Source: a virus
Length of the DNA stretch: 41,484 bases
Direction: 5' to 3' (one strand)
IMG/VR virus record: IMGVR_UViG_3300021399_000034
Coordinates: 1-41,484 of that record
In this document: one piece after another, positions 1-41,484 of the stretch
Layout of the letters: each line of letters opens with the position of its first letter
Numbering within the stretch: position 1 is the first letter of the stretch
Translations under genes and position numbers: made by a program
The notes under the pieces: model-generated
What the model was told of the DNA's origin: nothing
Seen by the model: the letters and a program-made list of their open reading frames with translations, nothing else
Database searches by the model: none

Positions 1-117
1 GTACATGATAGTAATCTACACTCAGAACAGGCAAGCGGTCTGGAACTTCGCGGACATATCGCGGTTCCATGTAACTGGCAATGGGACGGGGATACAGGCG
101 GTGGCAAAAAACGGAGC
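1..117. repeat. Left copy of an exact 117-bp terminal direct repeat (assembly overlap of a circular or permuted genome, or a short DTR)
   Basis: 1-117 read by eye is identical to 41368-41484 (gtacatgatagtaatctacac...ggcaaaaaacggagc). Confidence 0.9.
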
Positions 118-184
118 CGGTGGCGAATCAAAAGAGTCCACCTACATAACGCCAAAGGCTCTGCTGAATCCCGTGGGGCCATAA
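5..184 (+). CDS. Hypothetical small protein (59 aa)
   Basis: ATG at 5, TAA at 182-184, MIVIYTQNRQAVWNF...LLNPVGP. It is one residue below the ORF-track cutoff. Its start lies in the terminal repeat, so on the circle it follows 40761..41348. The SD is weak and G-rich, and no family was recognised. Confidence 0.3.
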   Translation: MIVIYTQNRQAVWNFADISRFHVTGNGTGIQAVAKNGAGGESKESTYITPKALLNPVGP

Positions 185-213
185 AAAACTGCGCGGAAGG
201 CTGTTGTTAGCTA

Positions 214-242
214 TTTACATTACTACTGTATCGTAGTATTAT
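214..242 (+). promoter_or_regulatory. Sigma-70-type promoter P1 for the SNF2/IbrAB island
   Basis: TTTACA (214-219), a 17-nt spacer, then TATTAT (237-242), 34 nt upstream of the ATG at 276. Confidence 0.6.
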
Positions 243-251
243 AGTCGTAGA

Positions 252-263
252 GGGGATATCCCC
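252..263. promoter_or_regulatory. Perfect 12-bp palindrome GGGGATATCCCC (operator or 5'-UTR hairpin)
   Basis: It lies between the -10 box and the SD AAGGAGG (264-270). It is one of only three GGGG-N4-CCCC sites I found in the window, and all three are intergenic. Confidence 0.4.
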
Positions 264-275
264 AAGGAGGTAAAT

Positions 276-1532
276 ATGGCACACTACACAGTCAAATTCG
301 CATGCGGACACACTGCAGAAATTCAGCTTTTCGGGAAAGAGTCCGAAAGGCAAGGAAAAATAAAATATTTGGAAGAAAGCGGGATGTGCCCATCCTGCTA
401 CAAAAAGCAGCAGGAGGAAGCCAAGAAGGCAGCTGAAGCGCAGGCAGCAGCTGAGGCCAGCGAAATGGGGCTTCCGGAGCTGACAGGGTCCGAGAAGCAG
501 GTCGTGTGGGCGACCAAAATAAGAAACGGGCTGATGGAAAGCATCAGCAAGATGCAAGATGCAGCATTTAAGATCATCGAAAACGCTAAGGAAACCGGGA
601 AGCACCAGGATGATCTGCCGAGAGTAGAAAAGGCCATCGAGTTCCTGAATGCCTGCGAGAAGGTTGCCGGAACTGAAACGTCCGCAGCGGCGTTCATTGA
701 CTGGCGGTTTGACCTGGATGTCCGCCGCCTGCTGGCGGTCCGCGAGGCAGAGGACGAGGCCATCAAATCCGGGAAAGATATGCAGCAGTATGGCGGATTT
801 TTCGTAGCAGTTTTAAAAATCCTGTACCCCGCAACCGGTGAAACCGAACAGGCTGTTGAATCCGGCCAGACCGTTGAGATCACCAAGGATGTAACATTGG
901 CGCCGGAAAAGAAAACAACAGACGCCCTGGCAGCAGTTACATACACGGATGACCGCGTTGATGTTTCGTCCCCGAAAGATTACACGGTCATGCAGGCCGT
1001 CAAGGCTGCCGGTTTCCGCTGGACTGGATCGGACTGGGAAATGCGGATCAGCGTAACAACTGGTTCATCAACTGACCGTGCGGCAGAAATTGCAAATAAA
1101 TTGCTGGCGGCCGGTGTGCAGGTTCGTGTCCCTGCGGAGATTCAGAAAGTAGCTGTCGATGGAAATTACACGCCGCGTTGCACGCGGTGGGTTATCAGGC
1201 TTACTAGCGACGCAGAACATGTATATGTGCTCTGGGGGCGCAATGAAAACTGGTATGAAAAAGTAAAATGCATCAGTGGAGCAAAGTGGATGCACGATTT
1301 ACACTATATGTGCATCCCAACATCTTCGGCTGACGAAGTGGAAGATTTCGCGAAGCTCAATGGATTTCAGATCTCTGCAGGAGCTAAATCACTGATAAAT
1401 AATTATAGAGAAAAAGTAAAAATCGTTATTCCGGCAACGGCACCAATAGAAAAAACGCAAAGCGAAGCAAATGGCCTTAAGAATATATTGAATTCTTCCC
1501 GTGATGTAATTGAGGACTTAAAGGATGATTAA
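276..1532 (+). CDS. Zinc-ribbon protein of unknown function (418 aa), first gene of the SNF2/IbrAB operon
   Basis: Long ORF with a strong SD. The N-terminus has CGH...CPSC Cys pairs, followed by an Ala/Glu-rich linker and the motif GSEKQVVWATKIR. No family was recognised. Confidence 0.8.
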   Translation: MAHYTVKFACGHTAEIQLFGKESERQGKIKYLEESGMCPSCYKKQQEEAKKAAEAQAAAEASEMGLPELTGSEKQVVWATKIRNGLMESISKMQDAAFKIIENAKETGKHQDDLPRVEKAIEFLNACEKVAGTETSAAAFIDWRFDLDVRRLLAVREAEDEAIKSGKDMQQYGGFFVAVLKILYPATGETEQAVESGQTVEITKDVTLAPEKKTTDALAAVTYTDDRVDVSSPKDYTVMQAVKAAGFRWTGSDWEMRISVTTGSSTDRAAEIANKLLAAGVQVRVPAEIQKVAVDGNYTPRCTRWVIRLTSDAEHVYVLWGRNENWYEKVKCISGAKWMHDLHYMCIPTSSADEVEDFAKLNGFQISAGAKSLINNYREKVKIVIPATAPIEKTQSEANGLKNILNSSRDVIEDLKDD

Positions 1533-2946
1533 AATGAAAACGCTCACCGCCCTGCTCCCCTATCAGGAGCAGGCGGTTGAAAAACTCAAGCACCTGAAAA
1601 TTGGTGCCCTGTATATGGAAATGGGCACTGGGAAAACAAGAACGGCGCTGGAGCTGATCCGGATTCGCCTGGATGCCGGAAAAATCGACCGTGTCCTGTG
1701 GCTGTGCCCATGCAACATAAAATCCGACATCCGGCGCGGTATCCGGGAGCATTCAAACCTGGACGATATCGGTATTCTGGATATCGTGGGGATTGAAACC
1801 CTGTCAACATCCGTCCGGGAATGCAGCAGGCTTCTGGAACTTGTGGAGAAGCATAACGTTTACCTGATCGTGGATGAATCATCCCTGGTCAAGAATCATG
1901 CTGCCCTGCGCACGATCCATATTCAGCAGCTGGCTGACAGCTGCCAGTACAAGCTAATACTGAACGGCACGCCGATCAGCCGTAATGAGGCTGACTTGTA
2001 CGCTCAGTGGTACATTCTCGACTGGAGGATACTGGGGTACAAATCTTATTACAGCTTTTGTCGCAACCATCTGGAGATTGATGATCGCGGGAGAATCCGA
2101 AGAGTACTAAACACGGATTATCTCGCCGAAAAGGTTGGCCCGTACACCTATCAAATTAAGAAGGCCGATTGTTTCAAGCTTCCCGAAAAAAATCATCACA
2201 CAATATTCTGCGATCTGACTACACAGCAGGATAAAAACTATGACTATGTTTTAGACAAACTGCTTACAAGCCTTGATGAGATGTCAAACACCGCGATATA
2301 TCAGCTGTTTGGAGCATTGCAGGCTGTAGTATCTGGATATGAGATTAAGATTGCTTATTCGGGGTGGCATCCTCATGCAATCCGATGCAAATACATGGAC
2401 AACCCGGAAGATAACCCAAGACTTTCAGCTCTGTTATCATGCCTCGAAGGCAATAATGATAAAACCATAATTTTTTGTCAGTACACTGACGAGATCGAAA
2501 CAACCACACGCCTGATCCGCGCGAGTGGCCGATCCGCAGTGCAATTTTATGGCGAAATGAGCGCGGCCAAGCGGAATGCCGCGATTGACGCATTCCGCGG
2601 TGATACACAGTATTTCGTAGCAAATAAATCCTGTGGAGCCTTCGGGCTGAACCTCCAGTTCTGCCACAAGATTATCTTCTACTCGCATGACTGGGATTGG
2701 GGCACAAGGGCGCAGGCGGAGGATCGTGTACACCGTCTGGGGCAGATTCATGATGTTGATATCACTGATATATGCATGGAAGATTCTATAGATATCCAAA
2801 TTTTGAAATGTCTTGAAAAAAAGGAGAACCTCGCCGATGCGTTTAAACGAGACGTAGCTAATCTTCAAAAATCCGATTTAATAGCTTACTTCCGTGGAAA
2901 AGAGGTGAAAAATGGAAAAGATTTATCAAAAAGAAAATGTGTATGA
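1525..2946 (+). CDS. SNF2/SWI2-family (SF2) DNA-dependent ATPase/helicase
   Basis: Motifs MGTGKTRTA (I), VDESSLVKN (II), LNGTPISRN (III) and QAEDRVHRLGQ (VI). It overlaps the upstream stop. An alternative start at ATG 1534 has better SD spacing. Confidence 0.88.
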   Translation: MIKMKTLTALLPYQEQAVEKLKHLKIGALYMEMGTGKTRTALELIRIRLDAGKIDRVLWLCPCNIKSDIRRGIREHSNLDDIGILDIVGIETLSTSVRECSRLLELVEKHNVYLIVDESSLVKNHAALRTIHIQQLADSCQYKLILNGTPISRNEADLYAQWYILDWRILGYKSYYSFCRNHLEIDDRGRIRRVLNTDYLAEKVGPYTYQIKKADCFKLPEKNHHTIFCDLTTQQDKNYDYVLDKLLTSLDEMSNTAIYQLFGALQAVVSGYEIKIAYSGWHPHAIRCKYMDNPEDNPRLSALLSCLEGNNDKTIIFCQYTDEIETTTRLIRASGRSAVQFYGEMSAAKRNAAIDAFRGDTQYFVANKSCGAFGLNLQFCHKIIFYSHDWDWGTRAQAEDRVHRLGQIHDVDITDICMEDSIDIQILKCLEKKENLADAFKRDVANLQKSDLIAYFRGKEVKNGKDLSKRKCV

Positions 2947-4237
2947 AGCTACGCAAGAAAGGCTGTCATACGTTTTTAGAGAGTTTGAAAACATCGTTAT
3001 CGCGTTCTCCGGTGGTAAAGATTCCGGACTACTCTTCCATCTCGTATTGCAATATATGGACCGGCATGAAGTTCACAAGCGAATTGCTTTACTGCATCAA
3101 GACTTCGAGGCTGAGTACGCGGAAACAGCCAATTATGTTGAAAAGGTATTCTCAGAATCTCCTGAATTTGTAAATAGATATTGGCTATGCTTACCGATGG
3201 CGGTTCGAAATGGGATGTCTACGTATGAACCATACTGGTACCCGTGGCACCCAGATCAGAAAGAAATCTGGGTAAGAAAGATGCCGTATTATCCATATGT
3301 GGTTACAGAGGAGAATGCGCCGTGGTTTACCAGAGGCATGACCGATCCGCAGACGCAGCACGCCTTCGGGATGTGGTATAGGGACAATCACCCCGGGAAA
3401 ACAATCATCCTGTTGGGCCTGCGGGCACAGGAATCGCTACATCGATACAGCGCGATTGCAAATAAACGCCACGCGTATGATGGCAAACAGTGGATCACGA
3501 ATGACGCCAAGAACCTATATTCGGCCTCCCCGATCTATGACTGGGAGACAGAGGATGTATGGACTGCATATGGAAAATTCGGTTTCCCATACAACAAATT
3601 GTATGACCTGTACTACAAGGCCGGGGTGAAGCTGGACGATATGCGTGTCGCGTCGCCGTTTATCGAATTTGCAGCGGATTCACTAAACCTGTATCGGGTG
3701 ATAGAACCTGATACATGGGCACGCGTTGTTGGGCGCGTAAACGGCGCCAATTTCGGTTCAATTTATGGCAGGACAAAGGCAATGGGATATAAACAGATCA
3801 CGCTCCCACCTGGACATACCTGGAAATCCTACACGCTATACCTGTTAAATACCCTACCACCTGATCTGCGTGAACATTATGTGCAAATTTTTCGGACGTC
3901 TGCAAAATTCTGGAGGGACACCGGGGGCGGGTTCTCCGAAGACGTGATCAAAGACATTAAAGACCACGGCTACAATATCCGTAAAAATGGGGTATCGAAT
4001 TTCTCCAAAGATAGCAAACAGCGGATCGTGTTTAACCAGGAAATCCCCGACGACACGGATGATGTGACCAGCACACAGGATATCCCGTCATGGAAACGGA
4101 TGTGCTATTGCATTTTAAAGAATGATTATCTGTGCAGGTTTATGGGATTCGGTCCGACAAAGATCGAGGCGCAGAGGATAAAGGCGATAAAGCAAAAATA
4201 TGCCGCGATTGCGCGGCCAAGGAGGAAATCAAAATGA
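2912..4237 (+). CDS. IbrA-like PAPS-reductase/PP-loop ATP-pyrophosphatase family protein
   Basis: PP-loop AFSGGKDSGLL (SGGKDS encoded at 3008-3025). At 441 aa it has a long C-terminal extension like IbrA. The stop overlaps the next start as ATGA (4234-4237). Confidence 0.8.
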   Translation: MEKIYQKENVYEATQERLSYVFREFENIVIAFSGGKDSGLLFHLVLQYMDRHEVHKRIALLHQDFEAEYAETANYVEKVFSESPEFVNRYWLCLPMAVRNGMSTYEPYWYPWHPDQKEIWVRKMPYYPYVVTEENAPWFTRGMTDPQTQHAFGMWYRDNHPGKTIILLGLRAQESLHRYSAIANKRHAYDGKQWITNDAKNLYSASPIYDWETEDVWTAYGKFGFPYNKLYDLYYKAGVKLDDMRVASPFIEFAADSLNLYRVIEPDTWARVVGRVNGANFGSIYGRTKAMGYKQITLPPGHTWKSYTLYLLNTLPPDLREHYVQIFRTSAKFWRDTGGGFSEDVIKDIKDHGYNIRKNGVSNFSKDSKQRIVFNQEIPDDTDDVTSTQDIPSWKRMCYCILKNDYLCRFMGFGPTKIEAQRIKAIKQKYAAIARPRRKSK

Positions 4238-4779
4238 ACAAATGGCAATCACCTGCATATGGAGTGCTCCCGGTTCCGATCGAGAAGATCAGGGCAAACG
4301 AATACAACCCGAATCACGTCGCACCGCCTGAAATGCGGTTGCTGTATGATAGCATCAAAGAGGATGGCTACACCATGCCGATCGTCTGCTACTACAATGC
4401 AGACGATGACATGTACGAAATCGTGGACGGGTTCCACAGGTATCAGACCATGCTGGACCACAAAGATATCTATGAGCGCGAGCATGGTATGTTGCCTGTG
4501 TCAGTAATCGACAAGCCGATTGACGAGCGGATGGCATCTACTATCCGTCACAACCGCGCCAGGGGATCCCACGATGTAGACCTGATGTCCGGCATCGTAG
4601 CGGAGCTGCACAAAATCGGCCGGTCGGATGCGTGGCTGGCTAAACATCTGGGCATGGACATGGATGAAATTCTGCGGCTGAAACAGCTCACCGGCCTGGC
4701 CGACCTGTACAAGGACAGGGAATTTTCCAAATCGTGGGAACCTGGGGAGGAGGTTACCGATGTTGATATCACTGGCTGA
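4234..4779 (+). CDS. IbrB-like ParB/Srx N-terminal-domain protein
   Basis: Internal ATG with SD AAGGAGGA. Motifs IRANEYNPNHV, IVDGFHRY and IRHNRARG are typical of the ParB-like nuclease/NTPase domain. It is translationally coupled to the IbrA-like gene. Confidence 0.78.
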   Translation: MNKWQSPAYGVLPVPIEKIRANEYNPNHVAPPEMRLLYDSIKEDGYTMPIVCYYNADDDMYEIVDGFHRYQTMLDHKDIYEREHGMLPVSVIDKPIDERMASTIRHNRARGSHDVDLMSGIVAELHKIGRSDAWLAKHLGMDMDEILRLKQLTGLADLYKDREFSKSWEPGEEVTDVDITG

Positions 4780-4945
4780 ATATGCGGAAATCTACGGTCG
4801 CGATCCGGCCACGGTAAGGCAGATGGCGCTGCGCGGCGGGTTTCAAACCGCGCGGAAAATAGGTAGAAATTGGGTAATTGAAGATTCGGAAGAGTATCCG
4901 GATCATAGAAAGAGAGGAGGAAAAAATGCAGATAAGCAGTTATGA
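4760..4945 (+). CDS. Small helix-turn-helix DNA-binding protein (excisionase/MerR-like HTH_17 type)
   Basis: 61 aa, SD GGAGGAGG, sequence ISLAEYAEIYGRDPATVRQMALRGG...GRNWVI. It overlaps the end of the IbrB-like gene. Confidence 0.6.
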   Translation: MLISLAEYAEIYGRDPATVRQMALRGGFQTARKIGRNWVIEDSEEYPDHRKRGGKNADKQL

Positions 4946-5060
4946 GGTTGGCAAAAAATATCCCAGCGCCATTTTGCATCAAGACGAAATAAAATTTGAT
5001 ATCACTGATGGCGGTGCAATCATTCCGAGCATGATTGTCATATTTGATAACAGGAGGTAA
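4926..5060 (+). CDS. Hypothetical small protein (44 aa), possibly a gene fragment
   Basis: ATG at 4926 preceded by a strong SD GAGGAGG, MQISSYEVGKKYPSAILHQDEIKF... The longer ORF-track version from 4878 lacks an SD. Confidence 0.3.
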   Translation: MQISSYEVGKKYPSAILHQDEIKFDITDGGAIIPSMIVIFDNRR

Positions 5061-5069
5061 TAAGAGATA

Positions 5070-5150
5070 ATGGCTAATGAACAGAATTTATTAAAAGGCG
5101 ACGAAGCGCATAAATTTACCCCCGAAGAAGCCTCGAAAGGCAGAAAGTGA
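5070..5150 (+). pseudogene. Truncated 5' remnant of a small-terminase gene (26 codons)
   Basis: MANEQNLLKGDEAHKFTPEEASKGRK* aligns with the N-terminus of the intact terS at 6388 (MAKKEDNLVKGDEAHKLTVEEQSKGGK...). Nucleotide similarity is also visible (aaaggcgacgaagcgcataaa versus aaaggcgatgaagcacataaa). Confidence 0.7.
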
Positions 5151-5160
5151 GACATAGCAA

Positions 5161-6387
5161 ATGGATAATATCAAGATAGAATATTTGCCCATAAAGGATT
5201 TAAAACCATACGAGCGTAACGCAAAGAAGCATGACGAAACACAGATTAAAAATGTGATGGAGTCAATTAAACAGTTCGGATTCGCACAACCATTGGTAGT
5301 TGATAAAGATAATGTTTTGATTATCGGTCATTGCAGATTAATCGCAAGTAAAAGATTGAAATTGAAAGAAGTTCCTGTTGTCCGTATGGATGAATTAACG
5401 CAGGAGCAGGTCGATAAATTAAGATTACTTGACAATAAGCTCAATGAAAGCGAATGGGATTTTGATTTACTTGCAGAAGATATTCCAACGCTTGATTTTA
5501 GCGATTTTGATATTGATTGGGGATTGTCCGAAGATATAGAAGAAAACACAGAAATCGAGGAAGATGAAGCGCCCGAACCACCAACAGAGCCAAAGGCAAA
5601 ATTAGGCGATTTGTATATGTTGGGAAATTCCCACCGCCTTATTTGTGGAGATTCTACGGATGTTGCGGTTATTGATAGGCTTATGGATGGGGTAAAGGCT
5701 AAACTACTTCTGACAGACCCACCGTATGGTATAAGTGTTGTATCTATTGACAAGAAGGTTGGTGGTGATAAACCATTTGGCAGTAAAGGCAAGGTTGGCT
5801 ATGGTCAAAAAGGGAAAAATAAAATACTTGATTGTAACGAATACGCTCCGATTATAGGGGATGATACAACCGATACAGCAAGAGCAAATTATGATGTCGC
5901 TTTGACTTGCACAGAAAATCAGATTATATTCGGCGGAAATTATTTCACAGACTTTTTGCCGCCGTCAAGGTGTTGGATTGTTTGGGATAAACAGAACACA
6001 GGAAATTTTGCTGATGCAGAATTGGCGTGGACTTCTTTTGATAAAGGTGTGAGGTTATATCATTTCTTGTGGAATGGCTTATGCCGTGAGGGTAGCAGAG
6101 AAGTAGAGGGTAAAACAAGAGTACATCCGACACAAAAGCCTGTCGGTATGCTTGCAGACATACTGAAGGATTTTTCAGAAGAAAACGACAGCGTTCTTGA
6201 TTGTTTCGGCGGTAGTGGTAGCACACTAATAGCCTGTGAGCAGTTAAACAGAAAATGCTATATGTGCGAAATTTCCCCACAATATATTGACGTAATCATT
6301 CAGCGTTACATAAATCTAAAAGGAACAGATAAAGACGTATTTTTGATAAGGGATGGACAGAAAATCCCCTACAATGAGGTTGAATAA
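5161..6387 (+). CDS. ParB-like N-terminal domain fused to a beta-class N6-adenine (or N4-cytosine) DNA methyltransferase
   Basis: The N-terminus has KPYERNAKKH and IIGHCRL (ParB-like). Motif IV is LLLTDPPYGI, followed by motif I LDCFGGSGST. An acidic linker lies between the domains. Confidence 0.88.
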   Translation: MDNIKIEYLPIKDLKPYERNAKKHDETQIKNVMESIKQFGFAQPLVVDKDNVLIIGHCRLIASKRLKLKEVPVVRMDELTQEQVDKLRLLDNKLNESEWDFDLLAEDIPTLDFSDFDIDWGLSEDIEENTEIEEDEAPEPPTEPKAKLGDLYMLGNSHRLICGDSTDVAVIDRLMDGVKAKLLLTDPPYGISVVSIDKKVGGDKPFGSKGKVGYGQKGKNKILDCNEYAPIIGDDTTDTARANYDVALTCTENQIIFGGNYFTDFLPPSRCWIVWDKQNTGNFADAELAWTSFDKGVRLYHFLWNGLCREGSREVEGKTRVHPTQKPVGMLADILKDFSEENDSVLDCFGGSGSTLIACEQLNRKCYMCEISPQYIDVIIQRYINLKGTDKDVFLIRDGQKIPYNEVE

Positions 6388-6741
6388 ATGGCAAAGAAAG
6401 AAGATAACCTTGTAAAAGGCGATGAAGCACATAAACTAACAGTCGAAGAACAGTCGAAAGGTGGAAAGGCATCAGCAGAAGCAAGGCGCAAGAAAAGAGA
6501 TTTACGTGAAGCCTTAGAAATGCTCTTAGAAAAGGATTTTAAAGATAAAAACGGCAATATATTAAGCGGTACAGAGGTAATCACAGCAAAGCTATTTGAA
6601 AAGGCATCAAAAGGCGATGTAAGAGCGTTTGAAACAATCAGAAGTACAGTAGGGCAAGACCCAGTGCAGAAAGTAATGATCGCAGAAGTAGACCAAAGCG
6701 TTATTGATGAGGTTGAAAGTGCTGTTTTGGGCGATGAATAA
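6388..6741 (+). CDS. terS: Terminase small subunit (putative)
   Basis: 117 aa, immediately upstream of terL. It has a basic KGGKASAEARRKKR motif. The start abuts the methylase stop (TAAATG). Confidence 0.6.
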   Translation: MAKKEDNLVKGDEAHKLTVEEQSKGGKASAEARRKKRDLREALEMLLEKDFKDKNGNILSGTEVITAKLFEKASKGDVRAFETIRSTVGQDPVQKVMIAEVDQSVIDEVESAVLGDE

Positions 6742-6777
6742 AGCAATGATTTATATTCTATTCCGAGGAAAGTTTAC

Positions 6778-8061
6778 ATGAATAGAAAACAGGCGATAGA
6801 TTTTCTGATAAATAATCCCGTCAAGTATGCACACATGTTGGGATTCACGAAGCTGATAGAGTTTCACAACGTTTGGATAAAACAAATGATTCAAAGCAAG
6901 GACGATAAGACGTTACAGGGCAGTCGCGGAATTTTCAAAACTACCTGTGTATCGGTTGCCCTTGCCTTGATTATTATATTGCTACCGAACAAAAGAACAT
7001 TGTTTATGCGTAAAACGGATAATGACATAAAAGAAGTCATAAAGCAGGTACAGAAGATTCTGCAAGACCCGCACACGCTATATTTTGTTCAATGTATTTA
7101 CGGCGTTAATCTGAAACTAACAGTACAATCCGCAACAGAGATAAGCACCAATTTAACAACGGATATAAAAGGAACATCACAGCTTGTTGGAATGGGTTGC
7201 GGCGCTTCATTAACAGGTAAGCACTTCGATTATATATTCACGGACGATATTGTTAATGTAAAAGACCGAGTAAGTAAAGCCGAAAGAGATGCAACAAAGC
7301 TGATTTATCAAGAGCTACAGAACATCAAGAACCGTGGCGGAAGAATATTTAATACAGGCACGCCGTGGCACCGCGACGATGCATTTTCAATTATGCCACC
7401 TGCTGAAAAATGGGATTGCTACAGGCCAGAGGTGAAACAGATAATATCTGATGAGGAATTAGCGGATATTAAATCTAAGATGCTACCGTCATTGTTTGCG
7501 GCTAACTATGAATTGCGACACATAGCAAGTGAAGATGTAATCTTTACAGACCCGATAACAGGCGGCAATCCTGCAATGTGTGAGCAAGGTTTAGCACATG
7601 TCGATGCGGCGTTTGGTGGTGAGGATTACACGGCATTTACGATTATGCGATATTACGACAAGAAGTATTATGTTCTTGGGAAGCTATGGAGAAAGCATGT
7701 AGAAGATTGCTATTCCAATATTTTTGACCTTTATAACAAACATTTGTGTGGTAAACTGTACACAGAAAAGAATGCCGATAAAGGTATGGTTGCAAGGGAC
7801 TTAAAGCGCATTGGCATCAGGGCAGTGCCTTATAACGAAAGCATGAATAAGCACATCAAGATTTCGACATATCTAAAGGTGATTTGGGCAAACGTGATTT
7901 TTGTCGAAGGTACTGATCCTGAGTACATAGAGCAGATTTTAGATTATACAGAAGATGCAGAACATGATGATGCTCCAGACAGCGCATCCGTTCTTGCAAG
8001 ACTGCTTTACAGGAAAACAGGTATCAAAGAAAAAGGCTACGCAGATTTTTTGGAGGGATAA
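6778..8061 (+). CDS. terL: Terminase large subunit
   Basis: Walker A-like GSRGIFKTT, Walker B IFTDDIV, NTGTPWH, and a nuclease-domain motif HVDAAFGGEDYTAF. It lies before the portal gene. Confidence 0.88.
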   Translation: MNRKQAIDFLINNPVKYAHMLGFTKLIEFHNVWIKQMIQSKDDKTLQGSRGIFKTTCVSVALALIIILLPNKRTLFMRKTDNDIKEVIKQVQKILQDPHTLYFVQCIYGVNLKLTVQSATEISTNLTTDIKGTSQLVGMGCGASLTGKHFDYIFTDDIVNVKDRVSKAERDATKLIYQELQNIKNRGGRIFNTGTPWHRDDAFSIMPPAEKWDCYRPEVKQIISDEELADIKSKMLPSLFAANYELRHIASEDVIFTDPITGGNPAMCEQGLAHVDAAFGGEDYTAFTIMRYYDKKYYVLGKLWRKHVEDCYSNIFDLYNKHLCGKLYTEKNADKGMVARDLKRIGIRAVPYNESMNKHIKISTYLKVIWANVIFVEGTDPEYIEQILDYTEDAEHDDAPDSASVLARLLYRKTGIKEKGYADFLEG

Positions 8062-8064
8062 AGA

Positions 8065-9513
8065 ATGCTGACATATCAAGACCTGCTTGCAATAGGAGAA
8101 AGCGACAAGGCAAAAATGGATTTCGTGCGCTCTGCTATTTTCAAGCATCAATCTACTGACCTCTACAGAAACGCAGTAATCGCTGATAAGTATGATAAAA
8201 AGCAGAACGTCACGATCATGGATTATCAGAAACTGCTTTACAAGGTCACTGGAGAAGCCGTTCCGGATAACTTCAGTGCAAACTACAAGATAGCATCAAA
8301 TTTCTTCTTCAGATTCGTTACGCAGGAAAGCCAGTATCTTTTAGGGAATGGCATAATGCTTGATGAGGATGAACTGAAAGACAGGCTCGGCAAGGACTTT
8401 GACGCAAGACTGCAGGAAGTAGGCAGGGATGCGCTTGTGGATGGAGTAGCTTTCGGATTCTGGAATAAAGACCACATGGAAGTGTTTCGGATCACAGAGC
8501 TTGTGCCACTCTATGACGAAGAGAATGGTGCGCTGATGGCGGCTATTCGCTTCTGGCAGATAGACCAGTCCAAGCCGTTAAGGGCAACGCTCTATGAGCC
8601 AGATGGATATACGGAGTACATCTGGAGGAAGAAAGACGATGGGGAGATATTAAAGCCGAAGCGTCAGTATATTCTCAAGACACGTTCTACGCCTCTTGAA
8701 GGCATGGAGATTTATGACTATGAGAATTATCCTACATTTCCGATCGTGCCTCTGTGGGGCAATACTGCGCATCAGAGCGAGCTCGTAGGAATCCGAGAGG
8801 CTATAGATGCGTATGATCTCATTAAGTCTGGATTCTGCAATACTGTAGATGAAGCAAGCCTTGTCTATTGGACAATCCAGAATGCAGGAGGCATGGATGA
8901 TATCGACCTTGCTAAGTTTGTAGAGAGAATCAGAACGCTCCATGCCGCCACAGTAGAGGATGATGGAGCAAAGGCAGAATCTCATACGCTTGATGTTCCG
9001 TATCAGAGCAGAGAAGCTTTACTCATGAGATTGCGCTCAGACTTGTACGATGATTTTATGGCTCTGGATACAAAAGAGATTGCAGGAGGTGCTACCACAG
9101 CCACGCAGATCAAGGCGGCTTATGAGCCTATTAACAGCAAGGCTGATATGTTTGAATACTGTGTCCATGATTTTCTGGATGGAATCTTTTTACTTGCGGG
9201 AATCGAAAGTGATGCCACATTCACACGCTCGATTATTGTAAACTCGCAGGAGGAAATCACGACAGTTATTTCAGCCGCCACATATCTCAGTTCAGAATAT
9301 GTCACTCGGAAGATCCTCATGCTTCTTGGAGATGGGGATAAGATTGATGATGTTCTAAAAGAAATGGATGAAGGCGAGGCAGAGATCTATCAGGACGAAG
9401 AAGATGAAGAAATGGAAGGAGAAGAAGATACTGGTCTTGATGATGAAGAAGATGAAGATGACGACATAGACGCTCAGCTTGATGCTCTGCTGAAAGAATT
9501 GGAGGACATGTAA
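8065..9513 (+). CDS. Portal protein (SPP1 gp6-like)
   Basis: 482 aa, follows terL, with a very acidic C-terminal tail (EDEEMEGEEDTGLDDEEDEDDD). Confidence 0.8.
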   Translation: MLTYQDLLAIGESDKAKMDFVRSAIFKHQSTDLYRNAVIADKYDKKQNVTIMDYQKLLYKVTGEAVPDNFSANYKIASNFFFRFVTQESQYLLGNGIMLDEDELKDRLGKDFDARLQEVGRDALVDGVAFGFWNKDHMEVFRITELVPLYDEENGALMAAIRFWQIDQSKPLRATLYEPDGYTEYIWRKKDDGEILKPKRQYILKTRSTPLEGMEIYDYENYPTFPIVPLWGNTAHQSELVGIREAIDAYDLIKSGFCNTVDEASLVYWTIQNAGGMDDIDLAKFVERIRTLHAATVEDDGAKAESHTLDVPYQSREALLMRLRSDLYDDFMALDTKEIAGGATTATQIKAAYEPINSKADMFEYCVHDFLDGIFLLAGIESDATFTRSIIVNSQEEITTVISAATYLSSEYVTRKILMLLGDGDKIDDVLKEMDEGEAEIYQDEEDEEMEGEEDTGLDDEEDEDDDIDAQLDALLKELEDM

Positions 9514-9944
9514 TGGCATACGCAAGCAAATATTATGATCCGGTAAAGCGACATGAGTATTACATGAAGCATAGAAAGCTAAAGGGAAAGAAAAGCAGAA
9601 CGTCTACTGCAGGTCTTAATGAAGATGGTAAGATTGCCGCTAAAGAAGTAAAAGAAGCAATTATGGCAGAGAAGAAAGCGTATCTTGAGAAGCAAAAAGG
9701 GATTATGAATAATCAGATTAAGTCCCTGCGTGAGAAGCTGAAAGCGATGTCTAAAGAAGAACGTAAGAAAAACAAAGAAAAGATACAGGAACAAATCAAA
9801 GGGTTACGTGCTTTATACAAGGATCACAAAGCCAAAGTCAAAGATTTTTACAACGAGAAATATGCGCAGGAATTAGACAAGATTAAAGCAGACAAGAGTA
9901 TGCTAAGGGCATATAAATCGAAGAAGAAAAAGAAGTCCTCATGA
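9513..9944 (+). CDS. Lys-rich coiled-coil protein, unknown function
   Basis: 143 aa. It is coupled to its neighbours at both ends (TAATG with the portal gene upstream; a 4-nt ATGA overlap with the next gene at 9941-9944) and lies between the portal and Mu-F-like genes. Confidence 0.6.
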   Translation: MAYASKYYDPVKRHEYYMKHRKLKGKKSRTSTAGLNEDGKIAAKEVKEAIMAEKKAYLEKQKGIMNNQIKSLREKLKAMSKEERKKNKEKIQEQIKGLRALYKDHKAKVKDFYNEKYAQELDKIKADKSMLRAYKSKKKKKSS

Positions 9945-11002
9945 GTAAATTCAGAAAAGGAAAATTAAAGTTATCTAAAGAAGAGCTTGAAGCATACGAG
10001 AGCATGTGCAAAGACATGGAAAAGAGGATTGCGAAAGAGTATGCGCAGGCAAAAAAGGAAGTCGCTGATAAAGCAGACGATTATTTCAGACGCTTTAAAA
10101 AGAAAGACGCTGTTTGGAGACAGTGGGTAGCATCAGGACAAAAAACCAAAAAGGAGTATCAAAAATGGCGGACTAATCAGATGGCAGTGGGCGAGAGATG
10201 GAAAGACATGCGTGATGTACTCGCTACCGATCTTGCGAACAGCGATAAGATTGCCGCCAGTATTATGAATGAGTATATTCCTGAGGCTTATGCCCTTGGT
10301 CACAATTGGGGCACTTACGAAGTCGAAGCAGATGCTAAAATCAACACCGGATACACGCTTTATAATCGTGAAGCGGTAGAGAAATTGATCAAAGAAGAAC
10401 CTAGTCTTCTGCCAAAAGCGAAAGTCAGCATTCCGAAAGATAAACTGTGGAACAGACAGCACTTAGACTCTGCTATTACGCAGGGCATTCTGCAGGGAGA
10501 AAGCATTCCTGATATTGCGAAGCGTCTTCAGTCCGTGACAGATATGAACCATAAGGCGGCACTCAGGAATGCCCGTACCATGACAGGATCCGCAGAAAAC
10601 GCAGGTCACATGAATGCTTATAAACGTGCTGAAGATATGGGGATTGAACTTGAGAAACAGTGGGTTGCTACGTTTGACAACAGGACACGAACTTCTCATA
10701 GAAATTTGCATGGAGAAACGCAGGAAATAAACACTCTGTTTTCAAATGGGCTGATGTATCCGAAGGATCCTAATGGACCGTCTGAAGAAGTGTATAACTG
10801 CAGATGCAGAGTTATCAGCAATGTGAAAGGATTTCAGCGTGATCTTTCCCCGATGTATGACGAAAATCTTATGGGAATGACATTTGAGGAATGGAAAGAC
10901 GCAAAGCCTGTTTACCAGAAGATCACTCATGGAGAGGAAGTCGCTGAAGCACAGAAGATGAGATATGTAAGGGAGTACAGGAATGGCAATCGGAAACGTT
11001 AA
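9941..11002 (+). CDS. Head morphogenesis / minor capsid protein (Mu F / SPP1 gp7 family)
   Basis: Signature VATFDNRTRTSHRNLHGE ... YNCRCRV. Confidence 0.85.
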   Translation: MSKFRKGKLKLSKEELEAYESMCKDMEKRIAKEYAQAKKEVADKADDYFRRFKKKDAVWRQWVASGQKTKKEYQKWRTNQMAVGERWKDMRDVLATDLANSDKIAASIMNEYIPEAYALGHNWGTYEVEADAKINTGYTLYNREAVEKLIKEEPSLLPKAKVSIPKDKLWNRQHLDSAITQGILQGESIPDIAKRLQSVTDMNHKAALRNARTMTGSAENAGHMNAYKRAEDMGIELEKQWVATFDNRTRTSHRNLHGETQEINTLFSNGLMYPKDPNGPSEEVYNCRCRVISNVKGFQRDLSPMYDENLMGMTFEEWKDAKPVYQKITHGEEVAEAQKMRYVREYRNGNRKR

Positions 11003-11312
11003 GGTTACCAGTCATGTTAATGAAGTCATATCAGCTAAAAATGGGGCAATTGCCCGTGCACTTGAGGCAATTGGAATACAGGCTGAAGGTGATGTCGCCA
11101 GTCTTGCTCCTGTGGATACTGGCAGATTGAGAGATTCGATCACGCACGAGACTCATGCAGAAGAGGAATCCGTGCATGTTGGAACAAATGTTGAGTATGG
11201 GAAATATCAAGAGTATGGAACATCCAGAATGAGAGCGCATCCGTTTCTCAAACCGGGCATCATGAACAATCTGGAAACGTATAAATCTATCGCAAAACAG
11301 TTTCTATCGTGA
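10983..11312 (+). CDS. HK97 gp10-like neck/tail-completion protein (out of its usual gene order)
   Basis: PVDTGRLRDSITHE ... YGKYQEYGTSRMRAHPFLKPG matches the gp10-family pattern. It is located before the scaffold gene instead of among the neck genes. Confidence 0.7.
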   Translation: MAIGNVKVTSHVNEVISAKNGAIARALEAIGIQAEGDVASLAPVDTGRLRDSITHETHAEEESVHVGTNVEYGKYQEYGTSRMRAHPFLKPGIMNNLETYKSIAKQFLS

Positions 11313-11365
11313 GACACAATTCTATACAATTTAGCTGTTAGAAAATTAACAATCTTACTTTTACT

Positions 11366-11400
11366 GAAAACCTACTGTCTTAGTAGGTTTTCTATTTTTT
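11366..11400 (+). terminator. Rho-independent terminator
   Basis: Stem GAAAACCTACT (11366-11376), loop GTCTT, stem AGTAGGTTTTC (11382-11392), then TATTTTTT. Confidence 0.75.
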
Positions 11401-11441
11401 ATATATTATTATAATTTTTTATTATTTTTTATAATGTATGA

Positions 11442-11527
11442 TGTAGGATAAAGGTACATTTTAGTAAAGTCCCTATAGAGCAAAAAATATATAGAAAGTT
11501 TAGTAAAATGTACGATTATCCTACACT
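11442..11527 (+). repeat. Inverted-repeat element, copy 1 (86 bp)
   Basis: The left arm TGTAGGATAAAGGTACATTT (11442-11461) is identical to 30757-30776. The right arm AAAATGTACGATTATCCTACACT (11505-11527) differs at one base from 30821-30843. The two arms are imperfect reverse complements of each other. Confidence 0.85.
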
Positions 11528-11571
11528 GCTTTTGTCTGACAATTTTAGTGACAGATTTTTTTTAAATGCCG

Positions 11572-11600
11572 TTGTATTTTTTTTGCATGAATGTTAAAAT
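11572..11600 (+). promoter_or_regulatory. Promoter for the scaffold/capsid/tail operon (extended -10)
   Basis: TTGTAT (11572-11577), a 17-nt spacer, then TAAAAT (11595-11600), with TGt at 11592-11594. Confidence 0.55.
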
Positions 11601-11647
11601 AGCTGTGTCTGAATGACAAAGAACCGTCTACGAAGGAGAGGAAGACA

Positions 11648-12232
11648 ATGGCACTGACAAGAAAGTCACTGAAAGCGATGGGACTGACCGACGAACAGGT
11701 CGATTCTATTATCGAGGCACACACTGAAACTGTGGATGCGCTGAAGGACGAGCGTGATCGTTACAGGGAAGATGCCGATAAGCTTGTGGATGTCCAGAAG
11801 GAGTTGGATGCCGCAAAGAAAGCCGCAAAGGATGCACCGGATTATGCCGCACTGAAAAGAGAGTATGATGAGTACAAGGCAAGCGTTGAGGCAGAGAAAT
11901 CTCTACAGGCAAAGAAAGCCGCTTTTGAGGATGTGGTAAAGGATGCAGGACTGAGCGAAAAAGGTATCGCAAAGGCGCTGAAATATGCTGATTGGGATTC
12001 TATTGAACTTACTGATACTGGCAAGATCAAAGACGCATCGAAGCATATTAAGGCTCTGAAAGAAGAGTGGTCTGATTATGTGGTGACTGAAGGTGAAGAG
12101 GGTGCTGATACAGATACACCGCCAGATAACAAAGGTGGAGCCAAAATGACCAGAGAGGAAATTCTGGCTATTAAGGACACCACAGAGCGCCAGAAGGCTA
12201 TGGCGGAGAACCACGAGTTATTCGGTATTTAA
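11648..12232 (+). CDS. Scaffolding protein
   Basis: 194 aa, acidic and helical (LTDEQVDSIIEAHTETVDALKDERD...), strong SD, immediately upstream of the capsid gene. Confidence 0.75.
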   Translation: MALTRKSLKAMGLTDEQVDSIIEAHTETVDALKDERDRYREDADKLVDVQKELDAAKKAAKDAPDYAALKREYDEYKASVEAEKSLQAKKAAFEDVVKDAGLSEKGIAKALKYADWDSIELTDTGKIKDASKHIKALKEEWSDYVVTEGEEGADTDTPPDNKGGAKMTREEILAIKDTTERQKAMAENHELFGI

Positions 12233-12252
12233 GAAAAATATGAGGTGAGAAA

Positions 12253-13155
12253 ATGCCTGCAAAAGCTGGTCTTACAGTAAAAAATGATATTACAGTTGCC
12301 GTCCGTGAACTGGATTTTGTTACAAGATTCGGCAAGAACTGGGATGCTCTGAGAGAGATTCTCGGCATCATGCGCCCGATTAGAAAAACACCGGGTACAA
12401 AGCTGACTTCCTATGAGGCTTCTATGAAGTCTGAAGCACTGCAGGGTGGTGCTTCCGTAGGTGAGGGAGAGGAAATTCCGTACACAGAATTTCAGGTAGT
12501 GCCCGTGGCTTATGATGATATCGTTCTGGAAAAGTACGCAAAGGCTGTTTCCATTGAGGCTGTCGATAAGTTCGGTGCGGCTGTAGCTGTCCAGAGAACA
12601 GATGATGCTTTCCTTAACGAGCTTCAGTCGAAGGTCATGGATGACTTTTATACGTTCCTTACTACGCATGGAACGCTTACTCCTACAGACCCGATTACGT
12701 CTTTCCAGATGGGTGTAGCTATGGCGGTCGGTCTTGTTGTGGATAAGTTCAAGAAGATTCACAGAGATACCACAAACATCGTTGTGTGGGTAAATACTCT
12801 GGATGCTTACGAGTATCTTGGAGCCGCAGAACTGACTGTTCAGACTGCATTTGGTCTGCAGTATGTTCGGAACTTCCTTGGCGCACAGACGATGATCCTG
12901 TCTTCTGAGATTGAAAGAGGAAAGATTTACGCTACGCCTGTAGAGAACATTGCTCTGTATTATGTTGATCCGGGTGATGGCGATTACGCTCAGCTTGGTC
13001 TGAACTATACAGTACAGGGCGAGACCAATCTGATTGGTTTCCATGCAAATGGCAACTACCAGACAGCAGTCGGCGAGTCCTTTGCCATCATGGGTATGAA
13101 ACTGTGGGCTGAGTATGTCGACGGTATTGCTAATATTACCGTCACAAGCACCTAA
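12253..13155 (+). CDS. Major capsid protein
   Basis: 300 aa, assigned by position after the scaffold gene, with a strong SD GAGGTGA. Confidence 0.75.
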   Translation: MPAKAGLTVKNDITVAVRELDFVTRFGKNWDALREILGIMRPIRKTPGTKLTSYEASMKSEALQGGASVGEGEEIPYTEFQVVPVAYDDIVLEKYAKAVSIEAVDKFGAAVAVQRTDDAFLNELQSKVMDDFYTFLTTHGTLTPTDPITSFQMGVAMAVGLVVDKFKKIHRDTTNIVVWVNTLDAYEYLGAAELTVQTAFGLQYVRNFLGAQTMILSSEIERGKIYATPVENIALYYVDPGDGDYAQLGLNYTVQGETNLIGFHANGNYQTAVGESFAIMGMKLWAEYVDGIANITVTST

Positions 13156-13245
13156 TCATGGCATCCAGATGACACGAGATTGAAGTTTTGGGGTTTGGCT
13201 ATATAAATATATGGCTAAATCCTAAAATGCAAAATAGGGGCAAAA

Positions 13246-13695
13246 ATGAGCCGTATTGAGGATATCTGCAGAGAACTGAATAATTGGTTTGATGTAAAAA
13301 GAGCCATTGGTGATTTTGAGATCACGGAAAATGGGCTGACCTCTTTTTACGATGATCTTTATGATGACCAGTATTATAGGATTGTCGGCAGTGCACTCAA
13401 TGATGGTGTCTATAAAAAAGGCGAGGAACACGTTTTTGCACCAGAGGTTTTCCATGGTGCTGTGTGGGCAATGGCTGTTCCTCCTGCGGTCATTGCCCTT
13501 TGTGGCGAGATTGATGCGTACACTGAAAAGTATGCGGATCAGATTAATTCACCATTTCAGTCTGAAAGCTTTGGTGGATATTCGTACACAAAGGCGTCTG
13601 GAAGTTCAAGTGGTGGTGGTGGTTCCAATCCTTCCGACTGGCGTTCTGTGTTTGCGGGTCGGCTGAACAAATGGAGGAAAATTAGAGCGGTATGA
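13246..13695 (+). CDS. Putative head-tail connector/adaptor protein
   Basis: 149 aa, first gene after the capsid gene. The call rests on position only. Confidence 0.45.
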   Translation: MSRIEDICRELNNWFDVKRAIGDFEITENGLTSFYDDLYDDQYYRIVGSALNDGVYKKGEEHVFAPEVFHGAVWAMAVPPAVIALCGEIDAYTEKYADQINSPFQSESFGGYSYTKASGSSSGGGGSNPSDWRSVFAGRLNKWRKIRAV

Positions 13696-14048
13696 GTTTA
13701 CTTGAAGAGGCAATGGAAACCTGCAAATTTCTGGACAAGGTAAGAGTTCCAGATGGCTATGGAGGTGTGAAAACCACATGGTCGGAAGGAGCGGAATTTG
13801 AAGCGGCAATTACATTTGACACTTCCATGCAGTCCAGAATGGCGGGCGCTCAAGGAGTAAGCAGTCGATATACGGTTACTACGAAAAAGAATCTGACGCT
13901 TGAATATCATGATGTATTTAAGCGTGAAAGAGACAATAAAATTTTCAGAGTAACTTCGGATGGAGATGATAAGTATACTCCCGCAAGCGCAAATCTCAAT
14001 ATGAGACAGGTTACCGCTGAAGAATGGGAGCTTCCTGCTAATGAATAA
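13692..14048 (+). CDS. Putative head closure / head-tail joining protein
   Basis: 118 aa with overlapping start and stop. The sequence VRVPDGYGGVKTTWSEGAEF is typical of head-tail joining proteins. Confidence 0.55.
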   Translation: MSLLEEAMETCKFLDKVRVPDGYGGVKTTWSEGAEFEAAITFDTSMQSRMAGAQGVSSRYTVTTKKNLTLEYHDVFKRERDNKIFRVTSDGDDKYTPASANLNMRQVTAEEWELPANE

Positions 14049-14409
14049 GGATCAAGCTATTCATGAATTTTGGTCAGGGTTTGGACTTCCTGCATATGAT
14101 CAGTTCAGTATTCCAGACGATGCCAAATATCCATATATTTCTTACGATGTTTATACTGGAGCATTAAACGACAGATTGGTTTTGACAGGTGTGCTTCGGT
14201 ATAGGTCATCATCTTGGGAAGCAATCAGCCTGAAAAAGCAGGAGATTGAAACAGCAATATACAACATGGATTCTCCTATGGAAATTGATGGTGGCTATTT
14301 ATGGGTGTCATTGGGATCACCATTTGCGCAACGCATGGACGACGATCAGGATGACATGATCAAAGGGTATATATTAAATGTTTCTGCGGAGTTTTTAACT
14401 GCGCATTAA
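14041..14409 (+). CDS. Putative neck / tail-terminator protein
   Basis: 122 aa, overlaps the upstream gene and precedes the major tail gene. The call rests on position. Confidence 0.4.
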   Translation: MNKDQAIHEFWSGFGLPAYDQFSIPDDAKYPYISYDVYTGALNDRLVLTGVLRYRSSSWEAISLKKQEIETAIYNMDSPMEIDGGYLWVSLGSPFAQRMDDDQDDMIKGYILNVSAEFLTAH

Positions 14410-14421
14410 AGGAGAAACACA

Positions 14422-14997
14422 ATGGGAAAGTTTACTAAAATTCCGCTTGATACTTTCGAAGGTTTACAGCTTGATGCAGGAGTAATTCTGCGAACATTTA
14501 ATGTTGCAGAGCCTGCCGCAAGTATCGAAAGCGATATTATCTGTGCCACAACAGGCGGCATTGAAATCAATGCTGTTCCAAATTATAGCGATATGGGCGA
14601 AGATGTAGATAACTGCCCGAACAATATGAAAGAACTGAAGAAACTCGATTACTGGGATTGCTCTATGGCATTCACAGGAATTGGCGTTTCGCCAGAGTTT
14701 ATCAAACTGTCACTTGGCGCGGCAGACATCGAAACAGGTAATACTGGAAAAGTAACGCCCAGAGCAGATTTAAAACAAACCGACTTTCAAGATATCTGGT
14801 GGGTTGGTGACAGAGCAGATGGCGGTATGGTCGCCGTTAAACTGCTTAACGCACTGTCCACAGAGGGGTTTGCACTCAAGACTGAAAAAAACAGCAAAGG
14901 TCAGATTGAAACGACGCTAACCGGCCATGTTTCAATCATTGCACAGGATGTAGTCCCGATTGAAATTTACAGCGTAGCGCCATCATCTGAAGGATAA
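14422..14997 (+). CDS. Major tail protein (putative)
   Basis: 191 aa, strong SD AAAGGAGAAA, directly upstream of the chaperone and tape-measure genes. Confidence 0.6.
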   Translation: MGKFTKIPLDTFEGLQLDAGVILRTFNVAEPAASIESDIICATTGGIEINAVPNYSDMGEDVDNCPNNMKELKKLDYWDCSMAFTGIGVSPEFIKLSLGAADIETGNTGKVTPRADLKQTDFQDIWWVGDRADGGMVAVKLLNALSTEGFALKTEKNSKGQIETTLTGHVSIIAQDVVPIEIYSVAPSSEG

Positions 14998-15006
14998 GGG
15001 GAATAA

Positions 15007-15435
15007 ATGAAAAACTTAGCTAACTGCACTCCGACAGAATTCTTGAAGCAGACATATCGCATCAAAAAAGATTTGGAAAAATGGATTACGGATATTGATC
15101 TTAAAAACATCAGAGCCAGAAAGCCGGAAATAGAAGAAATCCCGCCAAATGTCACTGATGAGGAAAAAAGAGACATCATTGTTCGAAATGGCAAACGAGT
15201 AAAAGAGCAAGGGATGAAAAATATGTCTGACTTGCTCGATGCGGCAATGGGCGCACATCCAGATGAGACATTAAGGATTCTTGCTCTTTTATGTTTCGTG
15301 GAGCCAGAGAATGTTGATGATCATTCAATGTCTGAATACATTCAATGCTTAACAGAATTAATGTCGGATGAGGCGGTAGTTGGTTTTTTTGTTTCATTCT
15401 ATCGGTTGGGGCAGACGAATATTCTGAATGCCTAA
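15007..15435 (+). CDS. Tail assembly chaperone (G-like, zero-frame product)
   Basis: 142 aa, acidic, located between the major tail and tape-measure genes. Confidence 0.7.
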   Translation: MKNLANCTPTEFLKQTYRIKKDLEKWITDIDLKNIRARKPEIEEIPPNVTDEEKRDIIVRNGKRVKEQGMKNMSDLLDAAMGAHPDETLRILALLCFVEPENVDDHSMSEYIQCLTELMSDEAVVGFFVSFYRLGQTNILNA

Positions 15436-15683
15436 ATAGCATACGTTTGGATTTACTGGACGTATTTGGGAGAAGATACGTGGTTGAACACTGCGTATCT
15501 TCTTTTCGAATAAGCCAACAGGAAAAAATCTACAGAATATACGTCACAGACACGCTGAAAGCAATCAGCGAGGGCAAACATCTGACTGATAGATTCGCAG
15601 ACTTGATTATTCTTCAGAAAGTCGATACTCGTACACCAGATGAAATTAAAACGAGTATTATGAACAAGTTAAAGGAAATGTAA
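15007..15683 (+). CDS. Tail assembly chaperone -1 frameshift fusion (G-T-like, about 225 aa)
   Basis: The -1 frame is open without stops from the T7 slippery run at 15384-15390 to the stop at 15683. The ORF-track 15447 ORF has only a TTG start and no SD. Confidence 0.6.
15384..15390 (+). other. Slippery heptamer T TTT TTT for -1 programmed ribosomal frameshifting
   Basis: The zero-frame codons are GGT TTT TTT GTT (G-F-F-V). This is the X XXY YYZ pattern, 45 nt before the zero-frame stop. Confidence 0.55.
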
Positions 15684-15684
15684 T

Positions 15685-17907
15685 ATGGCTACCAATGTTT
15701 TTGACCTTGTAGCAAAACTGACACTGGATTCCAGTGATTACGATAGCAAATTAAGTGGAGCGGAAAGTAAAGCAAATTCTTTCGGCTCTGTTCTTAGTGG
15801 TGGTCTGAGTACAGTTGCAAAAGTAGGTGCGGCGGCTGTGGGAGCGGCTACAACCGCAGTAGTGGGCTTTGCTAAAAAATCTCTTGATGCAGGTATGTCA
15901 TTTGATGCTTCAATGTCAAACGTATCTGCTATTTCAGGTGCGGTTGGAGCAGATTTTGATGCACTGCGAGACAAGGCTCAGGAAATGGGTGCGTCCACGA
16001 AGTTCACTGCTACCGAAGCCGCAGACGCAATGTCGTATATGGCTATGGCCGGTTGGAAAACTGGAGATATGCTTGATGGTATTTCAGGCATCATGAATCT
16101 TGCGGCGGCATCCGGTGAAGATTTGGCTTTGACATCTGATATTGTCACTGATGCATTGACTGGATTTGGTCTTAAAGCGTCTGACTCTGCTCATTTTGCT
16201 GATATTCTTGCGGCGGCATCAAGTAACGCAAATACGAATGTTTCGCTTATGGGCGAGACTTTCAAGTATGTTGCGCCTGTTGCAGGGAGCATGGGAATTA
16301 GCGCAGAAGATGCGGCTGAGAGCATTGGCTTGATTGCAAACGCAGGTATTAAAGGATCACAGGCAGGTACGTCATTGCGTTCGATCATCACAAGACTTGC
16401 TACTGATGCAGGAGCGTCAAGTAAATCTCTTGGCGCATTAGGAATCTTAACTGAAGAGTTAGGTGTTCAGTTTTATGACACCGAAGGAAACGTCAGAGAT
16501 TTTAGCGACATTCTTGATGAATCAAGGGTAAAGTGGCAACAGTTAAGCGATGAAGATGCTTCAACTTTTGCTAAAAAAATTGCAGGACAGGAAGGTATTT
16601 CTGCGTGGCTTGCATTGATGAACTCAGCCCCGGAAGATGTAGATAAATTACGAGAATCTATTGATCATTGTTCTGATTCGGCTGATGGATTCAACGGAAC
16701 TGCAGAACGTATGGCGGCTACAATGCAGGATAATCTGCAAGGATCAATTACGATTTTTCAGTCTGCTCTTGAGGGCGTTCAGATTGCATTTTCCGATATG
16801 GCTACGCCTGCGTTAAAGGAGTTTGTGGACATAGGGACAGAAGGTCTGTCAGGTGTGGCAGAAGCACTGAAGCAAGGTGATTTCAATGGCGCAATGGATG
16901 CTTTTGGGCAAGTTCTTTCTCAGGGACTTGCAATGATTACTGAAAAACTTCCTCAGTTTATGGATGCAGGAATGAAATTGCTTGAAGCGTTAGGACAGGG
17001 TATCATGCAGAATATTCCAATGCTTACGCAGACTGCAACGCAAATCATCCTTATGCTTGCGCAATTTATCATTACGAATTTGCCACAGCTTTTAACAGCG
17101 GCAATTCAGATTATAGTTACCTTAGTGCAGGGAATAGCACAGGCGTTACCACAGTTGATACCCGCCGCAGTACAAGCAATATTAACTATTGTTCAGACGT
17201 TAGTTGATAATTTCCCTATGATTATTGACGCGGCATTACAGTTAATAATTGCGTTTACAGAGGGCATTATCAATTCGCTACCTGAACTGATTGATAAAGT
17301 TCCAGAAATCATTATAGCGATTGTCGATACACTTGTCGAAAATTTCCCGAAGATTGTAGAAGCGGCATTTAAGCTAATCGTAGTACTCGCTACTGCGCTG
17401 ATTGACAATATTCCAGAGATTGTAAATGCAATTCTTAAAATCAGAGAAGAAATCAACGCAAAATTCCAAGAGATAGTCAGTCAAGCATTATCGTGGGGTG
17501 CTGATTTAATAAGCAATTTTGTTAGCGGTATTAAAAATGGCTTTGGCAAAATTAAATCCGCCATGTCTGGTTTGGCAAACGTGGTTAGAAGCCACATCCA
17601 TTTCTCGGAACCGGATGTCGGTCCGCTGTCTGACTTTCATACCTACGCGCCAGACATGATGAAACAGTTCGCCAAGGGAATTGACGAAAATCTTCCGCTC
17701 GTTGAAGACAGCATGAATCGAATGGGCAACATGATTCGTGGCAATATGCAGTTCAGCACAGAAGGCGTGAATCGTGGCGCAACGTACAACGGCGGTATTA
17801 CTATCAACGTATACGGTGCAGAGGGACAGAACGTTAGAGAACTGGCTCGTGAAATCGAGAAGATTTTCACATTGCAGGATAATCAGAGAAGGGCGGCTTA
17901 CGCATGA
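15685..17907 (+). CDS. Tape measure protein
   Basis: 740 aa, Ala/Gly-rich N-terminus, repeated helical LPQL/FPxI segments, located after the chaperone. Confidence 0.88.
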   Translation: MATNVFDLVAKLTLDSSDYDSKLSGAESKANSFGSVLSGGLSTVAKVGAAAVGAATTAVVGFAKKSLDAGMSFDASMSNVSAISGAVGADFDALRDKAQEMGASTKFTATEAADAMSYMAMAGWKTGDMLDGISGIMNLAAASGEDLALTSDIVTDALTGFGLKASDSAHFADILAAASSNANTNVSLMGETFKYVAPVAGSMGISAEDAAESIGLIANAGIKGSQAGTSLRSIITRLATDAGASSKSLGALGILTEELGVQFYDTEGNVRDFSDILDESRVKWQQLSDEDASTFAKKIAGQEGISAWLALMNSAPEDVDKLRESIDHCSDSADGFNGTAERMAATMQDNLQGSITIFQSALEGVQIAFSDMATPALKEFVDIGTEGLSGVAEALKQGDFNGAMDAFGQVLSQGLAMITEKLPQFMDAGMKLLEALGQGIMQNIPMLTQTATQIILMLAQFIITNLPQLLTAAIQIIVTLVQGIAQALPQLIPAAVQAILTIVQTLVDNFPMIIDAALQLIIAFTEGIINSLPELIDKVPEIIIAIVDTLVENFPKIVEAAFKLIVVLATALIDNIPEIVNAILKIREEINAKFQEIVSQALSWGADLISNFVSGIKNGFGKIKSAMSGLANVVRSHIHFSEPDVGPLSDFHTYAPDMMKQFAKGIDENLPLVEDSMNRMGNMIRGNMQFSTEGVNRGATYNGGITINVYGAEGQNVRELAREIEKIFTLQDNQRRAAYA

Positions 17908-18725
17908 GCAAAACAGGAAACAACATAATTTTCCGAAGCGTGGATTGGAGCAATCCAGATGATATTGTTGCTAATGCCAATGTTGATAGCGGTAGCGATT
18001 TAGTCGAACTAGATCCTGTTAAGGGCGGCATAATAACAAGAGGACATTCCAAAATTTATGTTTTCAGAAATGATCTACACACTTTCCCTGCTGAGTCATT
18101 CCAAACCATGCAGATCTATGGCAAAAACGGAGCCGTTCTTTTAAGCGATAGATATTTCAACAATGTTCGGATGATTTATGACGTTGTTATTACTGAAGAT
18201 TTTGCTACTGTTTACAGAGAGATGATGAACGCACTGGCGAAGGTGAGAGGATATGGTCTTTTGTATGACACCATAAACAAAGGGGAGTGGTACAAAGCGT
18301 GCTTTCATGAATCAACAACGCCAAAAGTTTCCCGAGATGGTAAAACGGCAAAATTTCAACTCGTCTTTGACAGAACGCCAGAGCGTTATACCGGAAGAGG
18401 ATACACAACTTTAAGAGTTATAAACAACACTGCAAACGGAACGATAGGAACAGGTTCTACGCTTCCACAGTATCCAATGTTTGTGATAAACAGCAATGGA
18501 AATACAACGCTTACAATCGGTAACAAATCTATTACAGTAACTGGCGTTATTGGCTCATTTGTTGTTGATTGTGAAACTCAGGAAGTTTATTACAAAGGGA
18601 ATAATTACAACAACAAAACAGTGTTGAACTCTTCGGAATTTCCTAGGTTAGACAGTAATGGCAGAGATGTCACTGTGACGGGCGTTAATTCAGTTCTTTG
18701 CATTGCAAAAAGCTATAGACTATGA
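17904..18725 (+). CDS. Distal tail protein (Dit, putative)
   Basis: 273 aa, ATGA overlap with the tape-measure gene. The call rests on position. Confidence 0.6.
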   Translation: MSKTGNNIIFRSVDWSNPDDIVANANVDSGSDLVELDPVKGGIITRGHSKIYVFRNDLHTFPAESFQTMQIYGKNGAVLLSDRYFNNVRMIYDVVITEDFATVYREMMNALAKVRGYGLLYDTINKGEWYKACFHESTTPKVSRDGKTAKFQLVFDRTPERYTGRGYTTLRVINNTANGTIGTGSTLPQYPMFVINSNGNTTLTIGNKSITVTGVIGSFVVDCETQEVYYKGNNYNNKTVLNSSEFPRLDSNGRDVTVTGVNSVLCIAKSYRL

Positions 18726-20944
18726 ATCCTATACTTTACCCCAAAGGAACAATACAATTTAATACAAACGGCATCGGCAGAATTCACTGCACAAGGGCGA
18801 TCTGCATCGAAGAGCGGAATGGCATCTATGAAGTGGAGTTTGATGTGCCGATTACTGACACGCACTATTCTGAGATTCAAGAAGGAATGATCGTGGCGTG
18901 TTGGCATGACGAAACCAAAACGCTTCAGCCGTTTGACATTTACAAACGTTCTGCACCTATTGGCGGCGTTGTTACGTTTTATGCTCATCATATTAGCTAT
19001 AGACTTGCCCACACGATTCTCGAACCATTTACGGCGTCTTCTGTAACACAAGCGTTCGCCACATTCGGATACCATTCCGTAACGGATAATGGTTTCACTT
19101 TTTGGACTGACAAAACAACCGCGGGAACTTTCACCGTCCATGTTCCTGTCAGTATTAAAGAAATACTTGGTGGTGTAGACGGTTCAATTTTGGATGTTTA
19201 TGGCGGCGGTGAATACGAGTGGGATGGCTTCACAGTCAAACTGCATCAGAATAGAGGACAGGATAACGGCGTAAGAATTGTTTATGGGAAAAACCTCACC
19301 AATCTTGTCCATGATTATGATATTAGCACGGTGTTTAACGCAGTTGCTCCGTTTTGGCGTTCAAACAACGAAGACGAAGAAATAGTTGTAACACTTCCAG
19401 AACATTATGTCGCGTTAAACGGAGTGACTGAAATTATAGCGGTACCGCTTGATTTGTCCGGTGAATTCCAAGAACAGCCAACTATTGAGCAGGTGCGAAA
19501 TCGTGCAAGAAAGTATCTGGAAAGCACAGAAGCAAAAGACCCGAATGAAAATATAACAGTCGAGTTTGCGCAGTTATGGCAGACCGCAGGATATGAGAAT
19601 TTTGCGGCGTTGCAGAGAGTTTCGCTGTGCGATACAGTAACTGTCTCGTATCCGGACCTCGGGCTGACCGAAGTTAAGAAAAAGGTCATTCGAACGGAGT
19701 ACAACATCCTCGCCGAACGATATGACCGCATGGAACTTGGTACAGCAAGAACCAATTTTTCAGAAGTAATGAAGGCGCAGATTGCGGATGCAATCATGCA
19801 AAGAGTTCCAACTATAACGTTTCTGCGCAATGCTTTAAAAACAGCAACAGACCTCATTAAGGGCGGCAAGGGCGGCCATGTAGTTATTAATACAGACGCT
19901 GACGGACATCCGAACGAGATTCTAATCATGGACACTGATAACATTCAAACGGCTGTGAATGTTATCAGAATGAACATGAACGGAATTGCTTTTTCCAATA
20001 GCGGTTATGATCCAGAAGCATTTGTGACCGCGTGGACGATAGACGGCGGTTTCAATGCCAATTTCATCAATTCTGGCTCGGTCACTGCGGACATCCTGAA
20101 AGGCGGCATTATAACCGACCTCAAGGGTAAAAACTACTGGAATCTGACCACTGGTGATATTTCAATTTCTCTTGACCCTGGAGAAATCGGAGCGGTCACG
20201 ACTGCTGACTTGGAACGGGTTCAGAACAACGCCAAGACATACGCCAATCAAGCAAAACTTGATGCGATTTCAGAGATCGAAACAGAACTGGAAGACTATG
20301 ACACATCCACAGTAATCAACGGCAAAATCACTGCAAACAACCAACAGCTTATCTCACAGTTTTCAAACACATATGTCCAGAAAGGAATGGCGGTTGCAAG
20401 CTATGTAAATTGGTACTACAACTCAGCATCACCAACGCGTTTGATCGGTGGGGAATGGACGACAACGCCGCCCACATGGGAAAACGCAAATTACATCTGG
20501 GAACGTGTTCAAACTAACTATGCTGATGGCACGGACGAATACAGCGATCCTGTCTGCGTACAAGGGAAAACAGGAGCGACAGGAGCGACAGGAGCGGCAG
20601 GAGAAAATGCACTTGTTGGATACGTCCTACCAGATTCTGGCGTGAATATAAGCAAGGACGAGTCAAAAACAATCCTGCTGACTGCTATCGTTACTGACTA
20701 CACAGGCGAAGACCTCGACCCAAAAGGAAATATTTATCACTATCGGTGGTTCGTAAAACCAGATGCGAAGTCAGAGAGAACGCTTAATGCAGGAAAAACA
20801 AAAAGCATAGTTGTGGACGCAAACTTCTGTACAGACAGAGCATTAGTGTGGTTTGAGTGGGCAGATGCGTTCTTCCTTTATGCAGAGAACGACGAAATGA
20901 TACTCATGTCCGAAGATGGTGAGTATCTGTTGGAGATGGAATAG
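18722..20944 (+). CDS. Tail-associated protein (Tal / prophage tail endopeptidase-type N-terminus) with a short collagen-like GXY run
   Basis: 740 aa, ATGA overlap with Dit. The N-terminus MNPILYPKG...NGIG is typical of siphovirus Tal. It contains GKTGATGATGAAGEN. Confidence 0.7.
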   Translation: MNPILYPKGTIQFNTNGIGRIHCTRAICIEERNGIYEVEFDVPITDTHYSEIQEGMIVACWHDETKTLQPFDIYKRSAPIGGVVTFYAHHISYRLAHTILEPFTASSVTQAFATFGYHSVTDNGFTFWTDKTTAGTFTVHVPVSIKEILGGVDGSILDVYGGGEYEWDGFTVKLHQNRGQDNGVRIVYGKNLTNLVHDYDISTVFNAVAPFWRSNNEDEEIVVTLPEHYVALNGVTEIIAVPLDLSGEFQEQPTIEQVRNRARKYLESTEAKDPNENITVEFAQLWQTAGYENFAALQRVSLCDTVTVSYPDLGLTEVKKKVIRTEYNILAERYDRMELGTARTNFSEVMKAQIADAIMQRVPTITFLRNALKTATDLIKGGKGGHVVINTDADGHPNEILIMDTDNIQTAVNVIRMNMNGIAFSNSGYDPEAFVTAWTIDGGFNANFINSGSVTADILKGGIITDLKGKNYWNLTTGDISISLDPGEIGAVTTADLERVQNNAKTYANQAKLDAISEIETELEDYDTSTVINGKITANNQQLISQFSNTYVQKGMAVASYVNWYYNSASPTRLIGGEWTTTPPTWENANYIWERVQTNYADGTDEYSDPVCVQGKTGATGATGAAGENALVGYVLPDSGVNISKDESKTILLTAIVTDYTGEDLDPKGNIYHYRWFVKPDAKSERTLNAGKTKSIVVDANFCTDRALVWFEWADAFFLYAENDEMILMSEDGEYLLEME
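20570..20596 (+). repeat. Three perfect tandem copies of the 9-bp unit ACAGGAGCG (encoding GXY triplets)
   Basis: Copies at 20570-20578, 20579-20587 and 20588-20596, followed by a degenerate fourth copy GCAGGAGAA. Confidence 0.9.
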
Positions 20945-22378
20945 ATGAAATCACAACCTCTAAGCATATCGAGATACAGTAATGGAACACTGGTAAAATT
21001 GAGCGTCAGCGATTCCGCTTTTGTGTCTTACGATTTCGACCCCGAAAACAACACAGGGACATATACGCCCACAAGCATCACAATCACGCCCACTTTTTCT
21101 GGCGGCGTGAAGTTTGGCTCATGGAGGTATTCAACAGACGGAGCGACTTTCCGGAACATTGTTAGTGGTCAGCACGGTTTCACGATAAACGGTGGAGCGG
21201 TCATTCTGGCGGCTACAAGTGACCTTTACGCAACGACGAACAGTGCAGTGATTGTGGCGTGTGTTGGAGATGATCCAACCTACTTTGATACGGTCACTAT
21301 CATGCGATATGTAGACCCGACATTCGTGTTCCGTCAGACCTCTACCGCAATCAAACAAACGAACGACAAAATCTCGTTGATTGCTACTGATGAACAACTT
21401 GAAAAATACGGACAGAATTTCACTGTTCTCGATGATTTACAAGCGCAGATTGACGTAATGCCGAGCCAGATTTCCCTTGCGGTGTCGCAGGAACACACTA
21501 TCATCACAGGAGAGATGAATAGTGCGCTGGCTGAGTATGCGACACTGGAAACGATGGAATCCAGACTGACAATGACAGCGGGTTCAATCATGTCCACGGT
21601 TAGTCAGAAAGTGGGAAAAGATGAAATAATTTCAAGTATCAATCAGTCTGCGGAATCAATAAAGATTAATGCAAACAAGGTAAATATCACTGGTTTTGTC
21701 ACGTTCGACAACCTCAAGAACAGCGGTGAGACCACTATCAATGGTTCGAATATTACGACGGGAAAGATTCATGATGCCAATAACAACATGGTTTTGGATC
21801 TGTCCACAGGAGCAATCACAGCCAAGAAATTATCAGTTATATCCACTTATTTTACCTTGCTGGAAAATGGATATTGTTATTGGGGCGGCATTACTGGAAG
21901 TAAGATAGGCATTGAAAATGGAATCATAAGAGGGTACTGGAGCAACACACCAACTGGTAGTTATATAGACTGTACATCATCATATAAAATCCGGGCGAGT
22001 AGGTTTTTCGTTGCGGAAGGAGCGTCATCAGACCTCCGTTTCCACCAAGTTGCAACAAAAGAAGAAACAGTTGTAACAAGTGTTTCTAATGGATATGATA
22101 CAAAAGAAAATGTTATCGGCAGTGTTAGTTTTAATGCAGGGTCATGCACTGCGTATACAACTACAATTTACTATAAAAATCAGTATGGTGGTAATGCTTG
22201 GACAACTGTTGTTACCGGAATAAATTACCGTGCACCATCTTTGCTGTCATACAGTAAGAGCGTCGTTACTGCAAGCGGTAAAGCATCCGGCTCAACGAAA
22301 ACAATTCGAGTATTCTATGGCACACCTATTGAAAGGCATCTGGTTGTGGACGGCGGCATTGTAACTGGGTTTACATAA
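20945..22378 (+). CDS. Tail fibre / baseplate-associated structural protein
   Basis: 477 aa, follows Tal, with a coiled-coil middle region and TTINGSNITTGKI-type fibre motifs. Confidence 0.55.
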   Translation: MKSQPLSISRYSNGTLVKLSVSDSAFVSYDFDPENNTGTYTPTSITITPTFSGGVKFGSWRYSTDGATFRNIVSGQHGFTINGGAVILAATSDLYATTNSAVIVACVGDDPTYFDTVTIMRYVDPTFVFRQTSTAIKQTNDKISLIATDEQLEKYGQNFTVLDDLQAQIDVMPSQISLAVSQEHTIITGEMNSALAEYATLETMESRLTMTAGSIMSTVSQKVGKDEIISSINQSAESIKINANKVNITGFVTFDNLKNSGETTINGSNITTGKIHDANNNMVLDLSTGAITAKKLSVISTYFTLLENGYCYWGGITGSKIGIENGIIRGYWSNTPTGSYIDCTSSYKIRASRFFVAEGASSDLRFHQVATKEETVVTSVSNGYDTKENVIGSVSFNAGSCTAYTTTIYYKNQYGGNAWTTVVTGINYRAPSLLSYSKSVVTASGKASGSTKTIRVFYGTPIERHLVVDGGIVTGFT

Positions 22379-22388
22379 GGAGATGGTT

Positions 22389-22649
22389 ATGAAAAAGTGG
22401 ATTTATCCAATGGGAAAATTTGAAAAACATTCTGTGTCATGGCATTGTACACTCGTATCATTTGATCATCCAGACACTATACAGTGTGCAAATTGTGGAA
22501 AAGAAGTAGTTTTTACAAATTCTTACATGAGCCATGCGATTCAGCCAGATGAGCAGAATTATGGTGACAGTCCTTCGTTCGCAATTTGTCCAGATTGTGC
22601 GAAGGAGGAAATGGAAGGAGAAAAGAAATGGATGTATCACTCAATGTAG
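22389..22649 (+). CDS. Small Cys-rich (zinc-ribbon-like) protein
   Basis: CANCGKE ... CPDC. The second ATG (22389) has proper spacing from the SD AAGGAG (22377-22382), whereas the ATG at 22383 abuts the SD. Confidence 0.5.
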   Translation: MKKWIYPMGKFEKHSVSWHCTLVSFDHPDTIQCANCGKEVVFTNSYMSHAIQPDEQNYGDSPSFAICPDCAKEEMEGEKKWMYHSM

Positions 22650-22882
22650 CAGTTCAGCTTGCCCGAAATGAAATCAAAAATACCATCTCAAAAATTAAAA
22701 GCACATACAAACTGCCATCGTATATCGTGGACGGTATTCTGTCTGAATCTGTTGCTGAAATACGAAGTCGAGAACAGGCAGAAATAAGCAGTGACATCAT
22801 GCAGATGTATATGGAAAAGGAAGGAGAAGTAGAAGATGGCGAATGCAGGAGCAAAACTGAGTTCGTTCCCAGAAGTGAATGA
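22628..22882 (+). CDS. Hypothetical protein (84 aa)
   Basis: ATG 22628 preceded by the SD AAGGAG (22615-22620). The ORF-track start at 22586 is TTG without an SD. Confidence 0.5.
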   Translation: MDVSLNVAVQLARNEIKNTISKIKSTYKLPSYIVDGILSESVAEIRSREQAEISSDIMQMYMEKEGEVEDGECRSKTEFVPRSE

Positions 22883-24548
22883 TATTCAAACAGGGGATAT
22901 GTTTCCTTTGCTTAGTGACGGCAACACGAACGCAAAAATCAACTATTCCACACTTGCAAGGGCAATCATTGCAAAACTGAAAAGTGAAGATGTAGTTCAG
23001 ACGCAGACCAACAACGCTAACAAACTGATTTCTGCGGCACTGGCTTACTCGATGAATCAGAGCATCCTGCAACTGGAAGATGCAGCCGCAAAGAACGCGG
23101 CATGGACAACTGAACAGCATATTATCACGGAGTTTATTCTGGGGCGGACCGGGAAAGTTTACCGGACACGTTTTTACAAACATAATGTAAACACTTCTTC
23201 GTCCGGCACAAAGCTGGACGCCAACAAAGGCCTAGTTTGCGAGCCGTCTTCCAGCACCACGGAGGGGAGAGACGATTATGCAGACATCCCGTCGTTTAAG
23301 TGGTATCGCTGCAATTATGTATGTGAAAGCGACGGATTTAAGCGAATCACCGCGCTTGAAGGAGCTCCAGGCTACGCTACAGATGGGGCCGTTGACGTTG
23401 GCACGCTGCACCCAACATTCTACTGGGGTGTAGATAAACACGATGATTACTACGACATTATTTACTCCGATACGCCCCACGAAGACCTCGGCTTAAAAGC
23501 GTGGAAAGACGCGTTACGCGGGGACGGCGTTACGGTTATGCCCTACTGGATCGAATCGTCATATGCGTCAGTTATCGCGCCTGACGGCCTGCTGAGGTCT
23601 CAGCCCGGCAAGGCTCCCGCGTATAACCAGTCATACAATAATATGATCACGAATTACCAGAAAAAGGGAGCAGGATACTGGGGAGCCGGAATAGCACGTA
23701 ATACGTATGCAATCATTATGATGGCGATCAAGTACGCCACCAAGAACAGCCAGTCTGTTATGCAGGGGTGCTGCGCGTATAATACTCAGGCTACCTGCGC
23801 CGTAGCAGAGACCGGCGTAAAGCGCGTAATAATTGCTTCACAGGGCGATTTTATCGCAGGCGGATGCGTGTCGGTCGGAGTAGCAAATGGCACCAGCACA
23901 GACCGCGGGTTAAATTCGATTAGTTCTATCGCCAACCGCGTATTGATAAAATCCATCGAAACCGTAACAGTAGACGGGAAGGATTATATTGCGCTTAATT
24001 TAGATATCGATGGCACGATAGACACGACAACCAGCACATACGTGTCTACGATGCCGCAGTATACCGGGACAACCGACGCCGTAATCGGGCACCACGACGG
24101 CCAGGCGGTGATCGACGGGAAACACACGCTGCGCATACAGGGGCAGGAATACATGTGGGGGCAGTATGTAATTGCGTCCGATGCGGTCATGGATTTCCAG
24201 AGCGACTATTCCAAAAACGTATATGTGTACCCAATGGGCACCAAGCACTTGCAAAACAGCTATTCCGGCGCGGCTCTTGTAGGGAATATTCCGAATAATG
24301 GCGGAAGCGACTGGTGGATCGGAGATATGGATTTCGACCCTGCAAGCGGTGCGGCATATCCGAAAACCATCGGAACAGGCGATTCTGTTGGGTGTGGAGA
24401 CAGAGTTTATTCCGGAGGGAAAAACAGTGGGACTCGCGAATATCTTATGAACGCGACCCTCGGGGACGGCTCGAACGCCGGTTTGTGCCTGGTGAGCTGC
24501 TGGATCGGGCTCGGGGACGCGCGCTGGAACTTCGCCTCTTGCGATTGA
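22836..24548 (+). CDS. Tail fibre / receptor-binding protein (putative), GC-rich relative to its neighbours
   Basis: 570 aa. The N-terminus MANAGAKLSSFPEVNDIQTGDMFPLLSDGNTNAKINYSTLA resembles conserved fibre/spike anchor motifs. Confidence 0.55.
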   Translation: MANAGAKLSSFPEVNDIQTGDMFPLLSDGNTNAKINYSTLARAIIAKLKSEDVVQTQTNNANKLISAALAYSMNQSILQLEDAAAKNAAWTTEQHIITEFILGRTGKVYRTRFYKHNVNTSSSGTKLDANKGLVCEPSSSTTEGRDDYADIPSFKWYRCNYVCESDGFKRITALEGAPGYATDGAVDVGTLHPTFYWGVDKHDDYYDIIYSDTPHEDLGLKAWKDALRGDGVTVMPYWIESSYASVIAPDGLLRSQPGKAPAYNQSYNNMITNYQKKGAGYWGAGIARNTYAIIMMAIKYATKNSQSVMQGCCAYNTQATCAVAETGVKRVIIASQGDFIAGGCVSVGVANGTSTDRGLNSISSIANRVLIKSIETVTVDGKDYIALNLDIDGTIDTTTSTYVSTMPQYTGTTDAVIGHHDGQAVIDGKHTLRIQGQEYMWGQYVIASDAVMDFQSDYSKNVYVYPMGTKHLQNSYSGAALVGNIPNNGGSDWWIGDMDFDPASGAAYPKTIGTGDSVGCGDRVYSGGKNSGTREYLMNATLGDGSNAGLCLVSCWIGLGDARWNFASCD

Positions 24549-24659
24549 TTATATCTTTGTTGGGGGTGAATGCCGCGTAGCGGCAGAGGGGCACTCCCCT
24601 TTCAGAAAAAAAGTACCATGTAAAACAACAGGTGCGGAAAGCAAAGAGGATTATTAGCC

Positions 24660-24974
24660 ATGAAAGCAATATTCAGCAGCAGGCAGAACGCAGTAAAGGC
24701 CACAACAATCGGAGGACGAACAACTGTTCAGATCTGCCTGAACGAGGAAAAGAAAAACATTGAAAATCCGGAAACCGGAACAGTAGAGGTTGAATATGTT
24801 TATGACTTCAACGAATGGACGGCGGAAAACGTAAATGTTAATGCGGTAAAAAAAGACCCAGAATCCTATATCAACTTCATTCCTGACCCAGAACCGTCGG
24901 AAGAGGATAGGCTGGATCAGAGAATTTCTGACTTGGAAGAAATGGTTGCAGATGCAATAGGAGGAGCGCAATGA
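24660..24974 (+). CDS. Hypothetical protein (104 aa)
   Basis: An ORF with the SD AAAGAGGA, located between the fibre gene and the XkdX-like gene. Confidence 0.55.
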   Translation: MKAIFSSRQNAVKATTIGGRTTVQICLNEEKKNIENPETGTVEVEYVYDFNEWTAENVNVNAVKKDPESYINFIPDPEPSEEDRLDQRISDLEEMVADAIGGAQ

Positions 24975-25105
24975 CAGCAAAAATCAGGGTTATGATACGG
25001 GTAGCCGGGAGAAGAATCGACGCAGGAGAAAACATAGAGGATGTCCTTGCTGGGTGGCCAAAGCTGTCCGAAGAGGAAAAGCAGGAGATACGAGATGCGG
25101 TATGA
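24971..25105 (+). CDS. XkdX-like small protein (44 aa)
   Basis: MTAKIRVMIRVAGRRIDAGENIEDVLAGWPKLSEEEKQEIRDAV. ATGA overlap with the upstream gene. Its size and position before the lysis genes fit XkdX-type genes. It is below the ORF-track cutoff. Confidence 0.45.
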   Translation: MTAKIRVMIRVAGRRIDAGENIEDVLAGWPKLSEEEKQEIRDAV

Positions 25106-25418
25106 CATGATCAATGCGGATGATATCTATATATTCGGAGACTCCGCGAAAGACCTGTACCGTGTAATGCGAGGAATCATAAAACGCGCAGAAACAGCGG
25201 GCCTCACGATAAAACCGGAGTGGAAGCTGATTGACTGCGGCGGCAGTGAGCAACAACCTTACTCATGCGGCTATTCTGTTCAGCGCAGAGGGATTTCCCG
25301 TCATATATCAATGCTACAAGCACCCGAACGCACAGCCGACACCGGAGCCGGAAGAGACAACCACAGAAGGCGAATAAATTTATTTACGGGGGGGAATCCC
25401 CGTGGTATAATAAAATAA
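25095..25418 (+). CDS. Hypothetical protein; only the first ~45 codons look coding (see alternative ORF 25231..25377)
   Basis: Internal ATG 25095 (MRYDMINADDIYIFGDSAKDLYRVMRG...). The 3' half is Arg/Gly-rich and reads through the predicted lysis promoter. Confidence 0.35.
   Translation: MRYDMINADDIYIFGDSAKDLYRVMRGIIKRAETAGLTIKPEWKLIDCGGSEQQPYSCGYSVQRRGISRHISMLQAPERTADTGAGRDNHRRRINLFTGGNPRGIIK
25231..25377 (+). CDS. Alternative-frame ORF (48 aa), possibly the true C-terminus of the preceding gene after a frameshift
   Basis: TTG start, (M)TAAAVSNNLTHAAILFSAEGFPVIYQCYKHPNAQPTPEPEETTTEGE*. It stops 6 nt before the -35 box of the lysis promoter. Confidence 0.3.
   Translation: MTAAAVSNNLTHAAILFSAEGFPVIYQCYKHPNAQPTPEPEETTTEGE
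25383..25411 (+). promoter_or_regulatory. Strong promoter for the lysis cassette (extended -10) with a G7/CCCC palindrome in the spacer
   Basis: TTTACG (25383-25388), a 17-nt spacer, then a consensus TATAAT (25406-25411), with TGg at 25403-25405. The spacer holds CGGGGGGGAATCCCCG. Confidence 0.65.
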
Positions 25419-25438
25419 AAATCTGAGGAGTAAGGAAT

Positions 25439-25693
25439 ATGACATCTGAGGTACTTGTTGCAGTGTTGTCATTGCTCGGCACTGCATTCGGATCAGTCAC
25501 AGGAATTATGGCAGCAAACAAGCTGACCAACTACCGCATTGCTGAGCTTGAAAAGAAGGTTGATAAGCATAATACAATTATCGAACGCTTCGCCCTTCTC
25601 GAACAGGACAATAAGACTCAGTGGAATCGCATCGATGACCTTCGAAGTTCAATGGACGAAATTAAAAAGGAGGTACTACATTATGAAAATTGA
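25439..25693 (+). CDS. Lysis-associated membrane protein (N-terminal TM plus coiled coil; XhlA-like role possible)
   Basis: 84 aa, SD GAGGAG, hydrophobic VLVAVLSLLGTAFGSVTGIMAA followed by a coiled coil. It is the first gene of the lysis cassette. Confidence 0.5.
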   Translation: MTSEVLVAVLSLLGTAFGSVTGIMAANKLTNYRIAELEKKVDKHNTIIERFALLEQDNKTQWNRIDDLRSSMDEIKKEVLHYEN

Positions 25694-25907
25694 CTGGACT
25701 AGAAAATTGACTAGTAGAAAATTCTGGGTGGCAATTATTGGATTCGTCACTGGTCTTTTAATTTTTCTTGGCAAGTCCGAATCTGAAGCCGCACAGGTTG
25801 GGGCGCTTATTATGCAGGGAGCAAGTGTGATTGCTTATTGTATCGGCGAAGGACTGGCTGACAGTGTGGAGGATAGAAATGGCGGCACGGATAGTTCATG
25901 CGAGTAA
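25683..25907 (+). CDS. Holin (phi-LC3/holin_4-like)
   Basis: Internal ATG 25683, MKIDWTRKLTSRKFWVAIIGFVTGLLIF...GALIMQGASVIAYCIGEGLAD. It has two hydrophobic segments and overlaps the endolysin start. Confidence 0.7.
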   Translation: MKIDWTRKLTSRKFWVAIIGFVTGLLIFLGKSESEAAQVGALIMQGASVIAYCIGEGLADSVEDRNGGTDSSCE

Positions 25908-26619
25908 GGACGAAAATGGCAGATATACGAATGGAATTGCAGGAGATCAGACTGCGCAGGAAGTGTGTTTGCGGACATGGTATAATAGACCATGGGATAC
26001 GGTACTTCGTCCATTAAATCTTAAGCTTGCATCTCATATCGCTTCTATTGCTCAAATTCTTGCAAAGTGCGTGAAAATAGGATACGATCAGTATCAGCGA
26101 ACTACATTATACGACCAGTGCGAAAGGATTAATTGGGATATTTCAAGGATCAATGATATTGCTCCATGTGAATGTGATTGTTCGTCACTGATAGCCGTAA
26201 TTTTGCGATTCTGCGGCGTTTCGATACCAAAGACAGTATATACTGGGAACATGACATCATACGTCCTTGGAACGGGAAAATTCGAATGTCTGCGTGATCC
26301 AAAATATCTCACACAAGATGCTTATCTGAAAAAAGGTGACATCATTTTAAATACAGCACATCATGTGGCTGTTGTAATAGATGATGGAGAAAAGGCGCAG
26401 ATTAATTTCACAGCATACGCCGCACAGGTCAAGGTAAATACATATCTGCAAGTAAGAACTGCTCCAAATGGGGCAGAATATAAATTTTCTGATGGCACAT
26501 CATTCAGATTGCCGAATGGCATGACTGTTGCAATAGTACAGGAGAGTGAGAAATGGGGCAGATTATCGGATATACAGGGATGGGTATCATTATCTTACTT
26601 GGCGCGTGCTACTTCGTAA
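25879..26619 (+). CDS. Endolysin: NlpC/P60-type cysteine peptidase domain plus C-terminal SH3b-like domain
   Basis: ATG 25879 with the SD GGAGGA. Catalytic-type CECDCSSLIAV and TAHHVAVV. The C-terminus YLQVRTAPNG...GWVSLSYL is SH3b-like. Confidence 0.8.
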   Translation: MAARIVHASKDENGRYTNGIAGDQTAQEVCLRTWYNRPWDTVLRPLNLKLASHIASIAQILAKCVKIGYDQYQRTTLYDQCERINWDISRINDIAPCECDCSSLIAVILRFCGVSIPKTVYTGNMTSYVLGTGKFECLRDPKYLTQDAYLKKGDIILNTAHHVAVVIDDGEKAQINFTAYAAQVKVNTYLQVRTAPNGAEYKFSDGTSFRLPNGMTVAIVQESEKWGRLSDIQGWVSLSYLARATS

Positions 26620-26697
26620 AACGTGCGATCATAGACTATTATCGGTCAGTTATAAATTGACAAAATCCAAAAGTAGCCGATCGGCGAAAGGGTTTTG

Positions 26698-26728
26698 GCA
26701 GAGGTGTACCTCCGCACCTCTGCTTTTT
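26698..26728 (+). terminator. Rho-independent terminator after the lysis cassette
   Basis: GCAGAGGTG (26698-26706), loop TACCTCCG, CACCTCTGC (26715-26723), then TTTTT. Confidence 0.85.
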
Positions 26729-26748
26729 AAAATGATTTAAAAATATTA

Positions 26749-26783
26749 TTGACTAATATATACATATTATGATATGCTATAAA
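26749..26783 (+). promoter_or_regulatory. Putative promoter of the three-gene sigma-r4-like unit
   Basis: TTGACT (26749-26754) and an extended -10-like TGcTATAAA (26775-26783). The spacing between the two is non-canonical, so only one of them may be used. Confidence 0.35.
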
Positions 26784-26823
26784 GATAACAAAATACTTTT
26801 ATTTTCCACAAGGAGGAAACGAT

Positions 26824-27096
26824 ATGGAACAGATCCCGTACTATGTACATGAGGGCATGATGGTGAGAATGGAACGGACAATCAAGCGTCTGTGGATTCT
26901 TTGCGTTATCATCTTCCTCGCCTTTGTAGCAAGCAATGCGGCTTGGATCGTTTATGAGGCTCAATGGGAAGCAGTGGAAACTACAAGCCAGTCAGTTGAT
27001 CAAAAGATTGATACTGGTGATGGTTCAGCTACGGTAACTGGAATAGGTGATATTTATGGCACGGATTCATACAGTAGCGAAGAAAACAACGACTAA
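26824..27096 (+). CDS. Single-pass membrane protein (90 aa), unknown function
   Basis: SD AAGGAGGAAA. N-terminal cytoplasmic YYVHEGMMVRMERTIKRLW, TM segment ILCVIIFLAFVASNAAWIVY, and an acidic extracytoplasmic tail. Confidence 0.7.
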   Translation: MEQIPYYVHEGMMVRMERTIKRLWILCVIIFLAFVASNAAWIVYEAQWEAVETTSQSVDQKIDTGDGSATVTGIGDIYGTDSYSSEENND

Positions 27097-27193
27097 ATCA
27101 AGACGCAGGAAAACAGGTGGTTCTTCTGGATATATCCAGTGTAACCTATGTAAGGGTACTGGAAGAATCAAAAATTGGCACAAGAAAAAGTGA
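27056..27193 (+). CDS. Very basic 45-aa peptide with a DnaJ-type CxxCxGxG motif (putative)
   Basis: MARIHTVAKKTTTKSRRRKTGGSSGYIQCNLCKGTGRIKNWHKKK*. SD AGGTGA (27045-27050). Its TGA (27191-27193) overlaps the ATG (27193-27195) of the next gene. It is below the ORF-track cutoff. Confidence 0.35.
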   Translation: MARIHTVAKKTTTKSRRRKTGGSSGYIQCNLCKGTGRIKNWHKKK

Positions 27194-27387
27194 TGGAATA
27201 CACGAATAGCGAGATCACAAATCTCATAGACGAGCATATCCATAGTGAGCGTGACAGAGCCATCCTCAAGCGCAGGCTTGTGGATGGCATTCGTTATGAA
27301 AAATTAGCCGAAAATTTTGATATGTCAGTACGGCAGATCAAGAACATCGTTTACAAGTCAGAAGATAAGCTGTTCAAATATTTATAA
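27193..27387 (+). CDS. Sigma-70 region-4-like HTH protein (64 aa)
   Basis: MEYTNSEITNLIDEHIHSERDRAILKRRLVDGIRYEKLAENFDMSVRQIKNIVYKSEDKL has the region-4/LuxR-type HTH pattern. The ORF-track TTG start at 27175 is possible but less likely. Confidence 0.65.
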   Translation: MEYTNSEITNLIDEHIHSERDRAILKRRLVDGIRYEKLAENFDMSVRQIKNIVYKSEDKLFKYL

Positions 27388-27428
27388 GTTGCAAGCAATA
27401 AGTTGCAATAAGTTGCACGAAAGTTGCC
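27387..27428 (+). repeat. Four direct AAGTTGC(A/C) iterons at 13-, 10- and 11-bp spacing
   Basis: AAGTTGCA at 27387, 27400 and 27410, and AAGTTGCC at 27421. The first overlaps the TAA stop of the sigma-r4-like gene and the last runs into the terminator stem. Confidence 0.85.
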
Positions 27429-27457
27429 CTCCTACTTCATTGTAGAAGGGTTTTTTT
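27427..27457 (+). terminator. Rho-independent terminator
   Basis: CCCTCCTAC (27427-27435), loop TTCATT, GTAGAAGGG (27442-27450) with one mismatch, then T7 (27451-27457). Confidence 0.7.
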
Positions 27458-27491
27458 GATGTCTAAAATTATTGCCATAAGGAGATGTGTT

Positions 27492-27866
27492 ATGTGGCAG
27501 GAATATAATCCGAATCCGACTGGCAGAAAGGTTGGAGATTGCGCTGTCAGAGCGGTGGCAAAGGCACTTGATATTGATTGGGAAACAGCGTACTTGCTCA
27601 TGATGGCGAACGGTTATCACATGGGCGATATGCCGTCTTCGGATTCAGTGTGGGGCGCAGTACTGCGACAGCACGGATTTTACCGAACGGCAATTCCAAA
27701 TAAGTGCCCGGACTGCTACACAGCGGAAGATTTCGCCAAAGACAATCCGAAAGGTACGTTTGTTTTGGGATTTGGAGGTCATGTCGCCACTATCAAAGAC
27801 GGAACGCTTTTCGATTCTTGGGACAGTTCACAGGAGATACCGATCTACGTTTGGTTTAAAAAATAG
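27492..27866 (+). CDS. Putative papain-fold cysteine peptidase/amidase (Cys-His-Asp), 124 aa
   Basis: ATG 27492 after the SD AAGGAGA (27479-27485). The ORF-track start at 27456 lies inside the terminator. Candidate triad: GDCAVRAV, GGHVATI, DSWD. Confidence 0.45.
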   Translation: MWQEYNPNPTGRKVGDCAVRAVAKALDIDWETAYLLMMANGYHMGDMPSSDSVWGAVLRQHGFYRTAIPNKCPDCYTAEDFAKDNPKGTFVLGFGGHVATIKDGTLFDSWDSSQEIPIYVWFKK

Positions 27867-27908
27867 GATTCTATAAATTTCCATTTATGGTACAGAAAGG
27901 ATTAAGGC

Positions 27909-28295
27909 ATGGCATACAATAGTGGTTTTCCAGTTGGGTATCAGCAGTATTTTCAACCGCCTCAATATGGCGGCTCTTATGCCCCACAGCAGGCTTCTCA
28001 GCAACTCATGACTCCACCTACCATCCATGCGGAAATCGTCCAAATTGGAGGCGAAGAGGAGGCTCTTGGCTTTCCTGTAGGAGCAGGGCAGTCACAGATG
28101 ATGATGGCGAAGGATGATTCTGCGATCTACATAAAAACAGCTTATGCAAATGGTCAGAGTGCGCTTGTAAAATACACAAGAGAAAAGGCGAAGCCACATG
28201 AAGCTGTGAATGCTGATTACGTTACAAGGGAAGAGTTTGAAAACAGAATCGCCGAGATCATGAAGAGCAGAAAGGCAGTGGAAGAAGATGAGTGA
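27909..28295 (+). CDS. Hypothetical protein with a Q/P/Y-rich N-terminus (128 aa)
   Basis: MAYNSGFPVGYQQYFQPPQYGGSYAPQQASQQ..., then a beta-rich core and a charged C-terminal helix. SD AAAGGA. Confidence 0.65.
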   Translation: MAYNSGFPVGYQQYFQPPQYGGSYAPQQASQQLMTPPTIHAEIVQIGGEEEALGFPVGAGQSQMMMAKDDSAIYIKTAYANGQSALVKYTREKAKPHEAVNADYVTREEFENRIAEIMKSRKAVEEDE

Positions 28296-28512
28296 ACTTT
28301 TTAATTCTCTTGGAGAAAAACCACAGACGCAACAGCAGTTAGTTCAGCAACTCAAAAACGATCCCGCCTCTTTCATGAAAAGCAGAGGGTTTAACATTCC
28401 GCAGGGTGTGGATGTTCACAATCCGCAGTCCATCATAAATGGATTGCTACAGTCTGGGCAGATAGGCAATGACCGATTCCGAATGGTCATGCAGATGCTT
28501 AGGCGAAGATAA
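28288..28512 (+). CDS. Hypothetical Gln-rich small protein (74 aa)
   Basis: It overlaps the upstream gene by 8 nt. No family was recognised. Confidence 0.6.
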   Translation: MSELFNSLGEKPQTQQQLVQQLKNDPASFMKSRGFNIPQGVDVHNPQSIINGLLQSGQIGNDRFRMVMQMLRRR

Positions 28513-28613
28513 GAATTCAATGCCGAGCGTACGGCGGCTTGAAGAATATAAACCGACTATCCGATTTGAGGGTAGCCGCTCACCGATAAAAGTTATCGGA
28601 GAAAGGACACAAA

Positions 28614-29492
28614 ATGGCTTTAACAGATGACAATGCTATGGTAATGCCTGTCGCTCCTATGTATGGTGGTGGCAACGGCGGATTTGGCTCAGGCTTCGGC
28701 GGTGACTGGGGATGGATCATCCTGCTTCTGCTGATTGCAGGAAACGGCTTCGGTTTTGGTGGCTGGGGCGGAGGCAATCTTGCGGCAGACGGAGCAATGT
28801 TGTATCCGTGGATGAATCAGGCGGAGGTTACCAACAGCGGCTTCAGAGATCAGATGCTGAACGGAAATATCAATTCTATCCGTGACGGCATCGGCGACAT
28901 TTCCACACAGCTTTGTAACGGCTTTGCAGGAGTAAATGCAGGAGTAGCTAATGGCTTTGCGCAGGCTGAGATTGCGGCGAATGGTCGGCAGATGGCAAAC
29001 ATGAATCAGGCGTTTGCGGCTCAGACTGCTATGACTCAGGGGTTCAACGGGCTTCAGAGCCAGTTCGCGGATTGTTGCTGTGAAAACAGGCTCGGTCTTG
29101 CCGATCTTAAGTACACGGTGGCTACCGAGAATTGTGCGGACCGTACACAGTCCATGCAGAACACTAGAGATATTATTGACGCCCAGACTCGTGGTACGCA
29201 GGCTATTCTTGATAAGCTTTGCGCTCTGGAACTGGATGGTGTCAAAGGTCAGCTTGCACAGGCTCAGCGCGAGAATGTTGGTCTGCAGAATCAGCTCAAC
29301 ATGGCGGCTCTTCGTGAGTCCCAGACTGCGCAGAATGCATTCATTTCGCAGGGCTTTGCGAATGAAGTGGATGCTCTGTACAACAGACTGAATACTTGCC
29401 CTGTTCCGTCTACGCCTGTGTATGGCAGAACTCCTATCTTTACTTGCAACCAGAACAGCGGTTGCGGCTGTGGATGTGGCGGTAGTTTCTGA
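28614..29492 (+). CDS. Gly-zipper membrane protein with a Q/N-rich coiled region and 11 Cys (C-terminal GCGCGCGG)
   Basis: 292 aa. The N-terminus YGGGNGGFGSGFGGDWGWIILLLLIAGNGFGFGGWGGG is YjcZ-like. It also carries a CCCEN motif and ends TCNQNSGCGCGCGGSF. Confidence 0.7.
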   Translation: MALTDDNAMVMPVAPMYGGGNGGFGSGFGGDWGWIILLLLIAGNGFGFGGWGGGNLAADGAMLYPWMNQAEVTNSGFRDQMLNGNINSIRDGIGDISTQLCNGFAGVNAGVANGFAQAEIAANGRQMANMNQAFAAQTAMTQGFNGLQSQFADCCCENRLGLADLKYTVATENCADRTQSMQNTRDIIDAQTRGTQAILDKLCALELDGVKGQLAQAQRENVGLQNQLNMAALRESQTAQNAFISQGFANEVDALYNRLNTCPVPSTPVYGRTPIFTCNQNSGCGCGCGGSF

Positions 29493-29503
29493 GGAGGTGC
29501 GGT

Positions 29504-29968
29504 ATGGCAGAATATTTAACACGGGACACGGTAGAGAGTGTAGCACTCAATACAGCAATTCCCTTCATAAATTCTATTCCGTGCAATAAAGGATATATTT
29601 TTCATCAGAGTGGCACTGGAATTTTTGTTCTGCGCGGTATCGTGAATAATCCGCAGGGTTGTTTTGCGAGATACGAGGTTGAGTTTACTGGGAACATCGC
29701 GATTCCTGAAAACGGTACAATCACTCCGATTGCTACGGCAATCGTGGTATCAGGCGAAAGCAGAGAAGGTAGCAGAAGCATTTACACGCCTGCGGCAGTT
29801 GATGAGTACGGAAACGTAACAAGCCGTGCAACAGTCGATGTTCCGAAAGGATGTTGTTTTACAGTTTCGGTAGAATACGTGAACGGATCGGTCAATGATC
29901 CTGCCACAGTACCGACTCCGCTGATCAATGTGGTAGACGGCAGTCTGAGTATCCGCAGAACAGCGTAA
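29504..29968 (+). CDS. Putative BclA-C-terminal/C1q-TNF-like jelly-roll protein (154 aa)
   Basis: The strand pattern AIPFINSI...GIFVLRG...YEVEFTGNIAIP...IATAIVVSGE...FTVSVEY...SLSIRRTA resembles BclA C-terminal domains from memory. SD GAGGAGG. Confidence 0.4.
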   Translation: MAEYLTRDTVESVALNTAIPFINSIPCNKGYIFHQSGTGIFVLRGIVNNPQGCFARYEVEFTGNIAIPENGTITPIATAIVVSGESREGSRSIYTPAAVDEYGNVTSRATVDVPKGCCFTVSVEYVNGSVNDPATVPTPLINVVDGSLSIRRTA

Positions 29969-29981
29969 GAAAGGAGATGTC

Positions 29982-30374
29982 ATGCATAAACTTTATGAGT
30001 TAAAAGAAAAGCTGATGGGCGAACTTGAGGACTACTCCGAGAATGGCAAATTCAGTAAAGAAGATGTAGAGTCCATCAAGTACATTGCCAGTGCGATTGA
30101 TCATATCTGTAATATCGTTGATGGTGATGAAGAGTACAGCAATGCCTATATGTACGATGATGGCTCCTATGCGTATGAGAGAGGCAATAATCGCGGTGGT
30201 AATCGGAGCTACGCAAGAGGCAGAGGCAGAGGCGCACGCCGTGATTCGATGGGCAGATATTCAAGAGCCAACGAAGACATGGTTGAACAGCTTCGGTCGA
30301 TGATGCAGGAAGCTCCCGATGAACACACGCGACAGGAGTTTCAGCGGTTCATTACGAAAGTCGAGCAGATGTAA
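29982..30374 (+). CDS. Hypothetical protein with a central RG-rich (RGG-box-like) segment (130 aa)
   Basis: Helical acidic N- and C-terminal parts flank YERGNNRGGNRSYARGRGRGARRDSMGRYSR. SD AAGGAGA. Confidence 0.65.
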   Translation: MHKLYELKEKLMGELEDYSENGKFSKEDVESIKYIASAIDHICNIVDGDEEYSNAYMYDDGSYAYERGNNRGGNRSYARGRGRGARRDSMGRYSRANEDMVEQLRSMMQEAPDEHTRQEFQRFITKVEQM

Positions 30375-30386
30375 GGCGGTGATCCC

Positions 30387-30719
30387 TTGATAACGGAAAA
30401 AGATTTGCAGGAAGCAATAGCCGAGTGTCAAGGGACACGCAACCCAGATGCCCGAACCTGTATCAAGCTTGCGGCATACTTGACGATCAAGGAGCATTTA
30501 TATCCACAGGTTGTTGAAAATGATTCTTCTGCGATTCCAGTTTACTCTTATGCCGAACCGCCCTCTGTAGAATACACAGGTGATAGCGTGTTTTCTCAGT
30601 CGGTATCCGGCAAGGACATGACTGAGGTGTGGAAGATCATGGATGAGCTGATGGACACACTGCAAGTGATTCAGCCTCGGCTATATGATAGCGTTATTCG
30701 GAAGATAGACAGCATTTAG
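30387..30719 (+). CDS. Hypothetical protein (110 aa)
   Basis: TTG start after AAGGCGGTGA. It contains the motifs AIAECQGTRNPDARTCIKLAAY and MDELMDTLQVIQPRLYDSV. It is the last gene before a terminator. Confidence 0.55.
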   Translation: MITEKDLQEAIAECQGTRNPDARTCIKLAAYLTIKEHLYPQVVENDSSAIPVYSYAEPPSVEYTGDSVFSQSVSGKDMTEVWKIMDELMDTLQVIQPRLYDSVIRKIDSI

Positions 30720-30736
30720 CTGTCTATCTTTTTTTT
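30703..30736 (+). terminator. Rho-independent terminator
   Basis: AGATAGACAGC (30703-30713), loop ATTTA, GCTGTCTATCT (30719-30729), then T7. It overlaps the stop codon of 30387..30719. Confidence 0.85.
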
Positions 30737-30744
30737 ATTCTTCT

Positions 30745-30843
30745 GTGTAGGATAAGTGTAGGATAAAGGTACATTTATATAAAATGTCTATAGAAAAAAT
30801 AGTCCTATAGGGATTTTATGAAAATGCACGATTATCCTACACT
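30745..30843 (+). repeat. Inverted-repeat element, copy 2 (87-bp core plus an extra tandem GTGTAGGATAA)
   Basis: GTGTAGGATAA occurs twice in tandem (30745-30755 and 30756-30766). The left arm 30757-30776 is identical to 11442-11461. The right arm 30821-30843 matches 11505-11527 at 22 of 23 bases. Confidence 0.85.
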
Positions 30844-30890
30844 CTTTTTATAAGCCGTTGAAATTCTTTCAAAATAATTTAAAAAATATA

Positions 30891-30919
30891 TTTACATCAT
30901 GCCTTGATGGTGGTAGTAT
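30891..30919 (+). promoter_or_regulatory. Early promoter P2
   Basis: TTTACA (30891-30896), a 17-nt spacer ending TGGTGG, then TAGTAT (30914-30919). It is paralogous to P3 at 38368-38396. Confidence 0.6.
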
Positions 30920-30986
30920 ATTACTAGAAACAGAAAACACGAACCCAAATAGGAGGTCAGACCGTTAATCACAGAAAGGAGGCGCA

Positions 30987-31166
30987 ATGACATTAGGTGA
31001 GCGGATGGTAAGATACCGAGCCAAGAATCGGATCACGCAGACAGAGTTGGCTCAGAGATGCGGAGTTACTCTCCAGACCATCTCAAATGTGGAGCGAGGG
31101 ATTCAAGACCCAAGCAGGGTCACAGTTCAGAAGATTGAACTGGTAATTGATGAAGATCAGCAGTAA
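30987..31166 (+). CDS. XRE-family (Cro-like) HTH transcriptional regulator (59 aa)
   Basis: MTLGERMVRYRAKNRITQTELAQRCGVTLQTISNVERGIQDPS... SD AAGGAGG. It is below the ORF-track cutoff. Confidence 0.8.
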   Translation: MTLGERMVRYRAKNRITQTELAQRCGVTLQTISNVERGIQDPSRVTVQKIELVIDEDQQ

Positions 31167-31192
31167 TTAAAAATAAACAGGAGGATTTTAAA

Positions 31193-31540
31193 ATGCTGAA
31201 TATTACAAGTCATAACGGGGAATCAAAAATTAAGGTTGAAGGAAGCATCATAGAGATTACATACGATCCGGTAAGAGGACTGATTAAGTTTAAGTCTCTT
31301 GCAGAGCAGAATGAGATGTGCGCAGATATGCTGTTAGGCTTCTGCAAATACGCACTTCCGAAATTAGCCGATCCAGAGGTTGATCTGGATGAGGCTGCGA
31401 AAGAGCACAGGAAAGCCGCACAGGAAGAAGCCAAGAAATCATCTCTGAAGCAGATCATCAAGGAAATGATCAAGGATGATGATGGGCTGATTAAGACAAT
31501 CAGAGATATTCTGGATGATCTGGAGGATGACGGCAAATGA
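31193..31540 (+). CDS. Hypothetical early protein with an acidic C-terminus (115 aa)
   Basis: Strong SD AGGAGGA. It ends MIKDDDGLIKTIRDILDDLEDDGK. Confidence 0.65.
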   Translation: MLNITSHNGESKIKVEGSIIEITYDPVRGLIKFKSLAEQNEMCADMLLGFCKYALPKLADPEVDLDEAAKEHRKAAQEEAKKSSLKQIIKEMIKDDDGLIKTIRDILDDLEDDGK

Positions 31541-32301
31541 AGTACAGTATTTCAAGAATAAAACTCTTCAAGTCTTGTAGGAGAGCGTATGAGTTGAAAT
31601 ACATCGAGGGTCTGGAGCCAGTCCAGAAAGCGGATTCGCTCCAGACAGGACTCAGCTATCATGCGAAGATAGAAGAGTTCTACAAGACAGGCGAAGTTCC
31701 GCAGGATGAAGACATTAAGACTACGGCAATGGCGATGGCATATGTTAAATACATTGCTCCGACAGTCAAGATTGTGGAATGTGAAAAGTGGGTTGAATGG
31801 AATCCGAATAGTGCGATCTATAAAGACAGTCTGATAGGTCGCATAGATGGAATTACTGAAGACGGGGTGCTTGTGGAGCACAAAACCACATCGGGAGAAA
31901 TTGGCGAAGATTATGAGTACATGCTTCAGTGGGATGAGCAGTTACTGGCATATATGCTCATGACAGGCGCAAGAGAGATGTGGTATACGGTATGTCGTAA
32001 GCCTACGATCAGACAGAAGAAGAACGAGACTGATGAAGAGTTCCTGCGGAGATGTGTAGAGTGGTTTGATGAAGATACGGACAGTAAGATCAAGCTGATG
32101 TCTATACAGAGAAGTGACGAGGAAGTTACCGAATTTAGGTATGAAATCGTGCGCATGATGGCGTTAATTGATGAAGCCAAACACTACTACAAAAACACGG
32201 CATACTGCAAGCATTGGGGACGCATGTGCGATTATGCAGGAGTGTGTTTGCATTACGATCCTAAGCAGGAATATGTCGATTATGAAAGGGTGAAAAGATG
32301 A
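31537..32301 (+). CDS. PD-(D/E)XK nuclease, Cas4/RecB-exonuclease-like with a 4-Cys cluster
   Basis: N-terminal Cys (FKSCRRAY), GRIDGI...LVEHKT (D...ExK), and C-terminal CKHWGRMCDYAGVC. Confidence 0.8.
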   Translation: MKYSISRIKLFKSCRRAYELKYIEGLEPVQKADSLQTGLSYHAKIEEFYKTGEVPQDEDIKTTAMAMAYVKYIAPTVKIVECEKWVEWNPNSAIYKDSLIGRIDGITEDGVLVEHKTTSGEIGEDYEYMLQWDEQLLAYMLMTGAREMWYTVCRKPTIRQKKNETDEEFLRRCVEWFDEDTDSKIKLMSIQRSDEEVTEFRYEIVRMMALIDEAKHYYKNTAYCKHWGRMCDYAGVCLHYDPKQEYVDYERVKR

Positions 32302-33029
32302 ATATAAAGAGCCTTAACGAAGCCAAAGTGGACAATACTTATACAGCATTATTTTATTGTCCGCCCGGAGTGGGAAAGAGCACGGCAATAGGCTTGATTG
32401 CAGAAGCAAGTGAGGGCAGAACGCTTGTGCTTGATGTGGATAGGACGATCACAAAGACGCTTGCGAAAAAAGAGGTGGTCAAGGATACCAGTAAGATTCT
32501 TCTGGAACAGATCGATAACATCAATACATTTGATGAGTGGACGAAGACGCTGAGTGAGATTGATATCATGTATCATAATGGTGAACTGAAAAAGATGAAT
32601 GTGCGTACAATCGCAGTCGATAACATCTCGGAACTGCAGAGGTGCATTCTCAGTGATCTCGGCTCAAAGGGCAAGAATAAAGGCGTTCCTGCTATGGGAG
32701 ACTATCAGTATATGCAGTTCAAATTAGTGAACAGCCTGAGGATGATGAAATCTTGGGGAGTGAATATAATTTGGACAGCATGGGAAACCACAGAGCAGTT
32801 TACGAACCCGGACGGAAATCAGTATAGCCGTTTGTATCCTCAGTGTTCAGCAAAGATCGTAGATAATATCTGCGGACTATGCGATGTGGTCGGAAAAATC
32901 TTTGTAAACAAAGATGGAGTTCATGGCATCCAGTTAGAAGCCACTCAGAATGTTTACGCAAAGAATCAGATCGACAGTCGTAAGGCTTGCAGGATCGAGG
33001 ACTTTGTGAATTTTAGGAGGGCTGAATAA
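32298..33029 (+). CDS. RecA-fold AAA ATPase (Sak4-like recombination protein)
   Basis: Walker A FYCPPGVGKST and Walker B-like TLVLDVD. Its context with a Cas4-like nuclease and a DUF669-like protein supports the call. Confidence 0.7.
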   Translation: MNIKSLNEAKVDNTYTALFYCPPGVGKSTAIGLIAEASEGRTLVLDVDRTITKTLAKKEVVKDTSKILLEQIDNINTFDEWTKTLSEIDIMYHNGELKKMNVRTIAVDNISELQRCILSDLGSKGKNKGVPAMGDYQYMQFKLVNSLRMMKSWGVNIIWTAWETTEQFTNPDGNQYSRLYPQCSAKIVDNICGLCDVVGKIFVNKDGVHGIQLEATQNVYAKNQIDSRKACRIEDFVNFRRAE

Positions 33030-33181
33030 TGTGGAAAGTTATTATTGGTCAGATCGGTGGAAGAGTTCAGTTTGGTTTTAATGAAATGAGTGATGCATTG
33101 GATTTTGCAAGCACGTGTGCAGAATGCGGTGATAAAGGTACTATCATTACGATTCTTGAAGATGAAGATGAGGAGGATTAA
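33029..33181 (+). CDS. Hypothetical small acidic protein (50 aa)
   Basis: MWKVIIGQIGGRVQFGFNEMSDALDFASTCAECGDKGTIITILEDEDEED*. SD AGGAGG. It is below the ORF-track cutoff. Confidence 0.45.
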   Translation: MWKVIIGQIGGRVQFGFNEMSDALDFASTCAECGDKGTIITILEDEDEED

Positions 33182-33184
33182 AAC

Positions 33185-33616
33185 ATGGCTTGGAATTATC
33201 AGAGAGAGGAACAGCAGTTTCAGCAGATTCCAGAAGGTAGGTATCGCATCAGAGTGAAGTCGGCAGAGAAAGCCGTTTCCAAAAAAGGAAACGATATGCT
33301 TGCGCTTCAGTTCGAGGTTTCTGGAAAGACGCAGATTCTTTACCATTACATCAGTTTCTTGGATGACCGTCCGGAGATTACGAACAGGATGCTCACAGCG
33401 TTCTTCGACAGCTTTCCTGCTATTGAAGAGGGCGACTTCAACATGGCTCACTGGATTGGCAAGGCAGGAGCTTGCATGGTGAAGCATGATGAAGACGGCA
33501 GAGCCAGAATCAGCTATTTCATTAAGGCTGACAAGCAGGGTGATCTTCCTGCATGGCATGATGCAGGCAATGATCCAGTAGTCTCGGGAGCAGATGACTG
33601 GACACCATTTGACTAA
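33185..33616 (+). CDS. DUF669-like putative ssDNA-binding protein
   Basis: 143 aa. IPEGRYRIRVKSAE...MLALQFEV, with an SSB-like acidic tip DDWTPFD. It follows the Sak4-like ATPase. Confidence 0.55.
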   Translation: MAWNYQREEQQFQQIPEGRYRIRVKSAEKAVSKKGNDMLALQFEVSGKTQILYHYISFLDDRPEITNRMLTAFFDSFPAIEEGDFNMAHWIGKAGACMVKHDEDGRARISYFIKADKQGDLPAWHDAGNDPVVSGADDWTPFD

Positions 33617-33669
33617 GGCTTGAAAGAGGGCTCTGGGAAACCAGAGTCCTCGATTTTTCAGAGGTGGAT

Positions 33670-34032
33670 ATGAACAACAAAAAGTTAGGGACAGCGTTTG
33701 AGCGGGAGATGGTGAAGATTCTATCAGAGAATGGATACTGGGTACACTTCATCAGTCCAGACAACAGAGGCGCACAGCCTTTTGACATCATAGCAGTTAA
33801 GAATGGAATTGCTCTGGCGGCAGACTGCAAGACCTGTGAAGATCATATCTTTAGAATCAGCAGACTTGAATGGAATCAGAGGCTTGCTTTCCAGAAGTGG
33901 ATTGACTGTGGAAATGTGATGCCAGTTATTTTCGTGAAATATCATCATAATGAGAAAATTTGCATGATTGATTATGACAGGCTCGTGAAAGACGAAAAGG
34001 TGGATTTGAATGAAATTTCTGGTTGGCAATAA
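33670..34032 (+). CDS. Holliday-junction resolvase (Hjc-like PD-(D/E)XK)
   Basis: GTAFEREMVKIL...GAQPFDIIAVKNG...AADCKT. I prefer ATG 33670 over the GTG at 33664. Confidence 0.65.
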   Translation: MNNKKLGTAFEREMVKILSENGYWVHFISPDNRGAQPFDIIAVKNGIALAADCKTCEDHIFRISRLEWNQRLAFQKWIDCGNVMPVIFVKYHHNEKICMIDYDRLVKDEKVDLNEISGWQ

Positions 34033-35389
34033 AATCATTGCGAAGGGAGTTACAAGAGAACTTCATAATTGGTGCATGGACAATCTGGTGCTGTTCAATC
34101 CAGACTACGCCAAGAAAGAGCGCATGGGTCTGTGGACTGGTAGCACTCCAAGGAATATCTTTCTCTATGAGAAGAATGGCTCAGACTTGATTCTTCCGTT
34201 CGGATGTATAGCGCAGTTAAGGTCAAGGTTCCCAGATGCCCAATTTATGGCTCAGAATCGCCCCAGAATCGCTTTTAACTATCGTTCCCATATTTCTCTA
34301 TACCCATACCAAGAGAACGCAGTCTTGAAGGCGCTAGAGGGCAAAAATGGCATACTCGTCATGCCGTGCGGAGCAGGAAAGACGCAGACAGGTCTGGAAG
34401 TGGTTGCCAGAATAGGCGGCAGGGCGTTATGGCTGACCCATACGCAGGACTTACTGAATCAGAGCATGAACAGGGCGAAGTCAGTATTCGGATGTCCTTT
34501 GAGCAGTTACGGAACGATCACTAACGGTAAGGTGAATATTGGAGAGGGAATCACATTCGCCACAGTGCAGACTATGAGTAAGCTTGACCTTACTGAATAC
34601 AAAGATTTTTGGGATGTGGTAATTGTGGATGAATGTCACAGAGCCATTGGATCACCTACGAAGGTGATGCAGTTTTACAAGGTGCTTTCTAACTTGTCAT
34701 GCAGATACAAGTTCGGTTTGACAGCCACACCGAAAAGAGCAGATGGTCTTGAGAAAGCGATGTTTGCTTTGATAGGTGATGTACTCTGTGAGGTATCTAA
34801 AAAAGAGGTCGCCAATACAACGTGTCCTGTTGTGGTCATAACTATGGAGACTGGGTACAAGCCGAATACAGACATGGCTCTTGCGGGAGATGGAACGATT
34901 AACTACGCGGGGCTTGTGAATGATCTTACTCATGACGAGAAGCGAATGAAGGTCGTATCGGAAGTGCTGAATCATAACTGCAATGCGGCTACGCTTGTGC
35001 TTTCGAACAGGGTAGAATATCTCAGACTGTTGCAAAGAGAGTATCAGCGTGATTCAGTGTGCTTATCTATGCTTGGGAACAGCAAAGCCGCAAAGGCAGA
35101 ACGGAAAGAGGCTCTTAGAAAGTTGAATGATGGAGAGATAAGTTGTGTCTTTGCTACGTATGCCTTGGCTCGTGAAGGACTCGATGTGCCAAACTTGCGA
35201 TATGTAGTATTTGCTACGCCAGAGAAAGACCCTACAACTATTCAACAGGCATCTGGGAGAGTCGGCAGGAAAGCAGATGGAAAAGAGTTTGGGACGGTCA
35301 TAGATTTCGTAGATGATTTTGGTATGTATTATGGTTGGGCAAGCAAGCGCCAGAAGACATATCGAAAACTTGGATACGATTTATGTTGA
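34010..35389 (+). CDS. DEAD/DEAH-box SF2 helicase
   Basis: Walker A MPCGAGKTQT, motif II VIVDECH, TATP, and a helicase-C region with QQASGRVGR. Confidence 0.85.
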   Translation: MKFLVGNKIIAKGVTRELHNWCMDNLVLFNPDYAKKERMGLWTGSTPRNIFLYEKNGSDLILPFGCIAQLRSRFPDAQFMAQNRPRIAFNYRSHISLYPYQENAVLKALEGKNGILVMPCGAGKTQTGLEVVARIGGRALWLTHTQDLLNQSMNRAKSVFGCPLSSYGTITNGKVNIGEGITFATVQTMSKLDLTEYKDFWDVVIVDECHRAIGSPTKVMQFYKVLSNLSCRYKFGLTATPKRADGLEKAMFALIGDVLCEVSKKEVANTTCPVVVITMETGYKPNTDMALAGDGTINYAGLVNDLTHDEKRMKVVSEVLNHNCNAATLVLSNRVEYLRLLQREYQRDSVCLSMLGNSKAAKAERKEALRKLNDGEISCVFATYALAREGLDVPNLRYVVFATPEKDPTTIQQASGRVGRKADGKEFGTVIDFVDDFGMYYGWASKRQKTYRKLGYDLC

Positions 35390-35430
35390 CTTTTATGTTA
35401 GATTATGTAAGGATATAGACGGTGGATTGC

Positions 35431-35646
35431 ATGACAAAAACAAAGAAGGTTGAAAGTAAAAAACAGAATCCTGATATATGTTTTCGCACTGAGACGGGCT
35501 ATGATGTCCGTCTCAGGTGGGAAGGTGCTGAATATAGGGCGCAGATGGATAAGCATAAAGGAATGGGTTTTGTTGATATGAGACTTGGATCATGCAATCC
35601 TGAGCCGTTGAAAAAGTATATTTTAGAAAGGAGAAAAGATGGCTGA
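35431..35646 (+). CDS. Hypothetical small basic protein (71 aa)
   Basis: ATG 35431 (the ORF track uses the GTG at 35422). It overlaps the start of the next HTH gene. Confidence 0.5.
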   Translation: MTKTKKVESKKQNPDICFRTETGYDVRLRWEGAEYRAQMDKHKGMGFVDMRLGSCNPEPLKKYILERRKDG

Positions 35647-35818
35647 CGAAAAGTGTTATAACATCATTAAAACTGCAGAACTGCTTGGTATTAAGGTGCG
35701 AACGGTAAGGCAGTGGATAAGGGATGGTAAGATTAATGCCTTCAAGTACGATGTGAGCAACAGATGGTTTATTCCTGAAAGCGAGATTACGAGGCTGAAG
35801 AATGGTAACAAGGATTGA
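35639..35818 (+). CDS. Small HTH DNA-binding protein (excisionase/MerR-like HTH_17 type, 59 aa)
   Basis: MADEKCYNIIKTAELLGIKVRTVRQWIRDGKINAF...RWFIPESEI. SD AAAGGAGAAAA. It is below the ORF-track cutoff and is a paralogue type of 4760..4945. Confidence 0.65.
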   Translation: MADEKCYNIIKTAELLGIKVRTVRQWIRDGKINAFKYDVSNRWFIPESEITRLKNGNKD

Positions 35819-36072
35819 GAACATTCCAAATAAGTATACCGTTTATATGCATATTACTCCAAGTAACAAACGATATATTGTGATAACTTGTCAGGATGTC
35901 CAACAAAGATGTATCGATGATGGACAAGTATTTGAGAGCATGACTGCGGCAGGAAAAGAGTATGGAATCAATAAAACGCTAATATGCAGGGGCTTGCAGT
36001 GGAAGGAATAAAACTGCAAAAGGATTGCGTTTTGAATATGTAAACAAGGAGGAAAGTAAAGAAAATGTATGA
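35802..36072 (+). pseudogene. Decayed free-standing GIY-YIG/NUMOD-type homing endonuclease
   Basis: The N-terminus YTVYMHITPSNKRYIVIT has the GIY-X10-YIG pattern. The catalytic core is missing. A NUMOD-like FESMTAAGKEYGINKTLI follows. The expected C-terminus ACSGRNKTAKGLRFEYV is readable only in the +1 frame (35983-36072). Confidence 0.6.
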
Positions 36073-38347
36073 GTCTGTTCCTGAAGAGCTGAAATTGATT
36101 CCAAATTGGGTAAACGCAACTTCCGACAAAATCCCCCGCGATCCCAAAACAGGGGCATATGCAAAAACAACTGATCCAACAACATGGGGGACATTTGAGG
36201 ATGCAGTTACGGCAAAGCAGAAATACGGTTTTGATCAGATAGGCTTTGTGTTTGATGGACATAATGGTTATTTTGGTGTCGATCTTGACCATTGCTTAGA
36301 TAACGTTGATTTTTGCGATGAGTTCGTGGAGACGCTACAGTCTTATGCGGAGATTTCTAGAAGCGGTTCAGGAATTCACATTATCTGTAAGGGCACATTG
36401 CCTGATGGAGCAAGACGCAAAGGCAATGTGGAAATGTACAGCGAGGGCAGATATTTTATCTGTACTGGCAATTTATATAATCAGAAATACAGACAGATAC
36501 AGGATTGCACAGAGCCGATCAAGATATTGCACAATAAATATCTTCCGTCTGATACGCCGAAGGTTGCGACACGAAAATTCGTAGAAATCAGCATGGATGA
36601 TCACGAAGTTATTGATAAGGCTAGAAATTGCAAGAGTGGTTATCTGTTTAATATCCTGTATTCCGGCAACTGGCAGGGCGTTTATTCATCGCAGAGTGAA
36701 GCTGACTTGGCTCTTTGCAATCAGTTAGCTTTCTGGACGCAGAAGAATCAGACGCAGATGGACAGGATATTCAGGTCAAGCGGTCTGATGCGTCCGAAAT
36801 GGGATGAACGGAGAGGCAGTTCTACTTATGGAAACATAACCATCGGCAAAGCTTGTGCGGCGTGTCAAGAGGTCTATGAGCCGAAGAAGTATGGGGATGA
36901 TACTGCCCTTGCGGTGGCACTCTTCGGTGATGGTACTGTGGGAGTGGAAGAGCCGAAGAAGCGGTATGATATGACCGACACGGGAAATGCTCACAGGCTT
37001 TATGACAGGTTTGGTGAGATCATCCATTATTCCTATAATCGTAAGAAATGGATGTACTGGGATGGCAAGATGTGGAGGACTGATGATTCTGGAGAGATTA
37101 AGAAACTTGCAGACGTTATATGTGAAGATATTAAACGAGAAGCCCTTCTGGAACAGGATGAGAAGACGCAGATGGATATGCTTAAATGGGCGACACGGAC
37201 AGCATCGAGCAAGGGAAAAGAGGCGATGATAAAAGAGTGTCAGCACTTGGATGGCATTCCTGCAGGTGTGGATGATTTCGATTCATATCCAGACTATATT
37301 AACTGCCAGAATGGAATCATTAATCTTCGAAATGGAGAGTTGCTTCCACATGACGCTAATTTTATGATGTCCAAGATATGCTACTCTGATTATGATATCT
37401 CTGGAAATCAGCCTGTCTTATGGCTCAGATTTCTGGATGATATTACGAATGGCAATAAAGAACTGCAGGAGTATATTCAGAGATCAGTTGGGTATTCTCT
37501 GACTGGATCAAACGAGGAGCAGTGTGCTTATTTCTTATATGGATTAGGAAACAACGGCAAGTCAACGTTTCTTGATACGCTTGCAGATCTGTTTGGCGGG
37601 TATGCGTCAAACGCTCAGCCAGAAACGATTATGATGAAACGCTTTGGTGGAGAGGGAGCGACATCGGATATCGCAAGGCTTAAAGGCGCAAGGTTTGTTA
37701 CGGCAGAAGAACCGACAGAAGGAGTGAGACTAAATGAGGGACTTCTGAAACAGCTTACTGGCGGTACGAAAGTTACTTGCAGGTTCCTCTACGGAGAAGA
37801 GTTTGAGTATACGCCAGAATTTAAAATCTGGATCGCAACGAATCATAAGCCTGTAGTCAGAGGTACTGATTTCGGTATCTGGAGACGGATCAAACTGATT
37901 CCTTTTGAGGTGAACATTCCGAAGGAAAAGGTCGATAAGAATCTTAAGTATAAGCTTCGTGCAGAGTTTCCGCAGATACTCAGATGGGCTGTGGAAGGTT
38001 GCATGAAATGGCGAGCGCATGGGATTACTGAACCGCAGTGCGTAACTGATGCCACAAAAGAGTATAAGCATGAGATGGATTTGCTTGCAGGATTCATTGA
38101 CCAGTGCGTGGAGATTGATTACGAGTGCGACGATAAGGTCATGGCAAATGATCTGTTCCGAGTGTACTGTAAATGGGCAAAAGAGAATAACGAGTATGAA
38201 ATGTCCTCAAAGAAGTTTTTCACTGAAGTAGGGAAGAAGCTTCCGGATAAAGGCAGGAATGCCAAGGGCATCTTCTATAAATACATACGGCTTACTGAGT
38301 ATGCAAAGTCGCAGGATCGCCAGTATCGATTCTCTGATTTTTATTGA
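36065..38347 (+). CDS. Primase-polymerase (AEP) fused to a P4/D5-family SF3 helicase
   Basis: The AEP motifs are GVDLDHC and SRSGSGIHI. The P4-type C-terminal domain has the Walker A GLGNNGKST. Confidence 0.88.
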   Translation: MYESVPEELKLIPNWVNATSDKIPRDPKTGAYAKTTDPTTWGTFEDAVTAKQKYGFDQIGFVFDGHNGYFGVDLDHCLDNVDFCDEFVETLQSYAEISRSGSGIHIICKGTLPDGARRKGNVEMYSEGRYFICTGNLYNQKYRQIQDCTEPIKILHNKYLPSDTPKVATRKFVEISMDDHEVIDKARNCKSGYLFNILYSGNWQGVYSSQSEADLALCNQLAFWTQKNQTQMDRIFRSSGLMRPKWDERRGSSTYGNITIGKACAACQEVYEPKKYGDDTALAVALFGDGTVGVEEPKKRYDMTDTGNAHRLYDRFGEIIHYSYNRKKWMYWDGKMWRTDDSGEIKKLADVICEDIKREALLEQDEKTQMDMLKWATRTASSKGKEAMIKECQHLDGIPAGVDDFDSYPDYINCQNGIINLRNGELLPHDANFMMSKICYSDYDISGNQPVLWLRFLDDITNGNKELQEYIQRSVGYSLTGSNEEQCAYFLYGLGNNGKSTFLDTLADLFGGYASNAQPETIMMKRFGGEGATSDIARLKGARFVTAEEPTEGVRLNEGLLKQLTGGTKVTCRFLYGEEFEYTPEFKIWIATNHKPVVRGTDFGIWRRIKLIPFEVNIPKEKVDKNLKYKLRAEFPQILRWAVEGCMKWRAHGITEPQCVTDATKEYKHEMDLLAGFIDQCVEIDYECDDKVMANDLFRVYCKWAKENNEYEMSSKKFFTEVGKKLPDKGRNAKGIFYKYIRLTEYAKSQDRQYRFSDFY

Positions 38348-38367
38348 AAATTTATTTAAAATATTTA

Positions 38368-38396
38368 TTGACATATAGTATTGTTGGTGGTAATAT
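38368..38396 (+). promoter_or_regulatory. Promoter P3 (paralogue of P2)
   Basis: TTGACA (38368-38373), a 17-nt spacer ending TGGTGG, then TAATAT (38391-38396). The downstream leader AAAACACAGAACCCACTAAGGAGGTCA resembles 30934-30959. Confidence 0.65.
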
Positions 38397-38444
38397 AATG
38401 ACATCAACAAACAAAACACAGAACCCACTAAGGAGGTCAAAACA

Positions 38445-38636
38445 ATGACATACACAACAGAGCAGATCGAAACAGCAAGGATTGATAACGAATGGTTCAG
38501 ATGCCCAAGGTGCGGACACAAGCTTGGAAAGATGGTTGGCAGATGGAATGACAGGTGGGCAATGCCCGCCATAGAAATCAAATGTCATTCATGCGGAGAG
38601 AAAAGCTACTTAATGATCGGAGGTCAGAATGAATAA
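38445..38636 (+). CDS. com: Com-like zinc-finger protein (Mu Com family architecture)
   Basis: 63 aa. FRCPRCGHKLGKMVG...AIEIKCHSCGEKSYL parallels the Mu Com pattern (C-x2-C ... IEI-x-C-x2-C). Confidence 0.55.
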   Translation: MTYTTEQIETARIDNEWFRCPRCGHKLGKMVGRWNDRWAMPAIEIKCHSCGEKSYLMIGGQNE

Positions 38637-39172
38637 TGAAAACTAAACTGGCAAGCATAGTGATAGGTGTAACGATAGGAAGTGTGTTCGGCATGGCTCA
38701 TGTGAGAGCCGCAGAGGCGCAGATTCCATGGTATGAACAGTTAAAGCCAGAAGCACAGGTAATCACTTATGAGATAGTCTCGGAGCCAGAGCCGGATACC
38801 GATGAAGTAGTCCTACCATACGCAACCTATAGAATGCTTGCAGGACTTGTGGAAGCAGAGGCAGGGAATCAAGACGAATACGGCAAGCGTCTGGTAGTAG
38901 ACACGGTTTTGAACAGAGTGAATGATCCGAAGTTTCCAGACACCATAGTGGATGTTATCTATCAGCCATACCAGTTCAGTGTAGTTGGGAATGGTCAGCT
39001 TCAGAAGTACATTGACGGAAGGCTTGAGATTCCAGAAGAAAATTACAGAATCGTAGCAAAGGAATTAATCGATCAAGCTGATTATGATGTGGTATTTTTC
39101 CAGAGTAGCGGATGGTCGCCATACGGTCAGCACGCTTACAAGTACGGAGATCATTATTTTTCAAAATGGTGA
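38636..39172 (+). CDS. Secreted SleB/CwlJ-type cell-wall hydrolase domain protein
   Basis: Signal-peptide-like MKTKLASIVIGVTIGSVFGMAHVRAAEA. Hydrolase_2-type LVEAEAGNQDEYGKRLVVDTVLNRVNDPKFPDTIVDVIYQPYQF. Confidence 0.8.
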   Translation: MKTKLASIVIGVTIGSVFGMAHVRAAEAQIPWYEQLKPEAQVITYEIVSEPEPDTDEVVLPYATYRMLAGLVEAEAGNQDEYGKRLVVDTVLNRVNDPKFPDTIVDVIYQPYQFSVVGNGQLQKYIDGRLEIPEENYRIVAKELIDQADYDVVFFQSSGWSPYGQHAYKYGDHYFSKW

Positions 39173-39304
39173 GGGAACTGTAAATATCACGTCCACGACG
39201 GCAACGGCGACGGGATGTGCGTAAACGCAGACAGCGATGCGTGCGCAGATTGGACGTTTGAAAGCGATATTTGCGGAAATTGGGCAGAAAAAGGAGATAA
39301 ATGA
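39166..39304 (+). pseudogene. Possible frameshifted small Cys/Asp-rich gene
   Basis: ATG 39166 stops after 5 codons. Removing one G from GGG (39173-39175) would give MVRNCKYHVHDGNGDGMCVNADSDACADWTFESDICGNWAEKGDK*. That TGA (39302-39304) overlaps the ATG of the next gene. The longest intact ATG ORF is 39215..39304 (29 aa). Confidence 0.3.
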
Positions 39305-39939
39305 AAGTTTTAGTGGCATGTGAAGAGTCACAGCGCGTCTGCTGTGCTTTCCGCGCAAAAGGGCATGAAGCATACTCCTGCGATATTCAAGAGCCGTCCG
39401 GCGGGCATCCTGAATGGCACATTCTCGGAGATGTGCTTAAGGCTATTAGGGGGGGGCAAGTCGTGACGATGGACGGTTTAACGCATGACGTTGGCAAGTG
39501 GGACTTGCTTATTGCACACCCGCCCTGCACATACCTGTCGAACGCTGGCGCACGATTCCTTTACCCGAAAGGCGTTCTAAACGAACAGCGGTTGCGTAAA
39601 GGGCTTATGGCAAAGGATTTCTTTCTGCACCTCTTGTGGGCTGATATTCCGAAGATTGCGGTTGAGAATCCGATTCCATCATCCGTTTACTGCTTGCCAA
39701 AATACACGCAGATCATTCAGCCGTACCAGTTCGGGCATCCGTTCAAAAAGAAAACGTGCCTTTGGCTGAAAGGTTTGCCAGAGCTTGAACCAACCGATGA
39801 AATTCCGCTTGAGCAATGCGAAAGCACGAAGATTGCCGGAAATTGGTTCAATCATGGCGGTAAAGACCGACAAGCGAACCGGGCAAAAACTTTTCCAGGC
39901 ATTGCAAAAGCAATGGCGGAACAGTGGGGAGGAATATGA
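39301..39939 (+). CDS. DNA (cytosine-5) methyltransferase-like protein (short form)
   Basis: 212 aa. MKVLVACEESQ..., motif IV-like LIAHPPCTYLS, motif VI-like AVENPIPS. It contains a G8 tract at 39449-39456. Confidence 0.55.
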   Translation: MKVLVACEESQRVCCAFRAKGHEAYSCDIQEPSGGHPEWHILGDVLKAIRGGQVVTMDGLTHDVGKWDLLIAHPPCTYLSNAGARFLYPKGVLNEQRLRKGLMAKDFFLHLLWADIPKIAVENPIPSSVYCLPKYTQIIQPYQFGHPFKKKTCLWLKGLPELEPTDEIPLEQCESTKIAGNWFNHGGKDRQANRAKTFPGIAKAMAEQWGGI

Positions 39940-40163
39940 TTACGCATCGATGCAACGGAAGTCTGAAAGCGGGTATATCTATCCGGTACGGGAAGGGCTG
40001 GTTTGAAGGAAACGCATGGCGGATGTGGGAGCCGATAACCGACAGCGAATGGATCACAACGGTTTTAACACCGATAGCGAAAATCCGGTTTTGCCCGTTC
40101 TGTGGGCAGAAGCTGGAAGCGCCGGAAGAGCAAACAAGCGATAAAGGGGAAAATAAGCGATGA
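39936..40163 (+). CDS. Hypothetical small protein with a C-terminal CPFC zinc-ribbon half-site
   Basis: ATG 39936 overlaps the upstream stop (ATGA). SD GGGAGGAA. 75 aa. Confidence 0.55.
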   Translation: MITHRCNGSLKAGISIRYGKGWFEGNAWRMWEPITDSEWITTVLTPIAKIRFCPFCGQKLEAPEEQTSDKGENKR

Positions 40164-40594
40164 GCAATAAGAAATACAGAATCACACTGACAGAAAAACA
40201 GTTTGCGCTGATTGAGACAGCTGTAGAGATCATGCTGCGCGCCGGCATGGGCCAGACGTATGATCTTGCGGAATGGTTAACACTGAAAGGAAACGACTAT
40301 CCGCACGGAAATGGTTTTGACATTTACATCGCGGAGCGCAATTTGATTGCGAGTGTCCTGGAAGGAATCATGCTCAATAAGGCAGCGCACAACTTTGCCC
40401 GAATAAATTGCACAGTCTGTGGCGCATCAGCAAAGAAAGAATCTGATTCCGTGCGCGAGCTGAAAACGCTGTATGAGGCAATCCGGCATCAGCAATGGAA
40501 AGACAGCAGGGCGCCCGAGTGGGACGTTAGATCACATGAGCCGATAATGTGCGGAAAAGAGCCAATACCGAAGATCGAGAGGATAGACGAATAA
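40160..40594 (+). CDS. Hypothetical protein (144 aa)
   Basis: ATGA overlap with the upstream gene. No family was recognised. Confidence 0.6.
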   Translation: MSNKKYRITLTEKQFALIETAVEIMLRAGMGQTYDLAEWLTLKGNDYPHGNGFDIYIAERNLIASVLEGIMLNKAAHNFARINCTVCGASAKKESDSVRELKTLYEAIRHQQWKDSRAPEWDVRSHEPIMCGKEPIPKIERIDE

Positions 40595-40611
40595 AAGGGA
40601 GGAGATGAGCG

Positions 40612-40764
40612 ATGAATAAGTACAACGAGGTTGAGATTCAGACAGCAAAGAACCTACTTATTGAAGGGCCTGAATATATTTGTTTACCGCGTCTTAAGAA
40701 AGGCACCATGTACAAAGGCATGGAGTCAGACCATCGGTACACGCTTGAGGAGATAGGGCTATGA
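40612..40764 (+). CDS. Hypothetical small protein (50 aa)
   Basis: MNKYNEVEIQTAKNLLIEGPEYICLPRLKKGTMYKGMESDHRYTLEEIGL*. SD GGGAGGAG. Its stop overlaps the next ATG (ATGA at 40761-40764). Confidence 0.45.
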   Translation: MNKYNEVEIQTAKNLLIEGPEYICLPRLKKGTMYKGMESDHRYTLEEIGL

Positions 40765-41348
40765 CAAATACCGGAGATTTGGAGGATAGACGAATGATAG
40801 TTAATCGCATGACAGAGGTTGAAACAAACCGCCCGAAAATCGGCGACAGGATAAGCGTCGGGCATTACACAGCAACGTGTCAGGAAATCACGCCGAAGGG
40901 AACGCTGTTCCTTCTGGACCAGTACCTCGACGAGCCGATGCCGATGAACCGGAAGAACACCAACAAGGGCGGCTATGCGGAGAGTGATCTGCGGAAAGCT
41001 CTGCAAAGTGACGAGGTGCTAAATATTTTCGCAGATATCCGTGACCGCATGGTTCCGTTTGATAACGGTGACTTACTCCGGATCCCGTTTTATGGCGAGA
41101 TCTTCGGTCAGGAGAACGCGGAGTGCTTCGAGCCGGACGGCTGCGAGCAATGGGAACTTATGAGGGACAGGAAGAACCGGGTCGCCTTCCGGCAGAACGA
41201 CTATGAATGGGGCTGGCTCCAGAACAAGCATAAGGGCTCCTCGACGCGTTTCGGCTATGTCAACGCCAACGGTTATGCCTACTATCGGGTCGCCTCGAAT
41301 GTCATCGGGGTCCGGCCGGTTTTCCTGATCGCGGAGGGAGAATACTAA
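40761..41348 (+). CDS. DUF6273-like protein of unknown function
   Basis: 195 aa. The pattern YAESDLRKALQ...DLLRIPFYGEIFG...WGWLQN...GVRPVFLI resembles the WWLRS...GVRPA domain family from memory. Confidence 0.5.
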   Translation: MTNTGDLEDRRMIVNRMTEVETNRPKIGDRISVGHYTATCQEITPKGTLFLLDQYLDEPMPMNRKNTNKGGYAESDLRKALQSDEVLNIFADIRDRMVPFDNGDLLRIPFYGEIFGQENAECFEPDGCEQWELMRDRKNRVAFRQNDYEWGWLQNKHKGSSTRFGYVNANGYAYYRVASNVIGVRPVFLIAEGEY

Positions 41349-41367
41349 AGATTGATGGGGGGTAGCG

Positions 41368-41484
41368 GTACATGATAGTAATCTACACTCAGAACAGGCA
41401 AGCGGTCTGGAACTTCGCGGACATATCGCGGTTCCATGTAACTGGCAATGGGACGGGGATACAGGCGGTGGCAAAAAACGGAGC
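41368..41484. repeat. Right copy of the exact 117-bp terminal direct repeat
   Basis: Identical to 1-117. It contains the duplicated start (ATG 41372) of ORF 5..184. Confidence 0.9.

Follow-up and report, generated by a model that had tools for sequence, protein, structure and literature searches.

Extent of the gene cassette

Which of the closely packed genes at the start of this viral sequence belong together, and what do they do? The window is the whole 41,484-nt stretch analysed (IMG/VR record IMGVR_UViG_3300021399_000034), in which the initial annotation had described positions 214–6387 as a promoter-led, translationally coupled island for modification of virion DNA; the ORFs, overlaps and motifs that it listed were all recovered at the same positions. 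The real unit is 276–4945 and consists of five genes, all on the given (+) strand: (i) gene X (276–1532, 418 aa), (ii) a minimal SNF2 ATPase/translocase whose start overlaps the stop of X (1525–2946, 473 aa), (iii) an IbrA-type PP-loop enzyme with PAPS_reduct and DUF3440 domains (2912–4237, 441 aa), (iv) an IbrB-type ParB/Srx-fold protein (4234–4779, 181 aa) and (v) an HTH_17/excisionase-like protein (4760–4945, 61 aa). The four junctions are as proposed, i.e. overlaps of 8 nt between X and SNF2 (1525/1532) and 35 nt between SNF2 and IbrA (2912/2946), an ATGA shared by IbrA and IbrB (4234–4237) and a 20-nt overlap between IbrB and the HTH gene (4760/4779). Ribosome-binding sites of the AGGAGG/GGAGG/GAGG type are present at all five genes, and the translational coupling spans these five and ends at 4945. 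As for the single promoter thought to drive the run, the sigma-70-like candidate (TTTACA-17 nt-TATTAT, 214–242, +) is a genuine 10/12 consensus match, situated in the sole upstream intergenic gap, the 91 nt 5' of X; since such matches are not enriched in positions 1–7000 (16 found versus 13.3 ± 3.9 expected from shuffles), its function as a promoter is only plausible.

One part of the proposed operon has to be removed. The gene at 5161–6387 (+) encodes a 408-aa ParB_N-fused β-class amino-methyltransferase (DPPY at 5716–5727, FGGSGST at 6205–6225). It is a standard member of phrog_498 (2e-95), with the ParB_N plus N6_N4_Mtase architecture (Pfam; 5e-22 for N6_N4_Mtase) and DPPY/FxGxG motifs of these methyltransferases. 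A 215-nt gap with two gene remnants divides it from the cassette, its GC content is 38.8% versus 48.6% for the cassette, and close relatives do not have it beside their cassettes. It is thus a separate insertion, an independently acquired DNA-modifying gene outside the coupled cassette. The first remnant (4878–5060, +) retains 60 of the ~175–190 aa of an accessory gene, V; a profile of 18 V homologues matches this ORF with E = 7e-9, and its 68-nt overlap with the HTH gene is the same as in locus L004. Gene V comes after IbrB/HTH in other cassettes. The second (5071–5151, +), preceded by its own AGGAGG, is a truncated copy, 26 codons long, of the N-terminal part of gene 6388–6741, a 72-nt direct repeat with 74% identity to 6397–6468; judged from this repeat, it is a recombination scar. 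The methyltransferase gene directly abuts (6387/6388) the TerS-like gene that starts the packaging module, a DUF5681/phrog_2412 protein and possible small terminase (6388–6741, +), and TerL is found at 6778–8061 (phrog_38, 1.5e-69).

Conservation and genomic context

The view that SNF2, IbrA and IbrB form one functional unit gained support from their recurrent linkage and can be extended to X and the HTH protein. Among the 31 bacterial-genome loci that carry a full-length X homologue with enough flank, X is followed by SNF2, IbrA and IbrB in 30; these loci span at least nine phyla and are mostly prophages. In locus L033, a relative, the C-terminal half of X and SNF2 constitute one fused ORF. 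HTH homologues come after IbrB in L004, L008, L009, L011, L016, L017, L132 and L149. Hence the five cassette genes are inherited together across phyla. The neighbourhood survey also recovered SNF2-IbrA-IbrB among unrelated Firmicutes and Bacteroidota phages, namely those of Streptococcus, Lactobacillus, Clostridium and Flavobacterium; in S. thermophilus phage CHPC877, the product of the gene preceding IbrA is 32% identical to the SNF2 protein studied here. IbrB adjoins IbrA in 77 of 80 viral loci. The three-gene arrangement is present in 19 of the 61 assessable IMG/VR loci, and the other 42 have the IbrA-IbrB pair without SNF2 and X, which implies that the IbrAB activity is independent of these two partners.

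The site immediately before the packaging genes had been taken as a functional clue. This is not supported, as the cassette position varies between genomes: in some it follows lysis genes and borders an integrase, in others it separates TerL from portal or lies amid replication genes. Three independent forms of DNA methyltransferase recur within or next to cassettes: the ParB-fused enzyme (here and in L063), an in-cassette DPPW protein, Z (8 loci), and a third form in Bacillus phages. In our best explanation, 276–4945 encodes one mobile phage accessory module acting on DNA, most likely chemically.

IbrA, IbrB and their partners

IbrA matches PAPS_reduct plus DUF3440 in Pfam (1.5e-79) and phrog_2302 (6e-102). 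When the AF2 model was searched with Foldseek, its N-terminal ~240 aa matched CysH, the PAPS domain of FAD synthase and CysD at 1e-6 to 1e-5, which suggests a PAPS-reductase/CysD/FMN-adenylyltransferase fold; DUF3440 had no structural match in this search. Across IbrAs of 23–78% identity the SGGKDS PP-loop (3008–3025 here), a G-x-R-x-x-E-S-x-x-R loop and D210-W211 are invariant. From the PP-loop, the loop residues and the modelled fold, IbrA is probably catalytically active. The CysH mechanism uses a catalytic Cys, and none of the invariant residues of the aligned IbrAs is a cysteine; neither DndC-like phosphorothioation nor genuine PAPS reduction is therefore likely. The sulfur analogy with DndC- and QueC-type enzymes is not supported, on this ground and on scores far below cut-off (29 bits against the DndC model, cut-off 290; just 18 bits against PADLOC BrxP).

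IbrB matches phrog_2159 (9e-78) and, at 23.2 bits, which is under the gathering cut-off, Pfam ParB_N. Its DGFHR and TIRHNRARGxH motifs (IVDGFHRY at 4420–4443, IRHNRARG at 4543–4566) are at least 92–100% conserved over 100 homologues, IbrB keeps the ParB/Srx core (DGFHR, RHNRARG), and its C-terminal segment is probably HTH-like. The motif of DndB is DGQHR, which this core resembles. The small HTH protein matches Pfam HTH_17 under the cut-off (4.7e-5). The SNF2 protein (GTGKT at 1624–1638, DESS at 1873–1884, QAEDRVHRLGQ at 2713–2745) matches SNF2-rel_dom (2.7e-13), Helicase_C (3e-16) and phrog_62 (9e-99); a replication helicase and primase are encoded separately in the phage genome.

Protein X

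The initial annotation could name no family for X, and indeed there is no match in Pfam, NCBIfam or PADLOC, and homologues make up just 50 clusters among 5.8e9 proteins. A new, partial assignment is now available (AF2 model, pLDDT 84.7): besides a Zn-ribbon, X contains a helical module with homology to the anti-CRISPR proteins AcrIF23 and AcrIE7, a pair of α/β domains and an acidic tail. In the Zn-ribbon (303–398, +; C10, H12 ... C38-x2-C41), C10, C38 and C41 are invariant among 30 homologues. In some X homologues the first knuckle is CxxC.

The helical module (residues 65–146; 468–713, +) carries the motifs LTGSEKQxxWAxxIR and WIDxR. A profile of X detected AcrIF23 (E = 3.7e-4) and AcrIE7 (E ≈ 0.02) among PDB sequences with both motifs colinear, and in the reciprocal phmmer search all 55 matches among 13,815 ORFs belonged to the X family. 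Binding of ssDNA by AcrIE7 requires K6 and R49 (PMC12002350), whose aligned counterparts in X are K74 (invariant) and R144 (≥90%), respectively; as both residues are kept, the module is predicted to bind ssDNA. The likeness covers X residues ~57–146 (GSEKQxxWA ... IDNR), the Lys and Arg of AcrIE7 included, whereas the Cas2/3-binding loop of AcrIF23 (residues 17–28) is outside the common region. X also departs from the anti-CRISPRs in its 418-aa length, its Zn-ribbon, its two additional domains and its obligate pairing with SNF2.

The two tandem α/β domains (residues 205–365; 888–1370, +), defined on AF2 secondary structure and assigned as SNF2-accessory, have weak, local fold similarity to the N-terminal domain of XPB (prob 0.84–0.87) and to phage helicase domains. 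The acidic C-terminal stretch (SSRDVIEDLKDD; 1485–1529, +), kept in most homologues, is presumably a partner-docking tail.

Comparison with known systems

The two-protein core of the cassette, a PAPS_reduct+DUF3440 enzyme beside a ~180-aa ParB-like protein with DGFHR/RHNRARG, is that of E. coli IbrA/IbrB (the IbrAB island of ECOR-9) and of their core-genome paralogues YbdN/YbdM, to which the cassette adds the coupled SNF2 motor, X and the small HTH protein; the gene annotations under the match at the ybdNM loci include none of these three. The pair ybdN/ybdM is present in 5421 of 5426 E. coli genomes and is named 'phosphoadenosine phosphosulfate reductase' and 'IbrB-like domain-containing protein' in RefSeq. 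Sandt et al. in 2002 reportedly found that IbrAB activates prophage eib genes, to our knowledge the sole experimental phenotype reported for IbrAB, and one that does not amount to a biochemical function. Our search of the literature and the PDB returned no characterization of IbrA, IbrB, YbdN or YbdM; YbdM has been called 'completely uncharacterized' (PMC8764527).

DndBCDE likewise pairs, on DNA, a PAPS-reductase-clade PP-loop ATP pyrophosphatase with a ParB/Srx-fold DG-x-HR protein (PMC10853773), and IbrA is weakly similar to DndC in sequence. However, DndC contains an Fe-S cluster as well as a Cys dyad where IbrA has no conserved cysteines, and the cassette lacks DndA, DndD and DndE, its partner ATPase being SNF2 rather than an SMC-like ABC ATPase. 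In Dpd clusters, which include SNF2-type helicases, the DNA modification enzyme depends on a ParB-like NTPase (PMC12839542). The cassette SNF2 matches DpdE models at 1e-22, in generic SNF2 regions alone and far under the NCBIfam cut-off, but there is no TGT/DpdA or preQ0 pathway, and IbrA is of an adenylating, not a base-exchange, class. BREX type 4 also combines a PAPS-reductase-like enzyme (BrxP) with an SF2 helicase in a DNA-directed system; the cassette differs in lacking PglZ, BrxC and BrxL, and IbrA carries DUF3440 instead of the DUF4007 and Cys-rich region of BrxP.

Proposed function and alternatives

Our best reading, to which we give a probability of roughly 40%, is that the cassette encodes an NTP-driven machine installing a non-methyl, non-sulfur DNA modification. 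It draws on the precedent of Dnd (DndC/DndB) and Dpd (DpdA/DpdB), where a PP-loop or base-exchange enzyme and a ParB-like partner modify DNA (PMC10853773, PMC12839542). That DNA is the substrate, as already proposed, is supported by the predicted ssDNA-binding module of X, by the DGFHR/RHNRARG core of IbrB with its likeness to the DndB motif, and by the recurrent, independent association with amino-methyltransferases. Binding or clamping of DNA would fall to the small HTH protein and to IbrB (ParB/Srx NTP-binding core, probable HTH), and translocation on the duplex to the minimal SNF2 ATPase, with X docked on it by the tandem α/β domains and holding transiently exposed single strands in its AcrIE7-like module. 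The PP-loop of IbrA would then convert ATP to AMP and PPi and adenylate a group on DNA (a phosphate, in the backbone or at a terminus, or the carbonyl of a base), and displacement of the AMP by a non-sulfur nucleophile would leave a covalent mark that is neither methyl nor phosphorothioate. It counts against modification that the cassette encodes no donor or nucleophile-supplying enzyme. Further observations on that side are that the E. coli pair ybdNM forms a chromosomal, YbdO/CitR-repressed operon instead of a phage pair, that the reported IbrAB phenotype is activation of eib genes, and that DUF3440 has no structural match and most IbrAB pairs no SNF2 or X. The missing conserved cysteine of IbrA also speaks against the best-understood DNA chemistry of its enzyme clade.

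SNF2 enzymes are known as protein-DNA remodellers, and the best-surviving alternative, in our view a doubtful one, is non-covalent anti-defence or anti-silencing: SNF2 and X would move along the DNA of the phage, removing or obstructing host complexes (type I CRISPR R-loops with Cas3, translocating restriction enzymes, H-NS-like silencers), IbrB would resemble the ParB-family anti-silencer VirB, and IbrA would perform a regulatory nucleotide reaction and leave DNA unmarked. The two anti-CRISPRs homologous to the X module act at the Cas3/ssDNA step, the stand-alone N-terminal module of X forms a large family of small phage and prophage proteins (3068 representative clusters; 130–180 aa for most of those listed), the cassette occupies moron positions, and the historical IbrAB phenotype is said to be activation of silent prophage genes. 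Yet the anti-CRISPR homology covers just ~80 residues, likely a generic ssDNA-binding module, the recurrent methyltransferase partners suggest covalent chemistry, and a purely steric model fails to explain the universal IbrA+IbrB core with its invariant catalytic PP-loop.

Prophage-borne defence or superinfection exclusion analogous to Dnd, Dpd or BREX, in which incoming DNA would be attacked by a ParB-like nuclease together with the SNF2 motor while IbrA marks self DNA, is unlikely. In bacterial genomes the X-type cassette does sit between lysis genes and integrase (Amidase_2 and Phage_integrase are among the families at its flanks, with counts of 6 and 5), a typical prophage defence moron site, and its SNF2 resembles ZorD, DpdE, DrmD and BrxH, solely across generic SNF2 regions. 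Against this, PADLOC also has no match for IbrB, the DndC and BrxP matches of IbrA are weak, there is no dedicated nuclease, and the genes here are co-directional with late and packaging genes. Moreover, the module is kept where signs of lysogeny are missing: phage FCL-2 is reported to have neither integrase nor detectable lysogeny (PMC4541368), and no integrase was found in the present genome.

It is very improbable that IbrB and the HTH protein bind near terminase genes to activate late transcription or aid packaging-site recognition. Such a role would account for the old name 'co-activator of prophage gene expression', the HTH protein weakly matches small-terminase and excisionase PHROGs, and IbrA/IbrB are directly 5' of or inside packaging modules here, in mycobacteriophage Phlyer (IbrA-IbrB-TerL), in FCL-2 and L007 (TerL-...-SNF2-IbrB-IbrA-...-portal) and in L081, L094 and L102 (IbrB-IbrA-TerL(GpA)). 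However, only 3 GpA terminases and 2 portals occur among the 112 downstream neighbours of the 80 viral loci, helicases, DnaB, NinG and integrases being equally common, the genomic X-type cassettes adjoin lysis genes and integrases, and an ATP-pyrophosphatase with a SNF2 motor is unexpected in a transcription factor. Finally, a true PAPS reductase for sulfur assimilation beside an unrelated helicase, as the PHROG category 'moron, auxiliary metabolic gene' and the many records that call the product 'phosphoadenosine phosphosulfate reductase' would have it, is scarcely credible for an enzyme with no CysH-type catalytic Cys, with 20–29 bits against cysH/PAPS-reductase NCBIfam models (cut-offs 154–165), and with obligate pairing to a ParB-like DNA-binding protein and tight linkage to SNF2 and X.

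If the cassette does install a non-methyl, non-sulfur mark, the likely benefit is that phage DNA would be shielded from host nucleases or altered in its protein binding. The report on FCL-2 and the lack of a detectable integrase in this genome favour a benefit in the lytic cycle.

Organization and limits of the cassette

The ORF list and the reading of the gene junctions place five overlapping genes on the + strand: X (276–1532, 418 aa), an SNF2 gene (1525–2946, 473 aa; SNF2-rel_dom and Helicase_C), ibrA (2912–4237, 441 aa; PAPS_reduct and DUF3440), ibrB (4234–4779, 181 aa counting from the ATG within ATGA; phrog_2159) and a small HTH gene (4760–4945, 61 aa) whose match to HTH_17 is weak. The ORFs, the four overlaps and the motifs quoted in the initial annotation were all found where it had placed them, including the IbrA PP-loop SGGKDS at exactly 3008–3025 and the ATGA (4234–4237) through which IbrA and IbrB are coupled; its domain calls for SNF2, IbrA and the methyltransferase were confirmed by profile searches. 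Ribosome-binding sites of the AGGAGG, GGAGG or GAGG type precede all five genes. As to the promoter proposed at 214–242, the string TTTACA-17-TATTAT is present, but its function is plausible only, since the region is not enriched in matches as good as this one (16 promoter-grade consensus matches seen versus 13.3 ± 3.9 expected). A 29-nt repeat (2739–2767 and 4746–4774, 79% identity), whose 17-nt exact core (ATGTTGATATCACTG) includes an EcoRV site, codes for 'DVDIT' close to the SNF2 C-terminus and at the IbrB C-terminus/HTH gene start; it is probably due to chance.

The ParB-methyltransferase (5161–6387, + strand, 408 aa; N6_N4_Mtase and ParB_N) had been counted as a member of the same island, a view that had to be abandoned. 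Translational coupling ends at 4945, and two gene scars precede the methyltransferase ATG at 5161. The first, ORF 4878–5060 (TTG start, 60 aa), is a truncated copy of a ~175–190-aa protein, V (profile E = 7e-9), which has no Pfam family and comes after IbrB/HTH in about 16 other cassettes; this remnant overlaps the HTH gene by 68 nt, an overlap identical to that in L004, one of the loci compared. The second (5071–5151, just 5' of the methyltransferase gene) is a 26-codon truncated duplicate, with its own AGGAGG, of the N-terminus (6388–6468) of the DUF5681/TerS-like gene 6388–6741; read from its sequence, it is a recombination scar that marks the methyltransferase as an insertion. At 38.8%, the GC content of the methyltransferase gene is below that of the cassette (48.6%) and of the remaining genome (44.3%), and the gene is absent beside the cassette in the closest relatives. 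Together, the scars, the GC content and the absence in relatives indicate that the ParB-methyltransferase was separately acquired and lies outside the coupled run; its inclusion in the cassette was rejected on these grounds. Methyltransferases of other forms do recur with cassettes of this kind. The ParB-methyltransferase gene abuts the TerS-like gene downstream at 6387/6388, and its product (PF01555 79 bits, PF02195 32 bits, both above cut-offs) is of the β-class N6A/N4C type, with DPPY before FxGxG and an N-terminal ParB_N domain.

Genomic setting

Positions 1–117 are identical to 41368–41484, and these 117-nt ends indicate a complete phage genome of 41,367 bp, terminally redundant or circular. 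Every long ORF lies on the + strand. The packaging genes come after the island (TerL 6778–8061, phrog_38 at 1.5e-69), and a recombination and replication module (exonuclease, Sak4-like protein, SSB, helicase, primase-polymerase) occupies 31.5–38.3 kb; it includes an SF2 helicase (34010–35389, phrog_16) and a primase-polymerase (36065–38347, phrog_1829). As the phage has an SF2 helicase and primase module of its own at 34–38 kb, the cassette SNF2 is a second motor of the helicase type, lying apart from the replication genes. A role for it as the replication helicase was rejected because of this separate helicase/primase module and because SNF2 accompanies IbrAB to non-replication sites. A second DNA methyltransferase, at 39301–39939 (phrog_757), gives the phage two such enzymes in addition to its two SF2-type motors.

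PHROG scans of about 30 proteins of the window found no integrase and no repressor, and no repeated parS-like sites were found near the cassette. The two largest AT-rich intergenic regions hold two copies of a ~90-bp element (11442–11533 and 30755–30849), each a large palindrome made of an inverted repeat of 36–39 nt with a spacer of 11–12 nt; they may be operators, terminators or ParB-type sites. Megablast with 25 kb found no match in 50,697 phage records, and blastn matches were short and distant only.

Conservation of the cassette

The genes of the cassette are coupled and co-inherited, and the neighbourhood of SNF2, IbrA and IbrB recurs in phages. The 'hypothetical' gene upstream of IbrA/IbrB is an SNF2 homologue in S. 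thermophilus phage CHPC877 (32% identity, 8e-54) and is called SNF2 by a seed-trained profile in Lactobacillus phage AQ113, while C. scindens phage phiCs5676-1 carries a complete X-SNF2-IbrA-IbrB series with an X that is 28% identical over its full length (5e-47). In the set of 80 IMG/VR loci whose IbrA is nearest to that of the window, IbrA adjoins IbrB in 77; 19 of the 61 that could be assessed have SNF2 directly upstream of IbrAB, and X occurs in 8. When 185,579 species genomes were searched with an X profile, 40 full-length X genes came up, 31 of them with sufficient downstream sequence, and X is followed by SNF2, IbrA and IbrB in all of these but one (30/31). The hosts include Bacillota, Nitrospirota, Patescibacteria, Dependentiae, Bacteroidota, Desulfobacterota, Synergistota and Alpha-, Beta- and Gammaproteobacteria. 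Two Streptomyces loci, counted apart, encode a 713–716-aa protein with the X N-terminal module only, followed by SNF2, IbrA and IbrB. In the flanks of 34 genome loci (L108–L167), an S-adenosylmethionine synthetase gene was seen in two and N6_N4 methyltransferases in two.

Sister cassettes (L006, L114, L117–L120, L126 and others, all from the loci compared) have the order X-SNF2-Y-IbrA(short)-IbrB-Z. Y (~290 aa; 12626–13510 in L006) lies between SNF2 and the short IbrA and has no Pfam match; Z (~210 aa; 15177–15809 in L006) comes after IbrB and has DPPW and FxGxG-like motifs, its N6_N4_Mtase matches being marginal, with one above cut-off. ParB-methyltransferases adjoin IbrAB in the window and in L063, another compared locus, and in a Bacillus phage a DNA adenine methyltransferase abuts IbrA. 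Judging by these sequences, amino-methyltransferases have been recruited to such cassettes repeatedly and independently, which argues for DNA as the substrate.

The SNF2 motor and its probable partner X

SNF2 has both lobes of the motor, the N-lobe and Helicase_C (PF00176 50 bits, PF00271 60 bits, both above cut-offs), and motifs I (GTGKT), II (DESS) and VI (QAEDRVHRLGQ) were located. Assignment to ZorD (Zorya), DrmD (DISARM), DpdE (Dpd) or BrxH (BREX) was rejected, the NCBIfam scores being 30–46 bits against cut-offs of 500–1500; PADLOC matches cover only generic SNF2 regions of far longer models, and no partner genes of Zorya, DISARM, Dpd or BREX were found with the cassette. In another compared locus, L033, a single 662-aa ORF (8016–10004) joins X, by its C-terminal half (profile positions 179–367), to SNF2 (residues 215–658), with IbrA and IbrB next; by the Rosetta-stone argument, this fusion points to physical cooperation of X and SNF2.

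X had been described as having no nameable family. This stands as far as Pfam, NCBIfam and PADLOC are concerned, none of which gave a match, but homology to the anti-CRISPR proteins AcrIF23 and AcrIE7 was found. Full-length relatives of X are few (about 50 clusters in 5.8 billion proteins). The AF2 model is confident (pLDDT 84.7) and comprises an N-terminal β-hairpin Zn-ribbon, a long helical region, tandem α/β domains (205–365) and an acidic tail; C10, C38 and C41 of the Zn-ribbon are invariant and the tail is conserved. Foldseek with the whole model found nothing in the PDB at E ≤ 1e-3, and local fold matches to the XPB N-terminal domain (XPB-DRD) and to domains of phage helicases are weak leads only. 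A profile of 30 X homologues searched against PDB sequences, however, matched AcrIF23 (E = 3.7e-4) and AcrIE7 (E ≈ 0.02; 0.017–0.029), two motifs, LTGSEKQxxWAxxIR and WIDNR, being aligned colinearly in all three proteins. In the reciprocal direction, when the six-frame ORFs of all loci (13,815) were searched by phmmer with the AcrIF23 segment, there were 55 hits, all of the X family (best E = 4.8e-7).

In AcrIE7, K6 and R49 are needed for ssDNA binding (PMC12002350). K6, the Lys of GSEKQ, aligns with the invariant K74 of X, and R49, the Arg of IDNR, with R144 (≥90% conserved), so that the predicted module of X combines a colinear GSEKQxxWA and IDNR with the ssDNA-binding Lys and Arg. In contrast, the Cas2/3-binding loop of AcrIF23 (residues 17–28; PMC9270243) falls outside the segment common to X. 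We infer that X serves as a ssDNA-binding accessory subunit of the SNF2 motor. The Zn-ribbon and helical module alone (X residues 1–160, window 276–755) was found in 3068 representative clusters, the best 150 of which are mostly stand-alone proteins of 130–180 aa from many phyla; in genomes (loci L142–L185), 26 of 28 such stand-alone proteins are unlinked to SNF2 or IbrAB. The only characterized relatives in this Zn-ribbon + KQ/IDNR family appear to be AcrIF23 and AcrIE7. The X module thus connects these two 'orphan-fold' anti-CRISPRs with a family of small phage proteins that has about 3,000 representative clusters, a link which suggests that they descend from a general ssDNA-binding module.

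IbrA and IbrB

Domain order, adjacency, co-orientation and motifs identify the window's genes as an IbrA/IbrB (YbdN/YbdM) pair. IbrA matches PF01507 (48 bits, cut-off 22.5), PF11922 (266 bits, cut-off 25; DUF3440 at 1.5e-79) and phrog_2302 (6e-102). SGGKDS, D64/E66, the loop G-x-R-x-x-E-S-x-x-R and P207-x-x-D-W are invariant among IbrAs of 23–78% identity, and 13 diverse IbrAs have no invariant or near-invariant cysteine. In the AF2 model (pLDDT 81), the N-terminal ~240 residues resemble CysH, the FAD-synthase PAPS domain (FMN adenylyltransferase) and CysD (1e-6 to 1e-5); Foldseek found no structural match for the DUF3440 part. The invariant PP-loop and other loops, the CysH/CysD-type fold and the lack of a conserved Cys indicate that IbrA is neither a PAPS reductase nor a sulfur inserter of the DndC type; from sequence and model, it is most likely an active ATP-pyrophosphatase or adenylyltransferase. 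The analogy with DndC drawn in the initial annotation is therefore not supported: DndC uses cysteines for a 4Fe-4S cluster and a persulfide relay (PMC10853773), whereas IbrA has no conserved one, and its score against TIGR03183 is 29.2 bits versus a cut-off of 290.4. No cassette protein matched DndA, DndD or DndE in PADLOC, and IbrA is far below the cut-off of the BrxP model.

IbrB matches phrog_2159 (9e-78), and its Pfam ParB_N score of 23.2 bits is below the cut-off (26.3). Among 100 homologues, DGFHR and TIRHNRARGxH of the ParB/Srx core are ≥92–100% conserved; the C-terminal segment, HTH-like by eye, is conserved too, and the only cysteine is not. A sequence search of the PDB with IbrA and IbrB found no solved structure, only generic ParB/Spo0J, and no mechanistic study of IbrA/IbrB, DUF3440, YbdN/YbdM or PAPS-reductase+ParB+SNF2 was found in the literature searched.

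With a DNA identity of 75%, an enterobacterial IbrA/IbrB locus (33% identical) matches ybdN/ybdM, core genes of the E. coli chromosome (e.g. NZ_CP053258.1 1590719–1592603), in 5421 of 5426 complete genomes of the species. RefSeq labels their products phosphoadenosine phosphosulfate reductase and IbrB-like protein. A search for the E. coli ibrAB island returned only ybdNM rows. Up to five copies of ybdNM-type homologues are seen in some E. coli genomes, and 83 places are on plasmids. CitR/YbdO is a repressor of ybdN/ybdM (PMC9068703), and YbdM has been termed 'completely uncharacterized' (PMC8764527).

Possible function of the cassette

Judged from their sequences, the catalytic motifs of the cassette are intact and X has a module of the ssDNA-binding type. 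The cassette is very probably one DNA-directed module; that it modifies DNA covalently is our main reading, at somewhat short of an even chance. On this reading, DNA would be targeted or clamped by IbrB and the HTH protein, SNF2 with X would translocate and expose single strands, IbrA would adenylate a DNA phosphate or base carbonyl, and AMP would be displaced by a non-sulfur nucleophile to leave a covalent mark. The most far-reaching reading, to which we give a probability of roughly one in four, is that the cassette constitutes a previously uncharacterized type of ATP-driven machine for DNA modification or anti-defence, in which SNF2 and the anti-CRISPR-like ssDNA-binding subunit would supply DNA to the cysteine-less IbrA and to IbrB, yielding a new covalent mark other than methylation or phosphorothioation.

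It is also conceivable, if unlikely, that the cassette acts non-covalently, as a remodeller by which host complexes are stripped or blocked or silencing is countered; this agrees with the Acr-like module of X and with the old 'co-activator' phenotype of IbrAB. Sandt et al. (2002) reportedly found that the pair activates prophage eib gene expression, the property behind the family name. A prophage-borne defence system is rather improbable; the genomic X cassettes are mostly prophages, as indicated by flanks enriched in endolysin amidases and phage integrases. We strongly doubt a third alternative, regulation of late genes or packaging. The position before the packaging genes, offered earlier as a clue to function, is real in the window (before TerS/TerL) but fails as a general argument, since sites vary: between lysis genes and integrase in three other loci (L003, L004 and L006), between TerL and portal in L007 and in Flavobacterium phage FCL-2 (SNF2-IbrB-IbrA, with TerL on one side and portal on the other), and as IbrA-IbrB-TerL in mycobacteriophage Phlyer. 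The downstream neighbours of IbrAB pairs overall are heterogeneous, and this survey led us to reject the notion that IbrAB is invariably beside terminase. In Phlyer (L024, 1–5236), ParB-like gp1, two small genes, IbrA, IbrB and the large terminase follow one another with overlapping starts; as this stretch has no annotated small terminase, one may ask whether ParB-like proteins act in packaging. Finally, a true sulfur-metabolism role for IbrA is most improbable, a CysH-type PAPS/APS reductase having been rejected because only the fold is in common, the conserved C-terminal catalytic Cys being absent (PRK02090 29 bits versus 154; TIGR00434 20 versus 165).

Significance of the cassette

The phage IbrA/IbrB pair was already known, at annotation level only. 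Within the literature searched, what is new is the tight cassette of four to five genes that includes SNF2 and X, a compact unit of 4.7 kb; the X-SNF2 fusion; the predicted homology between X and AcrIE7/AcrIF23, in which the ssDNA-binding residues are conserved; an IbrA without conserved cysteines; and the scars that expose the methyltransferase as a later insertion.

IbrA/IbrB-type pairs, for which the literature and databases searched hold no chemistry, structure or mechanism, account, in the set of candidates scored, for >6,500 protein clusters (at least 6514 for IbrA at E ≤ 1e-5 among 8000), 225 phages (IbrA in 225 of 50,697 phage records) and, as ybdNM, nearly all E. coli. The added DNA motor, ssDNA-binding subunit and occasional methyltransferase narrow the substrate to DNA. 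If the proposed covalent mark is real, it would provide a function for thousands of these pairs, including E. coli ybdN/ybdM, and would bear on phage–host arms races, on how phage DNA behaves in sequencing and restriction, and on the annotation of genes that now wrongly carry the label of sulfur-metabolism auxiliary gene or 'partition protein'.

Follow-up and report, generated by a model that had tools for sequence, protein, structure and literature searches.

The window analysed was the whole of IMG/VR record IMGVR_UViG_3300021399_000034, a complete phage genome of 41,484 nt (~41.5 kb) in which bases 1-117 recur at 41368-41484. Nearly all of its genes are on the plus strand. The portal, MuF and scaffold proteins belong to the Pfam families SPP1_portal, Phage_Mu_F and Phage_scaffold. 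The MuF gene (9941-11002) is followed by a neck/gp10-like gene (10983-11312) and then by a 335-bp non-coding break before the scaffold gene. This break holds the first of two copies of a palindromic element, and the second copy lies ahead of the early/replication operon. A scan of the window for tRNA and tmRNA genes found none, and no Rfam family matched it at the gathering score. The region had no blastn match among 50,697 deposited phage genomes. The features at both copies and the early proteins discussed below are as follows.

11366-11400, plus strand: intrinsic terminator closing the packaging/portal/MuF/neck operon; 12-bp stem at 11366-11392 with 4 GC pairs, then a T-run
11393-11441: T-rich tract, 96% AT by base composition, on the "left" side of the element; candidate DNA-unwinding element
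11442-11458: left 17-bp box of copy 1, TGTAGGATAAAGGTACA (TGTA-N9-TACA), placed by the invariant TG.A and TACA alignment columns
11459-11508: core of copy 1 from the alignment, 78% AT; inner palindrome TTTTAG.AAAGTCCCTATAG / CTATAG..ACTTT...AAAA with an A-rich centre
11509-11525: right 17-bp box of copy 1 from the alignment, TGTACGATTATCCTACA
11572-11600, plus strand: promoter-like TTGTAT-17-TGTTAAAAT ahead of the scaffold gene (11648)
30700-30740, plus strand: intrinsic terminator closing the late/accessory block; 14-bp stem and T-run
30745-30756: extra direct copy of the outer motif before copy 2 (GTGTAGGATAAG; GTAGGATAA at 30747-30755), 11 bp from the next motif
30755-30843: copy 2, with boxes at 30757-30773 and 30825-30841 and a core of 80% AT, from the alignment and the covariance model
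30891-30919, plus strand: early promoter-like TTTACA-17-TAGTAT with TG, from the promoter scan
30987-31166, plus strand: XRE/Cro-like HTH protein, the first early gene (PF01381, E = 1e-11); alternative putative binder
31537-34032, plus strand: exonuclease, Sak4-like annealing protein, SSB and Hjc-like Holliday-junction resolvase, from gene scans
36065-38347, plus strand: primase-helicase of 760 aa with prim-pol, D5_N, SF3 ATPase and Pox_D5 C-terminal regions (Pfam, including DUF5906); proposed binder of both copies

All 86 bp of copy 1 (11442-11527) form a single imperfect palindrome, in which a 12-nt loop separates 36-nt arms of 83% complementarity. An earlier note on this DNA had described an 86-bp element with arms of 20 and 23 nt. 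The element is real, but its palindromy was understated. Copy 2 (30755-30843) is an imperfect palindrome with 39-nt arms that are 82% complementary. The two copies aligned on the same strand with an E value of 1.6e-17. Their 20-nt left arm is identical and their right arm matches at 22 of 23 positions, exactly as the note had reported. Similarity searches and the covariance model both gave a genome-wide count of exactly two, with covariance model R1 scores of 97.8 bits for copy 1 and 83.2 bits for copy 2. Both copies are intergenic and they are separated by 19 kb. One is 5.2 kb upstream of the primase-helicase gene and the other ~14.5 kb downstream of it around the circle. The invariant TGTA/TACA tetramers, two per side and short as iterons go, surround a core of 78-80% AT. 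In the folding check that the note had proposed, copy 1 proved far more stable than shuffled sequence both as RNA (-32.5 kcal/mol, z -9.0) and as DNA (-19.3 kcal/mol, z -9.2). Predicted hairpins of the element were very stable on both strands (z -8 to -11).

The surroundings of the two copies were largely as first described. The terminator after the gp10-like gene, with its 12-bp stem and T-run, and the very AT-rich tract that follows it were both confirmed. The most AT-rich 60-bp segment of the whole genome starts at 11380 (92% AT) and contains this tract. The order terminator, element and promoter also held at copy 2 (terminator 30700-30732, promoter-like site 30891-30919). The extended -10 promoter proposed at 11572-11600 is present in the sequence but scored 8/12, under the threshold of the scanner. 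At the equivalent place relatives have stronger TTGACA-type or extended -10 sites. In both window copies the boxes end 45-48 bp upstream of the -35 site and do not overlap the -35 or -10. A ribosome-binding site directly adjoins the element in G002 and L309, where the element must therefore overlap or follow the promoter. A promoter formed from -10-like hexamers in the left outer arm (TATAAT, GATAAT), with a start at TACATTTT, was rejected since its position and sequence were too variable. A leftward promoter through the right arm (TTGTCA-16-GATAAT) was rejected for want of a conserved -35 in the sequence by copy 2. The element was also rejected as a terminator because the T-run after the hairpin is not conserved.

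Two other statements of the earlier note did not hold. The 335-bp break had been called unusual. Bacillus phage SPP1 has a gap of 336 bp (4728-5064) after gene 7 (MuF) which contains oriR, and since the head-gene families are shared the break corresponds to the known oriR slot. The gp10-like gene had been called out of position. It follows MuF in nine of the ten relatives compared, so its position is normal for the group.

Relatives were recovered via the capsid protein, the conserved inner-arm pattern and the primase. Exact-motif scans of IMG/VR with the outer arm or an inner-arm 16-mer gave mostly chance single matches, and true relatives were recovered only by a longer inner-arm pattern and profile searches. 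The homologous elements found in related rumen-type phages form a conserved family. The consensus has a fixed orientation: a T-rich tract, then one to three direct TGTAG(G)ATAA-like motifs and a 17-bp TGTA-N9-TACA box, after which come the inner arm TTTTAG.AAAGTCCCTATAG, an A-rich centre, the inner arm again in inverted form and the second 17-bp box. The invariant outer-arm columns in a 12-sequence alignment are four tetramers, TG.A / TACA. The outer arms vary among phages yet remain palindromic, with 84% of cells pairing. Double-change cells numbered 26 compared to 14.6 ± 2.9 in shuffles, and none of 500 shuffles reached the observed value. Among mismatched cells there were 15 G-U and 11 A-C, with no excess of G-U. 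Palindromy kept without a G-U bias points to a constraint on duplex DNA or symmetric binding and not on one RNA strand.

The AT-rich tract is part of this conserved arrangement. The tract side of the element is 86% AT and 59% T while the other side is 63% AT with no strand bias (18 copies in 12 records, namely the window genome, five relatives and six partial contigs). The tract keeps to the same side of the element regardless of the direction of the element relative to the genes. A copy adjoins the most AT-rich 60-bp segment of the genome in each of the five genomes examined for this. The inner-arm pattern had 25 matches in 185,579 bacterial and archaeal genomes. None of the 25 passed the profile, which gives no evidence for a host-borne or mobile element.

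A covariance model was built from the family, genomes were oriented by their genes and orthologues were mapped. Exactly two copies were found by the model in each of four near-complete relatives, in the same two slots. Relative G005 had one full copy and a half-site. Site 1 was always in the MuF/neck-to-scaffold gap; in G002 it was before the neck gene, 23 nt from the ribosome-binding site of that gene. Site 2 separated the early operon from the last gene of the late/accessory block. The orientation of sites 1 and 2 was +,+ in the window, +,- in G001, G002, G004 and L125, and -,+ in G003. Further copies at site 2 were mostly in the minus orientation. In L295 and L303 the element is directly downstream of the primase gene with no XRE gene beside it. 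The L303 copy has the primase gene on one side and the terminase genes on the other, and 3.5 tandem TTGTTAATAT repeats adjoin it. In L295 the element is followed by its AT tract and then by a strong promoter.

Every protein of the window was compared with ten relatives, five with the element and five without. All five element-bearing genomes encoded the XRE protein, Sak4-like annealing protein, SSB, Hjc-like resolvase, SF2 helicase and 760-aa primase-helicase (61-75% identity), and four of them the exonuclease of the early/replication module. The five element-free genomes were without the replication genes from exonuclease to primase, and the only XRE-like match (44%) was in the incomplete G010. 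The major capsid protein (61-71%) was common to four of these five, and G006 also shared TerL and TerS (72%). Much of the accessory cassette was present in element-free G006, G008 and G009, including the sigma-r4-like protein (27175). Orthologues of this protein, 62-67% identical, occur in relatives without the element, and it is thus an unlikely binder, although it had been put forward as one. The element was present in only two of the 80 loci closest by major capsid protein. Wherever a primase-relative locus covered a slot, it had either the element or a diverged palindrome that shared its TGTAG...CTACA ends. As judged by its distribution the element tracks the replication module and not the capsid module. 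Site 1 is ~20 kb from the replication genes, in a head module that recombines independently, so linkage alone does not account for their co-occurrence. A functional connection with the replication module appears to do so, and the shared ancestry of a small clade could be behind part of it.

The primase-helicase was present in every genome carrying the element. Its best PDB relative was SaPI5 PriRep5 (7OLA) with an E value of 2e-40, aligned over residues 5-271 and 406-722 of 760. The closest cultured relatives of the protein are annotated "P4 family primase". No co-variation was seen between primase C-terminal identity and the variable sequence of the outer arms; TGTAGGATAA is found in L299 and G002 as well as in the window, at a primase C-terminal identity of only 50-58%. 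The XRE gene is adjacent to site 2 in most genomes. It was not detected in L299, and small HTH proteins are hard to detect. A small HTH_17 protein (35639-35818) was missing from G003 and G005. Phage_rep_org_N, the G38P-family replisome organiser, was not found among the early/replication genes scanned in the window.

The closest parallel in layout is phage SPP1. It has two origins, oriL and oriR, each made of repeats and an AT-rich unwinding element and both bound by gp38. SPP1 oriR lies in a segment that has transcription signals on either side and breaks up the head genes, with gene 7 (MuF-like) before it and gene 11 (scaffold) after it (PMC6316719, PMC3485210, PMC5737612). In the SPP1 model a fork stalled at oriR is restarted by a toolkit of exonuclease, annealing protein, SSB and resolvase type (PMC3485210). 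The window and SPP1 are alike in having two distant copies of a repeat plus AT-rich unit per genome, with one copy in a MuF-scaffold gap bracketed by a terminator and a promoter. They also share head-gene families, a 5'-3' exonuclease, an annealing protein, an SSB and a Holliday-junction resolvase, and a layout with all or nearly all genes on one strand. They differ in the initiator: SPP1 uses the G38P replisome organiser together with a loader and a helicase of the DnaB type, and the window a primase-helicase. SPP1 oriL is inside the initiator gene whereas neither window copy is. SPP1 has direct AB-box arrays instead of one long imperfect palindrome, and its copies are ~12-13 kb apart compared to 19 kb in the window.

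The closest parallel in initiator is found in the SaPI/PICI elements. PriRep5 is a self-loading initiator-helicase whose C-terminal winged helix binds oppositely oriented short iterons around AT-rich DNA (PMC9371898; bioRxiv 10.64898/2026.10.17.759575). The initiators are homologous, with the primase, D5_N and SF3 ATPase regions aligning, and the tetramers of the window element, candidate iterons at most, also run in opposite directions around AT-rich DNA. The SaPI/PICI origin is right after the rep gene, a position matched by relatives L295 and L303. The window in contrast has two copies, neither beside the primase gene. There are 6-12 hexamer iterons in SaPI/PICI origins but ~4-5 tetramer boxes in the window element, and the main AT tract of the window is beside the boxes and not only between them. 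A further parallel is satellite phage P4, with a primase-helicase initiator of the same broad family and two separated cis sites. The P4 alpha primase-helicase uses ori and crr, which carry the same octamer iterons 4.5 kb apart. The sequences and layout of these sites are unrelated to those of the window element.

On this comparison the element is most likely of a familiar kind and not a new gene switch or RNA. The two palindromes with their AT tracts are on balance probably a paired replication-origin-type site bound by the primase-helicase of the phage itself. The C-terminal domain of this protein would bind the TGTA-N9-TACA boxes. Once bound it would melt the AT-rich DNA and load itself, as SaPI Rep/PriRep proteins do at origins. 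Copy 2 is placed ahead of the early/replication operon and copy 1 in the portal/MuF-to-scaffold gap, the slot of SPP1 oriR. By analogy with SPP1 one copy may fire as an origin. The other may be a second origin or an initiator-bound fork barrier. Such a barrier would pass replication to the exonuclease, Sak4, SSB and Hjc-like resolvase, giving concatemers. Counted against the origin interpretation are the distance of both window copies from the primase gene and the mutual arrangement of the copies, which is inverted in five relatives and direct in the window. Cumulative GC and AT skew in six genomes was monotonic with no origin signature, the GC skew being driven by the coding strand. A more elaborate version, which is rather improbable, is a programmed pair of non-equivalent copies. 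One would fire while the other acted as a polar initiator-bound fork trap, or as a cruciform cut by the Hjc-like resolvase. This would force the switch from circle-to-circle replication to concatemers, with direction and timing set by the relative orientation of the copies.

Replication origins are almost never annotated in metagenomic phages. If the paired-origin interpretation is true, the boxes, the one-sided AT tract and a PriRep/P4-type primase-helicase could together be used to identify origins across a large group of phages from rumen and gut. It would also account for a puzzling non-coding break in head operons, and the concept of a second origin within the head module, known from SPP1, would apply to another initiator family as well. 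The element would then be a compact palindromic substrate for studying DNA recognition by self-loading SF3 helicases. The interpretation brings no new principle.

The main rival is a paired operator, which is unlikely. Here dimers of the XRE/Cro-like (30987) or HTH_17 (35639) protein would sit on the 17-bp boxes and control the adjoining early and late promoters, possibly by looping between boxes. The position of both window copies 45-48 bp upstream of promoter-like sites agrees with this, as do the XRE gene as the first gene after copy 2, its presence in all element-bearing genomes, and the arrangement in G002 and L309, where the element overlaps or follows the promoter. The size and symmetry of the boxes are like those of 17-bp phage operators. 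The lambdoid OL/OR operators of Cro/CI also consist of 17-bp partly symmetric boxes in two operon-head regions with an XRE-type gene adjoining one. The window boxes, however, do not overlap the predicted -35 and -10 sites and are 50 bp apart, compared to 3-7 bp in OL/OR. They have a one-sided AT tract attached, and this fixed-side tract is not constantly between element and promoter. The element appears to relocate with the primase gene and not with XRE: in L295 and L303 it follows the primase gene with no XRE nearby. XRE went undetected in L299 and HTH_17 is absent from two element-bearing relatives. In G010 the motif of the analogous slot also occurs inside the initiator gene, which is an origin trait. 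An operator or a dual role is nevertheless conceivable, as a Cro-like dimer would fit the boxes and the early genes begin with XRE. The earlier note had listed a paired operator for a phage regulator among the possible functions. A paired DNA site for protein binding is right in kind, but by comparison the element belongs with the replication module and its primase-helicase and not with transcription regulators. The observation in that note is real and its interpretation partly supported.

The remaining explanations have less in their favour. Recombination at the element is quite improbable, whether through cruciforms that the Hjc-like resolvase cleaves to initiate recombination-dependent replication or through homology linkers that swap the 19-kb late block among phages. 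The copies are long palindromes with stable single-strand DNA folds at module junctions, and the resolvase, Sak4 and, in four of five genomes, the exonuclease co-occur with them. Arms that are just 82-83% complementary with fixed mismatches would hinder cruciform extrusion, though, and the conserved tetramer boxes and one-sided AT tract indicate sequence-specific binding. The late block is the same in element-free phages, so its exchange is independent of the element, and the earlier suggestion that the copies are exchange boundaries for this block gained no specific support. An RNA element is very improbable. The hairpins predicted for either strand are very stable, pairing is maintained via double changes, and the 5' leader of the following gene would include the element in G002 and L309. 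Such an element would be a long hairpin on leader or read-through transcripts that served for RNase III processing (as at T7 R sites), as a 5' stabiliser or as a small RNA; an RNase III stem and a small RNA had been suggested in the earlier note. The position of most copies between an intrinsic terminator and the next promoter speaks against it. The direction relative to the genes flips among genomes and sites, G-U cells are in no excess over A-C, and Rfam gave no match. A co-occurring replication module 20 kb away would be needless for an mRNA element. A selfish MITE-like element with terminal inverted repeats is scarcely credible. It would fit the inverted TGTAG...CTACA ends and the AT-rich surroundings. 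There are at most two copies per genome, always in homologous slots, with no target-site duplication seen in the flanks and no evident transposase partner, and the bacterial and archaeal search yielded no true copy.

Relatives with other initiators appear, from their sequences, to follow the same origin logic as that proposed for the window. G010 encodes a G38P-family replisome organiser (E = 8e-34); a GTCACGTGAC motif occurs within the organiser gene and again, as an array, between the MuF and scaffold genes. The high-GC relative G007 encodes a prim-pol-helicase with a winged-helix tail. Its scaffold gap contains a different 50-bp palindrome with TGCAAC repeats, and a 90%-identical copy is ~800 bp downstream of the prim-pol-helicase gene. 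A homologous initiator is found in Listeria phage PSA, whose primase is 46% identical to that of the window and belongs to the same Sak4-helicase-SSB-primase-resolvase module. Iterons of AACTATCCACC in both orientations surround AT-rich DNA in the 288-bp gap after the PSA primase gene, the iteron block being at 34461-34714 of the PSA record. Judging by these iterons, the PSA origin is probably located after the primase gene.

The two copies of the approximately 90-bp imperfect palindromic element in the window (11442-11527 and 30755-30843) are in direct arrangement relative to each other. The copies are mutually inverted in five element-bearing relatives (G001, G002, G003, G004, and L125). Both copies were flipped in G003 and their mutual inversion was nonetheless retained.

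Two relatives lacking the element encode other initiators and contain other repeats, listed here in gene-oriented coordinates.

Repeats in G007 (contig of L032) and G010 (contig of L033)
G007, 8371-8420: 50-bp palindrome, GTGTTGTATTGCATTGCA...TGCAATGCAATGCAACAC, first copy
G007, 31946-31995: second copy, 90% identical to the first
G010, 5488-5497: GTCACGTGAC motif inside the Phage_rep_org_N (G38P-family) gene
G010, 16692-16923: array of about a dozen GTCACGTGAC copies in two clusters, in the MuF-scaffold gap

G007 is a high-GC relative (64% GC) whose prim-pol/AAA_25 helicase has a winged-helix tail of the MarR type. The G007 palindrome is flanked by TGCAAC/GTTGCA repeats, and the TGCAAC hexamer is identical to the SaPI5 PriRep5 iteron. 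The layout of G010 is similar to that of SPP1, with GTCACGTGAC located within the G38P-family gene and the array located in the MuF-scaffold gap.

Repeats were also present beside the element or the primase gene. In L303, a relative with the element directly after its primase gene, TTGTTAATAT is repeated 3.5 times in tandem with a period of 10 bp (11440-11480). These repeats adjoin the element, and the interval that holds them is bounded by the primase and small-terminase genes. Listeria phage PSA (NC_003291) encodes a homologous primase. An unannotated 288-bp gap 3' of this gene contains five or more AACTATCCACC motifs at 34461-34714, some in each orientation, with an AT-rich stretch between them. 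The gap resembles an origin, so far unmapped, in a cultured phage.

At the second G001 site (L210, 4620-4760) the minus strand carries a perfect extended -10 (TGTTATAAT), located past the inverted element and directed back at the late operon. A bidirectional terminator lies approximately 110-130 nt beyond it. This promoter-terminator pair could produce a short antisense transcript including an anti-Shine-Dalgarno stretch (CCUCCUUUC).

The neck/gp10-like gene (10983-11312 in the window) immediately follows MuF, a position kept in nine of ten compared relatives. The G002 element is upstream of this gene, and the late unit there therefore seems to begin with it.

Direct repeats in the window
5076-5147: 72-nt repeat, in the short region preceding the ParB-methyltransferase gene
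6397-6468: 72-nt repeat, 74% identical to the other copy, at the beginning of ORF 6388-6741, immediately upstream of TerL
1-117 and 41368-41484: perfect direct terminal repeat of 117 bp

The record contains 41,367 unique bases. It is a complete genome, circularly closed or terminally redundant.

Follow-up and report, generated by a model that had tools for sequence, protein, structure and literature searches.

In the double-glycine (C39/PCAT) peptidases, ComA PEP, LahT150 and PCAT1 among them, a papain-like fold with a Cys-His-Asp triad, C17/H96/D112 in ComA PEP (PMC5481443), acts on substrates that carry a GG leader. The jelly-roll of TNF and C1q, present in the C-terminal domain of BclA and in BxpB/ExsFA/ExsF of the exosporium, is a frequent tip domain of viral and phage fibres as well. 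In the UviA/UviB-BCN5 and TcdR/TcdE loci, a sigma factor and a holin-like protein accompany a cargo that is released by lysis. Among phage internal and ejection proteins, P22 gp7/16/20, the T4 internal proteins and P1 Dar are products of accessory late genes and lack signal peptides, and among protease-matured virion cargo adenovirus AVP, with pVI, pVII and the fibre knob, offers an analogy in which a cysteine peptidase is combined with membrane-active, Arg-rich and jelly-roll parts (PMC8954989; PMC7697877). Here we describe a phage gene cassette that can be set beside each of these; it lies in the window, by which we mean the whole 41,484-nt stretch analysed (IMG/VR virus record IMGVR_UViG_3300021399_000034).

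Gene content, synteny and genomic position

A first-pass annotation of this DNA had described a six-gene orphan cassette between two terminators, with no standard phage function. The six plus-strand ORFs, g1 to g6, are real: they stand at the coordinates it gave, public gene calls yield identical products, g1 and g2 do overlap by 8 nt, and both terminators exist, the closing one (30,700-30,740, plus strand; stem 30,700-30,732, 14 bp, with a T-run) overlapping the end of g6. They are, however, not orphans, as they belong to huge families with strong synteny; co-occurrence of the six genes is widespread beyond this genome, and the cassette is common to thousands of gut and rumen phages. Nor is six the full count, since a papain-like peptidase gene (27,492-27,866), a sigma-region-4-like gene (sig4, 27,175-27,387) and a small membrane-protein gene (tm90, 26,824-27,096), all on the plus strand, travel with it. 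The lack of a standard function was borne out, database matches being confined to PHROGs of 'unknown function', with zero matches for the six products in Pfam, NCBIfam and PADLOC.

The order peptidase-g1-g2-g3-g4-g5-g6 is fixed across 126-154 related phage and prophage loci, at a median identity of ~60%, while the flanking lysin/lysis, XRE, tail-tip and replication genes vary. Relative to g3 (28,614-29,492), the anchor protein of the cassette, the peptidase is found at -3 in 54 of the 87 loci in which its family was detected, g1 at -2 (65/89), g2 at -1 (58/75), g4 directly 3' (89/91), g5 at +2 (73/89) and g6 at +3 (35/40). The gaps of 11-14 nt reported earlier hold between g3, g4, g5 and g6 but not between the peptidase and g1 (42 nt) or g2 and g3 (101 nt in the window; median 94 nt over 76 loci); other junctions run from -8 to +13 nt.

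The four smaller partners are characterised mainly by their conserved motifs. In g1 (27,909-28,295, plus strand), which matches phrog_21718 (E 1e-9), a variable Q/P/Y-rich N-terminus is followed by a conserved small domain (…VxGExxAxxYPVxxGxxVxLxDxxxxxIYxKSxDxxG…), and the overlapping g2 (28,288-28,512, plus strand) encodes a Gln-rich, basic protein of 74 aa whose match to NHLP leaders is sub-threshold (17 bits; cut-off 50.9). The product of g5 (29,982-30,374, plus strand) is helical and carries a central basic motif, SYARGRGxNxRRDSMGRYS, that is highly conserved; neither g1 nor g5 has a relative in Pfam or PDB. The acidic, 110-aa product of g6 (30,387-30,719, plus strand; TTG start) has conserved ends (MITExDLxEAIAECQGxRNPNANTCIKLAAYYTI … DELMxTLxVxNPxLYxxVMRKL) and a weak TPR-like match (E 0.01) but nothing else. 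The RG-rich, AIAECQG and LQVIQPRLYD motifs picked out in the first pass are all present in the products.

The cassette always has the orientation of the late genes. Most loci place it directly after the holin, endolysin and tm90 genes; in several it is separated from the lysis genes, and ~50 temperate relatives have it flanked by the lysis genes on one side and the integrase on the other, in agreement with the moron-type locus suggested previously; no integrase was found in the window. Five loci (L026, L030, L039, L040 and L055) carry it between the TerL-portal-minor-head and the scaffold-MCP genes, neighbours that were verified with PHROGs in L040, and in L038 it is just upstream of TerL. These head-cluster variants share their insertion zone with HNH and glycosyltransferase genes, a GtrB-like glycosyltransferase adjoins the cassette in nine loci, and at least two MCP PHROG families (phrog_544 and phrog_10) co-occur with it. 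Carriers are mostly monoderm Bacillota, with Clostridia well represented among the carrier MAGs, and some are binned to diderm taxa (Selenomonas, Phascolarctobacterium, Fretibacterium). Ceridwen, the only cultured carrier, has been observed in lytic growth alone, on Butyrivibrio fibrisolvens (PMC7372960), a member of a non-spore-forming genus (PMC6249431). What the window and Ceridwen have in common is the portal-to-TMP block (29-69% identity) and the cassette (31-62%) only; TerL, Dit/Tal/RBP, holin, lysin and replication genes are not shared.

Upstream and internal regulatory sequences

The arrangement 5' of the peptidase is recurrent: the sigma-region-4-like gene comes first, usually with the small membrane protein, and is followed by phage-specific repeats and a terminator. 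Immediately 5' of sig4, tm90 encodes a membrane protein of 90 aa that makes a single pass, through its one hydrophobic segment at residues 25-43 (Kyte-Doolittle 2.54), and has a conserved cytoplasmic N-terminus (family consensus VPYxVxExxMxRxERxxKRL); it was found by tblastn in 70 of 154 loci, at -4 to -11 from g3 in 45, and is also conserved in Ceridwen. The 70-aa product of sig4 resembles sigma-70 region 4 (HTH), with below-threshold Pfam matches to Sigma70_r4 and Sigma70_r4_2 (E 0.002) and weak PHROG matches to sigma factor and late activator families. The gene is present in 92 of 154 loci, and relocated cassettes are always directly preceded by it or by a second sigma-r4-like family; its product is a candidate for the cassette's regulator. 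Direct repeats of (A)AGTTGC(A/C), four in number and with a period of ~10-14 nt (27,387-27,425, plus strand), abut the terminator stem and are probably a binding site for such a regulator: AGTTGCA has three exact copies within 31 nt, the other three in the window being scattered and at chance level, and different repeats occupy the same place in related loci. The terminator-like hairpin (27,426-27,457, plus strand; GCCCTCCTAC, loop TTCATT, GTAGAAGGGT and a T7 run) was missed by a consensus terminator scan but is real as first described; it lies 35 nt 5' of the peptidase start codon. In 91 loci a hairpin with T-run stands no more than 230 nt 5' of the peptidase gene, with the TTCATT loop exact in eight and close variants in others; the covariation count for this hairpin is circular, given the way the sequences were selected.

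The conserved, non-coding and structured 101-nt spacer between g2 and g3 (28,513-28,613, plus strand), with its covarying two-hairpin leader, had been overlooked in the earlier description. It contains a small hairpin with a palindromic core CGTACG (28,522-28,535), an AT-rich TATAAA (28,545-28,550) and an abutting hairpin pair, ACCG-[H1]-CGCUNAC-[H2] (28,552-28,600), reaching as far as the g3 Shine-Dalgarno sequence, which is unpaired. H1 is recovered by RNAalifold, and five of its seven pairs show compensatory changes, and 19-20 of 21 single-sequence MFE folds have the two hairpins despite at least ten different H2 sequences. The motif is unique within the window, occurs at most 70 nt upstream of g3 in ~25 loci and matches no Rfam family; the spacer serves g3-g6 as a leader or as an internal promoter region.

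The peptidase, g3 and g4

The peptidase is a standalone papain fold of 124 aa with the triad Cys17/His97/Asp108, and D16, C17, R20, H97 and D108 are invariant in 35 diverse and 121 database homologues. Its AF2 model (pLDDT 96) has Josephin-2, LahT150, ComA PEP and PCAT1 as best Foldseek matches (TM 0.46-0.49, E 0.07-0.2), which suggests a C39-like or Josephin-like enzyme closest to the double-glycine peptidases. The triad positions are nearly equal to those of ComA PEP, and the neighbouring g3 bears, as would a C39 substrate, a conserved N-terminal peptide with GG or GN as its last residues and then a Gly-rich hydrophobic segment. In contrast to the C39/PCAT enzymes, however, sequence-profile membership is absent, with no Pfam peptidase family for the window peptidase and 35 family members, and the structural similarity is weak; the peptidase is neither fused to nor beside an ABC transporter, its putative substrate is, at 292 aa, a coiled-coil protein, leader and peptidase fail to co-vary, and the peptidase family is found also without g3. 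It has at least 6000-8000 homologues, all unnamed, and in Bacillus Tsamsa-like phages it stands alone among early/anti-defence-type genes (Ocr-like, kinase).

With at least 8000 unnamed homologues, and 1106 clusters at 50% identity, the g3 family matches phrog_16490 (E 1e-33) and has no relative in Pfam or PDB. The N-terminal peptide (MALTxxN..MVMPVAPMYGG) and Gly-rich segment lead into a long helical/coiled-coil region and a Pro/Cys-rich tail (CPVPxxPVYGxxPIFTC…GCGCG). Eleven cysteines were counted, as previously, and ~10 are conserved; the description of the products as Cys-rich fits g3, g4 and the peptidase (3.1-3.7% against a background of 1.5%). What had been called a TM segment is not a classical membrane anchor, because it is short and weakly hydrophobic (a core of ~12 residues from ~residue 33; mean Kyte-Doolittle 1.50 over 19 residues), is acidic on both flanks and lies within a stretch, residues 1-75, that lacks Lys and Arg. 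It is the sole, borderline hydrophobic stretch, and a signal-peptide-like N-terminus was seen in none of the products.

The standalone 154-aa product of g4 (29,504-29,968, plus strand; at least 5993 unnamed homologues) is all-beta, as had been supposed, with conserved C27 and CC117-118. Its AF2 model (pLDDT 75, pTM 0.67) is predicted to fold like BclA-C/TNF/C1q domains: Foldseek matches F-BclA 9h38 (E 9e-7) and BclA, BxpB/ExsFA, EDA and C1q (TM 0.62-0.70; E down to 9e-7), in support of the BclA/C1q likeness proposed at first, and also phage fibre/spike knobs (8ke9, 9k09, 9eul). Many small standalone gut-phage proteins in BFVD share the fold. Like BxpB/ExsF, g4 is a standalone protein of ~150 aa, but identity to the PDB matches is 7-17%, there is no Pfam match, the cassette has no collagen-like stalk such as that of BclA, and, unlike exosporium proteins, g4 is phage-encoded, even in a phage observed as lytic only on a non-sporulating host.

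A proposed late-made assembly and its alternatives

The cassette probably specifies a cysteine-rich protein assembly that is not secreted, and our best guess, a tentative one, is that this would be made late and associated with the virion as an accessory. The fixed gene order amid varying flanks, the conservation of g3, g4 and the peptidase in thousands of unnamed homologues, and junctions that overlap or span 10-13 nt, as in fixed-ratio protein sets, all favour this reading, and as there is no NTPase or nuclease and the sole enzyme is a small peptidase, a structural assembly is suggested rather than an enzymatic machine. The products lack signal-peptide-like sequences, the g4 fold matches phage fibre/spike knobs, and the g3-g6 leader, with its exposed Shine-Dalgarno sequence, is compatible with high expression. 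Virion decoration, a minor alternative in the first-pass annotation, thus gains weight from the late-gene co-orientation, the head-cluster loci and L038, the sharing with Ceridwen of the portal-to-TMP block and cassette only, and the retention of the cassette in a phage observed as lytic only; a decoration of the surface sits awkwardly with at least two MCP PHROG families. Also against a virion role, no product belongs to a known virion protein family, the sole sequence hint of a structural role being a weak g4 match to a tail-fibre PHROG (E 0.011); an own regulator and attenuator-like and closing terminators are rare for structural genes; the cassette is mobile among late-region sites, including the integrase-side locus; HNH and glycosyltransferase genes in the same zone may mark the head-cluster site as an insertion hot spot; the peptidase family stands alone in Tsamsa-like phages; and g3 leader type and peptidase do not co-vary. 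Set beside the internal and ejection proteins and the protease-matured cargo, the cassette likewise consists of accessory, putatively late genes free of signal peptides, with a small cysteine peptidase, whose nearest relatives cleave after GG, a protein with a putative membrane-active hydrophobic segment, an Arg-rich basic protein and a predicted jelly-roll trimer, and one of its lineages is encoded next to head genes; but it has no homology to any of those proteins, and it carries a regulator and terminators of its own.

Only slightly less likely is a moron-type conflict module, in which a g3-tethered complex at the cytoplasmic membrane would guard the cell, whether infected or lysogenic, perhaps through superinfection exclusion or a block to DNA entry, under a tm90/sigma-r4-like switch. 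Like lysogenic-conversion cassettes, it is a discrete terminator-bounded unit that has moved between phage backbones and occupies the lysis-integrase interval; the regulator with phage-specific repeats, the hydrophobic Gly-zipper segment of g3, the adjoining GtrB-like gene and the Ocr-like and kinase neighbours of the peptidase family in Tsamsa-like phages fit as well. Yet the defence-system models of PADLOC, which bear on the conflict system mentioned in the first pass, gave no match, no NTPase, nuclease or sensor domain was found in Pfam or NCBIfam, and g3 does not show the positive-inside pattern that marks a membrane anchor. A set of seven to nine genes in fixed, translationally coupled order, in thousands of phages and at ~60% median identity, is unlike morons and fast-evolving exclusion genes, and the cassette has no secreted products, is retained in phages observed only in lytic growth and is also embedded in head clusters.

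It is rather unlikely that g3 is a large bacteriocin-like glycine-zipper protein, released by lysis after a C39-like peptidase has removed its leader, with g4 as a lectin-like targeting subunit. The ComA-like triad spacing, the uncharged Gly-rich segment after the leader, the g2 match to NHLP leaders and the adjacent holin and endolysin genes would suit such an effector, as would the small sigma-related regulator and membrane protein 5' of an export-signal-free cargo, reminiscent of UviA/UviB-BCN5 and TcdR/TcdE; with no transporter, phage lysis would release the complex. But sig4, only a 70-aa region-4-like domain, falls short of a full group-5 sigma factor, tm90 has no match among holin families, and cargo toxicity is putative here. 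The double-glycine leader consensus is LSxxELxxIxGG, which is fitted by the g3 variant LSAAD[IVL]AAVxG[NG] (18 of 277 homologues) but poorly by the majority MVMPVAPMYGG with its two prolines. The Foldseek similarity is weak (TM below 0.5, E >= 0.07), neither an immunity gene nor a transporter is evident, g3 is unlike known GG-leader peptides, and a lytic phage gains no obvious benefit from killing neighbours.

Less probable again is a lysis accessory, in which a spanin- or fusion-like g3 and its partners would disrupt an envelope layer still left when infection ends. The g3 coiled coil with cysteines is reminiscent of Rz and its Pro-rich Cys tail of Rz1, the cassette is directly 3' of lysis genes in most loci, and some carriers are diderm; but the cultured host and most carriers are monoderm, g3 has no N-in topology signal, partners without export signals would not act outside the membrane, and the lysis genes, from which the cassette is apart in several loci, are not co-conserved with it. 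Least probable is the main idea of the first pass, a spore-coat/exosporium-like layer on the host spore or envelope, which is unsupported: the g4 fold, the Cys-, Q/Y- and Gly-rich products, the Clostridia among the carriers and the lack of signal peptides, which spore-coat proteins share owing to mother-cell assembly, are set against a TNF/C1q fold just as typical of viral fibres, no match to YjcZ (named in the first pass as a spore-surface hallmark), BclA_C, coat or exosporium families in Pfam and NCBIfam, no collagen-like stalk, Ceridwen, observed only in lytic growth on the non-sporulating Butyrivibrio, and cassettes inside head-gene clusters and in a window showing no integrase. A link to the virus particle is more likely than one to the host spore coat.

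The layout runs from tm90 and sig4 through the repeats and terminator to the peptidase, g1 and g2, and then through the leader to g3-g6 and the closing terminator. If the virion-associated reading is correct, the assembly would be put together in the cytoplasm, with g3 as a stalk or membrane-active subunit whose short N-terminal peptide may be removed by the peptidase, and whose uncharged Gly-rich segment, next to the coiled-coil region, is fusion-peptide-like. Membrane passage is a task usually credited, in siphoviruses, to the tape measure protein. The Cys clusters of g3 may serve for cross-links or metal binding; g4, as a trimeric cap or knob of the TNF/BclA-C-like kind, would bind g3; and g5, which carries the basic motif RGRG/RRDS, may be a partner or assembly subunit, as may g1, g2 and g6. 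The destination would not be a layer of the host spore or envelope. The cassette is a self-contained unit that can occupy different late-region sites in gut and rumen phages, and its product, if placed on or in the virion, probably at the head, may be an accessory that aids infection.

Conservation and gene order of the cassette

The six plus-strand open reading frames placed by the first-pass annotation at 27909-30719 (g1, 27909-28295; g2, 28288-28512; g3, 28614-29492; g4, 29504-29968; g5, 29982-30374; g6, 30387-30719) were recovered at exactly those positions, and public gene calls contain identical protein sequences, the TTG-start g6 included, always under the name 'hypothetical protein'. 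The reported 8-nt overlap of g1 and g2 is correct, the downstream terminator is real (stem 30700-30732), and the upstream one is present as a hairpin with a T7 run at 27426-27457, ahead of the gene for a 124-aa papain-like peptidase (27492-27866) that precedes g1. Gaps of 11-14 nt hold from g3 through g6, but not elsewhere, as 42 nt separate the peptidase gene from g1 and 101 nt separate g2 from g3. The description of the products also stands (11 Cys in g3, an all-beta g4, the quoted motifs in g5 and g6), but their description as orphans does not: the g3, g4 and peptidase families have thousands of homologues, in synteny. There are at least 8000 homologues of g3 in a 90%-clustered database, forming 1106 clusters at 50% identity, and profile searches returned at least 5993 homologues of g4 and at least 7818 of the peptidase, with no named member and no Pfam domain among the homologues of these three.

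When co-occurrence was surveyed, as had been proposed, the cassette genes were found to recur together across 154 loci containing g3. The loci include 73 from GTDB genomes, mostly Clostridia MAGs from rumen or gut and on phage-sized contigs, and 80 retained from at least 505 in IMG/VR; the search used a tighter g3 alignment, the diverse g3 alignment being without a conserved stretch. By tblastn, the peptidase is present in 133/154 and g4 in 130/154, followed by a sigma-region-4-like gene that lies upstream of the cassette (92/154), g5 (89/154), tm90, a 90-aa membrane protein encoded nearby (70/154), g1 (67/154), g6 (62/154) and g2 (32/154). Other genes of the window are rare in the same 154 loci: the tape measure protein TMP occurs in 15, the endolysin and Tal in 13 each, the XRE gene in 9 and the 570-aa tail protein in none. 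De novo ORF clustering, which picked up the divergent small proteins, assigns fixed slots relative to g3 (peptidase -3, g1 -2, g2 -1, g4 +1, g5 +2, g6 +3), and the junctions are overlapping or 10-13 nt long, g2-g3 excepted. A 'family 7' from this clustering, considered as a substitute for g4, consists of spurious antisense ORFs of g3.

The closest cultured phage, Butyrivibrio phage Ceridwen, carries the entire set together with an additional 264-aa gene between g4 and g5 (locus L001, 7358-8152; QHJ73770), and three further small genes lie between its g6 and the terminator (L001, 8995-10067); the cassette therefore tolerates insertions. The cassette proteins of Ceridwen are QHJ73765-QHJ73769, QHJ73771 and QHJ73772, of which QHJ73765 is the peptidase and QHJ73768 the g3 homologue. 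In other loci (L087, L101, L126, L136 and others; clustering family 25) the first cassette gene, between terminator and peptidase gene, encodes an extra protein of ~64 aa (xxYIxRLxxCGYxxExAxxxCxDF…) that is absent from the window. Four GTDB contigs with cassette homologues (L063, L065, L066 and L072) are binned to taxa that are diderm or lie outside Bacillota (Endomicrobiaceae, Fretibacterium, a Selenomonas isolate and Phascolarctobacterium), reflecting either a broader host range or binning errors.

A putative control region and a leader RNA

At every cassette position a sigma-region-4-like gene, or a member of a second such family, precedes the cassette. In the window this gene lies at 27175-27387, and just 5' of it, as is usual, lies tm90 (26824-27096), the gene of a protein that crosses the membrane once and whose cytoplasmic N-terminus is conserved. 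Between the sigma-like and peptidase genes are short direct repeats, constant in position and phage-specific in sequence, that lead into a strong hairpin and T-run across related loci. Here, four direct repeats (A)AGTTGC(A/C) directly follow the sigma-like gene and run into the terminator hairpin with its TTCATT loop (27387-27457); the AGTTGCA cluster (27387-27425) is unique within the window. A TTCATT-type loop recurs in related phages on differing stems. The covariation score of the terminator hairpin, though strong, was discounted because its input had been pre-selected as hairpins with similar loops. No clear sigma-70 promoter was seen upstream of the cassette in the window, and we read the stretch of sigma-like gene, tm90, repeats and terminator as a putative dedicated control region, acting through read-through control or activation. 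A candidate 48-aa ORF (27047-27193) straddles the junction of tm90 and the sigma-like gene, overlapping the 3' end of the first and the 5' end of the second; its very basic product (pI 11.5) carries CNLCKGTG, a CxxCxGxG zinc-finger-like motif.

The spacer between g2 and g3 is a predicted second control region. It has a median length of 94 nt in 76 loci, includes an AT-rich stretch resembling TATAAA, and in 49 of 124 loci has a hairpin, at 28522-28535 in the window, whose loop carries a palindromic core. The spacer also holds two hairpins set directly against each other, ACCG-[H1]-CGCUNAC-[H2], which stop at an unpaired Shine-Dalgarno sequence. From leader sequences selected by position, RNAalifold recovers H1, and 5 of its 7 pairs carry compensatory changes; covariation of H2 on a MAFFT alignment was dropped, the helix lying in two registers, and single-sequence folds were used instead, 19-20 of 21 of which have the two-hairpin architecture, with at least 10 different H2 sequences. 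The leader motif occurs once in the window and, in ~25 loci, no more than 70 nt upstream of g3; no Rfam family reaches its gathering score anywhere in the window. On this evidence, g3-g6 are probably transcribed or processed as a unit of their own, headed by a leader that stabilises or regulates it.

The cassette products

The peptidase is modelled very confidently by AF2 (pLDDT 96) as a papain-like fold with a Cys-His-Asp triad located at the N-terminus of helix 1 and in the beta-sheet, and D16, C17, R20, H97 and D108 are invariant in the family. Its best Foldseek neighbours are Josephin-2 and the C39 double-glycine peptidases LahT150, ComA PEP and PCAT1 (6mpz, 5xe9 and 3k8u among those listed), at weak scores (TM 0.46-0.49, E 0.07-0.2), so that the nearest structures are clan-CA enzymes that cut after Gly-Gly. 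The triad of ComA PEP, C17/H96/D112 (PMC5481443), is almost equal in spacing to C17/H97/D108 of the cassette enzyme. The window protein has no Pfam or NCBIfam peptidase match, 35 diverse members likewise have none in Pfam, and a PDB sequence-profile search found no relative. Whereas C39 peptidases are fused or adjacent to an ABC exporter, neither the window cassette nor its recurrent neighbour families include a transporter. Members of the peptidase family are found apart from g3 in Geobacillus phage GBK2, Bacillus Tsamsa-like phages and Lak megaphages; in the Tsamsa-like phages the gene adjoins a kinase and Ocr-like early genes.

g3 begins with a conserved peptide of 20-25 residues that exists in three interchangeable versions, with GG or GN at its end. 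One version, LSAAD[IVL]AAVxG[NG], is in the minority (18 of 277 homologues) and fits the double-glycine leader consensus LSxxELxxIxGG, to which the majority form is a poor fit. It would be attractive to regard g3 as the substrate of the peptidase; this link is without co-evolutionary support, and the comparison of g3 leader type with the peptidase for co-variation was negative. There follow a hydrophobic core of ~12 residues with Gly-rich acidic flanks (residues 1-75 contain no Lys or Arg), an A/Q/N-rich region that, judged from the sequence, looks helical or coiled-coil, ~10 Cys conserved across the family, and a Pro/Cys-rich tail. A relationship to the YjcZ-type peptides mentioned in the first-pass annotation was not borne out for g3, which has no NCBIfam or Pfam match at E up to 0.1; YjcZ-type sporulation peptides are tiny, whereas g3 has 292 aa. 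Nor does it fit the description of an Rz/Rz1-like spanin, which has an N-in membrane anchor with a coiled-coil region in the periplasm, an outer-membrane lipoprotein partner and a diderm host, whereas g3 has no positive-inside signal, no cassette product has a signal-peptide- or lipoprotein-like N-terminus, and the hosts are mostly monoderm.

The BclA-like fold suspected for g4 is real: the AF2 model, of moderate confidence (pLDDT 75), is a ten-strand jelly roll of the BclA_C/C1q/TNF-like type, and a Foldseek search matches it to BclA C-terminal domains, BxpB/ExsFA/ExsF, EDA, C1q and phage fibre or spike knobs (9h38 at E 9e-7; 3twi, 1wck, 8d02, 7r1m, 1rj7 and 4qqp at TM 0.62-0.70). In BFVD it matches at TM 0.73-0.77, with many of the matches being standalone gut-phage proteins of 130-143 aa. 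g4 has no Pfam, NCBIfam or PDB profile match, and one weak tail-fibre PHROG match (E 0.011). The BclA-type exosporium glycoprotein has a collagen-like GXX stalk and an N-terminal exosporium-targeting motif, whereas g4 is a bare 154-aa domain and no cassette protein contains GXX repeats; the fold is equally that of a viral fibre tip. An analogy with the isopeptide attachment of BclA to BxpB was dropped, the 2011 mBio source paper being flagged as retracted.

Among the remaining products, g1 has a variable Q/P/Y-rich head and a small conserved domain, and g5 contains the near-invariant motif SYARGRGxNxRRDSMGRYS. Neither g5 with g6 nor g4 with g1 showed a paralogous relationship in hhalign. The peptidase, g3 and g4 have an elevated Cys content, and no product has a signal peptide. 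Searches of Pfam, NCBIfam, PADLOC and PHROGs with all products matched only PHROGs of 'unknown function' (phrog_3754, 21718, 16490 and 20016), and apart from the g4 tail-fibre match there is no homology to known structural families. Scanned one by one against Pfam, diverse members of the peptidase, g1, g3 and g5 families gave singleton noise, including one g5-family ORF matching DUF7841 and one matching DUF4175; PDB profile searches with g1, g3, g4, g5, g6 and the peptidase gave coiled-coil, designed-helix or TPR-like noise.

Genomic setting and possible roles

The window is a complete-looking siphovirus genome with all genes on the plus strand: genes for replication and DNA modification at 31.5-41.5 kb and 0-6.4 kb, then TerL (6778), portal (8065), MCP (12253), TMP (15685), Tal (18722) and other tail genes as far as 24548. 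A canonical two-TM holin lies within a longer ORF (25539-25907; probable true start MKIDWTRKLTSRKFW…) that overlaps the ORF of an ELLD/SH3 endolysin (25831-26619), whose true start probably lies downstream of the annotated TTG at 25831; with both found, the lysis genes of the window are already assigned. Directly before the packaging genes, the stretch 1525-6387 encodes an SNF2-type helicase, a PAPS-reductase-like protein (phrog_2302) and a ParB-DNA methyltransferase fusion, and may be a DNA-modification or anti-restriction block. On the 3' side of the cassette are operator-like repeats, a TG-extended promoter-like site and then a Cro-like XRE gene (30987-31166). The repeats, at 30746-30843 and 30891-30919, upstream of that site and gene, are two direct copies of GTGTAGGATAA and one inverted copy (TTATCCTACAC), and these stretches are probably the early operator and promoter region.

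Wherever a locus was inspected, the cassette has the orientation of the late genes. It is downstream of the lysis genes in most loci, and in ~50 of those a tyrosine integrase is encoded on the opposite strand, 4-11 genes further on, which bears out the moron position noted in the first-pass annotation. Terminators flank the cassette, as in a moron, yet no integrase was seen in the window or in Ceridwen, and some copies are inside head clusters. A variant order, g1-g3-g4-g5-peptidase, has three settings: between TerL-portal-minor-head and scaffold-MCP in five loci (L026, L030, L039, L040 and L055, the neighbours in L040 being verified with PHROGs), immediately upstream of TerL (L038), and after tail or lysis genes (three loci). 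A GT2/GtrB-like glycosyltransferase often adjoins the variant cassette (L040, 12523-13581, and 8 other loci; clustering family 37), a neighbour that hints at possible glycosylation of a cassette protein or a host surface polymer. The window and Ceridwen have in common only the portal-to-TMP block and the cassette; their TerL, distal tail, lysis and replication genes are not shared.

What might such a set do? The lack of NTPases, nucleases and export signals, the fixed, coupled gene order, and the presence of Cys-rich, coiled-coil and jelly-roll elements suggest a structure that is produced in the cytoplasm and assembles itself. Our best guess, a tentative one, is a virion-associated role, because of the strict co-orientation with late genes, the retention in lytic phages, the head-cluster positions and the mosaic pattern of Ceridwen. 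The dedicated regulator, the flanking terminators, the mobility and the moron position in temperate relatives keep two rivals in play. The first, a conflict module acting at the membrane, we consider rather doubtful; PADLOC returned 0 families for the seven proteins, so that known defence-system models are unmatched. The second, a bacteriocin-like effector released by lysis, is improbable, and the link between peptidase and substrate lacks co-evolutionary support. The spore coat or exosporium module first envisaged is unsupported, since the cultured carrier Ceridwen infects Butyrivibrio, a non-spore-forming genus (PMC6249431), has been observed in lytic growth only (PMC7372960), and the cassette has no coat, exosporium or YjcZ family match.

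The virion-associated reading could be extended to a hitherto unrecognised, transferable 'infection kit' of gut and rumen siphoviruses, unlikely as this is in its entirety. A packaged GG-specific cysteine peptidase would mature g3, a fusion-peptide-like coiled-coil protein, which would be carried in or on the capsid with the TNF-like trimer g4 and the RGG-type basic g5 and, together with these two, would help the genome to cross the membrane or to withstand host attack; expression would depend on a membrane-tethered sigma-region-4 regulator and the dedicated RNA leader. Such a kit would be a functional analogue of adenovirus AVP, pVI, pVII and fibre knob, or of the P1 Dar or T4 internal proteins. 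Since its families are known only as PHROGs of 'unknown function' and no described system's defining features are all found in it, we regard the cassette as a phage module of a new kind.

The cassette is among the more widespread uncharacterised gene sets of gut and rumen phages; it is transferred as one block, regulator included, among phages whose backbones are otherwise unrelated, and no part of it belongs to a described family. It also offers tractable problems of smaller scale: a minimal standalone C39-like peptidase, a standalone phage BclA-C/TNF-like domain, and a new 5' leader RNA that covaries, with the control region formed by the repeats and the terminator. Decisive experiments are feasible because both Ceridwen and its host (DSM 3071) are cultured. 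Solving the function of the cassette would annotate thousands of phage genomes together, and the outcome may be a new class of virion accessory or ejection protein in phages of Gram-positive anaerobes, a new conflict system at the level of the membrane, or a new effector released by lysis.
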